Virus record (IMG/VR): IMGVR_UViG_3300042937_000239
Length of the DNA: 64,000 bases
Direction: 5' to 3' (one strand)
Source: an uncultured virus (IMG/VR IMGVR_UViG_3300042937_000239)
Taxonomy: Duplodnaviria; Heunggongvirae; Uroviricota; Caudoviricetes
Both the position numbers and the translations under genes were made by a program. Below, one piece after another: positions 1 to 64,000 of the stretch (within the stretch, counting starts at the first letter, position 1; the number at the start of each line of letters is the position of its first letter). The notes beneath the pieces were generated by a model. It ran no database searches. It worked only from the letters and a program-made list of their open reading frames with translations, and was not told the DNA's origin.

Positions 1-2
1 AT

Positions 3-224
3 ACAGGTACTAGCGGAACTTCAGGTAAAGCTGGCGGTGGTGCAGGAGGTTCTGGCGGTGATGGCGCAAACGGCGCTGCAGGTACAGGTGTATATGGTAC
101 CTACTCATCTGCCGGAGATTATAGAAGCATATATTCACCTGGTGGTAGTGGTGGTGCTAAAGGTGCTGCAATTACCGGCGGTGGTAGTGTAACTCTTTAT
201 AACTATGGGACATATAAACCATGA
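3..224 (+). CDS. C-terminal fragment of a Gly-rich tail/fibre protein (5'-truncated by the window)
   Basis: Frame from nt 3 reads TGTSGTSGKAGGGAGGSGGDGANGAAG...YGTYKP*; its TGA overlaps the next ATG (ATGA at 221-224). Confidence 0.7.
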   Translation, partial: TGTSGTSGKAGGGAGGSGGDGANGAAGTGVYGTYSSAGDYRSIYSPGGSGGAKGAAITGGGSVTLYNYGTYKP

Positions 225-688
225 TAGTACGGAAGATAAAAAGCCAAGAAGAAATGGCCAAGTGCGTAGATATGTATATTGACATCTACGAAAATGAAAT
301 TATCCCATTAGACCGTGACAAATCATTATTATCAATGAGACGTCATGTTGCTGCAGGACAATTCTTTAAAGTAATTGAAGACAATGGAGAAGTAATAGCA
401 TGGATTGCTGGAGCAGTTTTAGAAAGAGAATTTATTGCAGAGAAATACATGCAACAGATTTATTATTGTTCTAACCAAAAGGGTATGAAAGCTTATCGTT
501 GTGTAGTATTGCTTCATAAGGCATTAATTGAAGAGTCTAAGAAATTAAATATTAGACACGTATTGTCAACAGGCAGTCATGCAGACACTGAGAATGTATT
601 CGTAAAAATTCTCGGTAAGAATGGTTGGAGCGTTAGAAATTATTTAGCAATATGGAGAAACGATGAAATACATATGGGCACGGCTTAA
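221..688 (+). CDS. GNAT-fold acetyltransferase-like protein
   Basis: 155 aa; pattern 'FFKVIEDNGEVIAWIAG...YY...LHKALIEESKKLNI...KILGKNGW' resembles GNAT proteins found at the end of phage tail modules. Confidence 0.55.
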   Translation: MIVRKIKSQEEMAKCVDMYIDIYENEIIPLDRDKSLLSMRRHVAAGQFFKVIEDNGEVIAWIAGAVLEREFIAEKYMQQIYYCSNQKGMKAYRCVVLLHKALIEESKKLNIRHVLSTGSHADTENVFVKILGKNGWSVRNYLAIWRNDEIHMGTA

Positions 689-845
689 AGAGCCTTCAAC
701 ATGGTTTGGACTGATTTCAGCTACATTGGCTGTATTAAGTTCATTCAAATTTGTTACACTAACAGCAGAAGAAATGGATAGTCTGCTTGCGTTGTCAGTT
801 GCTCTTTTGGGCAGTGGTAGCGTAGTATCCAAAGATCCACAATAG
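663..845 (+). CDS. putative holin (small two-TM protein)
   Basis: 60 aa; 'RLKEPSTW.GL' N-terminus followed by two hydrophobic segments. Confidence 0.6.
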   Translation: MKYIWARLKEPSTWFGLISATLAVLSSFKFVTLTAEEMDSLLALSVALLGSGSVVSKDPQ

Positions 846-851
846 CGGTAC

Positions 852-879
852 GCCTCGACACAACTGTCGGGGCTTTTTT
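852..879 (+). terminator. intrinsic terminator ending the late/tail transcript
   Basis: GCCTCGACA-CAAC-TGTCGGGGC stem-loop followed by T6. Confidence 0.75.
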
Positions 880-884
880 ACGAG

Positions 885-1075
885 AGTCATGGGGGCAATT
901 TTGCGGGGCAAGACGGGGCATTTCTGCACGAATTTTGGTGGGCGGCAAATCTGGGCGTGTGTGGCGCGGGGCGGTGGGGGCATCACTGGTGGATCAGGGC
1001 GGCAGTTGCGTGCCGTGTAGGGCGGTTTCTGGTGCCAGAACTGGTACACGTGGGGCAGTTGCGTGCAGTTCTTCA
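885..1075. repeat. GC-rich non-coding island with repeated GGGGCA/GGCA
   Basis: Sharp GC rise against an AT-rich genome; several GGGGCA copies; the overlapping ORFs look spurious. Confidence 0.6.
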
Positions 1076-1085
1076 GGTACACTCA

Positions 1086-1103
1086 ACCCCGTTAAATTAA
1101 CCC
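1086..1103 (+). promoter_or_regulatory. motif A copy 1 (ACCCCGTTAAATTAACCC), putative phage RNAP promoter
   Basis: Exact 18-mer found 7 times, always intergenic and in the same orientation. Confidence 0.75.
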
Positions 1104-1150
1104 TTGCGGCCTCCCCCTGTATTATCTCTCTTAGTAATACGGAAATAATA

Positions 1151-1172
1151 GTATCTTATATGAAGTACAATA
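1151..1172 (+). promoter_or_regulatory. motif B copy 1 (GTATCTTATATGAAGTACAATA), putative early promoter
   Basis: Exact 22-mer found 3 times, each just upstream of an RBS and ATG in the early region. Confidence 0.75.
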
Positions 1173-1195
1173 ATAACTTTATATAGGAGAATACT

Positions 1196-2026
1196 ATGGA
1201 AAACGAAAACATAAGAATAGCACATCAATTTACGCTAAATAGACGCGATGCTACAAAACGATATGGTATTGCGCCATACCCGCAGTTTGATGCTTCTGAG
1301 AAGTACAGAAGTAAAGGTATGCAAGAAACCTTAGAAATGTTATGGGGTGTATACAAAGATGCAAATCAACTCGAAATTATCGCAAGAGTGTATACAATAG
1401 AATCTTTATGGTACTTAACTAAAAGAATTTTTGTAATTGATCCAACAGTGGCAACAGAATTACTTAACTCTAAAGTATCTAAGAAAATAGATATGTCACA
1501 AGTAAGACTTCCTGACTGGGGCATTGCTGTAAGCGCAGGTAACCTGCGATTTAAAGCCGCCAAATTTCGATTACATTGTGATGGGTATTGTAAAGATCGA
1601 TTAGTCTTCTGGGTACATGAGTCAGAAACTCAGCTTAATAGATTGTTTATGTATCCTGCAGATGAGGTTGTCGATCTAAGCGAATTTGAAGATGCCCAAG
1701 GGGATCAAATCCTGTCGGTGATATTGTATATAAGTGCAGTCAAGGATACAATACCAAAGGCTTCACGTTCAAATAATCATGCCAAGCAGCCTAAAAAGAT
1801 AAAACATTTTGATATGCCTGAACACTCAACCTCAGTAGTACTTGGTGCAAAGTTAGGGGAAAGGTTACGAGCTGGATATACTGGTACTAAACTCTCAAAT
1901 GGAATGAAAGCTCATATTCGTAGGGCACATTGGCACAACTACTGGACAGGCCCTAAAGACAACAGAAGGTTAATATGTAAGTGGACAAACTCCACGGGTG
2001 TTAATATGAATTTAGCCGATGTATAA
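1196..2026 (+). CDS. AcrVA2/FinQ-family-like protein
   Basis: C-terminal HIRRAHWHNYWTG...KW motif plus central W..TKRIFVIDP...RLPDW segment. Confidence 0.65.
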   Translation: MENENIRIAHQFTLNRRDATKRYGIAPYPQFDASEKYRSKGMQETLEMLWGVYKDANQLEIIARVYTIESLWYLTKRIFVIDPTVATELLNSKVSKKIDMSQVRLPDWGIAVSAGNLRFKAAKFRLHCDGYCKDRLVFWVHESETQLNRLFMYPADEVVDLSEFEDAQGDQILSVILYISAVKDTIPKASRSNNHAKQPKKIKHFDMPEHSTSVVLGAKLGERLRAGYTGTKLSNGMKAHIRRAHWHNYWTGPKDNRRLICKWTNSTGVNMNLADV

Positions 2027-2039
2027 CGCGGGAAATACG

Positions 2040-2061
2040 GTATCTTATATGAAGTACAATA
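2040..2061 (+). promoter_or_regulatory. motif B copy 2
   Basis: Exact 22-mer preceded by AACGCGGGAAATACG; upstream of ORF 2080. Confidence 0.75.
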
Positions 2062-2079
2062 CTAACTTGGAGATTAAAA

Positions 2080-2292
2080 ATGAAATACAAAGTAGTTATA
2101 TATGAACGCGATGATACCGACACTTATTATGCTAAAAGAGACTTATTAGACGTTTATGTAAATTTTGAAGAATATGAGCATATGATGTTATTTGTTGTTG
2201 ATACTGAAACAGGTGCTTTTGAGATTATCTGTAACGAATCGCAACTAAGGATAGCAGCTCAAAAATTATTGTATAAAGGGGAACCAAAATGA
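2080..2292 (+). CDS. early hypothetical protein
   Basis: GGAG RBS; 70 aa. Confidence 0.7.
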   Translation: MKYKVVIYERDDTDTYYAKRDLLDVYVNFEEYEHMMLFVVDTETGAFEIICNESQLRIAAQKLLYKGEPK

Positions 2293-2744
2293 TTAGGATA
2301 ATGTACAATAAAACCAAAACTGTTGCTCAAGTAGTTTACGGTAACACTCAGATAGGATACAGAATTCGCTTTGATAGTAACCATAGAGTATGGGAGATTG
2401 ATTTTGAAGACGAGCAGTTTAATAACATAGAAGCAGCAATTTTACATGTAATCTTAAACAGTCACGAGATGGAGGATGCTTGTGAAGAGAGATGCTGGGC
2501 AGACTCATCTTTTAGCTTAAGCAAAATGACAATTAGAAGTAAGTTTGGCACTACCTATAGCCTTATTACGCAAGGCGCTGGAGACTCATGGGATTTGTAC
2601 ACAATTTATGAAGACGATGAAGATGAGATTGAGGGGTATCCACCAGACAAGTTAATAACAAAAGCTTATAACTTTTATTCAACGGATTGCTTAATGACTT
2701 GGTTAGGCAGAACTTTTTACAAATTAAGATGGGAAGAAAGATGA
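2289..2744 (+). CDS. early hypothetical protein (acidic)
   Basis: ATGA overlap with the upstream gene; 151 aa. Confidence 0.7.
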   Translation: MIRIMYNKTKTVAQVVYGNTQIGYRIRFDSNHRVWEIDFEDEQFNNIEAAILHVILNSHEMEDACEERCWADSSFSLSKMTIRSKFGTTYSLITQGAGDSWDLYTIYEDDEDEIEGYPPDKLITKAYNFYSTDCLMTWLGRTFYKLRWEER

Positions 2745-3040
2745 GTACAGTAATGTTTATGATTGACGCGGTCTTTGATATACGCGTTAGAACCCATTCA
2801 GTATTTGAATATGTACTATTCGAAGCTGAATGCTACGATGAATGTATTACTCTTCTGGACAGTGCTGATGCACGTCTTAGAATTGGTAATAATTACTCAT
2901 ACACTTGGAACCATACCCATTGGGATGGGCAAAGGCTAGAGTCATTCATTACGCTTTTAGATTTACTTGATGATGATAAGTACAAATTAAACGTCCTTAC
3001 AGAGGGCCATCTTTTCCAACAAGGGGTATTAGTATTATGA
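2741..3040 (+). CDS. early hypothetical protein
   Basis: Likely start ATG 2741 (ATGA overlap) rather than 2687. Confidence 0.65.
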   Translation: MSTVMFMIDAVFDIRVRTHSVFEYVLFEAECYDECITLLDSADARLRIGNNYSYTWNHTHWDGQRLESFITLLDLLDDDKYKLNVLTEGHLFQQGVLVL

Positions 3041-3212
3041 GCGAATGGTATAGTTTTATTGAAGCAATGTTAATGGTTGGTTTTTATTTTGTTTATGTAG
3101 CTTACAATGTATTTGCAGAAGACTGCAAAGATAGACGTAAGTATTGCAAAGCACGCCGGTGGCTACGTCAAGCTATTATCCAAAAGGACTACAAATAAAC
3201 GCGGGAAACGGG

Positions 3213-3234
3213 GTATCTTATATGAAGTACAATA
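3213..3234 (+). promoter_or_regulatory. motif B copy 3
   Basis: Exact 22-mer preceded by AACGCGGGAAACGGG; upstream of ORF 3268. Confidence 0.75.
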
Positions 3235-3267
3235 AGGTACCTCAATTAACTTAACAAGGAGAATACT

Positions 3268-3531
3268 ATGACATTTGAAATAACAAGAAAAGAAGTTTTC
3301 GAAGAGTTATCTGTAAAAGACCAAGAATACGTTATTAGCGAGTTAAATGCAATAATTAAAGAAGGAGCATTGGTTTCAATTCAGGCTGAAGAGTTCTATG
3401 AAAATGAAGTATCTTTATATGGAGTCTATTCGAAGAATATAGATGAAGATTACAATTATCGTTGTTCAGGCGGATTGTGGATTTACTCCAATCCAAAAGA
3501 ACTTTTAGAAACATTTACAAAAGGTGATTAA
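3268..3531 (+). CDS. early hypothetical protein (acidic)
   Basis: AAGGAG RBS; 87 aa. Confidence 0.7.
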   Translation: MTFEITRKEVFEELSVKDQEYVISELNAIIKEGALVSIQAEEFYENEVSLYGVYSKNIDEDYNYRCSGGLWIYSNPKELLETFTKGD

Positions 3532-3718
3532 AATGGAAGGTACAATTTTTGAAATCGGTGGTTATGAGTTTTACATAGCTTGGAATGAAAAGATGACAAT
3601 CTACAAGGTTTGGTATGATCGCGGCAATTACCTTGATAGACGCGCTCCAAAGTTTGAATGCACTTCTTATGAAGAGTCTGTAGCATTCTGTAAACTCAAA
3701 TACGCTTACTGCGGGTAA
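3524..3718 (+). CDS. early hypothetical protein
   Basis: Overlaps the previous gene; its stop codon lies in the ribozyme stem III. Confidence 0.6.
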   Translation: MIKMEGTIFEIGGYEFYIAWNEKMTIYKVWYDRGNYLDRRAPKFECTSYEESVAFCKLKYAYCG

Positions 3719-3772
3719 GTGTCTCGGGATGTGTATCCCAACTGACGAGTCTGAAAAGACGAAACACACTTA
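3716..3772 (+). ncRNA. type III hammerhead ribozyme
   Basis: GUC cleavage triplet (3721-3723); stem I GGGAU/AUCCC; CUGACGA core; stem II GUCU-GAAA-AGAC; GAAAC; stem III GUGU/ACAC extended by UAA/UUA. Confidence 0.85.
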
Positions 3773-3783
3773 GGAGTTATATT

Positions 3784-3960
3784 ATGTTTACTATTGAAAT
3801 CAATGATGTAGAAATTGAAATGAAAGAAACAGGAATGGGTATTTGGGAAGGTTCTAGAGAATTTTATCAAGTAGTATTTGATGAATTTCTTCAAGAGTTG
3901 TTTGTAGCGTCAATGCTAGGCAACCGTATTGTTAAGTGTGAGAGCCAATTCTTATGCTAA
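3784..3960 (+). CDS. small acidic hypothetical protein (58 aa; below the ORF-track cutoff)
   Basis: AGGAG RBS directly after the ribozyme; MFTIEINDVEIEMKETG... Confidence 0.65.
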   Translation: MFTIEINDVEIEMKETGMGIWEGSREFYQVVFDEFLQELFVASMLGNRIVKCESQFLC

Positions 3961-4078
3961 AACATACAGTTTATGGTATTGGAAATACCGTAATGTCTTC
4001 AATAGATATGAGTGCAGATGTAATTACAATTGGGCTAGTATTAGCTCTACTTTTAATGTTTACAAAATAGGTGATATT

Positions 4079-4498
4079 ATGTTTCCTTTAATTGCGTTAG
4101 GTGTTACAGCTTTGGGTGGATTTGGTTATACTAAAACAAATTCTTACAAAAGAAAAGTAGAACGTCATGCAAGACGTGCTATGGAAAAGGCAACAAAAGT
4201 AGCAAAAGAGCAAATGGAGTCTCAAGCTTTACATAATTTAATGGTTGAAGAGATGGCTAAAACTGACTTTGCTAATCTTGAAGGCCGCTTCTGTGTTAAT
4301 GAAAAAGATAAGGAGTTAAAATATGTGCGATCCATAAGAACATTAAAGCTGGACAATTTACAAATACTTTCGTATGAGAAAGATGATGCGGAAGTAGCAG
4401 TTGTTGATACAAAGGGTTCGGTCGTCCCCTTCTATTTGAAAAAGAACGATGCACTTCTACTACAAGAAATTTTAGACAAACGGTTACCAACACCGTAA
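4079..4498 (+). CDS. N-terminally membrane-anchored hypothetical protein
   Basis: Likely start ATG 4079 after AGGTG; MFPLIALGVTALGGFG hydrophobic anchor. Confidence 0.6.
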   Translation: MFPLIALGVTALGGFGYTKTNSYKRKVERHARRAMEKATKVAKEQMESQALHNLMVEEMAKTDFANLEGRFCVNEKDKELKYVRSIRTLKLDNLQILSYEKDDAEVAVVDTKGSVVPFYLKKNDALLLQEILDKRLPTP

Positions 4499-4734
4499 GT
4501 TGGAGAGTATTGTAGTCACACCTAAGGATTACAATGGCATTTCTACAATACTCGGTTACAATTCTGTTAATGTTTGCTTTATTAGGCATCTCGCTTGTTA
4601 GTTTTACTGTAGGTACATGTATTCACCTACACAGAACAGGAGTAAGAAAATGCCGTTAATTTATTTAGCAGTTGTTGTATTAGTTGCAAAAGTTATGGAC
4701 TCCGTTATTAACGAAGACAAGTAACAAAAACACA

Positions 4735-4798
4735 CCCCCTTTCAGATTCGATTCCTTAACAGGTTTCGGGTTTGAGAGGGGTTCCTCCTTTATTTTTT
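4735..4798 (+). terminator. long GU-rich hairpin terminator closing the early region
   Basis: CCCCTTTCAGATTCGA...TCGGGTTTGAGAGGGG, then TTCCTCCTTTATTTTTT. Confidence 0.65.
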
Positions 4799-4811
4799 CC
4801 TTTTGGTATTT

Positions 4812-7031
4812 ATGCGAAATAAATTATTACGTTCTTTAAAGTCTAGAATTGTGTCTGAGATCGCTCCTCAATCTCCATTACGATTCTTAAAGAAGTTGAA
4901 TATCGAAGATCATCTTGATGAGATAATTGCCAACGCTTATTTGTATACCAGGCCCAAGAAAGGTTCTGATAAGCAGATTATAATGTCAGAAGTAATTAGT
5001 ATTCTTGGCCATAATATGCGCAAGGGTGAAAAGAAAGACTCTGCTACTGCAGCAAGATGTGGAGCATTCATTCTGTATTCTTTTGACATCTTAGGTCTAA
5101 CAGAAATTGTAATGACTAATGCAGCCAATGGGCACGGTACATATATTGTTAATGTAATTGATGAAAAGAGTATGCAAGAATTGTGGGAAACTGTTGGCAG
5201 GCAAGGAGGTAAAGGAAAACTGCCCTCACTAGTACCATATGAAGATTGGAAAGGATTTAAACATTCTACAGGATTGTCTTTAGTTAAGACACAGTCTAGG
5301 GATGTTGCAGCTACACTAACACCAGCTACTCACCCTATTGTATTTGAAGCAGTAAATAAGAGTCAGAGAGTTGGCTGGATTATAAACCAAGAAGTATACG
5401 CAGTTGCTAAGTGGGCATTAAGCAATAAAACAGAAGCATTCTCAGATATTTGGGAACAAAACAATCCACAGGCAAGAACAACAAAGCTGCGAGAAACCAA
5501 AGCAATCTTAAGTATTGCAGATAAGTTTGCTGATACAACTTTCTATCATTTGTACTATCTTGACTTTAGAGGCCGTAAGTACCCTACAACAGCATATCTG
5601 CATGAACAATCTTCAGATATAGCTAAAGGTTTGTTGCTTAGAAAAGACAAAAAAGTTATTGGACAAGAAGGTTTCTTTTGGTTATGTGTATCCATTGCAT
5701 CCAATTGGGCAGGCAGTTCAGGTAGAGAAGATGGGGCAAAAACTGACAAAATACCGCTCAAAGATAGATACCACTGGGTGCTAGATAATGAAGAGATATT
5801 AACAGCTTATGCATTGTCACCTAAATTACATCAAGGTTGGATGGATGCTGATAAGCCTTGGCAATTCCTTGCAGCTTGTGTAGAACTTAAAAATGCATTA
5901 AGTATGGGCTCAATGTACTTACAATATGAATCACATATAGAATGCTTTATTGATGGCTCTACTAATGGTTCTCAACACTTAAGTGCTTTGACTAGAGATG
6001 AAGTTACTGCTCCTTATGTTAATTTAGTACCACTAGACATGCCTGGTGATCTATATGCATACGTAGCGGCTCACGTGTGGATGAAGATTGATGCAGTTCT
6101 TAGCAGAATGCCACCTGCATTAATACTAGAGTGCGAAGAATTCATTGATGGGTTAATATCTCTGAAAAAGAAAATTGTAGCTGCAGAGCCTAAGTCTGAT
6201 TTGCGAGCAGAGTTAGTAATGCAAATTAGGCAGTATAAGAAAGATTGGGAATCTGTTGGTAATAAAGCTGCACCTGTATTCTGGGGTAGAATTAAAGACT
6301 CTAAACAAAGACGTAAAATTGTAAAGAGAAACGTAATGACATTACCTTATGGCGGCTCTAGCTATGGTCTATCTGAACAACAAATAGATGATTCAAAGAA
6401 ACATGGCATAGAGTTGTTAATGAATATGGAACATAAATGGGCAGCTTGGATGGGTAGATTAGTATATGAAGATGCTAAAGACTCTTTAGAAAGACCTATG
6501 ATGTTGTTGTCTGTATTTGAAAAAGCTGGCGCAGCTGCAGAGAAAAGAAGTCAATTCTTAGAGTGGGTTGTGCCTGTAACAAACTTTCCTGTAGTGCAAA
6601 ATTATACGGAAGGAAAGACTAAAAAGATACATATTCAGTGGGGGCCTAGAATAGGTGTTAGGAGTGATACCACAGGCTACTTTGGTAATGATATGCAATT
6701 GCATGTATGTTTTGTTGAGGATCAAGTTCCCTCAAAAGGAAAGCAGTCTCAAGGAGCAGCACCTAATGTAATCCATTCTTTGGATGCAGCACATCTAGCT
6801 ATGACAACAGTTAGATGTGACTTTCCTATCACTACAATCCATGATTCATATGGATGTTTGCTAGCAGACATGCCTAAGCTTTATCGTATTGTGCGTGAGA
6901 CATTTGTTGAGTTGTACCAAGATAATCCTTTGTACCCTATCATAGATAAGATTGATGGCGATCTTACTTATGTAGATATGGGTGATTTGGATGTTAATTT
7001 AATTCTAGAAAGTGAATACGCTTTCGCATAG
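4812..7031 (+). CDS. T7-like single-subunit DNA-directed RNA polymerase (stand-alone)
   Basis: LDFRGRKYP; motif A IDGSTNGSQHLSAL; motif B RKIVKRNVMTLPYG; APNVIHSLDAAHL; motif C IHDSYG; C-terminal YAFA. Start is ATG 4812 or TTG 4803. Confidence 0.95.
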   Translation: MRNKLLRSLKSRIVSEIAPQSPLRFLKKLNIEDHLDEIIANAYLYTRPKKGSDKQIIMSEVISILGHNMRKGEKKDSATAARCGAFILYSFDILGLTEIVMTNAANGHGTYIVNVIDEKSMQELWETVGRQGGKGKLPSLVPYEDWKGFKHSTGLSLVKTQSRDVAATLTPATHPIVFEAVNKSQRVGWIINQEVYAVAKWALSNKTEAFSDIWEQNNPQARTTKLRETKAILSIADKFADTTFYHLYYLDFRGRKYPTTAYLHEQSSDIAKGLLLRKDKKVIGQEGFFWLCVSIASNWAGSSGREDGAKTDKIPLKDRYHWVLDNEEILTAYALSPKLHQGWMDADKPWQFLAACVELKNALSMGSMYLQYESHIECFIDGSTNGSQHLSALTRDEVTAPYVNLVPLDMPGDLYAYVAAHVWMKIDAVLSRMPPALILECEEFIDGLISLKKKIVAAEPKSDLRAELVMQIRQYKKDWESVGNKAAPVFWGRIKDSKQRRKIVKRNVMTLPYGGSSYGLSEQQIDDSKKHGIELLMNMEHKWAAWMGRLVYEDAKDSLERPMMLLSVFEKAGAAAEKRSQFLEWVVPVTNFPVVQNYTEGKTKKIHIQWGPRIGVRSDTTGYFGNDMQLHVCFVEDQVPSKGKQSQGAAPNVIHSLDAAHLAMTTVRCDFPITTIHDSYGCLLADMPKLYRIVRETFVELYQDNPLYPIIDKIDGDLTYVDMGDLDVNLILESEYAFA

Positions 7032-7040
7032 GAGTTTATA

Positions 7041-7343
7041 ATGCAGTTAATGACAATTCGTGAATACTTAGAAATGATTGAGTTTGAAATATGCTATCAG
7101 ACATTGAGCCACAGGCTGACCTTGCTAGGGGTCAAACCGCTTCAGTTCAAAAGAGTTGGTAAAAACTTGGCAGGTTTGTTTAAAGTGTCTGATTTACAAG
7201 CTGCTGGTAACTACAAGAAAAGGCTACCACGCAAGCCGCAACCTATAGTTTTGCAAACAGAAATACTTCGCTTTCTAAGTAACCCCCTAACGCCTGTACA
7301 TCGTTGGTACGGCTATAGAAATGAGGAATTAAAATGGCTTTAA
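7041..7343 (+). CDS. hypothetical protein, possibly HTH DNA-binding
   Basis: Basic 100 aa; MTIREY...YQTLSHRL N-terminus resembles an HTH. Confidence 0.45.
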   Translation: MQLMTIREYLEMIEFEICYQTLSHRLTLLGVKPLQFKRVGKNLAGLFKVSDLQAAGNYKKRLPRKPQPIVLQTEILRFLSNPLTPVHRWYGYRNEELKWL

Positions 7344-7534
7344 GTGTAATTGGCGGTAAGAAGAACAAAGAACCACAAATAAAGATCTTTAAGGTTGTTC
7401 AAGGTGATGCAGATCATATTGATCAATTAAATGTACTAATTGCCAACAGTTGGCAAATTACAGAAATTATTTCTCTTAGCGGCTTTTTAAATATGCCAGG
7501 GGAAGCTCACTATTTATTGGAAAGGGTAGATTAA
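7334..7534 (+). CDS. hypothetical protein
   Basis: GAGG RBS; 66 aa. Confidence 0.6.
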   Translation: MALSVIGGKKNKEPQIKIFKVVQGDADHIDQLNVLIANSWQITEIISLSGFLNMPGEAHYLLERVD

Positions 7535-7724
7535 AGTGCGCGATTTAATAATTGATGAAATACTATCTTCTAAATGGTATCAAGATCTTGCAGACAGTGG
7601 AGAATTAAACTTCACTTTAGTACGTTTGAGTAACCATGATCTTTTGGAAGCCTTTAAAAAATCTTTAACTTATTAAGCCTGGGCACGCTTCTTAACTGCC
7701 CACAATTGACAGAAGGAGGTCGTC

Positions 7725-8099
7725 ATGTTAATGACACCAACACTATGTCTCGTTGCAGCAATGTACTTCGAGGCTAGAAACCAAACGTCCGATGCCATGT
7801 TAGGTGTCGGTCAAGTATTGATGGAGAATACAGAGAATGGCAAAACTATGTATGACACATTGAAAAAGAAGGGGCTGTTCTCTTGGGCAAAATATGGTGT
7901 TAAAATACCTAAGCCTAAGAGTCCGGCGGACGTGGAAGTTTTTCAGCATCAGCAGAAGCTGGCGCGAAAAATGCTTTTCAAACAACTTAGAACACCTCTA
8001 TTACGGGGTAAGTATAAGCATTTTAATAATTGGCAACTAGGTAGGCGATTCAAAACTGAAGTAAAATTAGTTAGAATTGGCGACTTAGTTTTCTATTGA
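7725..8099 (+). CDS. SleB-like cell wall hydrolase (Hydrolase_2)
   Basis: CLVAAMYFEARNQ catalytic-Glu motif; FSW; C-terminal RIGDLVFY. Confidence 0.8.
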   Translation: MLMTPTLCLVAAMYFEARNQTSDAMLGVGQVLMENTENGKTMYDTLKKKGLFSWAKYGVKIPKPKSPADVEVFQHQQKLARKMLFKQLRTPLLRGKYKHFNNWQLGRRFKTEVKLVRIGDLVFY

Positions 8100-8106
8100 G
8101 GATCTT

Positions 8107-8367
8107 ATGGATAATATTAGAGCAGTAATTGACTATGTAATTCGTGCTGAAGCGAATGATTATGAAGATTGGGTAACTGAAGTTTGGTGGGATCGAGATT
8201 TCTCACTAGAGAATAAAGAGCAATTAGAAGAATCTCTGATAGATCCCGAAATTGAGCATGTCTATAAAACTGCAGTATTAGCGCAGAGAGAGCTAGAGGC
8301 CTTAGGAAAAAGTGAGCCTGTTTTTCTAGATCTAACAATGGACCAGTTCGCAGCATTAGTATCTTAG
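8107..8367 (+). CDS. hypothetical acidic protein
   Basis: GAGGA RBS; 86 aa. Confidence 0.6.
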   Translation: MDNIRAVIDYVIRAEANDYEDWVTEVWWDRDFSLENKEQLEESLIDPEIEHVYKTAVLAQRELEALGKSEPVFLDLTMDQFAALVS

Positions 8368-8375
8368 GGGGCAAA

Positions 8376-8600
8376 ATGTTAGTATTGAAGTATTTAAGAG
8401 GTATAGTATCTTTTGTAATATCTACAGTTGTAGAAATAATCAGACTTATTATTCAATTTATTGTAATAAGTTTCATACTGTTTGCAGGAATATTTTGTCT
8501 GTTTGCAGAAGAAGATCGTAAACGCCTCAATGAAAGGCTCGAGTTTGTTGAAGGCTTACTTGATAAACAATGGGAGGGTAAATGTTGGAGTATTTTTTAA
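8376..8600 (+). CDS. small membrane protein
   Basis: Long hydrophobic segment. Confidence 0.55.
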   Translation: MLVLKYLRGIVSFVISTVVEIIRLIIQFIVISFILFAGIFCLFAEEDRKRLNERLEFVEGLLDKQWEGKCWSIF

Positions 8601-8877
8601 TTGCATATGCTATATTTGCAACGTATAGAGTTGGCAAGTTATCTAGATTAGTTGTTTCTCTTAGAACTCTATGCGCAGATTTAGAATCTCGATTGATATT
8701 AACTACATTAGGTAAAAGACCAGATGACAAATTTCACTGATGAAGAAGTAGAAGAATTGCGCCAAATGATTAATGTACTTGGCGTATGTATTGGACCGCC
8801 AGAAGGCTACGATGAGACTGACCCAAGCAGCTACTGGCCTTTAGCAAAAGCTATTGTAAAATGGCAGGAGAAATTAA

Positions 8878-9258
8878 ATGCGAGTGTTTGAAAAGCTTAA
8901 TACTCTTTTAATTGCATTACAAGAGAATCCAGACTATCATGAAATCATGGAAGATCTATTACCAGTTTTAAGAGGCTTAATACCGACTAGTACATTAATG
9001 AATGACCTGGGCGGTAATGTCTATATACTTGAAACATTGGAAGATTTTAAAGAGATTGAAGTATTTGATTTAGATGATCCTGGTAAGAGCCTACTTGAGA
9101 AAGCAGGCGTATTTGACATTGTATCGTTTTGCGATGTAGATTGGATAAAAATACTCTCATTAACATCAGATAGCGGTGGTCCGGTTTATTATATTCCACG
9201 AGAGCTTGCTCGACTTAACCCAAACGTGGGAGCATCTCTTGAGCTTTCGAATTCATAG
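8878..9258 (+). CDS. hypothetical protein
   Basis: AGGAG RBS; 126 aa. Confidence 0.65.
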   Translation: MRVFEKLNTLLIALQENPDYHEIMEDLLPVLRGLIPTSTLMNDLGGNVYILETLEDFKEIEVFDLDDPGKSLLEKAGVFDIVSFCDVDWIKILSLTSDSGGPVYYIPRELARLNPNVGASLELSNS

Positions 9259-9276
9259 ACCCCGTTAAATTAACCC
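9259..9276 (+). promoter_or_regulatory. motif A copy 2 (upstream of the replication module)
   Basis: Exact ACCCCGTTAAATTAACCC. Confidence 0.75.
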
Positions 9277-9306
9277 CTATATCAACCTACTATATGAGAT
9301 TTAAAA

Positions 9307-9804
9307 ATGGCAATTCTTAAAAATATTGAAATACACTGGCCACAACTTGATAAACCTGAATCAAAGTTTAATCCTCAGAATCCAAGATGGACAATGCAAT
9401 GCCGTACTTATGATAAGGCTCTCTCGAAACAAGTTAAAGCAATGGGAGTTAAGGTTGAGGCAGAGGAATTACCAGATGGTACAGAATACTGGAGATTCTC
9501 TTTAGGAAAGAATACTGTTTCAAAAACTACAGGGAACAAGAATCCGCCTGTAGAAGTTTTAGATGGTAACTTACAACCAATTCCCTCTAAGTCTATTGGC
9601 AACGGTTCTATTGCAAATGTACGTGTTTTAGAATGGGAAGATAAGAATAAAGCTGGCGTAAGTGCTGGTGCAATCTTAATGGCAGTACAAATTACAAAAT
9701 TAATTCCTTATGTAGCAAAAGGTATTGATAAAGAATCCTTTGAAGTTACAGAGACAGAGATTGTGTATGAAGAAATGCCAGACATTGATGGAGATGTATT
9801 CTAA
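9307..9804 (+). CDS. single-stranded DNA-binding protein (T7 gp2.5-like)
   Basis: IGNGSIANV and LMAVQITKLIPY motifs; acidic tail ending in Phe; first gene of the replication module. Confidence 0.8.
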   Translation: MAILKNIEIHWPQLDKPESKFNPQNPRWTMQCRTYDKALSKQVKAMGVKVEAEELPDGTEYWRFSLGKNTVSKTTGNKNPPVEVLDGNLQPIPSKSIGNGSIANVRVLEWEDKNKAGVSAGAILMAVQITKLIPYVAKGIDKESFEVTETEIVYEEMPDIDGDVF

Positions 9805-10304
9805 TGGCACGCTATAATTATACAGCAATTAATGAAGATGGCTCTGAAGGTACAAAATATTCTGACTTCAATGAGATACCAATCAATGCTATTATTGGGG
9901 ATTATGGCCATATTAGAGCAACTCGCGCTGAAGACGGTACAATGGCAGGTGCTTTAGTAATTAGAGATGATTATGAAGCTTGGCGTGAGATGCTTGATCG
10001 CTGTCATTGGGTTCCAAAGTCTGAAGTTGCTACTGCAGTGGATCCAAAGCATTACAAGGGCTACGTAGAAGAATTCCAATGGATTGATACTATGAGCCGT
10101 ATTCCTACGCTTAAAGATCCTAAAATATTTTCTGGTGCTGTAGAAATGCAAATTAGAAAGTATCTTGATCGCAATGGGCAAAAGGATGATGTTATACAAG
10201 AGTTGCTTAAAGCACGATGGTACTTAAACTATCTGATTGCTTATAAAGTAGCAGATAGGCCAATCATGGTAGATGAGGTCGAAGATATTATATCTTCAAT
10301 TTAA
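9804..10304 (+). CDS. DUF3310 / T7 gp1.7-like protein (putative nucleotide kinase)
   Basis: AVDPKHYK...KYLDRNGQKD...QELLKARWYL. Confidence 0.7.
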   Translation: MARYNYTAINEDGSEGTKYSDFNEIPINAIIGDYGHIRATRAEDGTMAGALVIRDDYEAWREMLDRCHWVPKSEVATAVDPKHYKGYVEEFQWIDTMSRIPTLKDPKIFSGAVEMQIRKYLDRNGQKDDVIQELLKARWYLNYLIAYKVADRPIMVDEVEDIISSI

Positions 10305-10310
10305 CAACAA

Positions 10311-10341
10311 AAGGGCGTTTCGCATAAGCGGAGCGCCTTTT
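10311..10341 (+). terminator. hairpin plus short T-tract before the DNA polymerase
   Basis: GGCGTTTCGC-ATAA-GCGGAGCGCC then TTTT. Confidence 0.55.
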
Positions 10342-10355
10342 AATCGAGACTTACT

Positions 10356-12308
10356 ATGAATTATGTATTCGACATAGAATCGGATGGATTGCTGAAAGAC
10401 GTTACACGAATGTGGATTATGGTTGTTAAAGATCTTAAGACGGGTAAACGTACAAGGTTCTTAGAAGGTGATCTTGGTTGGCAAGAGTTGTTTAATAATG
10501 CTAATCAAGTCGTTGGTCATAACATTATAAATTACGACTTACCTGTTCTTGAAAAGTTGTTTGGCTATAAACTGCCAACGTATGTAAAAGCTGTAGATAC
10601 TTTAATTCTTTCACAAATACTTGACTATAAGAGATTTGGCGATAAAGGACATTCTCTTAAGGTATGGGGCGAATATTTAAATGCGCCTAAACAAGAATTT
10701 GAGGATTGGTCTAAGTACTCAGAAACAATGGCTCTCTATTGTGAAAATGACGTTGAAGTTAATACTAAAATTTTAATGGCATTGAAAGATGAACTAGACA
10801 GGGGCATTGATAGATTTCCTGAAAAGTTTAAATTAACAAGAGAGTACATTAAGGTAGAGCATGCGGTTGCTAAGTGGTGCGCTGATGCTAGTTTGCACGG
10901 CTGGCCATTTGATGTAGATAAAGCTTATGAGCTTTACGATGAGCTTGAAACAAAGATGAATATTACTTACGGGATCCTTAACAAAAAGCTTGGTGTCAAA
11001 ACTGTAGCTTGCGATAAGAAGGCTAGCGACCCTGTTGACTTTGGACGTAAGCCTAAGTTCCTAAAAGATGGCAGATATGATATACATCTTGCCCGTTGGT
11101 TTAATATTGACCAATGGAGCGGAGTAGATCCTGACGATCGTCTAGTAGTTGGAGAGTACTGTAAGTTTGAAATTGTACCATTGAGCCTTAACTCTGTGGC
11201 TGATGTAAAGATATTTCTATATAGGAATGGCTGGAAACCAACAGACTGGAACTACAAGCTAAATGCAGATCTAAAGCGTGAAAAGACAACGCCTAAGATT
11301 ACTGAAGATAGTTTAGAGTTTTTAGGCGGGGATGGTAAACTATATAGTAACTATTTGACTGAGAAGGCTAGACACTCAATTGTAAAAACATGGTTGGAGA
11401 ACGTAGATGACAATAATAGACTTCATGGAGACTGTATGGTTATCGGGACCCCTAGTATGCGTTCACGTCATAGTATTATTGTTAATATCCCTAGCCCTGA
11501 TGCTCCATACGGGAAACAAATGAGATCACTGTTCAAATGTATTCCTGGTTGGAAAATAGTAGGCTGTGACAGTGCTGGCAATCAAGCTAGAGGCTTAGCT
11601 CATTTCCTTAAAGATGATAAGTTTACAGATATTCTTTTAAATGGCGATGTTCATACTTTTAATGCAGATACTCTCAACCGTATTTTAAGAACACGTCTTT
11701 ACATTGATTGGAATGAGTACTGGATAGGGCAGGGCGTTAAGGCAGATGAAAAGCATACACTAGAAGAGAACCTTGCTATTCGTAGAAGAAATTGTGCTAA
11801 GCGGGTATTGTATGCATTCTTATTTGGCGCTTCAGGCGGCAAGCTTTGGAGCTATATGTTTAATGGAGAAATGAATGATACTAAAGGTAATAAAGTTAAA
11901 AAAGATTTTATTGCTGCAGTCCCAGGTTTTAAAGAGCTTTTGACAGAGCTAGAGACCACGTATGGTAGTACAAAGAAAACAGGACACGGCTACATTGGTA
12001 GCTTAGCGAATACTCGATTGTATGTAGATTCTTTTCATAAGTTGTTAGTGTACAAGCTACAAGCTACAGAAAAGATTACTTGTGGTGCAGCCTGCATGCT
12101 AGTACAACAATATTTACAAGAAGAAGAGATTCCTTATCAACCTTTGATTATGTATCATGACGAGTTTCAATTTATGGTACCTGAAGAGCATGCGGAGAGA
12201 GCAGTAGAGTTAGGCATAAAAGCCTTCCAAGAAGGCCCTAAATTGTTTGGAGTCACCATTATGGATGGCTCTGGTTCCTTTGGCAACACTTGGCTGGAGA
12301 CGCACTAG
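10356..12308 (+). CDS. family A DNA polymerase with 3'-5' exonuclease (T7 gp5-like)
   Basis: Exo motifs FDIESDG, GHNIINYD, YCENDV; motif A GCDSAGNQAR; motif B RNCAKRVLYAFLFG; motif C YHDEFQ. Confidence 0.95.
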   Translation: MNYVFDIESDGLLKDVTRMWIMVVKDLKTGKRTRFLEGDLGWQELFNNANQVVGHNIINYDLPVLEKLFGYKLPTYVKAVDTLILSQILDYKRFGDKGHSLKVWGEYLNAPKQEFEDWSKYSETMALYCENDVEVNTKILMALKDELDRGIDRFPEKFKLTREYIKVEHAVAKWCADASLHGWPFDVDKAYELYDELETKMNITYGILNKKLGVKTVACDKKASDPVDFGRKPKFLKDGRYDIHLARWFNIDQWSGVDPDDRLVVGEYCKFEIVPLSLNSVADVKIFLYRNGWKPTDWNYKLNADLKREKTTPKITEDSLEFLGGDGKLYSNYLTEKARHSIVKTWLENVDDNNRLHGDCMVIGTPSMRSRHSIIVNIPSPDAPYGKQMRSLFKCIPGWKIVGCDSAGNQARGLAHFLKDDKFTDILLNGDVHTFNADTLNRILRTRLYIDWNEYWIGQGVKADEKHTLEENLAIRRRNCAKRVLYAFLFGASGGKLWSYMFNGEMNDTKGNKVKKDFIAAVPGFKELLTELETTYGSTKKTGHGYIGSLANTRLYVDSFHKLLVYKLQATEKITCGAACMLVQQYLQEEEIPYQPLIMYHDEFQFMVPEEHAERAVELGIKAFQEGPKLFGVTIMDGSGSFGNTWLETH

Positions 12309-12622
12309 TGTTTGAATGCGACTGTTGTGGTAAAATATTTCATAGCGCACCTTTTATACTTGATGGTATTGAGAAGATGTTTTGTTCGGGCGGCTGTATG
12401 AAGCTTGAACAAGGTATTGTAACTGAATACACTAAAGCTCAAAGAGAAGCTATAAATAAGAAGATAGATTCAAAGCAATTAGTTCCTCGGAGAGTACCTT
12501 TGAATCCAGTTCAATTTACAATAGCACCAGGTGCAACACCAGGTCAAAGAGATTTATTGAGCATGGATATGGATACTAGAGCTAGGCTCAAGAGACTGTC
12601 TAAACGTTTCTACAGAAAATAG
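12290..12622 (+). CDS. hypothetical Zn-finger protein
   Basis: CDCCG...FCSGGC; true start uncertain. Confidence 0.5.
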   Translation: MAGDALVFECDCCGKIFHSAPFILDGIEKMFCSGGCMKLEQGIVTEYTKAQREAINKKIDSKQLVPRRVPLNPVQFTIAPGATPGQRDLLSMDMDTRARLKRLSKRFYRK

Positions 12623-12629
12623 GTGAGTT

Positions 12630-12923
12630 ATGAACAACGAGCAATACCTTTTAGTATGTTTAATGGAAGAGTTATCAGAAGCAGCACAAGAGGCTTCTAA
12701 ATGTATTAGATTCACGCTAGAGCATCAGTATGAAGAATACGAACACACAAACAAGCAAAAGCTAAAGAATGAGTTAGCAGACGTACAAGCTATTCTTATT
12801 ATGCTAGCTAGTGAATGTAATATTAGACTGAATTGTGATATGAAATCTCACATAAGAGATAAGATAGCCAAAACAGAAATGCGTATGATTTTGTCACAAG
12901 ATATGGGAGTTTTAAGAAAATGA
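12630..12923 (+). CDS. MazG-like NTP pyrophosphohydrolase
   Basis: LMEELSEAAQEASK...ELADV. Confidence 0.75.
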   Translation: MNNEQYLLVCLMEELSEAAQEASKCIRFTLEHQYEEYEHTNKQKLKNELADVQAILIMLASECNIRLNCDMKSHIRDKIAKTEMRMILSQDMGVLRK

Positions 12924-13702
12924 TAGCACTTATCGATGCGGATGGTTTAACTTATTCTGTTTGTTACAATCGTGAAAAGCAGAATCCAATAGTTAACCTC
13001 GATGATGAAGGTATGGTAACGTATACCCCTGAAGAAGAAGCTGAATACAAAGCTGATATTTTTAGAAATTTTTGTAGAGAACTTTCTGAAGTAAGTGAAA
13101 ATGTATTTGCTACAGAATCGCGTATTGTACTTAGAGGTAAGAACAATTTTAGACACGCAGTAGATGCATTCTATAAGTCTAAGAGAAATTCTGGCGGTAT
13201 AAAGAAATATGCCGATTACATCAAAGATACAGCATTGTCGTTTGAAATGGCAATAGATTCTGAAGGTTGTGAAAGTGATGATATCATACGTATCTGGGCA
13301 GAAGAGCTTAGAGCTGAAGGTAAGGAATTTATTGTTTGTACTACAGACAAAGATCTTAAGATGATTCCTGGTAAGCACTATCATTTGAAAACTAAACAAA
13401 TAAGTGAAGTATCTGAACACGAAGCTTTGGTGTCTTATCATCAGCAACTTCTAATGGGAGATGCAGTTGATAGTATTCCAGGTATTTGGAAAATGGGGCC
13501 TGTAAAGTCTGCAAAGGCTTTAAAGGACTGTGTAACACTAGAATCCTTTCAAGAAGTAGTCATAAATGAGTATATTAAAGCGTATGGCGACAGATGGCCA
13601 GAAGAGCTTACACTTACAGGCAAACTCATACATTTATGGAGATGGCCTGAAGACTACTTTAGCTTGGATGAATGGCCGCTGGCTAAGGAATTGTTAGGTT
13701 AA
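12920..13702 (+). CDS. 5'-3' exonuclease (T7 gp6 / FEN-like)
   Basis: ALIDAD; NFR...YKSKR; ESDD; DKDL; GDAVDSIPGI. Confidence 0.9.
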   Translation: MIALIDADGLTYSVCYNREKQNPIVNLDDEGMVTYTPEEEAEYKADIFRNFCRELSEVSENVFATESRIVLRGKNNFRHAVDAFYKSKRNSGGIKKYADYIKDTALSFEMAIDSEGCESDDIIRIWAEELRAEGKEFIVCTTDKDLKMIPGKHYHLKTKQISEVSEHEALVSYHQQLLMGDAVDSIPGIWKMGPVKSAKALKDCVTLESFQEVVINEYIKAYGDRWPEELTLTGKLIHLWRWPEDYFSLDEWPLAKELLG

Positions 13703-14203
13703 ATGAAATTCGAAGGAGTCGTTCCAACAACGGCTCCAGTCTCTATTAGTAGATTTTCTAATGGACACTGGAGATATTTTAAACAAATGAGAGAGGATAA
13801 GGCATATGTGGGATTCATCTATGCTATCTATGATAAAGTCCTTCTTAGATTCTATATTGGAAAGAAGAATTACTTCAGTACTGGTAAAGCTACTTTCGGA
13901 CGAGAGTCTGATTGGAAGAGATACAAGAGTAGTAGTTCAACAATTGCGGCTCACCTCAAAGAACGACCAGCAGAAGAATTTCTCTATATCTGCTTGGGGG
14001 AATACAAAACAAAAAGTGGACTCGCTTGGGCCGAAACGTGGTCGTTGGTGACACTAAAAGCACCATTCAGAGAAGATGTATACAACAAGCGAATAGAAGA
14101 AATTACGTGGAAAGTTACAGAAGATGTTGCACCACATCATGTAGAAAGATTAAATCTTATTTCTAAGGGATATATTCCAAATGACTTCGAGAGAGATTGG
14201 TAA
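13703..14203 (+). CDS. GIY-YIG-like endonuclease
   Basis: GFIYAI...FYIGKK; C-terminal YN. Confidence 0.65.
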   Translation: MKFEGVVPTTAPVSISRFSNGHWRYFKQMREDKAYVGFIYAIYDKVLLRFYIGKKNYFSTGKATFGRESDWKRYKSSSSTIAAHLKERPAEEFLYICLGEYKTKSGLAWAETWSLVTLKAPFREDVYNKRIEEITWKVTEDVAPHHVERLNLISKGYIPNDFERDW

Positions 14204-15800
14204 GACCAGCTGTCCCAAATGCGGATCTTCTGACGCTAGAAAAATATATTCAAGCGGACAGAGTCATTGTTTTTCATGCGATACACATTTTAAAGCGGAT
14301 GCAGATATGGCAATAGAATTTAAAGGTAGCGTACCAGCAACAAAAGTAACACAAAAAGTATCTCATATGGATATTAGTTCGTTACGATCTGTTGCAATAA
14401 AAGACAGAAAAATATCCAAAGAAGTTACAGAGTACTTTGGTGTTAAGATGAGATTTGGGGAAGATGGCGAAATTGATGGTCATTTTTATCCGTATGGTGA
14501 CTCTTATAAAATGAGAGCATTGCCTAAGACATTTACTTGGGTTGGCCCTAATACAAACAAACTGTTCGGTCAAGATAAGTTTAACGGTGATGGCAAAAGA
14601 CTTGTTATTACTGAGGGTGAAATTGATGCCATGTCTGTTGCACAAGCATCGTTTGAAAAGTACAAAAAGATTTATCCAGTTGTTTCAATATCATCTGCTA
14701 CAGGCACAAAAGCTTTGCTAGAGAATAGAGAATGGATAAGATCTTTTGATGAAGTAATTCTATGCTTTGACAACGATGACGCAGGCCGAGAAGCTACTGA
14801 CAAGGCTATTAAGATTATTGGTGTGGATAAAGTAAAGCTTACTAAGATGCTAGTAAAAGATGCCAACCAGCTACTTCTTGAAAAAGGCGGTACAGAGGTA
14901 ATGTCATGCATCTTTAGTGCAGCTAAGTATGTACCATCAGGTATTATGCGTAGAGATGAGCTTTGGCAAGCAATGGTAGAATACAACTCTATTCCTGTTG
15001 TACCCTATCCTCCTTGTCTAGATACGCTTAATACTAAGCTTAAGGGTATGAGAGAGCATACTATTACTTTGTTCACTTCAGGCACTGGTTCAGGCAAATC
15101 TACAATCACTAGAGAGATTGCATTACATTTAGTATCTACACAAGATACTCTGGTAGGCATTGTAGCGTTAGAAGAGCCGCCTGCAGAAACGGCTCGTAAG
15201 TTGGCTGGCATGGCTATCAGTAGAAATCCAGCTAATGAAGAACTCTCTGTAGATGACCTTAAGTGTGGCTTTGAGAGTGTGTTTGGCGATGATAGAATTA
15301 TGGTATTAGATCACCAGGGTTCTATGGATGATACATCTTTAATGGATAAGCTTGAGTATATGTGCCTCTCAGGTTGCCACTATATTATCCTTGATCACAT
15401 AACAATCTTAGTATCTGAGGGTGTTGACGGTCTTCAAGGTAATGAAGCAATTGATAGAACAATGAATGATTTATTAAGATTAGTTAGTAAGTATCCTGTG
15501 TGGCTATGCTTAGTCTCACATTTAAGAAAGACACCTACAGGTAAGAAATCATTTGAAGAGGGTCAGTTACCTTCTCTAGATGATATAAAAGGCTCAGGCT
15601 CTATTAAACAAGTATCGATGGAAATTGTAGCCTTTTCAAGAGACATGTCGCATGAAGATGAGTCAATTCGTAATCACATTAACATGCGAGTACTAAAAAG
15701 TAGATTTACAGGCTTAACAGGCAATGTGCCTGGAGTTGATTATGTACATGAAACAGGGCGTCTGCGTGCTAGCGCGGAAGAGTTTATAACAATAGTTTAG
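14181..15800 (+). CDS. primase-helicase (T7 gp4-like)
   Basis: Zn ribbon CPKC...CFSC; TOPRIM ITEGEIDA/FDND; Walker A SGTGSGKS; LDHI; VSHLRK; KGSGSIKQ. Confidence 0.95.
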   Translation: MTSREIGKTSCPKCGSSDARKIYSSGQSHCFSCDTHFKADADMAIEFKGSVPATKVTQKVSHMDISSLRSVAIKDRKISKEVTEYFGVKMRFGEDGEIDGHFYPYGDSYKMRALPKTFTWVGPNTNKLFGQDKFNGDGKRLVITEGEIDAMSVAQASFEKYKKIYPVVSISSATGTKALLENREWIRSFDEVILCFDNDDAGREATDKAIKIIGVDKVKLTKMLVKDANQLLLEKGGTEVMSCIFSAAKYVPSGIMRRDELWQAMVEYNSIPVVPYPPCLDTLNTKLKGMREHTITLFTSGTGSGKSTITREIALHLVSTQDTLVGIVALEEPPAETARKLAGMAISRNPANEELSVDDLKCGFESVFGDDRIMVLDHQGSMDDTSLMDKLEYMCLSGCHYIILDHITILVSEGVDGLQGNEAIDRTMNDLLRLVSKYPVWLCLVSHLRKTPTGKKSFEEGQLPSLDDIKGSGSIKQVSMEIVAFSRDMSHEDESIRNHINMRVLKSRFTGLTGNVPGVDYVHETGRLRASAEEFITIV

Positions 15801-15808
15801 GAATATAA

Positions 15809-16813
15809 ATGACAGCACAAATATTAACACCAAGAGAATCTTATGGTGTGGACTATCCAGCTGCAATAGAGTTTGCTATAAAGCAAGCAGAGATCGCATG
15901 GTTTGCCCATGAGATTGAAGTGGAGAAGGATATCCACGAATTGAAAACCAACTGTACTGAAGCAGAATACTTTGGTATTGTTAATACATTAAAGATCTTT
16001 GTACACTACGAAATCCATGTTGGTAACAACTATTGGAGAGATTATATACCTAGATTCTTTCCCCGTCCAGATGTACAGCGAGTAGCATCAGTACATGCTA
16101 TGACTGAGCTGAATATCCATGCTCCATTCTATTTTAAGATAAATGAACTCTTAGGTTTAAATACTGATGAGTTTATGAACTCTTACCACGAAGATGCGAT
16201 TCTTTCTGACAGATTAGAGTGGATGGAGCGTGTTGTATCTAAGCATGAAACCACAATGGAGAAGCTAACCTCAGTTGCTATATTTAGCATGATTGAAGGT
16301 GCAGTACTCTATTCATCTTTTGCATTCTTAAAGCATTTCAATTCAGATGGTAAAAATAAGTTTCAGAATATTAATGCTGGTATTAACTTCAGTGCTATTG
16401 ATGAAGATATACATGCCCGAACAGGAGCTTGGATCTTCAATACAGCTCTTCATGAAGCACTTAATGATCCTGATGAATACATTAACCTCGACACTTTATA
16501 TAATGATCTAGAAGTGACTGCTTGGATTATAGCTGAAAATGAGCGTGATATCATTCGAAAGATGTTTGAGTTTGGAGCAATCGAAGGTATTACACCATTA
16601 ATGCTAGATAATTTTGTACAAAGTAGACTTGATATATGCCTTACACGGCTAGGTGCTAAAACATTATTTGAACCATCCTATAATCCAATAGCAGACTGGT
16701 TTTATGATGATATTGAATCTAGTACTTTGCATGATACATTTATTGCCATGGGTAACGATTATAAGCGCAATTGGACGGAATCTAAATTTATATGGAAGGT
16801 GAAAAATGACTAG
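15809..16813 (+). CDS. nrdB: ribonucleotide reductase class I beta subunit
   Basis: ELNIHAPFY, EGAVLYSSFA and DEDIH di-metal motifs. Confidence 0.9.
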   Translation: MTAQILTPRESYGVDYPAAIEFAIKQAEIAWFAHEIEVEKDIHELKTNCTEAEYFGIVNTLKIFVHYEIHVGNNYWRDYIPRFFPRPDVQRVASVHAMTELNIHAPFYFKINELLGLNTDEFMNSYHEDAILSDRLEWMERVVSKHETTMEKLTSVAIFSMIEGAVLYSSFAFLKHFNSDGKNKFQNINAGINFSAIDEDIHARTGAWIFNTALHEALNDPDEYINLDTLYNDLEVTAWIIAENERDIIRKMFEFGAIEGITPLMLDNFVQSRLDICLTRLGAKTLFEPSYNPIADWFYDDIESSTLHDTFIAMGNDYKRNWTESKFIWKVKND

Positions 16814-18512
16814 TATTTATCGCGAATTAAGCGTTGAGCGTAAACGATTACAGCAAGAAGGTAAGCTCCCTAGTTGGATTATTACTAATAGCTGGCAACT
16901 CCTTAAGGAAAAATATGTTAGTGAAAAATATCCAGACTTACTGTCAATCTATACTCGTATTGCTAAGCACGCGAGTACTTACACGGATAGTCCAGCAACT
17001 TGGGAAACCAAATTCTTCGAACTTCTCTGGAAAGGTTGGCTTATTCCTTCTACGCCTGTGTGTGCCAATATGGGTACGGGTAACGGATGCCCCGTATCAT
17101 GTTCCGGAGGTACAGTCCAGGATTCAGTATATGACTTCTATGCCAAGCAACAAGAAGCCGCAGTCCTCTCGCAGCAAGGATATGGTACTAGTAATTATCT
17201 TGGTAATATTCGTAAACGTGGTGCCCCTATTTCTGGTGTGGCCGGATCTGCTTCAGGTGTGTTACCAGTATTTAAGGGATTTGTTAAAGTAGCACAAGAC
17301 ATTTCTCAAGGCTCACAACGTAGAGGTGCTTGGGCAGGGTATTTGGAGATTGAACATGGTGATTTTGACGAACTCGCAACTCATATTCTTAACTTTCCTG
17401 ATGATGCTAATGTCGGTTGGATCATTAGTGATGATTTTATTCGTCGTTTAAATGCAGGAGACAAGGATGCTTTAAGACGCTATCAAAAAGCAATGAAACT
17501 TAGATTGCTAGGCAAAGGTTACTTCTTCTTTAAAGACAAGGTTAATCGTGCAGCGCCACATGCTTATAAACGTAGAGATTTACAAGTCAACGCTTCTAAT
17601 TTATGTACTGAGATTGCATTGTTTAGTGGTATTCACTGGGATGAAGAATATACATTCTCTTGTGTACTCTCATCAATGAATGCTTCTAAGTATGATGAGT
17701 GGAAAGGAACAGACGCTGTGTTTACAGCTACTGTGTTCTTAGACTGTGTCAATGAAGATCAAATTCGTATTGGTAAGACAAAGCCTGGTATGGAGCGTAT
17801 CACTCGTTTTGCTGAAAAATCAAGAGCATTAGGCTTAGGCTTACTAGGCTTTCACAGTTATTTACAAGACCATAGCATTCCATTTGAGAGCTTTGATGCT
17901 CATCTAATCAGTCAAGAAATGTTTAAGCATCTTAATTCTGCGTCCCTAATGGCATCTATTTGGATGGCTAAAGCATGGGGCGAGCCTGAGTGGTGTTTAG
18001 ACCTTGGTATTCGTAATACACATAGAATAGCTATTGCGCCTAATCTTTCTAGTTCATTGATTGCTGGTGGTACATCTCAAGGTATTGAGCCTATCTATAA
18101 GAATGCGTTTGTACAGAATACTGCAGGCGGTAAGATGAGAAGATCATCACCTGCTCTAATGAAACTGATTGAGAGAGAAGGACTTGATGTACAAAAGACT
18201 CTCAAAGATATCATCAGAAACAATGGCTCTGTACAGCATGTTGAATGGTTAACTGATCATGAGAAAGATGTGTTTAAAACTGCATTTGAAATCAATCAGA
18301 AGAGTATCTTAAAGCTAGCAGCAGCTAGACAACCTTATATTGACCAAGGTCAATCTATTAACCTCTTCTTTGATGCCGATGAGAGTGAAGAGTACATCTC
18401 TGAAATTCATCAAGAAGCATTTGAGTTAGAAGGTATTAAATCGTTGTATTATATTCGCACTACTAATGGTGCAAGGACCAATAAAGATGAATGTCTCTCA
18501 TGCCACGGGTGA
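16806..18512 (+). CDS. nrdA: ribonucleotide reductase class I alpha subunit (short; no ATP cone apparent)
   Basis: PSTP; SNLCTEI; AIAPN.SS; KSLYY; C-terminal CLSC. Confidence 0.9.
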   Translation: MTSIYRELSVERKRLQQEGKLPSWIITNSWQLLKEKYVSEKYPDLLSIYTRIAKHASTYTDSPATWETKFFELLWKGWLIPSTPVCANMGTGNGCPVSCSGGTVQDSVYDFYAKQQEAAVLSQQGYGTSNYLGNIRKRGAPISGVAGSASGVLPVFKGFVKVAQDISQGSQRRGAWAGYLEIEHGDFDELATHILNFPDDANVGWIISDDFIRRLNAGDKDALRRYQKAMKLRLLGKGYFFFKDKVNRAAPHAYKRRDLQVNASNLCTEIALFSGIHWDEEYTFSCVLSSMNASKYDEWKGTDAVFTATVFLDCVNEDQIRIGKTKPGMERITRFAEKSRALGLGLLGFHSYLQDHSIPFESFDAHLISQEMFKHLNSASLMASIWMAKAWGEPEWCLDLGIRNTHRIAIAPNLSSSLIAGGTSQGIEPIYKNAFVQNTAGGKMRRSSPALMKLIEREGLDVQKTLKDIIRNNGSVQHVEWLTDHEKDVFKTAFEINQKSILKLAAARQPYIDQGQSINLFFDADESEEYISEIHQEAFELEGIKSLYYIRTTNGARTNKDECLSCHG

Positions 18513-18652
18513 AGTACAGGTAACATTAACTGGCGATAGCCACCAAAGACGCAAAAAGCTAAGAGAATTATATCGTACTTATAGATATGTACAAATGAAA
18601 CTCTATGGTGGCTTCTTTGTAAAGAATACATATATTTGTTGGAACTAATCAT

Positions 18653-18678
18653 AGGGAGGACTTCGGTCTTCCCTTTTT
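18653..18678 (+). terminator. intrinsic terminator
   Basis: AGGGAGGAC-TTCG-GTCTTCCCT plus T-tract. Confidence 0.75.
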
Positions 18679-18691
18679 AACGGAGAGTAAG

Positions 18692-20005
18692 ATGAACACA
18701 GATGAAATATACGAATGCTTACGAGGCATTGCAGCAGAGCCTTCTACAAACGCTAAGATTGAAATGTTAGAATTCTATCTACAAGATTATGAGTTTGAGA
18801 AGGTTATTACATATGCGTACAACCCCTTCCTTACATTTGGTGTACGTAAAGTACCTAATGTTTCGCATAAGGTTGGTTTATTAAAATCATTTGACTATGA
18901 TACATGGGGTTTGCTTGACTTATTACGTCAACGACATGTGACAGGTAAGCTTGCAATTGTGACTTTATTAGAGACAATGGGACAGCTGTACAATGGTTCT
19001 GAGGCAGTGTTGAGAGGTATTCTAGAGAAAGACCTTAGAGCAGGCTTTGATGCTAAGACAATTAACAAGGCTGTCCCTGGCTTAATACCTGTAGCAGCAT
19101 ATATGAGATGCAGCTTACCTAAGCATGTAAAGATGGATGAGTTCCATTTCCCTGCATTTAGTCAAGAGAAAGCAGATGGCCTGTTTGTAAATATCACAAT
19201 GGAAGGCTCAGCTATTACAATGCTAAGTCGTAAATACCAAGAGATGCCCGTTGAGTCGTACAAAGAGTTACTAGTACAGGCAGAAGGCCTTAAGGTAATT
19301 AAAGAAGGTTACCAAACACATGGTGAATTGATTGTAGAAGTTAATGGTGTACCCCTAGAGCGTAAAACTAGTAATGGTGTCTTAAGGCGTGTTAACCTAG
19401 GCGGTGAATTCAAGAACGGAGAGTATCCCGTATTTCATTATTGGGATATTGTGCCTATAACATCTATAAGAAAGAATATAGACAATACCATGTACGTAGA
19501 TAGATATAACTCTATTAACAATTATGATCGGAAACATGTTAAAGCAATTCCCTCTAAGATGGTTATGAATCTACAAGAAGCTGAAGATCACTTTGTAGAG
19601 TTGAGTAAACAAGGTAAAGAAGGCACTGTTCTAAAATCTTATAGAGCTGTTTGGAAGAACGGTGTTAGTAAAGATATCGTTAAGTTCAAGAAGGAGTTAC
19701 ATTGTGAATTAAGAGTAATTGATTTTAATCCAGGTACAGGGGAGAATGCTGATACATTTGGTTCTCTTAAATGTAGTACAGAAGATGGGCAGCTTGTGGT
19801 TAACGTAGGCAATCTTACTAATGAATTAACGTGGGAGATCCATGAGAATTATGATGGCTGGATTTATGCTATCATTGAAGTGACTTATTCATCCGTCATT
19901 ACTAATGAAAAGGGTGAGTACAGTTTGTTTGAACCAAAGTACGTAGAACGTCGTTACGACAAAGACACTGCAGATACATTAGAATCACTATTGGAGGTAA
20001 AATGA
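18692..20005 (+). CDS. ATP-dependent DNA ligase
   Basis: QEKADG (KxDG); HGEL; WDIV; EGTVLK; KFK; SLFEP..R.DK. Confidence 0.9.
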   Translation: MNTDEIYECLRGIAAEPSTNAKIEMLEFYLQDYEFEKVITYAYNPFLTFGVRKVPNVSHKVGLLKSFDYDTWGLLDLLRQRHVTGKLAIVTLLETMGQLYNGSEAVLRGILEKDLRAGFDAKTINKAVPGLIPVAAYMRCSLPKHVKMDEFHFPAFSQEKADGLFVNITMEGSAITMLSRKYQEMPVESYKELLVQAEGLKVIKEGYQTHGELIVEVNGVPLERKTSNGVLRRVNLGGEFKNGEYPVFHYWDIVPITSIRKNIDNTMYVDRYNSINNYDRKHVKAIPSKMVMNLQEAEDHFVELSKQGKEGTVLKSYRAVWKNGVSKDIVKFKKELHCELRVIDFNPGTGENADTFGSLKCSTEDGQLVVNVGNLTNELTWEIHENYDGWIYAIIEVTYSSVITNEKGEYSLFEPKYVERRYDKDTADTLESLLEVK

Positions 20006-20132
20006 TAGAATTTACAGGTATTATGGAATGGCTAATGCAAGCTAGTTTAGTTGTTATAGCAGGCTCATTAGCAATAATTATATTTGCATTTGCAGTATTT
20101 GCGATTAGAAACATGTATGAGGATTTAATGAA

Positions 20133-20765
20133 ATGAGTAAACAAGCAATCTTTACAGTAGGTATTAGTGGTTCAGGTAAGTCAACTTGGGCATGGCAGCA
20201 TCAAGATGAATGGCGTGTAATTGATAGAGATGTCATCAGGCGTACACATCTTATTCTTAATGTTAAAGAGTACGATCCCTCAGAAGATAATATGTGGGAT
20301 CATTGGGATTTTGAAACAATGGAAGCTACATGTAACAGACGTAGAGAAGAGCTTATTGAGGCTGTTCTTCTTGAAGGTAGTAATGTTATATTTGCAGACA
20401 CTAATCTTAACTATAAAAAGTTAGAGCCTCTAATGCAGCAGCTACTTAGAGAAGATTATAGTGTTAAGTTTCAATTCTTCCCAACAACGTTAGAAGATGC
20501 TAAGTACAGAAATGCATGTAGACGTGATGCTGTGCCTGATCATTTGCTACAGATTCAGTACACAGCTTATAATGCATTCAAAGGTGCTCCCATTAGATTA
20601 GATTATGGTGATGTACCATTTGATGTAATCCTTGATTGTATGACAGGGGAGATTGACTCAGTAGAAATAGCTGGTATTTATGTAGGTAATGTATTGGCGG
20701 AACATGTAATCATGAGCCTAAGAGATGATATAATTGAACTTAAAGTAATGGATGTAAGACCATGA
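20133..20765 (+). CDS. polynucleotide kinase-like P-loop protein (AAA_33)
   Basis: VGISGSGKSTWA; DRDVIR; ADTNL; RNACR. Confidence 0.8.
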   Translation: MSKQAIFTVGISGSGKSTWAWQHQDEWRVIDRDVIRRTHLILNVKEYDPSEDNMWDHWDFETMEATCNRRREELIEAVLLEGSNVIFADTNLNYKKLEPLMQQLLREDYSVKFQFFPTTLEDAKYRNACRRDAVPDHLLQIQYTAYNAFKGAPIRLDYGDVPFDVILDCMTGEIDSVEIAGIYVGNVLAEHVIMSLRDDIIELKVMDVRP

Positions 20766-20962
20766 GTGATAATTTTGATGCATTAGTAGAGTTATTAGGC
20801 TTTGATCAGCCTGCTGATATTGACAATATCTTAGGGCATGCTGTACTAGAGATATTAGACGCTAGGTACACAATTAAAGAGATGGGTGCTGAGCTTAGAT
20901 ATCAAAGAGCAAGATACATTGAACTTCGTAAAAAGGCTTTAATTGGAGGAGTATTGAAATGA
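20762..20962 (+). CDS. hypothetical protein
   Basis: ATGA overlap; 66 aa. Confidence 0.6.
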   Translation: MSDNFDALVELLGFDQPADIDNILGHAVLEILDARYTIKEMGAELRYQRARYIELRKKALIGGVLK

Positions 20963-21144
20963 GAATAAGTGACGAAGAAAAAGAACAACTCCGACAAGAT
21001 CATCGTGAACAGTGGCTAGGTGAATGGAAAGGGACACTTAAAGAATTTGATGAACACTATGTTCCATTGGACTTTAATGACGATGACTGGATCGATAATG
21101 ATGAAGACGAACTTGATGATGAATGGGATGAGGAGGACACATGA
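20959..21144 (+). CDS. very acidic small protein
   Basis: D/E-rich tail; GGAGG RBS. Confidence 0.6.
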   Translation: MRISDEEKEQLRQDHREQWLGEWKGTLKEFDEHYVPLDFNDDDWIDNDEDELDDEWDEEDT

Positions 21145-21395
21145 ATATGTATCAAGAACTAGTTGATGAAGGTTGTAATATTCCAGATTTACTCAGAGCT
21201 AACGCAGGCAATGTAGGAGATATGGGTGTTTTATTAGAAGCAGCAGCTGCTCATATTGAGGCCTTAGAAGCTAACTTAAAAGATACAAGAGATTATTTTG
21301 CAATGGTTGATAAAATTGCTAAGTCTATTAGCCAAAACAATAGCGCCCTTCAAGAAACTTTAAGGGTAGCTAAAGTATTCGGGAGAATCAAGTGA
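21141..21395 (+). CDS. hypothetical coiled-coil protein
   Basis: LLEAAAAHIEALE; GAGGAGG RBS. Confidence 0.6.
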   Translation: MNMYQELVDEGCNIPDLLRANAGNVGDMGVLLEAAAAHIEALEANLKDTRDYFAMVDKIAKSISQNNSALQETLRVAKVFGRIK

Positions 21396-21535
21396 TATTA
21401 ACTGATGAACAAGAGTGTGAGTACGACCCAGAGCCTGAAGAGCTTAATTGGGAAGAAGATGGTGACAGAATTCTAGGGCCACATGGCTATAATAGAAACT
21501 GTATGTGTTATCAATGCAATCCACCGGGGTGAGTT

Positions 21536-21778
21536 ATGGCAAAGTTAAAGCTTAAAGAAGCTATTTATCAGATGAAAATGGGTTATTTAGTTACAATTAC
21601 AAAGATCAATGAAGACCATGCGATTGGTGAATTTGAGGGGGAGGATGGTGACGGATACCTACATATAATTACATCCGAATGGAATCTCGATGGTACACAC
21701 CCTTTTAATCCTCAAGCTAAGCTAAGGAAAGTTAAAATGTTTTGTCAAGACAGAAAGTACTATTCGCACGGGAGCTAA
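21536..21778 (+). CDS. member of the repeated small beta-domain family
   Basis: Y.MKMGYLVTI...W.LDG pattern shared with 22780/22992. Confidence 0.55.
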   Translation: MAKLKLKEAIYQMKMGYLVTITKINEDHAIGEFEGEDGDGYLHIITSEWNLDGTHPFNPQAKLRKVKMFCQDRKYYSHGS

Positions 21779-21905
21779 TTATGGTTATCTTTTTAGTACT
21801 CTTGTATACTTACGCAAGTGCAGGTATATTTGTAGTTCTGACAATGCTTTACGGTTTCTCGGAATTTGAAGCATTTTTACTAGTAACTTTACTAGGGCTA
21901 ATACT

Positions 21906-22544
21906 ATGGAGTGTAATATGAACTTTAATAAATTTACAGACAGAATGTTCAAAAAAGTTGACAATACAGTATGGGACTTAATGTCTGGTACAGTTGGCTT
22001 TAAAACACAAGAAGGCATCTTATCTCTTGATTTAGGTGAGAAAGACGCTGAAGGCAACCATAATGATCCACAAATTGTAATTAATCTTATGGATGAATTT
22101 GGCATGGCAATTCCTGCGTTTGCACAAAATACACCTGTGTCTATGATTGAGATGGGTGATTTAGTTTATAGTGCAACAACAGGTAATGCATTAGGCTGGA
22201 TTGTTAAGAAGAATTCTAAATCATTTGATTTGTTAAAACCAGATGGCACTAGAAGTAACTGGACACCACCTAAGGTACAAATGTTAGGCATGGAGTCCGG
22301 TGTTATGATTCTTAAATCATTTATGGCGATGTTGCCTACTGAGGGTGCTAACAGCTTTCAGAACTCTTTAATGCCTATGATGATGATGGGCATGATGGAT
22401 GGTGACGACAAGATGGACAGGTTAATTCCAATGATGTTAATGTCTAGTACAATGAGTAATGGTAACAATCAAATGATGTCAATGTTACCTATAATGATGA
22501 TGATGAAAGGGGAGGGTGGGAGCATGTTCGGAGGAAAAAAGTAG
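21906..22544 (+). CDS. hypothetical protein with a Met-rich C-terminus
   Basis: LMPMMMMGMM and LPIMMMMK repeats. Confidence 0.7.
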   Translation: MECNMNFNKFTDRMFKKVDNTVWDLMSGTVGFKTQEGILSLDLGEKDAEGNHNDPQIVINLMDEFGMAIPAFAQNTPVSMIEMGDLVYSATTGNALGWIVKKNSKSFDLLKPDGTRSNWTPPKVQMLGMESGVMILKSFMAMLPTEGANSFQNSLMPMMMMGMMDGDDKMDRLIPMMLMSSTMSNGNNQMMSMLPIMMMMKGEGGSMFGGKK

Positions 22545-22555
22545 ACACTGAAGAA

Positions 22556-22783
22556 ATGCGCATATTTGATAGACTAATTGCCTTACGAGATGAATTGTGT
22601 CCTGATTTTGTACCTGATTGGTCTTTAGGTAACAGCGGTAACTATGTATTACGCTTCAGTACTATTCAAGGCGTATGGAAGCCTGACCCTAAAGGAACTT
22701 ATGACGGAAGGGTTGGGCCTCACTTTAGCGCAGAAGCAGCTGAAATAGCTTGTAAGATGTTAAATAACAAAGGGGTCTTATGA
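22556..22783 (+). CDS. hypothetical protein
   Basis: 75 aa; overlaps the next ATG. Confidence 0.6.
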   Translation: MRIFDRLIALRDELCPDFVPDWSLGNSGNYVLRFSTIQGVWKPDPKGTYDGRVGPHFSAEAAEIACKMLNNKGVL

Positions 22784-22992
22784 ACATTGAAATTCAAAAG
22801 AAGTACAAAACACGATGTAATTTTAAGGTCGAAATACGCCAAATAATCACTTCAACTCCAACAGGATATCCAGTCCTTGGTGCTTATTTTGACAATGACT
22901 ACGGTGATTGGGTAGATGAAAGATGGATGCTTGATGGCAGATGCGATGAAGAAATCCTTGACAATGATTTAGACTTAGTGGAGAAAAACTAA
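22780..22992 (+). CDS. member of the repeated small beta-domain family (1 copy)
   Basis: YKTR...VEI...YPVLG...W..DG...DLDLV. Confidence 0.65.
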   Translation: MNIEIQKKYKTRCNFKVEIRQIITSTPTGYPVLGAYFDNDYGDWVDERWMLDGRCDEEILDNDLDLVEKN

Positions 22993-23663
22993 TGCAGTTA
23001 AAAGTAGGCGGTAAATACAAAAATCGTAGAGGTTATGTAGTTGAGATTGTAGAAAAGCTTCACGATGATACGTATCCTTTTATTGATACGCAAGATACAT
23101 CATATACATTTGAAGGTGTATATCTAAGAACCCATCCTAACCACGTTAATGATTTAATTGAGGAGATTTATGTGTTTGATTTAAATGCAACGTATGTAAC
23201 AAAGTCTGGACAACAGGTAGTAATCATAGCAAGAACTCCAAAGCTTACATACCCTATTATTGGCCTCTATAAAAGTGGCAGTGATTGGCAGTTAGCCAGT
23301 TGGACAGAAGAAGGTATTTACGATTTGAGTGATATTAGCTATTTAGATCTTGTAAAGGTAGATGCTAATCAATTACGTACTCGTAACGGCACTATGGTTA
23401 AGATATACGAAAGATATGAAGATGAGATTCATGGTGCTTACTTCTCAGAAGGCAAATGGAAGTCATCTACATGGACTGTTGAGGGCGGTTTTTATCAAAC
23501 TGGAAAGGAACAGTCGTGTCTTGACATTGATTGGACACCACCTAAAAACTGGACGGCAGGCATCGAATTTTGCGCACAGGCGGGGGCAGGCGGGGCAACG
23601 GGGGGCAATGGCTCATACCAGCCAGACCCTGCGGCAGTCGGGGCAGAGCGCGTCAATCTGTAG
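22992..23663 (+). CDS. member of the repeated small beta-domain family (3 tandem copies)
   Basis: YKNRRG.VVEI / YVTKSG.QVVI / LRTRNG.MVKI repeats; C-terminus runs into a GC-rich island. Confidence 0.7.
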   Translation: MQLKVGGKYKNRRGYVVEIVEKLHDDTYPFIDTQDTSYTFEGVYLRTHPNHVNDLIEEIYVFDLNATYVTKSGQQVVIIARTPKLTYPIIGLYKSGSDWQLASWTEEGIYDLSDISYLDLVKVDANQLRTRNGTMVKIYERYEDEIHGAYFSEGKWKSSTWTVEGGFYQTGKEQSCLDIDWTPPKNWTAGIEFCAQAGAGGATGGNGSYQPDPAAVGAERVNL

Positions 23664-23700
23664 CAAATTTTGTACCTTTAGCGGGTGTCGGTTTTATGGC
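23550..23700. repeat. second GC-rich GGGGCA-repeat island
   Basis: GGGGGCAGGCGGGGCAACGGGGGGCAA...; lies directly before motif A copy 3. Confidence 0.6.
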
Positions 23701-23709
23701 GAATGTCCA

Positions 23710-23727
23710 ACCCCGTTAAATTAACCC
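23710..23727 (+). promoter_or_regulatory. motif A copy 3
   Basis: Exact ACCCCGTTAAATTAACCC. Confidence 0.75.
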
Positions 23728-23791
23728 TATTTTCAAAAACGAAGATAGAAAACATTCGCAACTTAATTTATTTATTATACTGGAGCATATC

Positions 23792-24412
23792 ATGTCACAA
23801 ATTCAACAAGCATTCGTAATCGATGGTAAAGTTTTCGCTACTAAAGCTGAAGCACAAGCATTTATCCGTCGTCCGTTGATCTTAAAAGCTTTCTTAGATT
23901 TGACCAAAAATAACGAAGAGTTATCTAACTGGTTAGTTGAAAATCAAGAAACAGTTGAAGCTGCCTTTGAAACAGGCACTATTAGACGTGTTACCAAATC
24001 TGACTATAACAAGTTAGATAAAGCATTAGCAGAGTTGACACATGGCTTCTTGTTTGATAACTTAGAAGCTGTTCGTGAATCTTTCCGCTGGCCAGCTGTT
24101 AAACGCTTAACTGCAGAACAAAAAGTTGCAGAAGCTACTACATTGCTTGCTAATGCATCAGGTAACCCTGAACTAGCTGCATATGTTGTTGCTAATCAAG
24201 ATGCAATTCTTGAAGGCTACAAAGCAGGCGTTGAAAAACGTGAAATTAACACTAACGCTGTAGCTGGCTTAAATGAATGGAGAGCTAGACAAGCTGCTGA
24301 AAAAGCTGAACTTGAAGCTGCTGCATTGATTGGACCAGAAGAAGTAGAAGCCGTTAAAGCAAAACATGCTGCTGCTACTGCTGAAAGAAATGCTGCTAAA
24401 GCTGCTGCATAA
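23792..24412 (+). CDS. hypothetical helical protein, apparently its own transcription unit
   Basis: Flanked by motif A and a terminator; Ala/Lys-rich tail. Confidence 0.75.
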   Translation: MSQIQQAFVIDGKVFATKAEAQAFIRRPLILKAFLDLTKNNEELSNWLVENQETVEAAFETGTIRRVTKSDYNKLDKALAELTHGFLFDNLEAVRESFRWPAVKRLTAEQKVAEATTLLANASGNPELAAYVVANQDAILEGYKAGVEKREINTNAVAGLNEWRARQAAEKAELEAAALIGPEEVEAVKAKHAAATAERNAAKAAA

Positions 24413-24422
24413 ATAAATTAAC

Positions 24423-24456
24423 AAGACCCCTTGACCTGTATGGTTAAGGGGTTTTT
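24423..24456 (+). terminator. intrinsic terminator
   Basis: ACCCCTTGACC-TGTAT-GGTTAAGGGGT plus T-tract. Confidence 0.7.
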
Positions 24457-24623
24457 AATCGAGGTTTTATGAGAGTACTAGTTATATTGATTTTAAGTAT
24501 CACAACGGCTCATGCTGATGTTAAGTGGATCGGCAAGGGTAAATGTAAAGTACAATTAATTACTGAGAAGAGACATGATATTCTTGGTGGACTTGCAACA
24601 ACACATAGATTTGGGAAATTACA

Positions 24624-24944
24624 ATGTACAAAGTAGTAGGCATTACATTCAGACCAGAGTCAGTACAACAGTTCTACTATGGCATAGCGGAAGGCAATTT
24701 AGGTTTTATAGAAAGAGAGCCTGGAAATCAGTATGATCCTAATGCAGTAAGAGTATTGGCATTGCATCATGGTACAAATAAGTTTGTATTTATTGGGTAC
24801 TTGCCCAAAGGTATGGACAAGGTGTTTAAGGGTAACTTTGCAACAATAAGGTTTATTAAAGACCGTCGATTTGAAATAATTGCTGAATACGACAAAAATC
24901 CACATCAGGGGGTTATCAATGCTGCTAAAACTATCACTTTGTAA
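24624..24944 (+). CDS. HIRAN-domain protein
   Basis: VVGITFR; EREPGNQYDPNAVRV; IGYLPK. Confidence 0.85.
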   Translation: MYKVVGITFRPESVQQFYYGIAEGNLGFIEREPGNQYDPNAVRVLALHHGTNKFVFIGYLPKGMDKVFKGNFATIRFIKDRRFEIIAEYDKNPHQGVINAAKTITL

Positions 24945-25112
24945 TGACAATGGTTTGTTCATATTAAATGTAGCTAAAACAGAAACTGTACGTGTGCATA
25001 GAGACGGCAGTACATTTAAATTGGAAGCAACTTATACTGCTGCAGATAAGGCAGTGTGGGATATTACTGAAAACTGTTATAATAGAATAATTCACAAATT
25101 GGAGATAATGTC

Positions 25113-25310
25113 ATGATTTTCGCTATAACTGATATAAGCGATGGTGTTAAATATGTATTGAATATGGATCACTTATCAGGTCTTATTTTAGATCCGCCTG
25201 AAGGTAATGAAGTAGATATTACTATTATGTACCCACAAGCTATTCGCTATGTAACCGTTAATCTAGATGATGCCAAACGTATTGGAGATTATTATGCTAC
25301 AATTAGATAA
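25113..25310 (+). CDS. hypothetical protein
   Basis: GGAG RBS; 65 aa. Confidence 0.55.
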   Translation: MIFAITDISDGVKYVLNMDHLSGLILDPPEGNEVDITIMYPQAIRYVTVNLDDAKRIGDYYATIR

Positions 25311-25665
25311 AGTTTATTATGACTCTAACAATCATCGTATTAGAATTGTGTATGAACAGGATGATAGGCTGGTAGGTGTTAACCTCTTTAATGGAGACCT
25401 ACATTGGTATCGACTCAATGGGAAGAGTGTTGCAGGTGCTGATATTTTAATGCCAGTAAGATTAGAACCTAATCATCTATATAAAGATCGTGCAGGCAGA
25501 ATTGTTAGAATTGTTTATATTGCTTCTGATGAGAATGACCAGATGCCTTGTTTAGGTGTGTTCAAAGAAGATATAAAAGAATGTGCTAGTTGGTACAGTA
25601 TTACAGGCCATTATCATCACGATTGTAGTTTTGCATCTTTTGATTTAATTCTGGAGGTATTCTAA
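25294..25665 (+). CDS. member of the repeated small beta-domain family (2 copies)
   Basis: YYDSNN.RIRIVY / YKDRAG.IVRIVY...WYSITG...FDLI; start ATG 25294 after GGAG. Confidence 0.65.
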   Translation: MLQLDKVYYDSNNHRIRIVYEQDDRLVGVNLFNGDLHWYRLNGKSVAGADILMPVRLEPNHLYKDRAGRIVRIVYIASDENDQMPCLGVFKEDIKECASWYSITGHYHHDCSFASFDLILEVF

Positions 25666-25856
25666 TGGATGATTCATATTATTCATGCAAGATCTGTGGG
25701 GAAATCATGCTTAACAAGACAAGTGAGCCTTGTCATTTACATGCACCTGATGATCTTACAGTTTTATGTCGATTCATAGGGGAAGGGATTTGGAAAACTT
25801 TAGCATTTCCAGTTTCATTTTTAGTAAAAGTTTTACACTTACGTGAGCGAGGTTAA
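25665..25856 (+). CDS. small Cys/His protein
   Basis: CKICG...CH.H; GGAGG RBS. Confidence 0.5.
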   Translation: MDDSYYSCKICGEIMLNKTSEPCHLHAPDDLTVLCRFIGEGIWKTLAFPVSFLVKVLHLRERG

Positions 25857-26523
25857 TATGAATTGTAAATTTACTATGTTTAAACCTAAAGACGCATTCG
25901 AGGAAGAAGCGCTTTATCCACGTATTGCTGCAGGATATAGAGGTGCATTACAGCGTGAAAGAAAACTCTCTAGCACTTTGCAAGTAATTGTCTTTGACCC
26001 AATAACAGGCAAACAACGCCATATTGGAGATTTACCCGCGAGTTATGGAAATGTCTTCCCTTATGAATACACGGTAGCTACATTCGAAATTATAAAGCGT
26101 AGTGGTAATAATATAACATTAGTAGTCACCAATGTTGTAGCAAATCCCTATTTAGCAGTCGGTGAAATTGAGAGACTCGTTGATAGTACACCGCATGTTT
26201 TCGAGAATGACAGCAGTGCTGGCCATAAAATCTTAAACGAGTCTAAACATTTTAAACGGGCCGCAGTAGGAGACACAGGCTTCCTTGAAAGAGCGTCAGG
26301 CATAATTGATGTAAATCTTTATTTTGGACAGGATCATTTTTCAAAAATCGGACAAGTCTGTGGAAGTGTGCTAGATACAAAGTACAAAATGGCTACATTC
26401 GAAATAGTTTCAGTAGGACGCCATGGTAAGTTTTTAGAAGTGCGCGACGTGATTGAAGACCCTTACATTATGGAAAGCAAAATTGCAGCATTGCTTGAAT
26501 CGAAGAAGAGATGGCGTTATTAA
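25843..26523 (+). CDS. internally duplicated protein, possibly degenerate HIRAN-like
   Basis: Both halves share G.L.R...IG...ATFEI...L.V..V...PY....I..L. Confidence 0.55.
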   Translation: MSEVNMNCKFTMFKPKDAFEEEALYPRIAAGYRGALQRERKLSSTLQVIVFDPITGKQRHIGDLPASYGNVFPYEYTVATFEIIKRSGNNITLVVTNVVANPYLAVGEIERLVDSTPHVFENDSSAGHKILNESKHFKRAAVGDTGFLERASGIIDVNLYFGQDHFSKIGQVCGSVLDTKYKMATFEIVSVGRHGKFLEVRDVIEDPYIMESKIAALLESKKRWRY

Positions 26524-26544
26524 ATTTAATTTAGAGGAAGTACT

Positions 26545-26910
26545 ATGAGAGTTGGCGACGTAATTTTAAATAAAGAAGATGAGAAAGGCGTAATTGCGTA
26601 TATTGACAAAACGCCTGATTTTTCAACTTATTTGTGTGTGTTTAAAGAAGAAGATTCATCTTCTTCTGCTGCATGGTACTCTCTTAGAGAATTAAGGCTA
26701 GCCCCTAAGTTTAGCTTAGGTGAGACCGTTAAAGATGGTATGGGTACTAAATATACAATTGTTAGTATTTGTGAAGGTAACGTTAGATACCCTATTTTAG
26801 CTGTGCGTAATATTAATAAAAATAATGCGCATTGTGAAAGCTTTACGATTGAAGGTCATATCTATGCTGACGTATCAGGCGATGATTCACGCAATCTAAT
26901 TCCTAATTAA
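26545..26910 (+). CDS. member of the repeated small beta-domain family (2 copies)
   Basis: VGDVILNK..KGVI...WY / LGETVKDGMG.KYTI...RYPILA...FTIEG...NLI. Confidence 0.6.
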   Translation: MRVGDVILNKEDEKGVIAYIDKTPDFSTYLCVFKEEDSSSSAAWYSLRELRLAPKFSLGETVKDGMGTKYTIVSICEGNVRYPILAVRNINKNNAHCESFTIEGHIYADVSGDDSRNLIPN

Positions 26911-26915
26911 CTAAT

Positions 26916-26997
26916 CCCCTCTCTGCTCTCTCATTTGGATGCCTTCGGGTGTTCATTTGGGAGGGTGGAGAGGGTTCTTCCCTTATTTTTTTTTTTT
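26916..26997 (+). terminator. long GU-rich UUCG hairpin terminator
   Basis: CCCTCTCTGCTCTCTCA...GCC-TTCG-GGT...TGGGAGGGTGGAGAGGG, then TTCTTCCCTTA and T12. Confidence 0.75.
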
Positions 26998-27225
26998 ATG
27001 GTATCAGAACATAGTTCAGACGGTGATATACGATCACCTTATAAAGGAGTCTTTTGGCATACTAAAAGATGTAAGTGGGTAGCCAGTAGTCGTGTAGTAC
27101 AAAAGTTTAGAATTGAAAAGAAATATATTGGTGCATTTGATTGTCCTCATGAAGCTTATAAAGCTCGTAAGGCATTCGAAGAACAATTAGAGCCTCAATG
27201 GGAATTGGTACCTTACGATGACTAG
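26998..27225 (+). CDS. stand-alone AP2-like DNA-binding domain protein
   Basis: SPYKGVFWH...KWVA...KYIGAFDCPHEAYKAR; start ATG 26998. Confidence 0.65.
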   Translation: MVSEHSSDGDIRSPYKGVFWHTKRCKWVASSRVVQKFRIEKKYIGAFDCPHEAYKARKAFEEQLEPQWELVPYDD

Positions 27226-27243
27226 ACCCCGTTAAATTAACCC
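27226..27243 (+). promoter_or_regulatory. motif A copy 4
   Basis: Exact 18-mer. Confidence 0.75.
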
Positions 27244-27357
27244 TTTAGCTGCCCCCTTAATTATCCCTCATTTATAGTTATTCTCTTAATTAATACTTAT
27301 TAAGTAATACTATTAATAGAATACAATATATTGAGAGATGGATAGTAACATTGCTTA

Positions 27358-27375
27358 ACCCCGTTAAATTAACCC
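27358..27375 (+). promoter_or_regulatory. motif A copy 5 (upstream of the packaging module)
   Basis: Exact 18-mer. Confidence 0.75.
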
Positions 27376-27439
27376 TAAAAATTAAATAAATAAGAATAGT
27401 ACGTAAAATTGCTATTCGATTGAAAACCTAGAGGTTTGT

Positions 27440-27847
27440 ATGAGTGAGTTGACGAGAATCCACAGCATCAAGCGTGGCGGTCATGCGGCTATTAACAAAC
27501 TTAACGAATTGAGATTTGATCCGATCTATGAACTGGTTACTAAATATCGTGAGATAGAGAAACAAATAGAGTTCTATAATGATTGGAGAGACAACATTAT
27601 TGTACCCTTGACTTCTACCGGCAAGACACGTACATATAATCAAGAAATACATATGAATCTCTATGACAAGTTGACTAATGTCGCTGAAAAATTATTAAGA
27701 TATGGGTATGGTAGAGTACCCGAACTACACGAAGAATCTGTACAAGAACGTGTACCATTGATCATAAACCTCAGTAAAGAGGGCGATACATACATAATTG
27801 GAGAACGGAATGAGTTACCTGATGATTTACCTGTTGATAACGATTAG
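27440..27847 (+). CDS. putative terminase small subunit
   Basis: Helical 135-aa protein, first gene after the late motif and upstream of TerL; assigned by position. Confidence 0.45.
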   Translation: MSELTRIHSIKRGGHAAINKLNELRFDPIYELVTKYREIEKQIEFYNDWRDNIIVPLTSTGKTRTYNQEIHMNLYDKLTNVAEKLLRYGYGRVPELHEESVQERVPLIINLSKEGDTYIIGERNELPDDLPVDND

Positions 27848-28085
27848 CTTATACTATATAGGTTTTATATTGTACTCAATATATGTACCAGAGGTCACAG
27901 ACCGTGCTCTTAAATGGCTAATTGTAATGACTAGTTTAAATTCATTTATTTACATATGGTACGAAGTATGTTCCTCAATTTAATGATAATGTTTGTTGGC
28001 ACGTTTGTAGAGCTTAATACATGGATAGCTATGGTATATGCAATAACGATGTTTAGACTGTTTGCAGATGCTTTGGAGATTATCC

Positions 28086-29414
28086 GTGGCCATTAATCTA
28101 CATCCAGCGCAATCCGAAATATATCGCGCCTTATTTATTGATCGTAGTGTAAGATATGCAACCGTTTGTTGTGCTCGGGGCTGGGGTAAATCCTATAAAG
28201 CTGCCGTAGCTGCTATTTCAGCAATATTTGAACTATTAGAATTACCTCATAATGTACCTAATAAAAAAGTGTACATTATTGCTCCTACCTTTGATCAGGT
28301 GAAGGATATTTACTATCCTCTTATAAACTATGACCTTGGGATGGAGCATTATGCAATTAAAGCATCTAGAGACACAGGACGTTTTCTATTTCCAGGTAAT
28401 GTAGAATTAATACTATTATCCTTTGAATCGGTAGAACGTATGCGTGGTAAGGGTGCTTATTTTGTAGTATGGGACGAAGTCTCTTCTTGTACTAAAGGTA
28501 TTACTGCCGAAGAAGCTTGGCAATCTGTTATACAGCCTACTATTGCTACTAGATGGAGTAATAGAAGAGCAAAAGCAGTTGGTGCTAAATCTCCTGGGCG
28601 TGCATTAGCTATTAGTACTCCAAAAGGGTATAATTTCTTTCATGAAATGTGTATGTACCACGAAACAGATCCTGATTGGGGTTTCTGGCAATATGATTAT
28701 TTACAATCACCATTCCTTGATCCTGTTGAGATTGAAAAGTTAAAAGATAAGCTAGACCCTGTAACATGGGCCTCAGAATATATGGCTTCATTTGCAGAGT
28801 CTGGTAATAGCGTATTCTATTGTTTTGATAGAAAGAAACATGTAGATGCTCATTTACAATACTTTGAACCAGGAGAAGATGTACATGTCTGTATCGACTT
28901 TAACGTCATGCGACAATGTTCTAGCATCTTTGCACTCAGAGGTCATCAGATGCAGTTTATCGATGAGATGCAAGGACACCCAGACACTGAAGCCCTCGCT
29001 ATCGCTCTTAAAACTAAATTCCAAGGGCATAAGATCTACGCCTATCCTGATCCATCAGGAAGAGCTAGAAAGACTTCTGCGCCAGTGGGACGAACGGATT
29101 TTAGCATATTAGAATCTAATGGTATTATTTGTATAGCACATAGAGCAGCGCCACCCATTGTGGATAGTGTAGCGGCTGTTAATCGTAAGTTACATACAGC
29201 ATCTGGTAAAATAGATATGTATGTACATCCCAGATGTAGTGGTACCATTTTATCATTAGAGAGAACAAAGTGGACTGACCGCAACTTAGATATAGCGACT
29301 ATCGATAAGTCGGAAGGTATAGAACATTTCTCTGATGGTGTACGCTACGCAGTAGAATATCTGTATCCAATTCAAACAGGTGGGAAAAGAACTTCCCGAG
29401 GTTTCAACTTTTAA
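28086..29414 (+). CDS. terL: terminase large subunit
   Basis: LHPAQ; CARGWGKS Walker A; IAPT; VWDE Walker B; ISTPKG; IDFN nuclease; HFSDGVRY; GTG 28086 after GGAG. Confidence 0.93.
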   Translation: MAINLHPAQSEIYRALFIDRSVRYATVCCARGWGKSYKAAVAAISAIFELLELPHNVPNKKVYIIAPTFDQVKDIYYPLINYDLGMEHYAIKASRDTGRFLFPGNVELILLSFESVERMRGKGAYFVVWDEVSSCTKGITAEEAWQSVIQPTIATRWSNRRAKAVGAKSPGRALAISTPKGYNFFHEMCMYHETDPDWGFWQYDYLQSPFLDPVEIEKLKDKLDPVTWASEYMASFAESGNSVFYCFDRKKHVDAHLQYFEPGEDVHVCIDFNVMRQCSSIFALRGHQMQFIDEMQGHPDTEALAIALKTKFQGHKIYAYPDPSGRARKTSAPVGRTDFSILESNGIICIAHRAAPPIVDSVAAVNRKLHTASGKIDMYVHPRCSGTILSLERTKWTDRNLDIATIDKSEGIEHFSDGVRYAVEYLYPIQTGGKRTSRGFNF

Positions 29415-29424
29415 GGATATTAAG

Positions 29425-29805
29425 ATGGAAACACAAGACTGGGTCAACATCTTTATTGGTGTTGGAGGGACTATTGCAACGACTTTTATAGGGTTGTTAA
29501 CAACCAAGTTCAAAAGTCTAGAGGACGACCATGATGTGGCTATTCAAGCATTAAACGATTTAAGAATTTTAATTGCAACTGATTATGTTAAAAGAACAGA
29601 TTTAAATGTACATCTTAGTGAGATATCTCGCAAACTAGATAAGTTAGAAGAGTTAGAGGTACAAATGTCTACTCATTATGCACGTAAAGAAGATTTGAGA
29701 GGTCTAGGCGATAGTTTGGGAAAGAAACTAGACCTAGTACTCGAAAAGTTAGAGAGAAAAGTAGATAAATACGATTATACCCCGGAACGGAGGAATAATG
29801 GCTAG
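29425..29805 (+). CDS. N-terminal TM plus coiled-coil protein (possible holin/lysis accessory)
   Basis: WVNIFIGVGGTIATTFIGLL TM; two internal T.Y..(R/K).DL...L..KLD repeats. Confidence 0.55.
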   Translation: METQDWVNIFIGVGGTIATTFIGLLTTKFKSLEDDHDVAIQALNDLRILIATDYVKRTDLNVHLSEISRKLDKLEELEVQMSTHYARKEDLRGLGDSLGKKLDLVLEKLERKVDKYDYTPERRNNG

Positions 29806-30382
29806 GTCTAGAATAAATGTAATAACAACAGATTTAATATCCGATGCTGGTAATTCATTATGGTCATTGGTACAAGGTGAACAACTTGAGTACCCAATTA
29901 CAGTGGGTTTCTTAGGGCGTACTGACTTAGGCCATACATTTAGTGCTGTTGTTGCTGAAGGTTTAAACACAACAATCGGTAAGGATAAAATACCAACTGC
30001 AATAAGACCAAACGGTATTGTTACCACACTCTCCATTAGAAATCCAGTTAATAGAGATTTATGGAATGCTACCCTTGCCTACAATGCAGAGGAAATTGTT
30101 CTCTACAACAATAGCTATTACAGACTAACAACTGGTACATCTAGAGTAAACAGTACAACACCTGCTTTAGATAGTGCGTGGGCATTAACATCACCTAATA
30201 TTATTTACATTAGATTCCCCGAGACACTCGGGACAAATTGGCTAGTAGGCCCGTCAGTAAGCAAAGCTGCATATGGATTCTTCGAACTACAAGTTTCGGA
30301 GCCACCTGCAGTACTGTTTAAAAGAGTATGGAAACCTGTACGCGGAACTGTGGAGCTATTATTTAGTCCCACAGAATTATAG
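29798..30382 (+). CDS. putative virion structural protein
   Basis: Contains WNATLAYNAEEIVLYNNSYY (CBM5/12-like) segment. Confidence 0.55.
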   Translation: MARSRINVITTDLISDAGNSLWSLVQGEQLEYPITVGFLGRTDLGHTFSAVVAEGLNTTIGKDKIPTAIRPNGIVTTLSIRNPVNRDLWNATLAYNAEEIVLYNNSYYRLTTGTSRVNSTTPALDSAWALTSPNIIYIRFPETLGTNWLVGPSVSKAAYGFFELQVSEPPAVLFKRVWKPVRGTVELLFSPTEL

Positions 30383-30828
30383 TGTATGTTGTAACACCTC
30401 TTGAGAAGACAGTTAATGCAATTCTAGCAAAAACTACAACAATTTCAGCAGTAACACCCTCAATAACTAATATATTAGCTAATGTTTCAGTAACTTCAAT
30501 AGTAGCTTCAGGCGAGATTCAAGACTTAGTCTTTGCACCTGTAGTACCAATAACTGTCATTGATGGTAATACGATAGTTACACCTACATTAGCATACTCT
30601 CCTGTTTTAGAAAATATATCAAGCAGTATTAGTATGATGCCTTACACGGCAAGTGCAGCTACTGTTTTACAATATGAACTAACAGGTGTCGAGAAAGCTC
30701 CTACTATTTTGTACTCATCGCTAGATGCAGAGTATGTTATGGATGGGTATCTCGATGATGGTTATGTTTATAAAGGCCAATTATACATATTAGATGGGTA
30801 TCTGCTAGAAGGATACATCGAATTATAG
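30382..30828 (+). CDS. putative virion protein
   Basis: Thr/Val/Ser-rich; Y..DGY...GY repeats. Confidence 0.5.
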   Translation: MYVVTPLEKTVNAILAKTTTISAVTPSITNILANVSVTSIVASGEIQDLVFAPVVPITVIDGNTIVTPTLAYSPVLENISSSISMMPYTASAATVLQYELTGVEKAPTILYSSLDAEYVMDGYLDDGYVYKGQLYILDGYLLEGYIEL

Positions 30829-30837
30829 GAGTAACAA

Positions 30838-31095
30838 ATGGTTCAGCTAGTTACAAGAATTAGTAAAGGATCTCCGTTAACCTACTTAGAGATGGATAAC
30901 AATCTTGTCTCGCTAAAGACTGGAATTGACACACTAAGCACAACTGTAGAATCTTATATTACAGATAATGATGTTGTTGTGTCCTTTAAAGCAGATAGAA
31001 GTGAATTGGCAACTGTTGCCTTCTCAGGAGATTACAGAGATCTTTTAAACAAACCACAGCTAGTAAACGCTAGTTGGAAACTTTTTGAGGAATAA
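30838..31095 (+). CDS. fibre-associated protein
   Basis: KGSPLTYLEMDNN and LATVAFSGDYRDLLNKP, both common in fibre proteins. Confidence 0.6.
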   Translation: MVQLVTRISKGSPLTYLEMDNNLVSLKTGIDTLSTTVESYITDNDVVVSFKADRSELATVAFSGDYRDLLNKPQLVNASWKLFEE

Positions 31096-31097
31096 AA

Positions 31098-32066
31098 ATG
31101 GCAAATGTAAATGATGTAACAGTAAATTATAACTTCCCAATCCCTAATCTAAATAATACAATTACGTATGATATTGGTAGATTGAGAACAGCATTAGGTA
31201 GTATGGATGCTTTGTTTAGCACACATGCTGCAGCAATTAATACAAAAGAAGCTACTGCTAATAAAGGCGTAGCAAACGGTTATGCACCATTAGGCGCAGA
31301 TACTTTAATTCCTTCACAATATCTTCCTAGCTATGTAGATGATGTTGTAGAAGCAGCTGCTCTTGCTAACTTTCCTGTAACAGGTGAGACTGGTAAGATC
31401 TACGTTGCAACAGGCACTGGCAAGACTTATAGATGGTCTGGTAGTGTATATATTGAAATCAATACATCTGTTGGCAGTGCAGACACATCTGTTAAGTTAA
31501 CAACACCAAGAACTATTAGTACTACAGGTGATGGTGTTTGGTCTGTAACCTTTGATGGTACTGCAAACGTAACAGCAGCATTGACACTTAAAAATAGTGG
31601 TGTTACTGCAGGTACTTATGATACTAGTCCAACAGCTATTACTCCAATTACTGTTGATGCGCAAGGTCGTATTACAGGTACAGGCACAGCTGTAACAATT
31701 ACACCTGCTTTTGCTAGCTTAACTGGCGTGCCTACAACTATTGCTGGTTTTGGTATTACCAATGCTTACACTAAAACAGAAGTAGATACAGCAATTACTA
31801 GTGCAACACCTAGCTTTAGTACATTAACTGGTAAACCTACTACATTATCTGGGTATGGCATTACTGATGCTGCTACTAGTGCTTCCTTAACTTCACATGC
31901 TAATGATGCTGCATTGCATTTAACCGCAGGTCAAAATACATTTATTGACGCAATCACTGCAAGTTCTGTTGAAGTAAATTATCTTGTTGGTGTTACCTCT
32001 GCTATTCAAACACAACTTAATGCTAAATTAACAAAATCAGGCGCTACTTGGGCTGACTTTACATAG
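31098..32066 (+). CDS. tail/head fibre protein
   Basis: KGVANGYAPL..IPSQYLPSYVDDV; ITVDAQGRIT; GKPTTLSGYGITDA repeats. Confidence 0.75.
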   Translation: MANVNDVTVNYNFPIPNLNNTITYDIGRLRTALGSMDALFSTHAAAINTKEATANKGVANGYAPLGADTLIPSQYLPSYVDDVVEAAALANFPVTGETGKIYVATGTGKTYRWSGSVYIEINTSVGSADTSVKLTTPRTISTTGDGVWSVTFDGTANVTAALTLKNSGVTAGTYDTSPTAITPITVDAQGRITGTGTAVTITPAFASLTGVPTTIAGFGITNAYTKTEVDTAITSATPSFSTLTGKPTTLSGYGITDAATSASLTSHANDAALHLTAGQNTFIDAITASSVEVNYLVGVTSAIQTQLNAKLTKSGATWADFT

Positions 32067-32073
32067 GTGATTT

Positions 32074-32658
32074 ATGGCGAATACTAATACAGTCACTACA
32101 AACTATTCTTTACCAGTCCCTGAATTGACTAATACATTAGTATATGACATTCCTAGGATTAAGACAGCATTGCAGGCAGTCGATACCGCATTATTTGGAA
32201 AGCAAGCTACATTAGTTTCTGGCACTAATATTAAAACTGTTAACGGTGTTAACCTATTAGGCTCAGGGGATATAACTGTTGCAAGCAGTGGCGGAGGATT
32301 AGCAGCTACTACAATTAAAACAGCTGCATACACTTCAGTCGCTAATGACCTGGTCAGATGTAATACTGCAGCAGGTGCTTTTAATGTTACATTCCCAGCA
32401 GCACCTTCTGACGGTGCCACAATTGGTTTTGTCGATACTAATAATTCCTTTGGCACAAATAACTTAACAATACTTCCAAATACTGGACAAACAATAGAAT
32501 CAGACAATACATCATTTATATTAGATATTAGTGGTGCGGCTGTTTCATTTGTTTATACTGGTACTAATTGGAAATTATTACAAACACCGTCTGTCCCAGC
32601 GACAGCAATATTAACAACCGGCAAGGCTATTGCCATGTCTATCGTCTTTGGAGGTTAA
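32074..32658 (+). CDS. fibre protein, N-terminally paralogous to 31098
   Basis: Shared N-terminus; LVSGTNIKTVNG; AFNVTFPAAP..G. Confidence 0.7.
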   Translation: MANTNTVTTNYSLPVPELTNTLVYDIPRIKTALQAVDTALFGKQATLVSGTNIKTVNGVNLLGSGDITVASSGGGLAATTIKTAAYTSVANDLVRCNTAAGAFNVTFPAAPSDGATIGFVDTNNSFGTNNLTILPNTGQTIESDNTSFILDISGAAVSFVYTGTNWKLLQTPSVPATAILTTGKAIAMSIVFGG

Positions 32659-33048
32659 ATGGCTAGTCCAAATATAGTAAACGTGGCAAACATCTATGGC
32701 AGAACAACCTATCTAACACCTAGTGTCAATACGAACGTTGTGCTATTAACCAATGCCGCGTCTAGTGGTAAAATATTAAAATTAAACACAATATTAGCAA
32801 CCAATGTTGATGGTGCAACTTCTATAAATGCTACCGTCTCCTTGTATACTAATGGTGCAGCGGCTCAAGGTTCTGCTCCCAGCGGTGGTACAGCGTTTCC
32901 TTTGATATTTACAGTTGCAGTTCCAGCTGGTGCTGCTTTATCGTTGTTAGATAAATCAATATATTTAGATGAAAATATGTCTATTGTTGTAACATCAGGT
33001 ACAGCTAGCAAAATTAATTATACTATTTCTTATGATGAGATTTCCTAA
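32659..33048 (+). CDS. putative virion structural protein
   Basis: Beta-rich 129 aa within the fibre block. Confidence 0.55.
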   Translation: MASPNIVNVANIYGRTTYLTPSVNTNVVLLTNAASSGKILKLNTILATNVDGATSINATVSLYTNGAAAQGSAPSGGTAFPLIFTVAVPAGAALSLLDKSIYLDENMSIVVTSGTASKINYTISYDEIS

Positions 33049-34106
33049 TGGCTAAATATCAAGGAGGTATGATTGGAAGCTTAGCGAATAACCCCGATGG
33101 TACTAACTATACTGGTAAAGCTAATGGTGTCTTTTCATTACCGCAACAAATTGTTAATAAACGTTCATCTACATGGGCAATAGGTCAGACAAAGCCTAAT
33201 CCTCCAACTATAGGGACTGCTACTGGTACTGGTAGTACTTCAATATCGGTGGCATTTATTCCTCCAGTTCAAAATGGTGGCTCTAGTATTACAAGTTATA
33301 CTGTCACGAGTTCTGGCGGTCAAACAGCTACAGGAGCAAGTTCTCCGATTGTTGTTACAGGATTAACTACAGGTACGAGTTATACGTTTACCGTAACAGC
33401 TACTAATGCATTAGGTACAAGTATTAGTTCTGGAACTTCTAATAGTGCAACTCCAGCAATTACTGACCCATATTTCAGTTCAGTTGTTTTATTATTAAAC
33501 GGTGATACCATCACGGATTTGAGCAGTAGTCCTAAGACTATAACAGCTTATGGTAATACTCAGATTAGCACGAGTATTAAAAAATATGGCACAGGTAGTA
33601 TGTACTTTGATGGGACTGGGGATTATTTGGGATACCTGACTAATAGCTCAACCACTATTAACGGTACTGAAGACTTTACTATTGAAGCATGGCTTAATCC
33701 TAATTTAGCAAATACTTATCATTGTTTTTACAGTTCACAGTGGGCAATTCAGTGTTATATGACTTCAAGCAGAGTTATTGAGATATATCTGAGTAGTTCT
33801 GCTACTACTAGTGCTTATTTCGCTGTAGTATCATCTACTGGAGCTATTTCATTAAATCAGTGGTCACATATTGCTATAACTAGAAATGGTAGTAATATTA
33901 GACTATTTATTAATGGTGTGCTTAATGGTACAGCAGATTCAACAACTGCTAGTATTGGAGCTGGCACAGCAGCTTCGATTGGTAGTTTTAATTCAGGTAA
34001 TCAATATACATTTTCTGGATACATGGACGACCTCCGTATCACCAAAGGCATCGCTCGTTACACAACCAACTTCACCCCACCAACAGCATCATTCCCAACT
34101 TCATGA
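33048..34106 (+). CDS. FN3 plus LamG/concanavalin-like domain virion protein
   Basis: FN3: PP..NGGS.ITSYTV...GLTTGTSYTFTVTATNALG; LamG: DFTIEAW...WSHIAITR...LFING...MDDLRITKG. Confidence 0.85.
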   Translation: MAKYQGGMIGSLANNPDGTNYTGKANGVFSLPQQIVNKRSSTWAIGQTKPNPPTIGTATGTGSTSISVAFIPPVQNGGSSITSYTVTSSGGQTATGASSPIVVTGLTTGTSYTFTVTATNALGTSISSGTSNSATPAITDPYFSSVVLLLNGDTITDLSSSPKTITAYGNTQISTSIKKYGTGSMYFDGTGDYLGYLTNSSTTINGTEDFTIEAWLNPNLANTYHCFYSSQWAIQCYMTSSRVIEIYLSSSATTSAYFAVVSSTGAISLNQWSHIAITRNGSNIRLFINGVLNGTADSTTASIGAGTAASIGSFNSGNQYTFSGYMDDLRITKGIARYTTNFTPPTASFPTS

Positions 34107-34115
34107 GGATAAAAC

Positions 34116-35984
34116 ATGTCTAAAAGCTTATCCTCGATTTTACGGGGAACAAATTATGGTACATTACCAATATCTGCAGGCGGCACAGGCGGTAATACAG
34201 CGGCTACAGCATTAACAGCTTTAGGGGCACAAGCTATATTACCTGCAGCTAATGGTAGCGCAAATGGTTACTTAACATCTACTGACTGGACTACGTTTAA
34301 TTCTAAACTAAGTTCATATACGTTGCCAACTGCTGGTGCATCTACATTAGGTGGTATTAAAGTTGGTACAGGATTAACTATTGATGGCAATGGCATACTC
34401 ACAACAACCAATAGCGGCACAGTAACTTCAGTAGCAGGCACTGCACCTATAGCTTCAAGTGGCGGTGCAACACCTACTATCAGCATAGCCGCTGCCACTA
34501 CATCAGTAAGTGGTTATCTGACATCTACCGATTGGAATACATTTAACTCTAAGCAAGCTGCTCTAGTATCAGCAACTAATATTAAAACTGTCAATGGCAC
34601 AACGTTACTAGGTAGTGGTGATTTAGTTATTAGCGGAGGAGCAAGTGCTACTAAAACAATTGCAAATAAAACAGCTGCATACACAGTAGTAGCAGGTGAT
34701 TTAGGTAAAATCATCAACTGTACTAGTGGTACATTCACCGTCAGTTTAACGGCAGCAGCTACATTAGGTGCAGGGTTTGTTTGTACGATTTGGAATACGT
34801 CTATAGTAAGTAATGATGTTATTACTATAGACCCTAATGCAAGTGAATCTCTTGATTACTGCAATACTAAAAAGCTACGCAGTGGTGAAGGTTTTAGTAT
34901 TATTAGTGATGGTGTAAATTGGCAGACTGATAATAAGAAGCCAATGAAAGGTTATGCTGAGAATTTTTCAAATTTAAGTGCTGGAGCTATTGCTTCTGGT
35001 TCTTATGGAGTACGTATTGGTTCTGAAGGCTCTTCAACTGGTGACCAAGCCTATGCGATAGGACATCAAGCTATAGCATCTAGCACCGATTCATATAGTA
35101 TTGGTCGCAGCTGTACAGCTTCGGGATATGCTTCTCATAGTATTGGAAATAGCTGTACTGCAGCATCTAACTACTCAACAGCTCTTGGCACAAATTCGGC
35201 AGCTTCAGGCTCAGTCACCGCCACAGGCGCAGGCGCAATGGCACTAGGTGGTTCTTATGCTAGCGGTGTAAATAGCTTTGCTGCCGCTATCGGTAATAAT
35301 ACAAGTACCTATGGGACGGGTGGGTTGGGTAGTATTGCTATGGGTGTTAACAGTAAGGCAACAACAACTAATGCAGTTGCAATAGGCAGTTCAAGTACGG
35401 CATCTGGTGTAATGGCAACTGCATTAGGTAATGCAACTGCATCAGGAGAGCGTTCCTTCGCGGTTGGATATGGGTGGCAAGGAAATACTCTGGCAAGTGC
35501 AAAAGGTTCTTTTGCGCTTGGAGCAGACTCTGTTAGTAATATTATTGGTAAATTTACGTATGCTTCTGAGGCATTTGGCGCGGGTGGCGATGCTCAATTC
35601 GGTAAACTTGTTCTTCGCGCAGCAACCACAACCACAACAGCCGTAGTATTAACTTCCAATGGCGCAGCAGCATCAACAACCAACCAACTTATCGTGGCAA
35701 CCAACCAAGCTATGACATTCTTTGGCACTCTAATTGCCAAACAATCTGCATCAGCTAATATGGCAAGTTATCTAATTAAAGGGGCAATCGTTAATAACGC
35801 AGGTACTGTGAGTATCTCTAGTATAGCTATTGAAACAATAGTTGACACTATAGGGTTAACAACACAACCAACATATACAGCTGACAATACAAACAAGGGG
35901 CTTACTGTAACCAGTGGTGCAAAAGCAACAACAAATATTAGATGGGTCTGTAATTTAGATTCTGTTGAAGTAACTTACGCATAA
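34116..35984 (+). CDS. fibre/adhesin with YadA-head-like repeats
   Basis: Repeated A.AIG..A.AS units; GYLTSTDW.TFNSK twice; LGGIKVG. Confidence 0.75.
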   Translation: MSKSLSSILRGTNYGTLPISAGGTGGNTAATALTALGAQAILPAANGSANGYLTSTDWTTFNSKLSSYTLPTAGASTLGGIKVGTGLTIDGNGILTTTNSGTVTSVAGTAPIASSGGATPTISIAAATTSVSGYLTSTDWNTFNSKQAALVSATNIKTVNGTTLLGSGDLVISGGASATKTIANKTAAYTVVAGDLGKIINCTSGTFTVSLTAAATLGAGFVCTIWNTSIVSNDVITIDPNASESLDYCNTKKLRSGEGFSIISDGVNWQTDNKKPMKGYAENFSNLSAGAIASGSYGVRIGSEGSSTGDQAYAIGHQAIASSTDSYSIGRSCTASGYASHSIGNSCTAASNYSTALGTNSAASGSVTATGAGAMALGGSYASGVNSFAAAIGNNTSTYGTGGLGSIAMGVNSKATTTNAVAIGSSSTASGVMATALGNATASGERSFAVGYGWQGNTLASAKGSFALGADSVSNIIGKFTYASEAFGAGGDAQFGKLVLRAATTTTTAVVLTSNGAAASTTNQLIVATNQAMTFFGTLIAKQSASANMASYLIKGAIVNNAGTVSISSIAIETIVDTIGLTTQPTYTADNTNKGLTVTSGAKATTNIRWVCNLDSVEVTYA

Positions 35985-36008
35985 ATAAAATACAATAAGG
36001 AATATAAC

Positions 36009-36302
36009 ATGGCAATACAATTAGATTTAGCAACATCAAACTACGGTGTACCATTTGAAGGTGCTTATTTTCGTATCGTGACAGCATCTATTAGTCGTCA
36101 ACGTAATGCTCAGTTTTCTGTAATGATTGACGTAGTAGGTTATGCAACTAAACCAACTAATGATGATACTAAAGATATTGACTTCAGACGCTACCATGCA
36201 CCTCTTGCAGATGTAGAAGCACAAGCGGGAGCAACATTCCTAGAAAAGTCTTATAACTGGGTATCTTTACAAGATGATATGCAAGGTTCATTAGGAGTTT
36301 AA
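36009..36302 (+). CDS. fibre-associated small protein
   Basis: AAGGA RBS; follows the adhesin. Confidence 0.55.
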   Translation: MAIQLDLATSNYGVPFEGAYFRIVTASISRQRNAQFSVMIDVVGYATKPTNDDTKDIDFRRYHAPLADVEAQAGATFLEKSYNWVSLQDDMQGSLGV

Positions 36303-36305
36303 TTT

Positions 36306-37253
36306 ATGGCAGTTAATGTCAATCATGTAACTAATATAATAACAGCTGATTCTGGCATTGTAGCAATGTCATCAAATTTTGGTTTTAAGAATCGAATTAT
36401 TAATGGTCAATTTAATATAAGCCAACGTGGTATTGCTGCACAAACTATAACAGCTGGGGTAACTGTCCCAACAGTATCAACTGGTTATCAATTGGATAGA
36501 TGGTTTGGTTATAGTACTGGTGCTAATGTGACAATACAACCTGTTGCTGTTGGCACTACGATTACTGCGCAAATAACTGGGGCAGCTAGTGTAGCAACTG
36601 TAGGCCTAGGACAAAGAATTGAAGCATTGAATTCACAAGACCTTGCTGGTAAATATGTGACATTGTCGTTCATGGCGCGTAACTCATTATTAACAACAAT
36701 GAATGTTGCCATCTCTTATGCAAATACATCAGACACATTTGGACCGATTGGTACTCCAACCAAGACAGCTATTACAAATCAAAATTTCAATATTACATCT
36801 ACATTAACTCAATACTCAATGACATTTTTGATGCCAGCTGCAGCAACAACTGGTATAGAAATCTTATTTACTGTTGGTGCGCAAACAAGCGGTACATGGA
36901 ATCTTGCGACAGCTCAGCTTGAACAAGGTAACGCTGCAACAGCTTTTGATTATAGACCTATTGGAAAAGAGTTATCACTTTGTCAACGATACCTAGAAGT
37001 AATAGCATCAACTGTATTCAGATGGTCTGGTTATAATCCAACAGCAGCCGCTGCAAATAATTATGGCATTATACCAATGCAGGCTATTAAACGAATAAGT
37101 CCATCGACTGTAATGTCATTTAGTGCGACTAATATAAGTGCTGTAAATTTAACTGGTAGTACTACTTCTTTAGCTTTTAGTGCAACAAATGCAGCTGCTG
37201 GTTTTTGGCTATTTTATAATTCAGTCGCTGCAACAATAAATGCGGAGCTTTAA
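36306..37253 (+). CDS. tail fibre / carbohydrate-binding virion protein
   Basis: FKNRIINGQFNISQRG...DRW...QRIE...QLEQG..AT.FDYRP...EL.LCQRY. Confidence 0.75.
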   Translation: MAVNVNHVTNIITADSGIVAMSSNFGFKNRIINGQFNISQRGIAAQTITAGVTVPTVSTGYQLDRWFGYSTGANVTIQPVAVGTTITAQITGAASVATVGLGQRIEALNSQDLAGKYVTLSFMARNSLLTTMNVAISYANTSDTFGPIGTPTKTAITNQNFNITSTLTQYSMTFLMPAAATTGIEILFTVGAQTSGTWNLATAQLEQGNAATAFDYRPIGKELSLCQRYLEVIASTVFRWSGYNPTAAAANNYGIIPMQAIKRISPSTVMSFSATNISAVNLTGSTTSLAFSATNAAAGFWLFYNSVAATINAEL

Positions 37254-37430
37254 GTGTATAAATTAATAGATGATCGATCGGTTCTCAGAACAATAGATAA
37301 TGCAGTGATTCCTTTAGATGAAAATAATTCTGACTATACTCAGTATTTAGAATGGCTAGCTAATGGCAATATTGCTGAGGTTATTGGAGGCATACCTGTA
37401 CAGGAAGCGCCTGCCAATTTAATTATATAA
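37254..37430 (+). CDS. small fibre-assembly-like protein (58 aa)
   Basis: GTG start; IP.D..N.DY..YLEW.A.GN motif typical after such fibre genes. Confidence 0.6.
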   Translation: MYKLIDDRSVLRTIDNAVIPLDENNSDYTQYLEWLANGNIAEVIGGIPVQEAPANLII

Positions 37431-37493
37431 CAGGGACTACTCCCTATTCCCTCGCTAAGTAGGTTACTTAGCAAACCAACCTAGGAGTTTACA

Positions 37494-37601
37494 ATGTACG
37501 CAAATATTTTAGAAGATATTATTGAGGAAGTCGTTGATCTTGTGGTGCCCGACGATGTGGTTGAAGAAATTGTTGAAACAATCGTAGAGGAACTATTATG
37601 A
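37494..37601 (+). CDS. 35-aa extremely acidic peptide
   Basis: AGGAG RBS; MYANILEDIIEEVVDLVVPDDVVEEIVETIVEELL. Confidence 0.5.
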   Translation: MYANILEDIIEEVVDLVVPDDVVEEIVETIVEELL

Positions 37602-37765
37602 AAAACAGTTTAGATAAAGCATTTAAAGACGCAGGAAAAGCTATTAATCACACTGTACACGAAGCAGCAGATGTTGCAGAAAAAGTTGTGACTAACCCTG
37701 ATGTACAAGACGTGGCAAAAGAAGTTGCTATTGGCGTTGCTGTTGCAGCTATTACAGCGGCTTAA
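37598..37765 (+). CDS. 55-aa protein with a hydrophobic C-terminus
   Basis: ATGA overlap; GAGG RBS; directly before the lysozyme. Confidence 0.5.
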   Translation: MKNSLDKAFKDAGKAINHTVHEAADVAEKVVTNPDVQDVAKEVAIGVAVAAITAA

Positions 37766-37767
37766 TT

Positions 37768-38223
37768 ATGGAACTTAGCGATAAAGGCGCAGAAGACTTA
37801 AAAGGTTCTGAAGGGTTTAGATCGCAACCGTATCCAGATGGTGAGGGCGTCCCTACTATTGGCTTTGGCAGTACCTTCTATGAAGATGGTACCAAAGTTA
37901 CTATGAAAGACGCTCCCATTACTAAGGAACGAGCGTTACAGCTTTTCAAGGTTACCCTTAAGCAATACGTAAGCGCAGTAGACAAGTCTGTTACTGTATC
38001 CTTAACCCAAAACGAATTCGATGCATTGGTCGAATTAACATATAATATTGGTGGCCCTGCTTTCAAAGGCTCTACACTATTACGTTTATTAAATGCAGGC
38101 GCACCGAAAGAACAAGTGGCTGCTCAATTCCTTAGATGGAATAAAGATAACGGTAAGGTAGTTGTCGGCTTGACCAATAGACGCAAACGTGAATCAAACA
38201 AATTTTTAGGACTTACAAAATGA
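37768..38223 (+). CDS. endolysin, GH24 lysozyme
   Basis: EGFR..PY.D..G.PTIGFG catalytic E-D-T; YNIG; GLTNRR..E. Confidence 0.92.
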   Translation: MELSDKGAEDLKGSEGFRSQPYPDGEGVPTIGFGSTFYEDGTKVTMKDAPITKERALQLFKVTLKQYVSAVDKSVTVSLTQNEFDALVELTYNIGGPAFKGSTLLRLLNAGAPKEQVAAQFLRWNKDNGKVVVGLTNRRKRESNKFLGLTK

Positions 38224-38417
38224 GTGAATTAATTGAACCAAAAGCAGTACCAGTTGCTAAAGTCAACACTGTTGAGATTGCACCATTCTATTGTCAAACA
38301 CCTTCTGATTGGGACTTAGCAATAAGTGCAGATGGCGTAGTAACAGCGCATAGCCCTGTTTCTGGAGAAACCTTTGAGGGAACAATGGATGAGTTTAACA
38401 AAGCTATGAGAGGCTAA
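38220..38417 (+). CDS. hypothetical protein
   Basis: 65 aa between lysozyme and portal. Confidence 0.55.
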   Translation: MSELIEPKAVPVAKVNTVEIAPFYCQTPSDWDLAISADGVVTAHSPVSGETFEGTMDEFNKAMRG

Positions 38418-38418
38418 G

Positions 38419-40014
38419 ATGACAGGCACCGTTAAAACAGTAGCAGATCCTTGTCAGACATACATTCATTTTATATCTTCGTGGGCTAAAAGTCGTGCTG
38501 TTTGTAATGGTGAACGCGCAGTCAAAGAATTAGATGGACATTTAGATTTGATTCGGATGTCTAATCTTTTAATACCCTTTTCTCCTTCAATGAGTAGTGC
38601 GCAATACGATTTCTATAAAGCAGAAGCAGAGCTGCCTGGCATTACTGCACAATTTGCAAAAATGTTAGTAGGCGGTATGTTAAGAAAACCACCTATTGTA
38701 GAGTTACCAGAAAATGCTCCAGAAGATGCATTAGATTGGATAACAAATAACATAGGCAGAGATGACTCTACTTTAGTGGCTTTCTTAGATGATATTTTGT
38801 GGGAAGAAGTACAAACGTCACGTGCTTGGGTTTTCATTGATTATCCCCGTGTTTCTAATTCAGATCTTCTTGATAAAGAAACCAAAGAGCAAATAAAGCC
38901 TTACCCTATTTTACAGAAAGCTGAAACAATTATAAATTGGTCTACACGTACAAATATGTTTGGCAAAACAGTATTAAACAGGGTTATTGTAAAAGGATAT
39001 ATGGATGACTATACTACAAATGAATTCCATGCAATTCGGGTACCTGCAGTTTGGGTGCATGAGCTAGATGAGAGTGATGAGTATAGAATTCGTATTTATC
39101 AAGGCACAATTGCAGATAATGGTGATCAAACCTTAAAGCCAGGTGACGCTGCAAACAAGAATGACAGGTTGCTTCCAGCAGGAGGATTTCAGCTTATAGA
39201 AGTAATTGATAATATTTTGGCAAATGGCGAAAAACTAAATCACATACCTGCGTGGCCTTTAAATGGAAACATTACACCAGTTACTCCATTGCTTTCTCCA
39301 ATCGTTGATAAAGAAATTAGCTTATATAATAAAATTAGTAGAAGGAATCATCTATTGTATGGTGCTTCTACCTACACTCCTGTTATTGCTTCTGATATGC
39401 CTGATGAAGAGTTTGATGATATTGTACAAGCAGGCTTAGGCTCTTGGATACGGTTAAGACAAGGCGATACTGCAACTGTACTAGAAACACCTACAGCCGC
39501 ACTATCCGACATGCAAGCTGCAATTTTATCTACAATGGATGAAATGGCTAAGCTTGGCATTAGAATGCTAACAACAGAAAATGAACAATCTGGTATTGCA
39601 TTAGAATTGCGTAATGCATCTCAGACAGCACAGCTTGCTGTTCTTAGTACCAAAATATCTAATACAATGAAACAAGCAATATGTTTAATGCTAAACTGGC
39701 GGTATAATATAGACTGCAAGGCTTGTGATATCAAGTTTGAACTATCTGCAGACTTTGATCCAGTACCATTAGGTGCTGAGTGGTTAAACTTAATTACACA
39801 ATGGTATCAATCAGGCTTGTTGCCTAGACCAGTGTGGTTACAAATGCTTAAAGCAAATGATATACTTAATGCTGAGTATGATGATGAAGAAGCTATGGGA
39901 CAAATTAATCAAGATGAGCTGATTATCCCAGCCTCTACAAAATACAATGATCAATATTCAATGCAATTAGAAGCTGCTAAACAGGGGCAGAAAGCTAAAC
40001 CAATTAAAGAATAG
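38419..40014 (+). CDS. portal protein (DUF4055-like)
   Basis: 531 aa; directly upstream of the MuF gene; overall pattern matches siphovirus DUF4055-type portals. Confidence 0.75.
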   Translation: MTGTVKTVADPCQTYIHFISSWAKSRAVCNGERAVKELDGHLDLIRMSNLLIPFSPSMSSAQYDFYKAEAELPGITAQFAKMLVGGMLRKPPIVELPENAPEDALDWITNNIGRDDSTLVAFLDDILWEEVQTSRAWVFIDYPRVSNSDLLDKETKEQIKPYPILQKAETIINWSTRTNMFGKTVLNRVIVKGYMDDYTTNEFHAIRVPAVWVHELDESDEYRIRIYQGTIADNGDQTLKPGDAANKNDRLLPAGGFQLIEVIDNILANGEKLNHIPAWPLNGNITPVTPLLSPIVDKEISLYNKISRRNHLLYGASTYTPVIASDMPDEEFDDIVQAGLGSWIRLRQGDTATVLETPTAALSDMQAAILSTMDEMAKLGIRMLTTENEQSGIALELRNASQTAQLAVLSTKISNTMKQAICLMLNWRYNIDCKACDIKFELSADFDPVPLGAEWLNLITQWYQSGLLPRPVWLQMLKANDILNAEYDDEEAMGQINQDELIIPASTKYNDQYSMQLEAAKQGQKAKPIKE

Positions 40015-40025
40015 AGGTATTTACC

Positions 40026-43000
40026 GTGGCCATTAATGCTAATACACAAATTTATGATAAAACACTAGATCGCGCAGCAATGCTACGACTACATGAGAGA
40101 AGGGTAGTTGGTAAGGTTGATGTAATCATTGATGGCCATATCCTTCGTCTGGACAAATTAATAAAAGCTTTTGAGGGTATGAATCCTTTTAAAGCTGCAT
40201 TAGATAAAGAGTTGCATAGAACGTATTCACAAATTAACAACTCAGTAGAGAAGGATTTACTGTCTTTGACTACAGATCAACTCTCTTTTGCTTACCAAAA
40301 AGTAGAAGTAGCAATGGGGCATATATGGCGTACTGAACGGCCTAAAGTTCGTGTTGCTGAAGAAATTGCGCTTGCTAATCCGCTCTATAAAAATCAAACA
40401 ATGGAACAAGGGTGGCAAGGTATTTCTAAAAATGAGAAGATTAGAATTGAAGCTGTAATTCGAAAAGGAATTGCAGATGGTAATACTATTGATGAAATAG
40501 CATTAGCAGTACGTACAGGAAATGTTCACAATATAACTAGAAACCAAGCAAAAGGCTTAGTCATTACTGCAGTTACTTCTGTAACAAATCAGGCTGACCA
40601 CGCAATATATAAAGCTAATGCAAAAGCACTATTAGGTTGGGAATACGTTGCGGTACTTGATGCTCGTACTACACCTTTGTGTGCAGGAAGAGATGGCCAT
40701 ATTTATGAGATAGGAGATGTTGTACACTTGCCTCCAGCTCATTGGCATTGCCGTTCTACAACAACACCTGTATTTAAATCATGGGATGATATTTCTAAAT
40801 TAGAAAGTGTTGCTCAAATACGTAAGCGAAACTTAGCAGGACTTACGGATAAACAAAAGGCTTTCTATGATGGCAATACTCCACTAAAAGAAAGCTATAA
40901 CGACTGGCTGCTAAGACAACCACAAGATGTTCAACTAAGACACTTAGGTGATTATAAGAAAGTAGGTATGTTTAATTCTCAACAACTTACTTTAGACAAA
41001 TTTACTAATGATGAAGGCAATACAATAGGTATCAAAGAGTTACGTAAGATGACAGATTCTACTTATGTACTTCCTAATGATACCCAGAAGTTTGCCAATG
41101 CTAAGGCTAAGTTAGATGCAATGCAATTGCCGATAATGACACCTGAAGATTTATTTGATAATAAAGAATTAGTAAAAACATTAAGAGATTATTATTTATT
41201 ACAAGCTGGAGAATTAGATGGTACTCTATCACTCACAAACTATCGCGGTGCCCTCATACACACCAAGAAAGCTACCAAATCACGAGTGCTAAACAATCTC
41301 CCGACTGAAGATCAAACAGTCTTTAATCCAGTTACAGGCCGTTACGAAGACACAAGGCTATACCAGCCTAACGTACAAGTACTAAATAATAACCTTAGAC
41401 TATTACGCGAAAGTCCAACATTAAAACAGGCAGATAAGGATTTTATCGAAAATTTTGTTGGTAGCCTTGATGAAAAGATGGGTGCAAATGAGAGAGCTGT
41501 AGTAGCAGATAATCTCCGTATTATCTTTACTAGGTTTAGAAATAATGGCGAGCAGTGGAATAATTTTAAAGCTGTTGTTCAGGGCCAAATTAAGTTTGAT
41601 GTAATGAATGTATCTGATTCATTAGAAACACAACTACGTGCTGATATTGATGTACTTAAAAAGCTTAAGCAAGATAATTACATTGATCCTATCTTAGGCC
41701 CTACTCAGTTACAAGACTTGCATGATAACTTTATCAGCAATATACGTGCTAAGAATAACTGGGAAGATTCCACTGCGCCTAAAATAGCCAGAGAATTGCG
41801 CAATACCTTTGACTATAAAATACCGCTTAAACTTAAGTTGTTGCCAAATGGTAAGCCACGTATCAGCGAAGAAGCTTTAACACAATTTTATTTGAAATTT
41901 GCTCATAGGCTGAGTCTTGCTGATATGCCTGATAGAGATCAATTTGCTGTAGCACTTGGCAGAGATTTATACAATCTTGCCAATTTAAATGGTAATAGAC
42001 GTGAATGGTACAGCACAGGTATGGCATTATTAGAAGCAAAGAATGTAAAGAAATTCTTCGAAGTAGAAACCTTTGGTGTACAAAAACGAAGAATGAAAAG
42101 TAGATTGAGTAACAGTTTGTTTGGGCCTTATTATGACACTCTGTCATATAACATACGTGTGACTGATCCTCGTGTACAAGAGTATGCACAGCTCACAAGG
42201 AAAGTGGATGTCGGCCTGCGTGTTGGCGTTACAACGGATAAGAACAAGTTAATATTCCGCGAGGGCTATAAGACTTATTTTATTGACAGAGGTCTCCTAG
42301 GTTTAGAAGATACACGTATACCTATTACATCTACAAATAGTTTTGGTGATTTTCCTGAGAAGTTTGTTGATAAGAATTTGGCAGATGCTTTAAACTGGGC
42401 ATCTAAGTCTAAATACAAAATTGACGAAGACTTCTATGATTTCACTCAGAAATTATTGTACTTCGAAGACGACAGAGGTAATGCCAAAAAGTACAACGAA
42501 TTGAATGAATACAAACATTACATATCTTCAAGAGGAGATGCTTATGAAAGATTCAAATCAATGGAATGGCTACGGACTCGAAAATATTCTTTTAGTAACC
42601 ATGCTTTTGTTGACCATCGTGCTCGTATATATGATCGCGGACTCATTAGTCCTCAGTCAGGAGAATCCTTCAGACCGTTCCTTAATACAGAACAATCAAA
42701 AGTGCTTGGTGAGGCTGGATACAGAAACTTTAGAGACCAAATAGGTGCATTCATGGGCGGTCTTAACGATACCTTTGAAGGACGATATAATTCATTATCC
42801 TTTACTGGTAGGCAAAAGATTGCTGATAAGCTATGGCCTGATATGGTAGAGATTGGTAATAAGATGTTACGTGCAAAGCCTGCTGACATTCGCGCTATAT
42901 TAGAATCAGAAATGGTACAATTAGTAGATGGCGAAGAGCTAGGCAAGTTCTTTAGGTTTGCTATGGAGTCAGCTAAGATAGATAATTATCTAAATGAAAA

Positions 43001-44960
43001 ACCACTAGCTGTTATTGTAAAAGGTAACCCTAAGTTTATAAAAGGTAATCCGTTAGCTGATAAGTTTTATAACGACATAAAAGCTAAGTTAGAAAATAAC
43101 GGTTATCGAGTTGAATTTGACATTGGCGCAGATTTTACTGAACCTGATCAAAATGCAGCATTAGTAGTTGGGCATTCGAGAGGTGTAGATAGATTGAAAT
43201 ATGCAGCTAAAACATCTAAAACATTTGAAATAAAAACTAAATCAGATGTTGGAAGTAGTCCTTTGCATTACACTTTGTCTGAGTCAGATTTGAAAAATTT
43301 AGCTTCAACTAATAGAATGAACTCCTATAAAACTGCATTAGCGCTTGAACAAGATGCTTCATCTTCTGGTGCTCAAATTATTGCATTAACAACAAAGAAC
43401 AAACAGTTAGCTGAATTATCTAATGTTGTACCTACAAATCAAAAGCGTAGGCTATATGATGAAATTGCTGCTGCCACTTATAATGATCCTCGTTTTAAAG
43501 TATTAAACGAGAAGTTAGGGTTAAATGAAAAAGATTTACGAAAAGCTGCGAAAGCTCAGAACATGGTTACGTTTTATGGTGCTGGTGAACGAACTGGCAT
43601 CCTTAATGTGGAAGGTAAATTATCAAAAGTCTTGGACAAGCAGGGTAACACGTTGGTCGTTAAAGCGTCTGATCGTGATAAGGTACTTAATGAGATTTCT
43701 GCAAGAGCAGCAAGATACGAACGTTTCGATCCTGAAACAGCTGAACAGCTCAAACAGCTCAGAGCAAATGTACGCGATATCTTTAATAAAGGCCAAGATC
43801 CTGGGGACGATATTATGGAAGCGCTCTACTTCCTCGATCCAGAGACTAGGCAGTTAGTTGAAAAGATGTCTCATCAATATGATAGAGTTGTAACACCAGC
43901 AGACTTTGCTGCTATTGCAAAACTAATGTCTGAACATCTAAGTGAACAAGTGCCTATTTTAAAAGACTTTACTAAGTTCTTTGGTAGACTTGCCGAAGAT
44001 TTCTTAGTTAATTCTAAGCCTTCTGAAGCAGCTCTTGACTGGAAATCTATTGGCCGTACAGCTGCCCTAAGACCTTATCAGAGAGGTTATGTACTTCCTG
44101 ATCGTATTAGCGAGATATTAGGTTTAAAGGCAGGAGAAGCAGTAACTGAAAAGTTCTTAAAAAGGTTTAATGGCTGGAAACCAGACGGCTCTTTAGCTGA
44201 TATTATCTATGGTGTAAAAGGCCCTGATGATAGACGTACTGGCTTTAAAGTACTTAAAATTGAACCTGTAGATAAGATTGAAATATCTAAGGGTATAGAA
44301 ATCTTTTATGCTAACAAGCTTCCTAAGTCTTGGACAAATGTACCTTGGGTTAATTTTGATGGTAAAATCATTGAACAGAACTTTACTCAAACATTTGAAG
44401 AGAGATTGTCTTATAAAGACAGGGATGGTAATTGGGTAAACAATATCTTGCAAATACCTCAAAAGACAGAAGCAACTTGGTGGGAACAGTTTGTAAATGC
44501 TGATGGTAAGATTAACGATATAGCTGATGCAGGAAAGGCACGTACTGCTTTTGCCGTTAATGGTAACCATTCAAATGACGCTACATTGGTTAAGAACTTT
44601 CACCTATGGGGCAAACAAAATGGCATTGCAACTAGTACTATTCATGACGCGTTCTTTGCTAATGCTGCAGATATGCTAAATGCTCGTGATGGTATTCGTA
44701 AATTATACGCAAAAACATTGGATGCTAATCCAGTGTTAGCTACACTAAATGAGATGAAGGCTCGTGGATTGCCTAAAGAGCTTTATGATCAATACCTTCA
44801 AGAAGCCATAGACAAAGGACTAATACCTGTAGAAGGTGTTTCTATTGTTGGTGGTAAACGCTTGAAGAAATCTGATATCCTTACTAAAGAGGATATTTTA
44901 TCAACAATACCCGATCCTACTAAATTTGAAAATGATTGGGGTTTTTATGGAATTGGATAA
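40026..44960 (+). CDS. MuF/SPP1-gp7 head morphogenesis domain fused to a T7-like single-subunit RNA polymerase (candidate virion RNAP)
   Basis: MuF: WEYVAVLDARTTPLC...PPAHWHCRST; RNAP: VDHRARIY...PQ, EQDASSSGAQ, RKAAKAQNMVTFYG, NGNHSNDA, IHDAF. Confidence 0.9.
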   Translation: MAINANTQIYDKTLDRAAMLRLHERRVVGKVDVIIDGHILRLDKLIKAFEGMNPFKAALDKELHRTYSQINNSVEKDLLSLTTDQLSFAYQKVEVAMGHIWRTERPKVRVAEEIALANPLYKNQTMEQGWQGISKNEKIRIEAVIRKGIADGNTIDEIALAVRTGNVHNITRNQAKGLVITAVTSVTNQADHAIYKANAKALLGWEYVAVLDARTTPLCAGRDGHIYEIGDVVHLPPAHWHCRSTTTPVFKSWDDISKLESVAQIRKRNLAGLTDKQKAFYDGNTPLKESYNDWLLRQPQDVQLRHLGDYKKVGMFNSQQLTLDKFTNDEGNTIGIKELRKMTDSTYVLPNDTQKFANAKAKLDAMQLPIMTPEDLFDNKELVKTLRDYYLLQAGELDGTLSLTNYRGALIHTKKATKSRVLNNLPTEDQTVFNPVTGRYEDTRLYQPNVQVLNNNLRLLRESPTLKQADKDFIENFVGSLDEKMGANERAVVADNLRIIFTRFRNNGEQWNNFKAVVQGQIKFDVMNVSDSLETQLRADIDVLKKLKQDNYIDPILGPTQLQDLHDNFISNIRAKNNWEDSTAPKIARELRNTFDYKIPLKLKLLPNGKPRISEEALTQFYLKFAHRLSLADMPDRDQFAVALGRDLYNLANLNGNRREWYSTGMALLEAKNVKKFFEVETFGVQKRRMKSRLSNSLFGPYYDTLSYNIRVTDPRVQEYAQLTRKVDVGLRVGVTTDKNKLIFREGYKTYFIDRGLLGLEDTRIPITSTNSFGDFPEKFVDKNLADALNWASKSKYKIDEDFYDFTQKLLYFEDDRGNAKKYNELNEYKHYISSRGDAYERFKSMEWLRTRKYSFSNHAFVDHRARIYDRGLISPQSGESFRPFLNTEQSKVLGEAGYRNFRDQIGAFMGGLNDTFEGRYNSLSFTGRQKIADKLWPDMVEIGNKMLRAKPADIRAILESEMVQLVDGEELGKFFRFAMESAKIDNYLNEKPLAVIVKGNPKFIKGNPLADKFYNDIKAKLENNGYRVEFDIGADFTEPDQNAALVVGHSRGVDRLKYAAKTSKTFEIKTKSDVGSSPLHYTLSESDLKNLASTNRMNSYKTALALEQDASSSGAQIIALTTKNKQLAELSNVVPTNQKRRLYDEIAAATYNDPRFKVLNEKLGLNEKDLRKAAKAQNMVTFYGAGERTGILNVEGKLSKVLDKQGNTLVVKASDRDKVLNEISARAARYERFDPETAEQLKQLRANVRDIFNKGQDPGDDIMEALYFLDPETRQLVEKMSHQYDRVVTPADFAAIAKLMSEHLSEQVPILKDFTKFFGRLAEDFLVNSKPSEAALDWKSIGRTAALRPYQRGYVLPDRISEILGLKAGEAVTEKFLKRFNGWKPDGSLADIIYGVKGPDDRRTGFKVLKIEPVDKIEISKGIEIFYANKLPKSWTNVPWVNFDGKIIEQNFTQTFEERLSYKDRDGNWVNNILQIPQKTEATWWEQFVNADGKINDIADAGKARTAFAVNGNHSNDATLVKNFHLWGKQNGIATSTIHDAFFANAADMLNARDGIRKLYAKTLDANPVLATLNEMKARGLPKELYDQYLQEAIDKGLIPVEGVSIVGGKRLKKSDILTKEDILSTIPDPTKFENDWGFYGIG

Positions 44961-44962
44961 CA

Positions 44963-45334
44963 ATGAATATTGAACAAGAAATCGTAGCAAAAGGCTTAAC
45001 AGCACCACGTATTACACCTGCAGATATTGAAAGTAATATTAAGAGTGTACATTACTTTACAGCTTACGATGGTCGTTTAGGTGCAATTGCATCAAATACT
45101 TACGTAGCCCAAGAATCGCCTGAAGAAGATAATTTAGACTTAATCCCATTAGCCTTATTAACTTTTTGCGTAGTAGTATTACGTAACGGGTTTACTGTAA
45201 CAGGTGAATCTGCTTGTGCATCTCCTGAAAACTTTGACGCTGAGATTGGGCGTAAGGTTGCAAAAGAAAACGCTATTAGTAAAGTATGGCCTCTAATGGG
45301 CTATGAATTAAAATGCAAATTAACAGGCGGATAG
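44963..45334 (+). CDS. Phage_gp49_66 family protein (N4 gp49 / Sf6 gp66-like)
   Basis: APRITP..IE...LTFCVVVLRNGFTVTGESACASPENFDAEIG...W.LMGY. Confidence 0.85.
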   Translation: MNIEQEIVAKGLTAPRITPADIESNIKSVHYFTAYDGRLGAIASNTYVAQESPEEDNLDLIPLALLTFCVVVLRNGFTVTGESACASPENFDAEIGRKVAKENAISKVWPLMGYELKCKLTGG

Positions 45335-45335
45335 T

Positions 45336-45470
45336 ATGTCAGCTGAGATTAAAAAGTGTAACTGCAAACATGCAGCACAAGATAAGCTGTATGGCACTGG
45401 AATGCGTGTTATGAACGCAACCCAGAAGAAAGAATTTCGTTGTACTATATGTGGAGCAACACACAAATGA
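45336..45470 (+). CDS. 44-aa Zn-ribbon protein
   Basis: CNCKH..QD.LYG.GMRV.N...RCTICG; its stop overlaps the next ATG. Confidence 0.65.
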   Translation: MSAEIKKCNCKHAAQDKLYGTGMRVMNATQKKEFRCTICGATHK

Positions 45471-45685
45471 GATTTAGTCACGCATTAGATATGATTATTG
45501 CTGGTCAAAAGCTAGCACGTGAAGGCTGGAATGGAAAAGACATGTACGTTAAGTTAGTAAAAGCACATGATTTTGAATTTTCAGAACTATGCCCACACTT
45601 TGTCATTAAGAACGTTAGAAATTCTTTTGACACATGGGTACCGTCTGTAGCAGATTTGTTAGCAGATGATTGGGTACTAGTTTAG
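45467..45685 (+). CDS. DUF2829 / Tad2-like (Thoeris anti-defence sponge) protein
   Basis: F..AL.....G.K.AR.GWNGK.MYV...WVPS..DLLA.DW. Confidence 0.8.
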   Translation: MRFSHALDMIIAGQKLAREGWNGKDMYVKLVKAHDFEFSELCPHFVIKNVRNSFDTWVPSVADLLADDWVLV

Positions 45686-45703
45686 GTACACAAAAGGAGG
45701 CAG

Positions 45704-45721
45704 ACCCCGTTAAATTAACCC
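45704..45721 (+). promoter_or_regulatory. motif A copy 6
   Basis: Exact 18-mer, enclosed by the GGAGGCAG/CTGCCTCC inverted repeat. Confidence 0.75.
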
Positions 45722-45813
45722 TTCCCTGCCTCCCCCTATATTCATTATATATAGTATTATCTCTTATTATAATATCTATTATACTAAGTAATATACTATA
45801 TAATCATTATAGA

Positions 45814-45831
45814 ACCCCGTTAAATTAACCC
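45814..45831 (+). promoter_or_regulatory. motif A copy 7 (upstream of scaffold/capsid)
   Basis: Exact 18-mer. Confidence 0.75.
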
Positions 45832-45911
45832 TAAATATAAAATTTAGTGATTCCAACATTATAGATTGTATCTATAATATATAAAGAGTTGTACTCAAAG
45901 GAAATAAACAA

Positions 45912-46559
45912 ATGTCTACCGAAACTGATGAAACACAAACACAAGAAACTAATACTCCTGCTCCGGATAATATTACTCCCACTCCTCCTGTGGATGACGT
46001 GGACAGCAAGATCCAAGAAGCTCTTAAGCCAATCAAGACAAAACTTGACAGTGCGTACAAAGAGCGTGACGAGGCTTTAAGAAAAGCTGCAGAGTATGAA
46101 CAGAAAGAAAAAGAAGCTAATATAGCACGTCTACAAGAAGAAGGGAAACACAAAGAAGCCTTTGAACTTCAGTTAGCAGAGACCCAAGCTAAATTGGAAG
46201 CTGTAACAAAGCGTAACGTAGAGCTTGCTCGTGATGCAGAAATCAAAACTGTACTAGCAAACTATGCGCTTAGAAGTGACAAAGCTCGCGATATGGCCTA
46301 TATGGATATTGCCAGTCAACTTATTCAAAATGAGAATGGTGTCTGGGTTCACAAGAGTGGTGCCGATCTTAGAACGTTTGTAAAACAATTCTCTGAACAT
46401 GACGATAATTCTTTCTTGTTTAAAGCCAAACCATCATCAGGCGGCGGTACTACACCATCTGGAACAAATAATCTTCCTGATAACTCGCCTAAATCAATCT
46501 TTGCGATGTCTCAGGAAGAGGTACTCAAACTCGCGGCAGAAGGAAAGCTTCGCCGTTAA
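45912..46559 (+). CDS. capsid scaffolding protein
   Basis: Acidic N-terminus, coiled coil, F.AK.SSGGG linker; precedes the MCP. Confidence 0.8.
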   Translation: MSTETDETQTQETNTPAPDNITPTPPVDDVDSKIQEALKPIKTKLDSAYKERDEALRKAAEYEQKEKEANIARLQEEGKHKEAFELQLAETQAKLEAVTKRNVELARDAEIKTVLANYALRSDKARDMAYMDIASQLIQNENGVWVHKSGADLRTFVKQFSEHDDNSFLFKAKPSSGGGTTPSGTNNLPDNSPKSIFAMSQEEVLKLAAEGKLRR

Positions 46560-46574
46560 TATTAAGGAAATAAA

Positions 46575-47825
46575 ATGGCAGCAAATAGCGTTACCTATAC
46601 CAGCGGAACAGCTGGTAATAATAACAACTATGTATTACAAGAAGCAATCGGCGCATACAGCGATGAAGCTTATACTAATGCTCGTAAGTTATCTGGTACT
46701 GGAATTACCTCTAGCAACCCACAAATTGACACTAACACAGAAACCTTTATTGGTCAAATGCGTTGGTTGAAACCTTTAAACCCTAAAATCAACATTGCAT
46801 CATTAACAGATGCTGCTGATGGCGAGAAAACTAACTATACATCTGACTTCAGTACTTACATTAAAACTGTACGTACACACGGTGCTGAAAAAGTCAATAT
46901 GACTGAAGTAGTTACTCGTCAAGATGGTTTAGCTAAAATTGGTCGTGACTTTGGTGAAACTCGTGCTCAAGACGAACATAATGCTATTCTTTCTGTACTT
47001 AAAGGCGTAGCTATTTCTGAAGCATTAGTTGGTACAGCAGGTGCTGGTGGCCAGTCATGGTCAAATGACCCTACTGACGCAGCTTATGGCTTCTATGTAG
47101 ATATCGGTTCAGCTACTGCTGGTGCAGGCAAAATCGTTTCTGGAAACGGTAAAGATAGAGACAACGTTCTTAACTATGCGTACCAAGGTGCTTCAAGAGC
47201 AGAAGGCTTGTTAGATGCATTTGGTAAAGCTTTCAAAGACTATGAACCAGATTGGGCATACTTAGCTGTATCTCCAGAAGTTTTAGCTTCTTTCCGTTCA
47301 GCTAACTTTGTTGATGAAACAACTGTAACCGAAGGTAATATTAACTTCCAAACAATTTTCAACGGTAAATTCCGCTTGATTGTAACACGGGCTAACCAAT
47401 CTTTAAGTGCATCTGATCTTGCTGTACTTAATGCAGGTGCTGGTGTTGATATTGTTGGTACTAAAACTTCATTCATCATTTTACCAGGTGCTATTGCAAT
47501 GGAAACATTAGCAGTGCCTGACTCAACTGAAGTATACCGTGATGCTAACAAATATAAAGGTGGCGGTGTTACCTCTGTTTGGTCACGTTGGGGTTATGTA
47601 TTAGCTCCTGCTGGTTATGATTGGAATGGTATTTCAACTGCATTCCCTTCAGATGCTGATTACGCTTCATACCGCAGTACTTCTGGCGGTAATACAACTT
47701 CAGTAGTTGCTGCTGCAGGAACACAAGCTGCTCTTATTTCTAACCGCGCTGCTGTAAAAGGCACTTGGACACGTAAAACAGCTTCTGCACTTTCATTGGG
47801 TATTTTACCAGTATTCCATTCTTAA
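46575..47825 (+). CDS. major capsid protein
   Basis: 416 aa after the scaffold; strong RBS; followed by neck genes. Confidence 0.8.
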   Translation: MAANSVTYTSGTAGNNNNYVLQEAIGAYSDEAYTNARKLSGTGITSSNPQIDTNTETFIGQMRWLKPLNPKINIASLTDAADGEKTNYTSDFSTYIKTVRTHGAEKVNMTEVVTRQDGLAKIGRDFGETRAQDEHNAILSVLKGVAISEALVGTAGAGGQSWSNDPTDAAYGFYVDIGSATAGAGKIVSGNGKDRDNVLNYAYQGASRAEGLLDAFGKAFKDYEPDWAYLAVSPEVLASFRSANFVDETTVTEGNINFQTIFNGKFRLIVTRANQSLSASDLAVLNAGAGVDIVGTKTSFIILPGAIAMETLAVPDSTEVYRDANKYKGGGVTSVWSRWGYVLAPAGYDWNGISTAFPSDADYASYRSTSGGNTTSVVAAAGTQAALISNRAAVKGTWTRKTASALSLGILPVFHS

Positions 47826-47835
47826 GGAGTAGGTT

Positions 47836-48318
47836 ATGGCACTCGTTAAAGGTGTTAATTCATATGCTGATTTGACAGAGGCCGATACTTATTTTGAAAA
47901 CAAGTTAGATGTTGCTGCTTGGACCGATGCAGCTGAAGTTCAAAAAGAACAAGCTCTTTGCACTGCAACATCTATACTTGATGAGATGGTTTGGATTGGG
48001 ATAATCTCTAGCGAAACACAAGACTTAGCCTTTCCTCGTAAAGAAGCTGAATACTTTGATCCGAAACTAGGCACTATGAAGTCTTTAAATAGTATAGAGG
48101 TTCCTGGTAGAATTGTCAATGCTACGTATGAACTTGCTTATCATTTATTAAATAATGATGGCCTCTATGATGATACAGGCATGGTTAAAAACTTGGAACT
48201 AGGTGACATTGTATTGGAGACAGTAATGCCTGCCAACAAAACGCCAAGAGTAGTAAAGAGTTATATTAAGCCTTTGTTGTCTAATAGTGGCGCAAGAACA
48301 TGGTGGAGGGCTAACTAA
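47836..48318 (+). CDS. head-tail adaptor (DnaT-like family)
   Basis: NSYA...EAD.YF...KEQAL..AT..LD...Q.L.FPR...A.YELA. Confidence 0.75.
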   Translation: MALVKGVNSYADLTEADTYFENKLDVAAWTDAAEVQKEQALCTATSILDEMVWIGIISSETQDLAFPRKEAEYFDPKLGTMKSLNSIEVPGRIVNATYELAYHLLNNDGLYDDTGMVKNLELGDIVLETVMPANKTPRVVKSYIKPLLSNSGARTWWRAN

Positions 48319-48659
48319 TGGCCTATAAAGGACTTATTGGTAGTCAGCTGAATATGGCTTTTAATATGGCCAAGGACTTAGCGGTTCTTGTAACCTTTCA
48401 GAAGGCTGCAAAAGAATTTGATTTTAGTACTGGTACTGTGGACACTGGTGTAATAACCAGTATCCCCGTAAAGGTCATTCCATTAAAAACTAAAAAGACA
48501 AAAGATTCAGAATCCTTACAAATTCTATTAAAGAATAAGGATGTCGGTGATTTGTCTTTATTTTCTACTGTTGTGAATAACGGGGTGGAATGGACTATTG
48601 GTACTATAATCATCTCAAATACATACACTAGCGTACTAGAGCTTACGAGGACATTATAA
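48318..48659 (+). CDS. head closure / neck protein
   Basis: Position and size. Confidence 0.55.
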   Translation: MAYKGLIGSQLNMAFNMAKDLAVLVTFQKAAKEFDFSTGTVDTGVITSIPVKVIPLKTKKTKDSESLQILLKNKDVGDLSLFSTVVNNGVEWTIGTIIISNTYTSVLELTRTL

Positions 48660-49069
48660 TGGGAAAATTCGTAAGTCTTGAACAGGATGTCTTTAGTGTA
48701 TTTGCTTCCCCTGAGTGGGTAGCAGAAGATATAAAAACATTCCCGACAAATTATATAGCTGTGAGCAGTGGCAAAGAATTTATTCGCGTCTCTGTGATAC
48801 CTAGTGGAAACGGTATAAACCGTAATTCTACAAAAGGTATTCTCATAATTGATATTTTTATACCTGCCGGAGAAGGTACAAGACGTGCCTTCGAGATAGC
48901 AGACGCACTTGATTCTCATTTAGTGAATAAGTCTATCAAACACTTAACGGATACAGCTCAAACTCAATTTGGGTTTAGCTCAATTAGTCCTAACGGTGTT
49001 GATAAGGACACGCCTTCACTATATAGAGTCACTTACTCTATCACATTTAATTATTTTTGTAAGGAATAA
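48659..49069 (+). CDS. tail terminator-like protein
   Basis: G.LIIDIF.PAG.G...A..IAD.L; precedes the tail tube genes. Confidence 0.65.
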   Translation: MGKFVSLEQDVFSVFASPEWVAEDIKTFPTNYIAVSSGKEFIRVSVIPSGNGINRNSTKGILIIDIFIPAGEGTRRAFEIADALDSHLVNKSIKHLTDTAQTQFGFSSISPNGVDKDTPSLYRVTYSITFNYFCKE

Positions 49070-49071
49070 CA

Positions 49072-49644
49072 ATGGCACACATTTCTAGCTTAACCGCTGC
49101 AATGTTCTCTGATTTATCAGTAAATATAACACCAAGCTCAGACTCAGCATGGAACGCGCTTACTACAGAAGCAAACTATAACGGCAAATTTGCTGGTACT
49201 ACTGATAACATCGGCGTATCTATTTCACATTTGAAAGAGTTTCCTGCTTTAGGTACTCCTGCAAACATTACTAAAGTACCTGAGTACGGTTCTAAAACTT
49301 CTAAACAAGTACAAGGCCAAGCTGATCTTCCAAATATGGAAATCACACTCAACTACATTCCTACCTTATGGAAAGGAAATGAGCTTTATAATGAAACTAC
49401 TAACACTGCAACAGGTGTTAAAGTGGGTGACGGTAAGCTTTATATCTTCCGTTTTGCTTTATTAGGCACAGAGGCTGCATCTAACCCGACTTCTGCTAAC
49501 CTAGCTACCGTTGAGAACTCTTGCTTTTACTTCTTAGGTAAAATGGAAGCATTGGAAGTAACTTCAAGTTTAACTGAAGCTATGACTGCTAAGCTAACAA
49601 TTTCAGTACAATCTGAAATTAAAGGCGCATTCACTAACGGCTAA
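49072..49644 (+). CDS. major tail tube protein, copy 1
   Basis: KEFPALGTPANITKVPEYG..TS.QVQGQAD.P.MEITLNY. Confidence 0.8.
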   Translation: MAHISSLTAAMFSDLSVNITPSSDSAWNALTTEANYNGKFAGTTDNIGVSISHLKEFPALGTPANITKVPEYGSKTSKQVQGQADLPNMEITLNYIPTLWKGNELYNETTNTATGVKVGDGKLYIFRFALLGTEAASNPTSANLATVENSCFYFLGKMEALEVTSSLTEAMTAKLTISVQSEIKGAFTNG

Positions 49645-49653
49645 GGAGGCCTT

Positions 49654-50346
49654 ATGGCAACAGCAAAAGGTCACATTTCTAGCTTAACAGCGGTAATGTT
49701 CTCAGACTTGTCAATGACTAATTACCCTGTCAGTAACTCAGACTGGGACAGTGCATTTAGTAATCCGCTTACCGTTGAAGATAAGCTTGGTAAATTATTT
49801 GACAATAAATCAAGATTAGTAACTATTGATGCTGATACTATTCCTGGTGGCGTATCTTTCGCAGATTTGATTGATACTACTAATGATGTATCACCAGGGT
49901 CTGCTGCTAGCTCTGCAGAGTTTGTTCGTATTACTCACTTAAAAGAATTCCCTGCTTTAGGTACACCTGCGAATATCACAAAGGTTCCTGAATACGGTTC
50001 TAAAACTTCTAAGCAAGTACAAGGACAAGCCGATCTTCCAAATATGGAAATCACTTTAAACTATATTCCTAGTTTATGGGCAGATGCATATGTGTATGAT
50101 GAAGAGGGTAGACGTCGTCAGCCAAGAGTTGGTGATGGGAAGACTTATGTATTCCGCTTTACTTTATTAGGCACAGAGCCTTCAGGCTTTACAACAACTG
50201 AATTGCGTGATAGCGAGCATTCATGTTTCTATTTCTTAGGTAAAATTGAAGCTATTGAAGTAACTTCAAGCTTAACCGAAGCAATGACAGCAAAGCTTAC
50301 TATCTCGGTTCAATCAGAAATTAAAGGTGCTTATACAGCAGCTTAG
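49654..50346 (+). CDS. major tail tube protein, copy 2 (paralogue with an insertion)
   Basis: Near-identical core to copy 1. Confidence 0.8.
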   Translation: MATAKGHISSLTAVMFSDLSMTNYPVSNSDWDSAFSNPLTVEDKLGKLFDNKSRLVTIDADTIPGGVSFADLIDTTNDVSPGSAASSAEFVRITHLKEFPALGTPANITKVPEYGSKTSKQVQGQADLPNMEITLNYIPSLWADAYVYDEEGRRRQPRVGDGKTYVFRFTLLGTEPSGFTTTELRDSEHSCFYFLGKIEAIEVTSSLTEAMTAKLTISVQSEIKGAYTAA

Positions 50347-50354
50347 TTTAATTG

Positions 50355-50382
50355 TGGAGGGTTTCGGCCCTCCATTTCTTTT
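50355..50382 (+). terminator. intrinsic terminator after the tube genes
   Basis: TGGAGGGT-TTCG-GCCCTCCA then TTTCTTTT. Confidence 0.7.
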
Positions 50383-50392
50383 CGAGACAACA

Positions 50393-50608
50393 ATGGCTAA
50401 AATTAAACCATTCAGTATTGACTATGTTGTCGGTATTACCGTTAAACATATGCTGAAAAGTATAGACGTCAGTATTAATAAAACATTCCAACGTACGAAA
50501 GATGGTTCACTTTCAGCTGAAAAATCAGCGGAAGCGTTTGAAGCATTATCCGTATTACATCAAATGAGAGCGCAACTAAATGAACGCCCAAACAATCAAG
50601 GTAACTAA
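50393..50608 (+). CDS. hypothetical tail-region protein
   Basis: Likely start ATG 50393. Confidence 0.55.
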   Translation: MAKIKPFSIDYVVGITVKHMLKSIDVSINKTFQRTKDGSLSAEKSAEAFEALSVLHQMRAQLNERPNNQGN

Positions 50609-50609
50609 T

Positions 50610-50927
50610 ATGTCAGAAGCAAAAGGTATTAAAGGTCTAGTCGGCCAAAAAATGAACAAATCTACTAAATTTTTAGGTAGTGATGTTAAAATTTCGAAAC
50701 TAACAGTAGCAGAAGTTGTAGAAATCCAAAAGCGTGCTCAAGATATTGAAAAAGATGAGACTGCTGGTTTGGAAGTTTTGAAACTAGTAATTCGTTCTGC
50801 TGTAGAAGGCGGTGACGAATTAACCGATGATGATTTTGATAACTTTCCAATGGATGAATTATCTAGACTTTCAAATGATATTATGAAATTCTCAGGTATG
50901 GGTCAAGATCAGGGAAAGTCGTCTTAA
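50610..50927 (+). CDS. tail assembly chaperone (gpG-like)
   Basis: Acidic ~105 aa between tube and TMP; ends in the GGGAAAG slippery site. Confidence 0.75.
   Translation: MSEAKGIKGLVGQKMNKSTKFLGSDVKISKLTVAEVVEIQKRAQDIEKDETAGLEVLKLVIRSAVEGGDELTDDDFDNFPMDELSRLSNDIMKFSGMGQDQGKSS
50912..50918 (+). other. -1 programmed ribosomal frameshift site (G GGA AAG)
   Basis: Same heptamer as lambda G/GT; the -1 frame is open from 50918 into ORF 50972..51262. Confidence 0.85.
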
Positions 50928-51262
50928 GTGACGAAGAGCTTCCTATTTTTGAAATAGCGTATCAGCTTAAAATGCCTGTTAGCAAGTTATATGAAGATAT
51001 GACTTATGAAGAGCTTTTAGGCTGGTTTAACTATTTTGAAAGGCGGCCTGTAGAGTGGAGAGCAGATGATCGTGCTTCCAAACTTTTACAGGCACAGGGT
51101 GTTAATCAAAAGCCTTGGCAGCTATTTACTTCATTAGAGCCTATTTATAATCCGCCCTCCAAGGCTAATTCGGATGGTAGTTTTGATACCAGCAGCTTTA
51201 AGCGTTCTGGATTCTTCCAGAAACTTGCAACTGCCACAGGCGGGGAGTCTGTTCTTAAATGA
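50918..51262 (+). CDS. gpT-like frameshifted extension of the tail assembly chaperone
   Basis: VVLSDEELPIFEIAYQLKMPVSKL...MTYEELLGW..YF. Confidence 0.75.
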   Translation, partial: VVLSDEELPIFEIAYQLKMPVSKLYEDMTYEELLGWFNYFERRPVEWRADDRASKLLQAQGVNQKPWQLFTSLEPIYNPPSKANSDGSFDTSSFKRSGFFQKLATATGGESVLK

Positions 51263-51552
51263 ATATGAAAATTGATTTAAATTTAATGTCAGAGTTTAAA
51301 CAAAAGTCTGAAATTATCAAAAACAAAGAAGCTAAGAGATTAGTGGAAGAGTTACGTGCAGCAACACCTATAGATACGGGTAGAGCTAGAGCAGGTTGGA
51401 AATATGAAGACGGTCAGATAAGCAATGATGTTGAATACATTGATAGACTCAATGCAGGGAGCAGTACACAAGCGCCCACGCATTTTATAGAAAGAACTCT
51501 GCTTGCAAATGAAAATGTAAGCCCTAATGGTGTAATTGTTACACCTAAATAA
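51259..51552 (+). CDS. HK97 gp10-like tail completion protein
   Basis: TPIDTGRARAGW...N.VEYI..LN.GSS.QAP..F.E. Confidence 0.75.
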   Translation: MNMKIDLNLMSEFKQKSEIIKNKEAKRLVEELRAATPIDTGRARAGWKYEDGQISNDVEYIDRLNAGSSTQAPTHFIERTLLANENVSPNGVIVTPK

Positions 51553-51556
51553 TACT

Positions 51557-51586
51557 ACCCCCTTATTCTTAAGTAAGGGGGTTTTT
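51557..51586 (+). terminator. hairpin plus T-tract before the TMP
   Basis: ACCCCCTTATT-CTTA-AGTAAGGGGGT then TTTT. Confidence 0.65.
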
Positions 51587-51600
51587 AATGGAGAATTTAA

Positions 51601-54600
51601 ATGTCAGGTATAGTAATTGAAGTCGATGCTAATACCCGAAAAGCACAGAGAAATCTAGAGGAAGTAAATACTACGGTTAAGTCAATTTCACAAAGTGTGA
51701 ATTCAATGGCCGATGGCTTCAAAAGTGCTTTTATAGCAATTGGAACCACCTTTGCAGCAGATCAGCTTCTAAAGTATGTAGAAGAAACTACATCATCTTT
51801 ACAAGAGATGGAAAACAAAGTTGCACTAGTTGTAGGTAAGAGTAACGAATTATATGATACACAAGTAAGACTTAGAAATATTGCAGATGAAACCAATGGT
51901 ACTTATAGAGAAACCGTTGAAGTATTTACTGCAATGGGACGCGCAATGCGTAACACTAATGTTGATATTGATAAATTAGCACGGTCTTCTAAAACAATAC
52001 AACAAGCAGTAGCAATCTCAGGCTCTTCTGCAGAAAGCTCTAAAGCAGCTTTAACTCAGTTGGGTCAAGCTTTCTCCTCTGGTGTTTTAAGAGGCGAAGA
52101 ATTAAACTCTGTAATGGAGCAAACACCACGTATTGCAGGCATGATTGCAGACAGTATGGGTGTCACATTAGGTCAAATGAGACTTATTGCTGCTCAGGGA
52201 GAAATAACTTCTGAAGTAATCTTCAAAGCACTTGCAGATCAAGCAGAAACAATTAATAAAGAATTCAAAAATATTGTACCTACATTATCTACAGGTTTCT
52301 TAAAGTTAAAAGAAAATGCAGCTTATGTATTTGTTGAATTTGACAAAGGCTTGGCGCTGTCTGAAAAGCTTTCAAAGAGTGTTTATAATCTTTCACAAGA
52401 ATTAGGAAAGTCTGTTGACAAGGCTTACTTACTTGGAAATGCTTTGCGATTTTCTTTGGTGGGTTTTAAGAATCCACTTGAGGATTTGCTAGAGCCTGTT
52501 AAGCAAATGTTAGAGATATCAATATATGCAATACAGCATTCTCTAGATACGATTGGTTTGACAAGGTTTATAACCACAGTAATAGAGCCTTTTGTAACTC
52601 AATTTACTGCTGCTATTGATATCGCAATCATGCGTTGGCAAATGTTTGGCAAAATGCTACGCTCTGTCAAAGGCGATGATATGTTTTATCTATTAAAACC
52701 TATGCAAGCTATTGGCGAAATAACAGCATTAACTCTTAGAAATACATTAGTAAAAGTTAGTGCAGAAATCTTGGCATATGAGCAATCTGTCACAGGTCGT
52801 TTTAGAGCATTCATAATAAAGGAAATGAGATCCTTTAATATAGGTGGCGAAATTGTCTGGTACAGAATGTCTAAACAATTAATACAGAATTTAAGAGATA
52901 CTGTCTTTGGTACTGACTCTGTTGCTGGAATTATTAGCAGTTTTGTAGGTTCTTTATTTTTAACACTTTCTACGGATCTTGTATCTGGTTTAAGAGATCT
53001 TGGAGAAACTCTAGCAGGCTACAATATACTTGAAAAGCTTTTTGGTGTTAGTTTTGGTGGCTCAAAGCTTGCAAGAATTGCTGGAAACTTAATGGTAACA
53101 GTGGCAGGTCTAGTAGACTCTTTAATGAATTCTCTAGTAAATGCTTCTGAAACATTCACTGAAGAATTATACTATAGACTAGCAGAAGGACTTAATTTAG
53201 TATTGCCTAAGTTTGCGCAAATAGACATGCCTATTGCCTTTAAGGTACATGTTGTATTTTCAAACATAGAGCAAAGTCTTGATAAAGTTTTAGATAGCCT
53301 TGTATCTGCAACAGCAATGTTGTCAAAGATAGATTTATTTGGTGCACTTACTGACGCTGCGTCTTATGCTTCTGGTGTATTTGTTGAGGTTTTAAATGTA
53401 CTTTTACATTGGATAACAACATTCTCCGAATTAGCTTTAAGAGGAGATTTAACAAATTGGTTTGAAGCCTTGGTAGACAAGGTACAATATTATTCAGATA
53501 CTCTGATAAAAGCATTAGCTCCAATTCAAGCTTTTGGTGATGCTGTTATTCAAGTGTTCTTTGAGATATATGACGCTGTTATTGCACATTCTTGGTGGAC
53601 AGATACTATTGATGAAATCATATACACATCTGCAACCTTATGGGGCAATACTTCAGTAGGCCTCAAGACTTTTGGAGACAATGTAATTGACTTGTTTGAA
53701 GTCATTTATACAAAGATTGGCGGTGTTTTAAATAGGATAGCTAGCCTTGATTTGTCGAAAACAATGTTCAAACTCAATAGCAAACTATATGCCTATTCAC
53801 CTAACTTAGCTGGATACGCTAAAGCTATTGAGGACTCTATACAAAAGTCTGTTGTATTCTTAAGAGATGTATTTTCAAATGATTTACTATTCAAAGGTTT
53901 GAGATATTCATTCACTGATACAATGTCTGGTGTTCTATCTTTTGTAAATCAAAGATTTAGAGCTTGGTTTAACACATGGCCATTGGCATTAAGACAAGCC
54001 TTTTCAGCCACAGTAATGGCAACGATTTTCAGCTCGTTACCTAAAGTTATTGCAGACGGTGTAATTGGCGGTTGGTTGCTAGCCTCCTCAATTATTGCAG
54101 GGACATCACTAGCTATTACGATTACTGCAAATACCTTTGATAAGAGCTTAGGCGTAGAGTTAGGCAAAGCAGCAGGTGATATTGCATCTGGTGTTGTTAA
54201 TGGTTCGCTTGTAGATATACCGAGATTGATTGGAGAAGGCTTTGCATTCTTTGGCAACTTTATGGAAAACTTCTTGACAGGTCTTCCTTACCTTGGTGTA
54301 ATATTCTCTGGTATCTTTAAGATTGCGTCTTTGTTTGGTTCTGCACCAGCAGTAGGTTTGTTGGGTGCTTGGCTATTTGGCGGATCTCTTGTAAGACTAA
54401 TGGTTGAATTAGGTGTCTACCGCAAAGGTTTGAGTGATGTATTACAGCGTCAGCGTAGTGTACAGTCATTCTTTATGGGTACTTACACAGGCAATAAGAC
54501 TGCAGGTGGACAACCTACTCCTTTAGGCAAAATGTCTAAAGCATTCTTTAATGATACAAACAGAACTCAAAGCCTTGCTATTACAGGGTTGATGATGGAC

Positions 54601-57600
54601 TTCTCAGGCATGTTTAATTCATTGTACAAAGATAATGTAATTGGGCACGCAATCGCAAGAGGCGGTTTGATTTGGTTAGCACTAACAGGTGAATCAGGTC
54701 TTAAAGATTTGAAAACAGGTGTACTTGATCCAATGTTGTCGCATCTACACAATGCAATGGATCGTAGTCCTGTGTGGGGCAAAGTAAGAGACAAGTGGAG
54801 AAAAGAAGTCACAATGTCTGGTACTGGCGGTTTTAGCGGGTTTACCCAATGGATGGCTAGAGAGCTGAACAATATTTCTTTAAAGACAAGTGATCACTTA
54901 TCTAAAGCTTTCAGCAAAAGTAATAAAATAAATGGCGGTACTTTTCTTCAGCATTTGCTATTAGGAAGAGATGCCAATACTTCTGGATTCTTTGATCGGT
55001 TTATCCTTGGTATTGAATCTGGTATGAAGCGTTTGCAAGATAAAATTGCAAACATGAAAGGCGGTTCTTTACTGAACAAAATCATACCTACACCAAAGCA
55101 AATATTTACAGCATTGTTTTTAGTTGGCTCTTTATTGTCAGCTATGTCTGCGCAAGGTGCAACTATAGATTCTGATAATTATTCTCCATTTAAGAATTAC
55201 TCTGCTAAAGATAAAGATTCTGAGAAAATCCCAACCCCAATGTTTCCAGACGCAAATCCGTTACAAGCAACATTAGACTTTTGGGAGTCTATGACAGCAA
55301 CTACGACACAAATACTGCTAGCTGTTACTGCAGCAACAGGTGTGTCAATGATTGTATTTAAGGAATACAAACGATTTGCAGCAGCTACTTACGCAAATAT
55401 TGACCGTGGCGCACTTGTTATGAGTGGTCTGTCTTATACATTAAAGACAATATTTAGCATGGCTGTTGAAGGCTTGGTAGGCGTTATTAGACTTTTGTAT
55501 TTAGAAACGATTCAATTCAGAAGACCAGAATTAGCAGGGCTTGAATTACTTACGGTTAGAATTAGAAGTGCAATGGCAGTTGTCTTGCGATTCTTAGCTG
55601 CTGTTTATGCTCCTCAGCTATTTGGTTTTGGTGCAATTGGAACAGGGTTAAGTGCATTAGGCGCGTATGCAGCTTATATGAGTGGACCTGGGATAGCCTT
55701 AAGAACTGCTGTTAACGCTAGACTAGAAGCAGCTATTATTGCAAAAGATGCAATGTTTATGAAGCTAGACGCTAAGTTTGCTAAATTAGCTTATACTAAC
55801 GCAACACTCGCACCTGCATTGCCTCTCTTAAGAACTGTAGATATGCTACTACAAGGTGCAGCAGCAGTTGGTAGTAGAGCTGCTACAAAGGCATTTAGGT
55901 TACCTGAAGGCGTATTGGCAGAGTCTATAGCATCTGCGCGTAAATCTCGTATTGCTCAATATATGAATGCGCCTAGTTATGCGGTTGCTGCTGCAAATAT
56001 GGCAACAGGCGGTGAAAGAGCGCGGGCAAACTTTATCAACGCTACTGATAAGAAAGGCTTGAGAAATGCTTTTGGTGTACAAGAAACCATTGCAGTATTA
56101 GATGTGCTTTCTAGCGGCATGCGTAGGTTTGCAAATACTCTAAAAGTTATTAGCGGTACAGTAGACTTTGCAATGAAAGGCATTAGCGCTGCAGCTACGT
56201 ATCGTGCAACTAGTTTGTTAATGGCTTTATATGTAATTGGCAACCTTGTAAATGCAATAGCAAATCCAAAGAAACGTGGAGAACAAGAAGGCTTCATGGG
56301 GACGGGGCATTCAATGGGCTTTGATTACTTAGGTAATATGCCTGTACCTGGTGGCGGTGAAATTCCTTTGAGTCATCTGTTAATTCCTGCTGCTATTGGC
56401 ACCTTTATGATGAAGAGTGCTAAGAAGGTAGGCTTAAGCAGAGCACACGATGTTCAAATGGACAAGATTACAAAGCGTTGGGAAAGACAAAATGCTACTG
56501 CAATTGCAGCTGATGAAGCAGCAACGCGTTCTTATAATCTTCAAAAATATATGTTTGAGCGGTCAGCTCCTGGTACAATGGTTCCGCCTATAATGCCAAC
56601 GATGACAGCACCTCCTCGTCCACAAAGATTAAACGAAACTCAATTAGCAGCAAGAGATGCTCGTAAAAATGCTAAACTAGAGTGGGAAAGAAATCAAGCT
56701 AATGAAAATTGGATGGCACGCCAAAATGCAAAAGAGTTTGCAAGACGTGGTATAGGTAGCGCTGCTGAATTCATGGCAATGGATGCAGTACAAAGAAGTC
56801 TATCTGGTGTTAGACTCACGCAAAAAGAATTCCTTGATCAAAGACATGCCGAAAGAATGGCGGCAGGTAAGGGTTCTGTTATTCGTCATAATATGCCTGC
56901 TGTTGCAGGTGCGGGTATTGCTGGTGCGGGATTATTAGCCGCTGGTGGCTATCTAGGCGCAAAAGCTGGTTCTATGATGTCAGATGGTTCTCAAGATGGT
57001 ATTTCAATGGGGCTGGGCATCGGAGCAGTAGTTGCTGGTATTTACGGCAGAGATATTGTAACTGGTGTATTTAACGCATTAAGCAATACTAAAAATCTTA
57101 AGCTATTTAAATGGACATGGATTCCTGTTGCATTGGCAGCTGCTTGGGACTCTATTTCAACAGCACATAAAACGCTATGGGATAGAATGTCAGAGTTGTG
57201 GGAAGGCTTTAAGAAATCAATAGGTCTTAAAAGCGAACCAAAAGATGCTAAGACAGGTCTCACTGAATCAAGCATGATAGAGGCTGCTAAATTAGGACTA
57301 GCTCCTTCTTTTGATATTTCTAAGATTGACATGAGTAAACTTAGCTACTCTGAAGAAACTGTATTCAAAGATACTCAAAAGCGTACTGAAGAAGCTTTAG
57401 CTGCTTCAATGGCTGAGAGATTGAAAATGGGTATGGTAGCAGATGAGACTGCAAATGCAGCTTCAGAAGCTTTAAAAGCTTTATCTCGTGTGTCAAAAGA
57501 GTTTGCAGCTAAGACTAAGATTGACGTAGAAGCTATGGCCAATCAAATGACTATGCTTGATACGCGCAATACAGTAGATCCTTCTCGTGGTACTCAAGCT

Positions 57601-60600
57601 TTAGAGTTTATTGGAGATAACTGGAAAGAAGCATTAGCTGCATCTATAATGGTTCTTGTAGGCAATAAGCTAAGATTGCTAAAAGCTGTTGGTGAAGCGG
57701 CTCCTGTTGTTGCGGGAGAAGGCGGGGCAGCTGCACTTGGTCAATGGATGTCTGGGCAGGGTGGTAATCTTGTAAGAACTGCAGTAGCTTTTACTGGCGT
57801 TAAAATGCTAGAAGAAGATGTTAGTACAGCAGTTGCTTCTGGTGCTATTGAAGGTGCTGCCTTAGGATTCTCAGTACCTACCTTGTATAAACCTATAACA
57901 GCTGGTGTTGGTGCTGCGATTGGTGCTGCAATAGGCTATGTTACATCTAAGTTTTCAAACAGAAATCTAACAGATTACTTATCTAGAAATTATGTACAGT
58001 TCCCGTCTAAACAAGGCTTTATGCCTGAAATACAGACAACTTATGATCCTCGTAAAAGGGCAGAAATAAAACCAATTGGCCCTGATTTGTCTGAAATGGA
58101 TAGAGCAAGACTTGAAGCTGAAAATCTTCGAGTTTCATTTGTAAACTCTGTAAAGAGTTCTAATGAAGCATATACATCAATGGATAAAAGTTCTCCATTG
58201 GCATTAGAGTACGCAGATAGGCTTTCTAATTTAGACACTGTATACGCAAATTTCAAGAAGTTTAGATATGAGGTTACTCCTGAAGGTGCAACGTTTGATA
58301 ATAAAACATTAGCAGCTAATTATTATGCTAGTATAGATCGAAACATTGATGCTTTGACAGAGTGGACAGACGCTGCTAAAAAGCAAACTGAAGTGCTTAA
58401 ACAAGTATCTGCTAGAGAAGCTATTGCTAAGAATGAACCTGGATTCTGGAAACCGCTTGGTGTAACTTTAGACAATCTTAAAGACTTCCAATTGACAGGA
58501 CGTTCTTTTGATGTTGGTAAAGATCTTAAAGCTCGTGGTGAAACGCTTGTAAAGCAAACACAATTTCCTACAAATGAGCTTAGCAATGCTAATTTGTTTG
58601 AAAAGAAAAGACTTGCTGATAAAAGAACTTATTTGCAAACATTAGAAGCTGATAAGTACTTATCAAGCCAAATGGCTGTTACAAAATTAGGCAACGATAT
58701 CAATCTAGGTTTGACAGAAGAGCTTAAGTACTTGTCTGAAGATCTTACAGACACCCTAAGAGAACGTATTCGTAAGATTCAGTTTGTAGAAGACCAGTCG
58801 CTTAATAAATTACAAAAGCCTTCTTTAGAAAATATTGACTTATTGCCATTGGCGGAAAGAAGTGCAGCTAAGGCGCGTAATGAGATATTACAAGAGAGAT
58901 ACGCAGCTGAATTGGTTCGTAGAAAACAAGAGCAAAAGAATCTTCCTGGTTTTAGGTTTGAGACTAAGCAAAATGCTTTTGAAAACATGCTTAAAACACC
59001 AGAAGCTCTTAGTGCTAAGTTGACAAACCTATATGCAGCAGATGCTTCAAAAGTCTTAGGCAGTTACAGAGAGATTGGTGTAGAGCAAACTAATAACTTA
59101 TTACTTAATAAAGAGCAATTAAATATATTAAGAGAGTATGCAGTTGCTGACCACCAGTTAGACTTAGTTGTTGATATTGATAAATTGCTAAATAGCGTAG
59201 ATAGAGCATTAACACCGATTGCAATGTCTGTAAGTGCGACTCTTGAAGCTGCTTTTAGCGGATTAAGTGTTGATTTGCTACCTCAAGACACTTTCTTAGA
59301 GTTGAAGAGTATTGGTAATCAAATAGCACGTATTAAGAAAGATTTGGATGATCCTGAGTCACAGTTCTTACCACAAGAAGATTTAATTGCTAAACAAAAA
59401 GCTTTGAAAGATCTTAAGTTAAGGGCAGATGATCTTGCAGCTGTTTTGAAGAATACAACTGGCGAAAGTATGATGTCAGCTGTATCTGATTTAGGTTTAA
59501 CTGCCGCACAAAGATCTAGAATAACATTAGATCAAATGAGTGCTGCGTTAGCTTTAAGCCGAGGTAAAGCCTCTGTAACTTCTCAGCTATCTATGGCTAC
59601 AACTCCGCAAGAACAGCAACGCTTGATACGTAAGGCAGCTGGCTACGAAAGTACTACTGAATTGTTGAAATTTACAGCAACTCTCGATAAGTCAGGGTTT
59701 AGTACTGTAGCAGAAGCTCTTGGTATTGATCTTAATAAATTAAGTACAAGAGGTAAAAGTCTCTTAAAAGAATTCTCTGGTCTTGCAAAATACATTAATA
59801 TTTTGAAGTCAGATTCTATTGAACTTAATGATCAAGCAGCTGTTGATAAGTACCTAAATAGTTTACAGGCGTTAGCACGTTTAACAGAACGTGTACAAAT
59901 GACTGCTAAGCAAAATACATTAGATATTTTAAATGAGTTAAGTGGTAATTCAAATGGATTGAATCTTTCTGAACAGCTATCTGTAGGTGTTGCAAATGGT
60001 CTTGCTAATACTGCTAAACTTTTGAAACAACAACTCTCAGAAGCTATTACTAATAGCGGTGATGTACTAGATAGCGTTGCAATTCGTATTGGCAAAAATA
60101 TCCAAGCATTATCTAGCTATCAACCATTGCTATCATTCTTTGCAATGCTTGCTGATAAGGCTGAAGCAGCTATTCACGGTGGTATTGGTAAAGCATTAGA
60201 ACAAGTTAATAAAGCATTTCCAGATCTTAAGATAGATGCTACTGAACTTGGAAAGATGGATCCAGGCGCAAGAAAATCACTTACTGATAGAGCTTACAAC
60301 TTAAATATTCTAACTGAGTTACAAAGTGGCCCTTTGAATGAAGATCAAGCAAATGTCTTGAATAGACTAAAAGAGCTTGGCCCTGAAAAGACCATTGAAG
60401 AATTTGCTAAAGTAGGAAAATCCCTATTAGAGTCTGTTGGATTTACTGATGTACAGCTTAACACAGTAGCATTAGATGGCGTGCAAGATGCGTTGAAGTT
60501 TAACACAGCTGCATTAAATGCCAATACAGTTGCCAATGGCGGCAAGCCTACTGAAGTACCACCAAACAAGTCTGTTGATGTTACAACAAAACCTACAAAA

Positions 60601-63600
60601 GATTTTGGCAATACTAGTGACAGATACGATGAATTGTTTAGAAAGTACGCTGAAATAAATAAAGTACCTTTTGAACTTGTTAAAGCAATTGCTGCAAGCG
60701 AAACTAATAATTTTAGTACAAAAGCTGTAAGCAGTCAGGGTGCAGTAGGTATCATGCAACTTATGCCTACAACGGCGGAATACTATGGTGTTTCTGATCG
60801 TACTGATCCAGAGGAATCTATTTCTGGAGGTACTAGATATCTTAAGCGTTTAATGAAGTTGTTCCCAACTTTCCCAGAAGTAGCGGCAGCTTACAATGCT
60901 GGAGAAGGTAGTGTACAGAAGGCTAATGCAAAAGCTAAAGCTAGTGGTGGTACTTTCTTAGACTACTTGCCTAAGCCTAAGGAAACTGTTCCATATGTTT
61001 CTAAGGTAATGACTGCGTATGATACGTTTGCAGGTAATGTTGCTCCGCCAAAACAAGCCTCTGGACCTTTTGAGAATTATGATATATTAAAACCAGTATT
61101 AGACAAAGCAGTACGCAGAAGTCCTATTGGTTCTTTTAACAAAAACCTTCAAAATTTCATACCATTCGGAGGCTACGAAAATCTAATAGAACCACCACCA
61201 TCTGGTTCTTCTTATGAAGATGTAACAAGAATACAGGGTAAAATTACTCTGGGCAAGCCTTTCAAACCAAACACATTAGATGGCGGAACTAGTCCTGATA
61301 TTATTGTAGGTGGTATAAACCTTACTGTTCAAGACGAAGCCATTAAAATGGTTGATCGCTTAGATTCTTTTAATAGAATGTTTGGTAACTTTGCTTCTGA
61401 TGGGATTGGCAATACTTTAGATAAAGTCCGTGAAAACATTTCAAATAGCTTATCGTATAATGAGCCTTATGATTATCAATATAAAGCTGAAAAGATTGCA
61501 GATCAAGTAAGTGTTAATACTAATTTACCTGAACTAAAGCTGGCAGATTTGCCTAACAAAGATGTTAAAATGTTAGGACAACAAGTAGATATACGCCCTG
61601 CTGCTAATGAGTTAGAAATCCTAAAGAATGCTCTTCCCAAAGAAGCGCGTACATTGTTAGAAAAGTTTAATACTAGCAATAAGCCTTTGGCTGGTAAGTA
61701 TGGAGATGCCTTAGGTGTTGACCCTAAAACATTAGAAACATTATCTGGTTCTCAGTTTGCTGCATTAGACAAAATGACGCAAGCAAGAGCTAATGTACAG
61801 CAACAACTTACAGAAGGTCTTGGTACTAAAGGTTATGATGCTTCAGCAGCAACGCAAGCGCTAAAGAATCTTGATGATCAAATTAATTCTTTTGTTGAAG
61901 GTGTAAATGCTAATATTGCTGAGCTTAAATTAGAAAAAGCTGGCGCATATACGGCAGCTAACAAAGATAATATTACTGGATTCTTAAATAAATTTAGTTC
62001 TATTGGTACTGAAGTAACTGGCATGATGAGTGAAGCAGATAAAGCTACTGCCAAATCTATGGCTATTCAGAAATTGTACTTAGAAGATAAGTTGGCAAAA
62101 GACAGTATTGCTGGAAAGTCAACCCAGGCAACAAGCAAACAGTTAGCTGATTTGGCGGATGCAGAGGGTTACCTTAAAGATAAAACTTTAGAAGCTGCTA
62201 ATGCTGCTAGAGAGGCAGGTAAGACATTTGCAGAGTCATTAACCTCTACGTTTAAGGACGCATTTAAAGGTCTTTTAAACAGAGAAAGTGATAAGGGTAA
62301 ATCTATATTTAAAACTTTTGCTGACAAACTTATTACAGGGATTAAAGATCAAACTGTAGATATCTTTACAAATGCTGTAACAGATAGTATTGGCCTTGGC
62401 AAAGGCGGAGTGCTTAGTAAAATGTTAAGTAAAACAGGTACAGGACTTTCTTCTGGTTTCCGCGCATTGGGTGGCGGTGTTCAAAGCCTGCTATCTGGCA
62501 AAGGAAGTTGGGAAGGATTTACATCTGGCGTTAGTAATTGGTTTAGCAATTTGACTTCTGATCTTGATAACGCTACGCCTGAAGAGATTCAAATGGCGGC
62601 AGCTACAAAATTCTCTGACGCGGTGGACAGATTTGCAGGCGGGAGTGCCATTTCTGGTGCCGCTAATGCGGCTACAGGAAGCGGAATTGGCAGTGCCTTG
62701 ATGAGTGCCTTGCCGTGGGTTGGCGGTGCCGCAGGCGTTGCGGGGTTGGGCTATATGGCAACTAAAGGCGGTGACTGGAGTAGTGGTTTAAAAGATCTTG
62801 GTGCTAATTTTACAACTAAAGCTGGTAGTGCATTAACACCTTCCGGCAATCCTATGGAGACATTAGATCCACGTACAGGGTTGTTTGGTAAAATGGATTC
62901 TTTTGATGCTGATGTTACAGGCTTATTTAATAATAAGAGTAGCAGTAACAAGAACGGCTGGTCAGCTGGTCTATCAGATTCTTTAGCTAAGAGTACCCCT
63001 GACACTACAGGCCTGTGGGATATAATTATGAAACCTATTAAATGGTTCTTTAGTTTAATAGGCGATGGTTTTACAGGAATTATGTCATTCTTTACGGGTG
63101 CTGGGCAGGGCGTTGGGACTAGTTCAGGTAAGCCTGAAAGTGCTACAAGCCCCTTAGATAGTCTTAAGCTTAAGTTTGCTAATGGCGGACCAGTCTCAGG
63201 CGGTGGTACAACTACTTCTGATTCTATACCTGCAATGCTATCTGATGGTGAGTTTGTAGTTAATGCAAAGGCTACCAAAGAAAACAGAGAAATGTTGGAG
63301 CGTATTAATCGTGGTGAAGTAATCAAACGTTCACTAGGCGGTATTGTCTCAATGGGTACAAGCCTTGCAGGAAGAGCTATTGGCGGTAAAACAGGAACAG
63401 CCCTAAGTTCATTAGGTTCTATTGCTAGTGGTGTTGCAGGCATGCTATCTAGTCAGCAAGCTGAACAAGCCGCTGAGTCTTTGTTAGCCGCATCTCAACA
63501 CTTAGAAACAGCCGCAACAGCCTTAGAAAACTTTGCAGCCACTGGCAGTATGGGTGGCGGTGCTGGTGGTTTTGGCGGTCTTAATGGCAGTACAATCGGC

Positions 63601-64000
63601 TTAAACGGCATTCCAGAGGGTATGACAAATTTCTCTAGACAGACAGGTATGGAGGGTGCAACCACTCAGGGTATTGCCGATACAAGCGGTTATGGCGCTA
63701 CGCCTGGATTAACACCAATATCTAGTGTAGGTATGGGTGATCTATCGGCTTCAGGTGGTATGGTTGGTGGTGGCGGTGGAATGTTTGATGGTATTTTTGA
63801 CTTCTTTTCAAAATTAGATTTTGGTAAGATGTTTGGAAGTCTTGGCAGTCTGTTTGGTCTTGGGGCTGCTACTGGTGGACATATTGTTGGCCCAGGTTCT
63901 GGTACTTCTGACTCTATTCCAGCTAACTTGTCTAACGGTGAGTTTGTCGTAAACGCAGCAGCTACTAAGGGTAATCTAGGGTTATTACACTCTATCAACG
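51601..64000 (+). CDS. giant tape-measure protein (>4130 aa, 3'-truncated) with an SLT lytic transglycosylase domain
   Basis: GGAG RBS and ATG 51601; tape-measure N-domain (QLGQAFSSGVLRGEELNSVMEQTP); absent from the ORF track, consistent with no stop before the window end; SLT at ~60620-61020; GT.TSDSIPA.LS.GEFVVNA motifs near the end. Confidence 0.88.
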   Translation, partial: MSGIVIEVDANTRKAQRNLEEVNTTVKSISQSVNSMADGFKSAFIAIGTTFAADQLLKYVEETTSSLQEMENKVALVVGKSNELYDTQVRLRNIADETNGTYRETVEVFTAMGRAMRNTNVDIDKLARSSKTIQQAVAISGSSAESSKAALTQLGQAFSSGVLRGEELNSVMEQTPRIAGMIADSMGVTLGQMRLIAAQGEITSEVIFKALADQAETINKEFKNIVPTLSTGFLKLKENAAYVFVEFDKGLALSEKLSKSVYNLSQELGKSVDKAYLLGNALRFSLVGFKNPLEDLLEPVKQMLEISIYAIQHSLDTIGLTRFITTVIEPFVTQFTAAIDIAIMRWQMFGKMLRSVKGDDMFYLLKPMQAIGEITALTLRNTLVKVSAEILAYEQSVTGRFRAFIIKEMRSFNIGGEIVWYRMSKQLIQNLRDTVFGTDSVAGIISSFVGSLFLTLSTDLVSGLRDLGETLAGYNILEKLFGVSFGGSKLARIAGNLMVTVAGLVDSLMNSLVNASETFTEELYYRLAEGLNLVLPKFAQIDMPIAFKVHVVFSNIEQSLDKVLDSLVSATAMLSKIDLFGALTDAASYASGVFVEVLNVLLHWITTFSELALRGDLTNWFEALVDKVQYYSDTLIKALAPIQAFGDAVIQVFFEIYDAVIAHSWWTDTIDEIIYTSATLWGNTSVGLKTFGDNVIDLFEVIYTKIGGVLNRIASLDLSKTMFKLNSKLYAYSPNLAGYAKAIEDSIQKSVVFLRDVFSNDLLFKGLRYSFTDTMSGVLSFVNQRFRAWFNTWPLALRQAFSATVMATIFSSLPKVIADGVIGGWLLASSIIAGTSLAITITANTFDKSLGVELGKAAGDIASGVVNGSLVDIPRLIGEGFAFFGNFMENFLTGLPYLGVIFSGIFKIASLFGSAPAVGLLGAWLFGGSLVRLMVELGVYRKGLSDVLQRQRSVQSFFMGTYTGNKTAGGQPTPLGKMSKAFFNDTNRTQSLAITGLMMDFSGMFNSLYKDNVIGHAIARGGLIWLALTGESGLKDLKTGVLDPMLSHLHNAMDRSPVWGKVRDKWRKEVTMSGTGGFSGFTQWMARELNNISLKTSDHLSKAFSKSNKINGGTFLQHLLLGRDANTSGFFDRFILGIESGMKRLQDKIANMKGGSLLNKIIPTPKQIFTALFLVGSLLSAMSAQGATIDSDNYSPFKNYSAKDKDSEKIPTPMFPDANPLQATLDFWESMTATTTQILLAVTAATGVSMIVFKEYKRFAAATYANIDRGALVMSGLSYTLKTIFSMAVEGLVGVIRLLYLETIQFRRPELAGLELLTVRIRSAMAVVLRFLAAVYAPQLFGFGAIGTGLSALGAYAAYMSGPGIALRTAVNARLEAAIIAKDAMFMKLDAKFAKLAYTNATLAPALPLLRTVDMLLQGAAAVGSRAATKAFRLPEGVLAESIASARKSRIAQYMNAPSYAVAAANMATGGERARANFINATDKKGLRNAFGVQETIAVLDVLSSGMRRFANTLKVISGTVDFAMKGISAAATYRATSLLMALYVIGNLVNAIANPKKRGEQEGFMGTGHSMGFDYLGNMPVPGGGEIPLSHLLIPAAIGTFMMKSAKKVGLSRAHDVQMDKITKRWERQNATAIAADEAATRSYNLQKYMFERSAPGTMVPPIMPTMTAPPRPQRLNETQLAARDARKNAKLEWERNQANENWMARQNAKEFARRGIGSAAEFMAMDAVQRSLSGVRLTQKEFLDQRHAERMAAGKGSVIRHNMPAVAGAGIAGAGLLAAGGYLGAKAGSMMSDGSQDGISMGLGIGAVVAGIYGRDIVTGVFNALSNTKNLKLFKWTWIPVALAAAWDSISTAHKTLWDRMSELWEGFKKSIGLKSEPKDAKTGLTESSMIEAAKLGLAPSFDISKIDMSKLSYSEETVFKDTQKRTEEALAASMAERLKMGMVADETANAASEALKALSRVSKEFAAKTKIDVEAMANQMTMLDTRNTVDPSRGTQALEFIGDNWKEALAASIMVLVGNKLRLLKAVGEAAPVVAGEGGAAALGQWMSGQGGNLVRTAVAFTGVKMLEEDVSTAVASGAIEGAALGFSVPTLYKPITAGVGAAIGAAIGYVTSKFSNRNLTDYLSRNYVQFPSKQGFMPEIQTTYDPRKRAEIKPIGPDLSEMDRARLEAENLRVSFVNSVKSSNEAYTSMDKSSPLALEYADRLSNLDTVYANFKKFRYEVTPEGATFDNKTLAANYYASIDRNIDALTEWTDAAKKQTEVLKQVSAREAIAKNEPGFWKPLGVTLDNLKDFQLTGRSFDVGKDLKARGETLVKQTQFPTNELSNANLFEKKRLADKRTYLQTLEADKYLSSQMAVTKLGNDINLGLTEELKYLSEDLTDTLRERIRKIQFVEDQSLNKLQKPSLENIDLLPLAERSAAKARNEILQERYAAELVRRKQEQKNLPGFRFETKQNAFENMLKTPEALSAKLTNLYAADASKVLGSYREIGVEQTNNLLLNKEQLNILREYAVADHQLDLVVDIDKLLNSVDRALTPIAMSVSATLEAAFSGLSVDLLPQDTFLELKSIGNQIARIKKDLDDPESQFLPQEDLIAKQKALKDLKLRADDLAAVLKNTTGESMMSAVSDLGLTAAQRSRITLDQMSAALALSRGKASVTSQLSMATTPQEQQRLIRKAAGYESTTELLKFTATLDKSGFSTVAEALGIDLNKLSTRGKSLLKEFSGLAKYINILKSDSIELNDQAAVDKYLNSLQALARLTERVQMTAKQNTLDILNELSGNSNGLNLSEQLSVGVANGLANTAKLLKQQLSEAITNSGDVLDSVAIRIGKNIQALSSYQPLLSFFAMLADKAEAAIHGGIGKALEQVNKAFPDLKIDATELGKMDPGARKSLTDRAYNLNILTELQSGPLNEDQANVLNRLKELGPEKTIEEFAKVGKSLLESVGFTDVQLNTVALDGVQDALKFNTAALNANTVANGGKPTEVPPNKSVDVTTKPTKDFGNTSDRYDELFRKYAEINKVPFELVKAIAASETNNFSTKAVSSQGAVGIMQLMPTTAEYYGVSDRTDPEESISGGTRYLKRLMKLFPTFPEVAAAYNAGEGSVQKANAKAKASGGTFLDYLPKPKETVPYVSKVMTAYDTFAGNVAPPKQASGPFENYDILKPVLDKAVRRSPIGSFNKNLQNFIPFGGYENLIEPPPSGSSYEDVTRIQGKITLGKPFKPNTLDGGTSPDIIVGGINLTVQDEAIKMVDRLDSFNRMFGNFASDGIGNTLDKVRENISNSLSYNEPYDYQYKAEKIADQVSVNTNLPELKLADLPNKDVKMLGQQVDIRPAANELEILKNALPKEARTLLEKFNTSNKPLAGKYGDALGVDPKTLETLSGSQFAALDKMTQARANVQQQLTEGLGTKGYDASAATQALKNLDDQINSFVEGVNANIAELKLEKAGAYTAANKDNITGFLNKFSSIGTEVTGMMSEADKATAKSMAIQKLYLEDKLAKDSIAGKSTQATSKQLADLADAEGYLKDKTLEAANAAREAGKTFAESLTSTFKDAFKGLLNRESDKGKSIFKTFADKLITGIKDQTVDIFTNAVTDSIGLGKGGVLSKMLSKTGTGLSSGFRALGGGVQSLLSGKGSWEGFTSGVSNWFSNLTSDLDNATPEEIQMAAATKFSDAVDRFAGGSAISGAANAATGSGIGSALMSALPWVGGAAGVAGLGYMATKGGDWSSGLKDLGANFTTKAGSALTPSGNPMETLDPRTGLFGKMDSFDADVTGLFNNKSSSNKNGWSAGLSDSLAKSTPDTTGLWDIIMKPIKWFFSLIGDGFTGIMSFFTGAGQGVGTSSGKPESATSPLDSLKLKFANGGPVSGGGTTTSDSIPAMLSDGEFVVNAKATKENREMLERINRGEVIKRSLGGIVSMGTSLAGRAIGGKTGTALSSLGSIASGVAGMLSSQQAEQAAESLLAASQHLETAATALENFAATGSMGGGAGGFGGLNGSTIGLNGIPEGMTNFSRQTGMEGATTQGIADTSGYGATPGLTPISSVGMGDLSASGGMVGGGGGMFDGIFDFFSKLDFGKMFGSLGSLFGLGAATGGHIVGPGSGTSDSIPANLSNGEFVVNAAATKGNLGLLHSIN

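Follow-up and report, generated by a model that had tools for sequence, protein, structure and literature searches.

Can a phage head protein carry an RNA polymerase (RNAP) into the cell that it infects? The question is raised by a single reading frame of an uncultured Caudoviricetes phage (IMG/VR IMGVR_UViG_3300042937_000239), of which we analysed a stretch of 64,000 nucleotides, called here the window. The original prediction, made from the letters of the DNA, described the product of this frame as a MuF (SPP1 gp7-type) minor head protein fused to a single-subunit RNAP. We find that the MuF domain is followed, after a conserved helical linker, by a complete T7-type RNAP hand. The gene probably encodes a 187-kDa virion RNAP that opens a relay of polymerases, and we infer that MuF acts as its packaging and ejection tag.

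The fusion gene lies in the head module

The gene (40026-44960, +) encodes a protein of 1644 aa (187 kDa, pI 9.0). It starts with GTG, has no internal stop and is preceded by a Shine-Dalgarno GAGG placed 8 nt upstream. We favour this start over the alternative Met19, because N6, D11 and R21 are near-invariant in the homologues. The portal protein gene (38419-40014, +; phrog_145, E 2.4e-55) lies immediately upstream, with a gap of 11 nt, and the genes of the head scaffolding protein (45912-46559, +; phrog_206, E 9.9e-13) and of the major head protein (46575-47825, +; phrog_247, E 1e-18) lie downstream. The gene had been assigned to a portal-MuF-scaffold-capsid slot, and this assignment holds with one small intervening ORF (44936-45334, +), found between the fusion and scaffold genes. 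This ORF belongs to the N4 gp49/Sf6 gp66 family (Pfam PF13876, E 4.2e-32) and is sporadic, being present in 3 of 86 loci; 99 nt of it show 80% DNA identity to Salmonella phage vB_SalP_TR2. The order portal, fusion, scaffold, capsid was found in all 38 loci with both portal and scaffold matches. The phage also encodes a primase-helicase (14181-15800) and a tape measure protein of more than 4133 aa, in which the only domains found were TMP_3 and SLT.

Residues 1-368 (40026-41129, +) form a MuF, or SPP1 gp7-type, head-morphogenesis domain. Pfam Phage_Mu_F (PF04233) matches residues 141-246 above its curated cut-off (51.8 bits vs 29.6, E 1.6e-13) and over profile positions 3-111 of 112, while the PHROG head morphogenesis family phrog_241 matches residues 57-368 (E 2.3e-56). 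These matches bear out the MuF signature expected at residues ~200-245, which includes the motifs WEYVAVLDARTTPLC (residues 205-219, nt 40638-40682, +) and PPAHWHCRST (residues 236-245, nt 40731-40760, +). Invariant in the domain are T181, T184, N198, D212, C219, P236, P237, H239, C242, R243 and S244, which include the only two cysteines of the fusion protein, C219 and C242. In 5 of 5 related records there is a single MuF match, which shares its long frame with the RNAP, and no second MuF-type match was found among the other 48 ORFs of the window, which covers part of its genome. Complex prediction of the portal with MuF residues 1-360 gave a score of 0.02 (mark 0.32), which speaks neither for nor against an interaction.

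A complete T7-type polymerase that is likely active

Residues ~560-1644 (41703-44957, +) form a T7/mitochondrial-type single-subunit RNAP module with a free C-terminus. Pfam RNA_pol (PF00940) matches above its curated cut-off (45 bits vs 22, E 8.7e-12), as does the PHROG RNA polymerase family phrog_414 with E 1.7e-21, and the fusion protein has no Pfam match beyond MuF and RNA_pol. A PDB sequence search with the fusion protein retrieved T7 RNAP with an E value of 0.02 only. The AlphaFold model of residues 445-1644 (pLDDT 78.9, pTM 0.77) gives the fold: T7 and mitochondrial RNAPs rank at the top of a Foldseek search (E ~1e-15). With VIA-align, T7 RNAP 8dh5_M was aligned at Z 23.4 (rmsd 4.5, 557 aligned, model 119-1199 to chain 35-882), 1s76_D at Z 22.4, reaching chain positions 31-883, and the yeast mitochondrial enzyme 6ymv_A at Z 23.7. 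Overall, model residues 116-1200 cover almost all of T7 RNAP (chain 30/35-883) at Z 21-23, and mitochondrial RNAPs give Z 21-24, at sequence identities of 16-18%. The polymerase hand with both catalytic aspartates, proposed as a structural check together with an N-terminal Phage_Mu_F domain, is thus present.

The T7-type motifs occur in the C-terminal half in the expected order, and each motif named in the original prediction was found in the 40026-44960 frame where it had been placed. DHRARIY (residues 863-869, nt 42612-42632, +) is the counterpart of T7 DWRGRVY. Motif A, QDASSSGAQ (residues 1109-1117, nt 43350-43376, +), holds the catalytic D1110 (nt 43353), and motif B, the O-helix, reads RKAAKAQNMVTFYG (RKAAK..MVTFYG; residues 1172-1185, nt 43539-43580, +). 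NGNHSNDA (residues 1512-1519, nt 44559-44582, +), with a near-invariant H1515, corresponds to T7 NFVHSQDG, and motif C, IHDAF (residues 1539-1543, nt 44640-44654, +), holds the second catalytic aspartate, D1541 (nt 44646). The HMMER alignment pairs the motifs of the fusion with T7 DWRGRVY, NFVHSQDG and IHDSF. R867, D1110, K1173, K1176, Y1184, G1185, D1518 and D1541 are invariant in an alignment of 34 sequences, whose identity to the window protein goes down to 24%, and the active-site residues are still invariant in 11 sequences that include DSS3_VP1 (30% identity). In 28 of the 34 proteins the chain closes with (W/F)YG(I/V)G, after which there is one more residue at most, and this end is aligned with the C-terminus of T7 RNAP.

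Homing elements usually target indispensable catalytic sites. In the relatives, introns or other inserts interrupt the gene exactly at motif B in 6 of 10 loci, at H1515 in two and at D1541 in two; one of them matches a group I intron in Rfam (E 1.6e-8), at 40.5 bits and under the gathering score of 50. Because the catalytic residues are invariant, the C-terminus is conserved and homing-type inserts sit at the catalytic motifs, the fused RNAP, which keeps a complete active site, is likely to be catalytically active. The same observations bear on another reading, in which the RNAP part is a catalytically dead relic, kept as a head protein that binds DNA or fills space. Strong divergence from T7-like enzymes, as in the weak PDB match to T7 RNAP, and the large extra segments of the module would fit such a relic, but it would have kept every catalytic residue and the C-terminal motif over deep divergence, it would still attract homing introns to its catalytic motifs, and its fold would still match nearly the whole of T7 RNAP. 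We regard this reading as highly improbable.

The linker and an inserted domain

The two domains are joined by a conserved, mostly helical linker (residues ~369-559, 41130-41702, +). In the model its residues 445-560 are helical (pLDDT 64-95 for the most part), and they are not included in the alignment to T7 RNAP. Residues 351-858 have no Pfam match. An in-frame domain of 103 aa (residues 991-1093, 42996-43304, +) is inserted before motif A and is missing from relatives at 98% identity. Small and of the alpha/beta type, it has the motifs KGNP...FDxG...GHSRGxDR...HY and recurs in proteins with GNAT, NUDIX, InPase, HicA, SNF2+KTSC and PARP-like domains. Pfam gave no match to the insert itself and none to three of four of its small homologues; a PDB profile search returned nothing below E 0.86, Foldseek no match at E <= 0.001 and a protein Atlas search no usable match. 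The best hit of a wide VIA search (Z 7.7) was among generic flavodoxin-like, Rossmann-like and alpha/beta-hydrolase folds. The insert is not an intein, since it is a conserved folded domain that also occurs free-standing and in other proteins.

A composition like that of structural proteins

After C242, the fusion protein has no cysteine in 1402 residues. At the rate of the non-structural proteins of the window (1.26%) the probability of this is 2e-8, and at the rate of its structural proteins (0.22%) it is about 0.05. The feature is shared, as 32 of 33 relatives have no cysteine in their last 1100 residues. In composition the fusion is like a structural protein and unlike the stand-alone RNAP of the same phage, which has 8 cysteines in 742 aa. 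Since the structural rate gives a probability of about 0.05, the signature indicates a protein composed like those of the virion rather than one that is injected.

Distribution of the fusion

Among 7998 candidates scored, 362 were homologues at E <= 0.001, and both domains were found in 110 of 120 among the matches listed. The search for the same fusion in other phages, suggested at the outset, was thus successful: it is also encoded by the cultured roseophages DSS3_VP1 and DSS3_PM1 and by EBPR siphovirus 1. The fusion is common in metagenomes and has gone unrecognised in these three phages: the proteins of DSS3_VP1 and DSS3_PM1 are given as 'minor head protein-like' in the supplementary table of their paper, and the only label of homologues in the sources is 'SPP1 gp7 family head morphogenesis protein'. 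The original prediction knew of no characterised example of this architecture; likewise, we found no published description of a MuF-RNAP fusion in the literature searched, which covered few of the subscription journals.

A second polymerase and two classes of promoter-like motifs

The phage encodes a second, stand-alone T7-like RNAP (4803-7031, +; 742 aa, phrog_414 E 7.7e-122, Pfam RNA_pol E 6.5e-67) with a C-terminus ...EYAFA, which is presumed to be the non-virion polymerase of the relay. We reject a recent duplication, since its similarity to the fused enzyme is remote (27% over 75 aa with E 3e-5; a second stretch of 81 aa at 22%). Of 5 related records, 4, with DSS3_VP1 among the four, have a free RNAP frame (735-926 aa) alongside a fused one (1510-1778 aa).

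Two classes of promoter-like motifs were found; counts refer to the 64,000-nt window, and in relatives the distribution was checked genome-wide. The class I motif, GGTATCTTATATGAAGTACAATA, has three matches (0 expected), each within the 3.3 kb that precede the free RNAP gene. The first copy, AGTATCTTATATGAAGTACAATA (1150-1172, +), is followed by ORF 1196, which starts 24 nt downstream. The second is at 2039-2061 (+), and no further phage-specific motif lies between the third (3212-3234, +) and the stand-alone RNAP gene. The three copies directly precede early ORFs that have Shine-Dalgarno sites. Class I is exact in two relatives (three copies in one, one copy in the other) despite differing downstream genes. 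The class II motif, ACCCCGTTAAATTAACCCT, has seven matches, all on the plus strand, against 0.01 expected in shuffles. The first (1086-1104, +) lies upstream of the free RNAP gene and the others are at 9259, 23710, 27226, 27358, 45704 and 45814 (+); all mark module starts. One tandem pair (27226-27376, +) heads the late operon with the terminase, tail-fibre, portal and MuF-RNAP genes, so that the fusion gene lies downstream of motifs 27226 and 27358 in the same operon as these genes. Another pair (45704-45832, +), just 3' of the fusion gene, heads the scaffold, capsid and tail operon. In a relative with 66% identity (tblastn over the first 993 residues), the class II sites are syntenic in 5 of 5 cases, with co-variation of the motif sequence.

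Class I was not found in relatives G004 and G005 at up to three mismatches. With looser matching, G004 has only the 5' half of a class I-like motif and two of its sites fall outside the early region; G005 has no class I match at up to six mismatches and one weak class II match only. Our best guess is that class I would be the candidate promoter of the virion enzyme and class II that of the free enzyme. This assignment, made by analogy only, is the weakest step of the explanation, and both classes occur ahead of the free RNAP gene. Positions 600-9400 show no enrichment of sigma-70-like sites (21 vs 30.6 +/- 4.6 in shuffles), by an E. coli-type consensus that may not be that of the host. A terminator-like hairpin (4775-4791) lies just 5' of the free RNAP gene.

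What the polymerase may do

A virion location is likely, given the sole MuF, the conserved gene order, the late operon, the cysteine-free composition and the known fusions of MuF to effectors. That the virion enzyme opens a relay is suggested by the second RNAP in 4 of 5 relatives, the two motif classes and the lack of enrichment in sigma-70-like sites. In the proposed sequence of events, MuF-RNAP would be made late, from the operon that it shares with the terminase and portal genes, and the sole MuF domain would carry a small number of molecules into the procapsid, at its portal vertex. Upon infection, the cysteine-free protein would leave with the DNA through the portal and the tail channel and transcribe the first genes independently of the host polymerase. 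These would include the stand-alone RNAP gene (4803-7031), whose product would then serve the replication and morphogenesis modules. Such a relay would resemble those of N4 and P23-45 while being built from different parts.

The late operon also lends itself to an intracellular role, since expression from it would leave an active enzyme in the cell at late times. The fused RNAP would then be a middle or late polymerase, acting for example on class II promoters, MuF would have its ordinary head role or tether the enzyme to the procapsid, injection would deliver nothing of use, and the host RNAP would read the early genes. Class II motifs do head late operons, though one also heads the early region, and the class I-like motif of G004 is not limited to the early region. 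However, a free T7-like RNAP is already available to the phage, and the fusion to the sole MuF has been kept across identities of 24% to 98%. The total loss of cysteines would be unexpected for a cytoplasmic enzyme, when the free RNAP keeps eight, and the early region has no enrichment in sigma-70-like sites for a host polymerase to read. We find this role rather unlikely.

Packaging and injection may also serve an end other than early transcription, either mechanical, the genome being pulled in by transcription, or the priming of replication. In favour of this, the RNAP is complete and conserved, and Chaban et al. (2024, PMC10770324) propose for P23-45, crAss-like and N4-related phages that a virion RNAP fused to a large protein may link transcription to the translocation of DNA. 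Yet these functions are compatible with early gene expression, a primase-helicase is encoded by the phage itself, and three conserved motifs directly precede early ORFs with Shine-Dalgarno sites. As the main task of the enzyme, they seem quite improbable.

Comparison with known systems

Virion RNAPs are known in three unrelated designs: N4 gp50, crAss-like gp66 and P23-45 gp96. The N4 enzyme (vRNAP, gp50) is synthesised late, travels in the capsid and, once injected, reads the early genes; in the N4 relay it is followed by RNAPII and then by the host RNAP. Its promoters have a hairpin form. An N4-style hairpin is not common to the candidate class I promoters, as the three sites have hairpin z values of -0.12, +0.68 and -2.66 and differ in structure. 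As in N4, a right-hand-type single-subunit RNAP is accompanied by a second T7-like polymerase in the phage, and a gp49-family ORF adjoins the polymerase gene. The N4 vRNAP had been set apart as a different protein, and the structures agree: the model gives Z 21-24 to T7 and mitochondrial RNAPs vs Z 13 to the N4 mini-vRNAP (2po4, Z 13.3, 526 aligned), with Z 11.7 to N4 gp50 (9pnt) and Z 17.4 to N4 RNAPII (6dt7_B). The N4 vRNAP is thus related to the module without being its closest match. In the account of Iyer et al. (2017, PMC5512222), in the parts that concern it, gp50 has an N-terminal region of 998 aa, a polymerase domain of ~1,100 aa and a C-terminal region of 1,400 aa, the latter with a zincin peptidase domain needed for encapsidation, and N4-like vRNAPs are confined to N4-like phages. 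Unlike gp50, the protein described here has 1644 aa, an N-terminal MuF and no HExxH (the motif of zincin-like metallopeptidases), and its phage is a siphovirus, whereas N4 is a podovirus.

The Thermus siphovirus P23-45 has a virion RNAP fused to the tape measure, gp96, and a non-virion RNAP, gp64; gp96 transcribes the pre-early genes, including that of the second enzyme, as the relevant passages of Chaban et al. (2024, PMC10770324) report. Both phages are siphoviruses with an RNAP fused to a structural protein and a giant tape measure (more than 4133 aa here). However, the P23-45 enzymes are of the two-barrel, cellular type and the carrier is a tail protein, whereas here a T7-type right hand is carried by a MuF head protein. 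With respect to two-barrel virion RNAPs in general (P23-45 gp96 and crAss-like gp66, with double-psi beta-barrels and DxDxD), only the strategy is alike.

In SPP1, gp7 is a small protein encoded on its own, which binds both portal and DNA. The MuF part is like SPP1 gp7 and Mu F in its homologous domain, its portal-adjacent gene and its scaffold-based head module. MuF proteins have been described as head components fused to enzymatic effector domains that are likely delivered into the host, their cargoes being toxins or small effectors, among them RNases, ARTs, RelA/SpoT and PRTase (Iyer et al. 2017, PMC5512222, on MuF-containing polyvalent proteins), and MuF polymorphic toxins were the subject of Jamet et al. 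(2017, PMC5576092). The word 'polymerase' is absent from the main text of the latter, and the passages of the former on RNAP, MuF and RNA polymerase name no MuF-RNAP fusion. The architecture is that of MuF-effector fusions, with an N-terminal MuF, a C-terminal enzymatic cargo, an adjacent portal gene and predicted packaging and delivery. It differs in the cargo, a polymerase of 1085 aa that would act in the phage's own gene expression. The polymerase, in turn, resembles T7 and mitochondrial RNAPs in its fold over T7 positions ~30-883, T/DxxGR, motifs A, B and C and the free C-terminus. Unlike T7 RNAP, it has an N-terminal extension of 560 residues, the 103-aa insert before motif A, ~185 additional residues from motif B to the HSxD motif, and no cysteine in the polymerase module.

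Implications

Virion RNAPs and MuF-effector fusions were already known; their combination in a MuF-RNAP appears to be new in the literature searched. We give somewhat better than even chances to the broader reading that siphoviruses of a large lineage with a global distribution, which would span freshwater and activated-sludge phages as well as the marine dU-DNA Naomviridae, begin infection with a capsid-borne T7-type RNAP that is carried by their only MuF protein, opens a relay and has its own class of promoters. After N4 and the two-barrel enzymes of crAss and P23-45, this would be the third independent invention of a virion RNAP and the first of the T7/mitochondrial-like type.

If so, MuF would be a fourth carrier solution for virion RNAPs, and the T7/mitochondrial-type enzyme itself could be packaged and injected. 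Because the homologues are labelled as SPP1 gp7 family head morphogenesis proteins only, annotations would miss a class of host-independent transcription systems. DSS3_VP1 and DSS3_PM1 provide culturable carriers of the fusion. A cysteine-free, refoldable, promoter-specific single-subunit RNAP, with a second, putatively orthogonal polymerase and promoter, may also be of interest as a tool. The widespread and poorly understood MuF domain would gain a concrete job as the loader of a large cargo, and in some members, where the polypeptide would also bring in a hydrolase-like effector domain, the fusion would be a polyvalent injected protein.

A MuF head protein and a single-subunit RNA polymerase in one gene

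One ORF of 1644 codons, read from a GTG start, makes up the gene at 40026-44960 (+). Gene callers chose Met19 instead (database entry of 1626 aa). We kept the GTG because a GAGG Shine-Dalgarno motif lies 8 nt 5' of it and because N6, D11 and R21, residues around or before Met19, are near-invariant among homologues. The original prediction of a MuF domain and a single-subunit RNA polymerase (RNAP) within one ORF is borne out by two profile collections. Pfam matches Phage_Mu_F at residues 141-246 (51.8 bits, cut-off 29.6, E = 1.6e-13) and RNA_pol (45 bits, cut-off 22, E = 8.7e-12), while PHROGs matches head morphogenesis phrog_241 at residues 57-368 (E = 2.3e-56) and RNA polymerase phrog_414 (E = 1.7e-21). 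Every motif quoted in that prediction lies at the nucleotides assigned to it. The MuF-RNAP architecture of this protein is certain.

The invariant residues of the MuF core are T181, T184, N198, D212, C219, PP236-237, H239, C242, R243 and S244. We scanned four related IMG/VR genomes rated 100% complete and phage DSS3_VP1: each of the five records has a single MuF match, which lies every time in the long frame of the RNAP, and hence the fusion is the MuF protein of these phages. A conserved helical linker without a family match (residues ~369-559) follows the MuF part.

We modelled residues 445-1644 with AlphaFold from an alignment of 34 sequences (pLDDT 78.9, pTM 0.77). Foldseek ranked T7 RNAP highest, together with the mitochondrial RNAPs of yeast and human (E ~1e-15). 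With VIA-align, the model matched yeast mitochondrial RNAP 6ymv_A (Z 23.7, rmsd 6.7, 615 aligned residues) and T7 RNAP 8dh5_M (Z 23.4, rmsd 4.5, 557 aligned residues, model positions 119-1199 on chain positions 35-882). These alignments indicate that residues ~560-1644 form a whole T7-type enzyme, including a counterpart of the N-terminal domain. N4 RNAPII (6dt7_B) scored Z 17.4 and the N4 mini-vRNAP (2po4) only Z 13.3; the modelled fold thus appears closer to the T7 and mitochondrial enzymes than to the virion enzyme of N4.

The T7-type motifs had been predicted to occur in order with both catalytic aspartates, and D1110 and D1541 are indeed invariant across the 34 sequences, the most distant of which is 24% identical to the window protein. 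The same holds for R867, K1173, K1176, Y1184, G1185 and D1518, and H1515 is near-invariant; adding DSS3_VP1 left the conservation of the catalytic columns unchanged. HMMER aligns segments of the fusion protein to DWRGRVY, NFVHSQDG and IHDSF of T7 RNAP, in which D537 and D812 are the catalytic residues, with roles also for K631, Y639 and H784. In 28 of the 34 sequences the protein ends in (W/F)YG(I/V)G with no more than one residue after it, and the C-terminus of the model superposes on that of T7 RNAP. T7 RNAP requires a free C-terminus, which would explain why the carrier is joined at the N-terminus. It is very likely that the fused module is an active RNAP.

Genomic context and signs of a virion protein

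The called genes of the window all lie on the + strand, and its GC content ranges from 35 to 44%. A variable early region without family matches (1196 to ~4700) precedes a stand-alone T7-like RNAP gene (4803-7031). Downstream of the latter come a replication block (DNA polymerase, exonuclease, primase-helicase, ribonucleotide reductase, ligase and kinase), a block of ORFs without known function, the terminase (28062), tail-fibre-like genes with an endolysin, and the portal (38419-40014), directly before the fusion gene. Then follow a small ORF of the N4 gp49 / Sf6 gp66 family (44936-45334; Pfam E = 4.2e-32), genes for the scaffold, major head protein, adaptor and tail terminator, two tail-tube paralogues (49072-49644 and 49654-50346) and a tape measure gene running past the window end (51601-63999, more than 4133 aa). 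This virion module is of siphovirus type, and no prohead protease was detected among the window genes. From the length of the tape measure protein, the tail should be very long, as it is in P23-45-like phages.

The portal-MuF-scaffold-capsid slot ascribed to the gene was recovered in the window and in relatives. Among the 86 loci searched, 38 have both portal and scaffold homologues, and all 38 keep the order portal, fusion (in a gap of 4.7-8.2 kb), scaffold and capsid.

Some features of this map deserve separate mention. The tape measure protein carries TMP_3 at residues 62-249 and an SLT transglycosylase at residues 3012-3115, and has no cysteine. Block by block, the two adjacent tail-tube (major tail protein) paralogues are 76-85% identical in DNA at a spacing of ~705 nt, which marks a recent tandem duplication. 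The N4 gp49-family ORF has its first 25 nt in common with the end of the fusion gene, and of 86 related loci just 3 have it. Its DNA matches an unrelated Salmonella phage at 80% identity across 99 nt, and we regard it as a probable mobile gene. In N4, the phage after which the family is named, gene 49 is adjacent to the virion RNAP gene 50. Finally, the stretch 846-1080 separates the late genes from the first promoter-like motifs. It contains a strong terminator-like hairpin (852-873 with a T run) and then 200 nt of G-rich non-coding DNA with repeated GGGGCA/GGGCGG units, and is a candidate for a genome terminus, packaging site or origin.

The only cysteines of the fusion protein are C219 and C242, with none in the next 1402 residues; 32 of 33 relatives lack cysteine within their last 1100 residues. 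The stand-alone RNAP has 8 in 742 aa. Absence of cysteine over those 1402 residues has a probability of 2e-8 at the rate of the non-structural proteins of the window (89 cysteines in 7069 aa, 1.26%), versus 0.05 at that of its structural proteins (19 in 8807 aa, 0.22%). By these rates, the fused polymerase is composed like extracellular phage proteins and unlike phage enzymes. The fusion gene shares its operon with the terminase and portal genes, and this operon is headed by promoter-like motifs at 27226 and 27358, which fits late synthesis. We consider it fairly probable that the protein is a virion RNAP, packaged and injected through its MuF part.

A second polymerase and two classes of promoter-like motifs

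The two RNAPs of the window show only remote similarity; the stand-alone one (742 aa) matches phrog_414 with E = 7.7e-122 and Pfam with E = 6.5e-67. Both a stand-alone (735-926 aa) and a fused RNAP frame are present in four of five related records, the fifth being the partial sequence of EBPR siphovirus 1. A terminator-like hairpin with a T run (4775-4791) lies directly 5' of the stand-alone gene and might attenuate read-through from early promoters.

Two phage-specific motif classes are overrepresented. Class I, GGTATCTTATATGAAGTACAATA, has three copies (1150, 2039 and 3212; 0 expected), and class II, ACCCCGTTAAATTAACCCT, has seven (1086, 9259, 23710, 27226, 27358, 45704 and 45814; 0.01 expected). 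Each copy heads a gene block and reads on the + strand. Since class II has no site between 1086 and 9259, the stand-alone RNAP gene is reached only from candidate promoters at 1086-3234. In three class II copies (1086, 27226 and 45704) the motif is followed, ~8 nt on, by the C-rich box CCCCCT and TAT(A/T); the other four (9259, 23710, 27358 and 45814) lack this. The flavour with CCCCCT and TAT(A/T) is also present in two related genomes, G004 and G005, and at both late operons the two flavours stand in tandem, one copy of each, at a distance of 110-132 nt.

Class I is exact in a 99%-identical relative (three copies) and in an 86%-identical one (one copy), and the downstream genes differ between the window and these relatives. 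In G004 (protein identity 66%, tblastn of residues 1-993), class II is altered to AGCCCGTTAACTTAACCC at five of five syntenic positions, which looks like a promoter co-evolving with its polymerase. Of class I, that genome retains just the 5' half (one early site and two non-early sites), and the TACAAT inside class I is not kept. G005 has no class I motif and one weak class II match. We found no hairpin common to the three class I sites. Sites resembling the E. coli-type sigma-70 consensus are not enriched in 600-9400 (21 versus 30.6 ± 4.6 in shuffles). By analogy with N4 and P23-45, class I could be the promoter of the virion enzyme; the picture across G004, G005 and the two class II flavours is mixed.

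Insertions in the polymerase module

Residues 991-1093 (42996-43304, +) form a 103-aa domain inserted in frame: 98%-identical proteins of 1541 aa lack precisely this segment. It carries the motifs KGNP, FDxG, GHSRGxDR and HY and has no Pfam family; among the positions that never vary are N, D, G, P, GHSRG, R and an H near the C-terminus. Homologues exist as small free-standing proteins and within proteins with GNAT, NUDIX, InPase, HicA, SNF2+KTSC or PARP-like domains, partners that are typical of injected polyvalent proteins. Folded alone, the domain is predicted with pLDDT 92 and GHSRG at a strand-to-helix turn. Fold searches gave generic alpha/beta matches only (best Z 7.7), among them alpha/beta hydrolases (Z 6.4-7.1). 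Our guess is that injected polyvalent proteins may carry it as a minimal, serine-hydrolase-like effector.

We examined interruptions of the gene in 10 related loci, chosen for unusually long matches, with L011 and L042 added to the choice. One lacks an interruption; elsewhere the sites are exactly at motif B (six), residues 1206-1208 (two), H1515 (two), D1541 (two) and residue 882 (one). Interrupted loci include L001, L038, L061, L069, L071, L078, L080, L042 and L073. Homing elements of this type typically lie at indispensable sites. In EBPR siphovirus 1 (L001), the interruption includes an annotated HNH gene, and 9179-9405 matches an Rfam group I intron (40.5 bits, below the gathering score of 50; E = 1.6e-8). 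This intron interrupts the gene, which is why GenBank has its halves as 'head protein' and 'hypothetical protein'.

Distribution and previous descriptions

The search for the same fusion in other phages retrieved DSS3_VP1, DSS3_PM1 and EBPR siphovirus 1. Among 50,697 phage records there were 1009 matches; of the 40 listed, four cover at least 80% of the fusion protein (two being DSS3_VP1 records) and 36 match the MuF part alone. Identity is 57.7% for EBPR siphovirus 1, where the gene is split, and 29.6% for DSS3_PM1 and DSS3_VP1, whose host is Ruegeria pomeroyi DSS-3 and whose full-length product has ~1460 aa. A collection of 5.8 billion proteins yielded 362 proteins at E ≤ 0.001 from 7998 candidates scored. 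Both Pfam domains occur in 110 of the 120 homologues listed, the other 10 being shorter (913-1419 aa), and full-length fusions (1411-2073 aa) make up 18 of the 150 listed 50%-identity representatives. The usual source name, where given, is 'SPP1 gp7 family putative phage head morphogenesis protein'. IMG/VR contributed 648 stretches matched by pattern, of which 98 encode a relative.

The main text of Rihtman et al. 2021 (PMC8323127) never names RNA polymerase, and its supplementary table gives DSS3_VP1_028 as 'minor head protein-like' and assigns 'RNA polymerase' only to DSS3_VP1_056. Iyer et al. 2017 (PMC5512222) catalogue many MuF-effector fusions and restrict N4-like virion RNAPs to N4-like phages, and 'polymerase' is absent from the main text of Jamet et al. 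2017 (PMC5576092). The virion RNAP of P23-45 is a two-barrel enzyme fused to the tape measure protein, according to Chaban et al. 2024 (PMC10770324). We found no description of a MuF-RNAP fusion in the full-text literature searched, which covers few subscription journals, and it appears to be undescribed so far. The fusion combines two known kinds of protein, virion RNAPs and MuF-cargo fusions; it is widespread, and amenable to testing in cultured roseophages.
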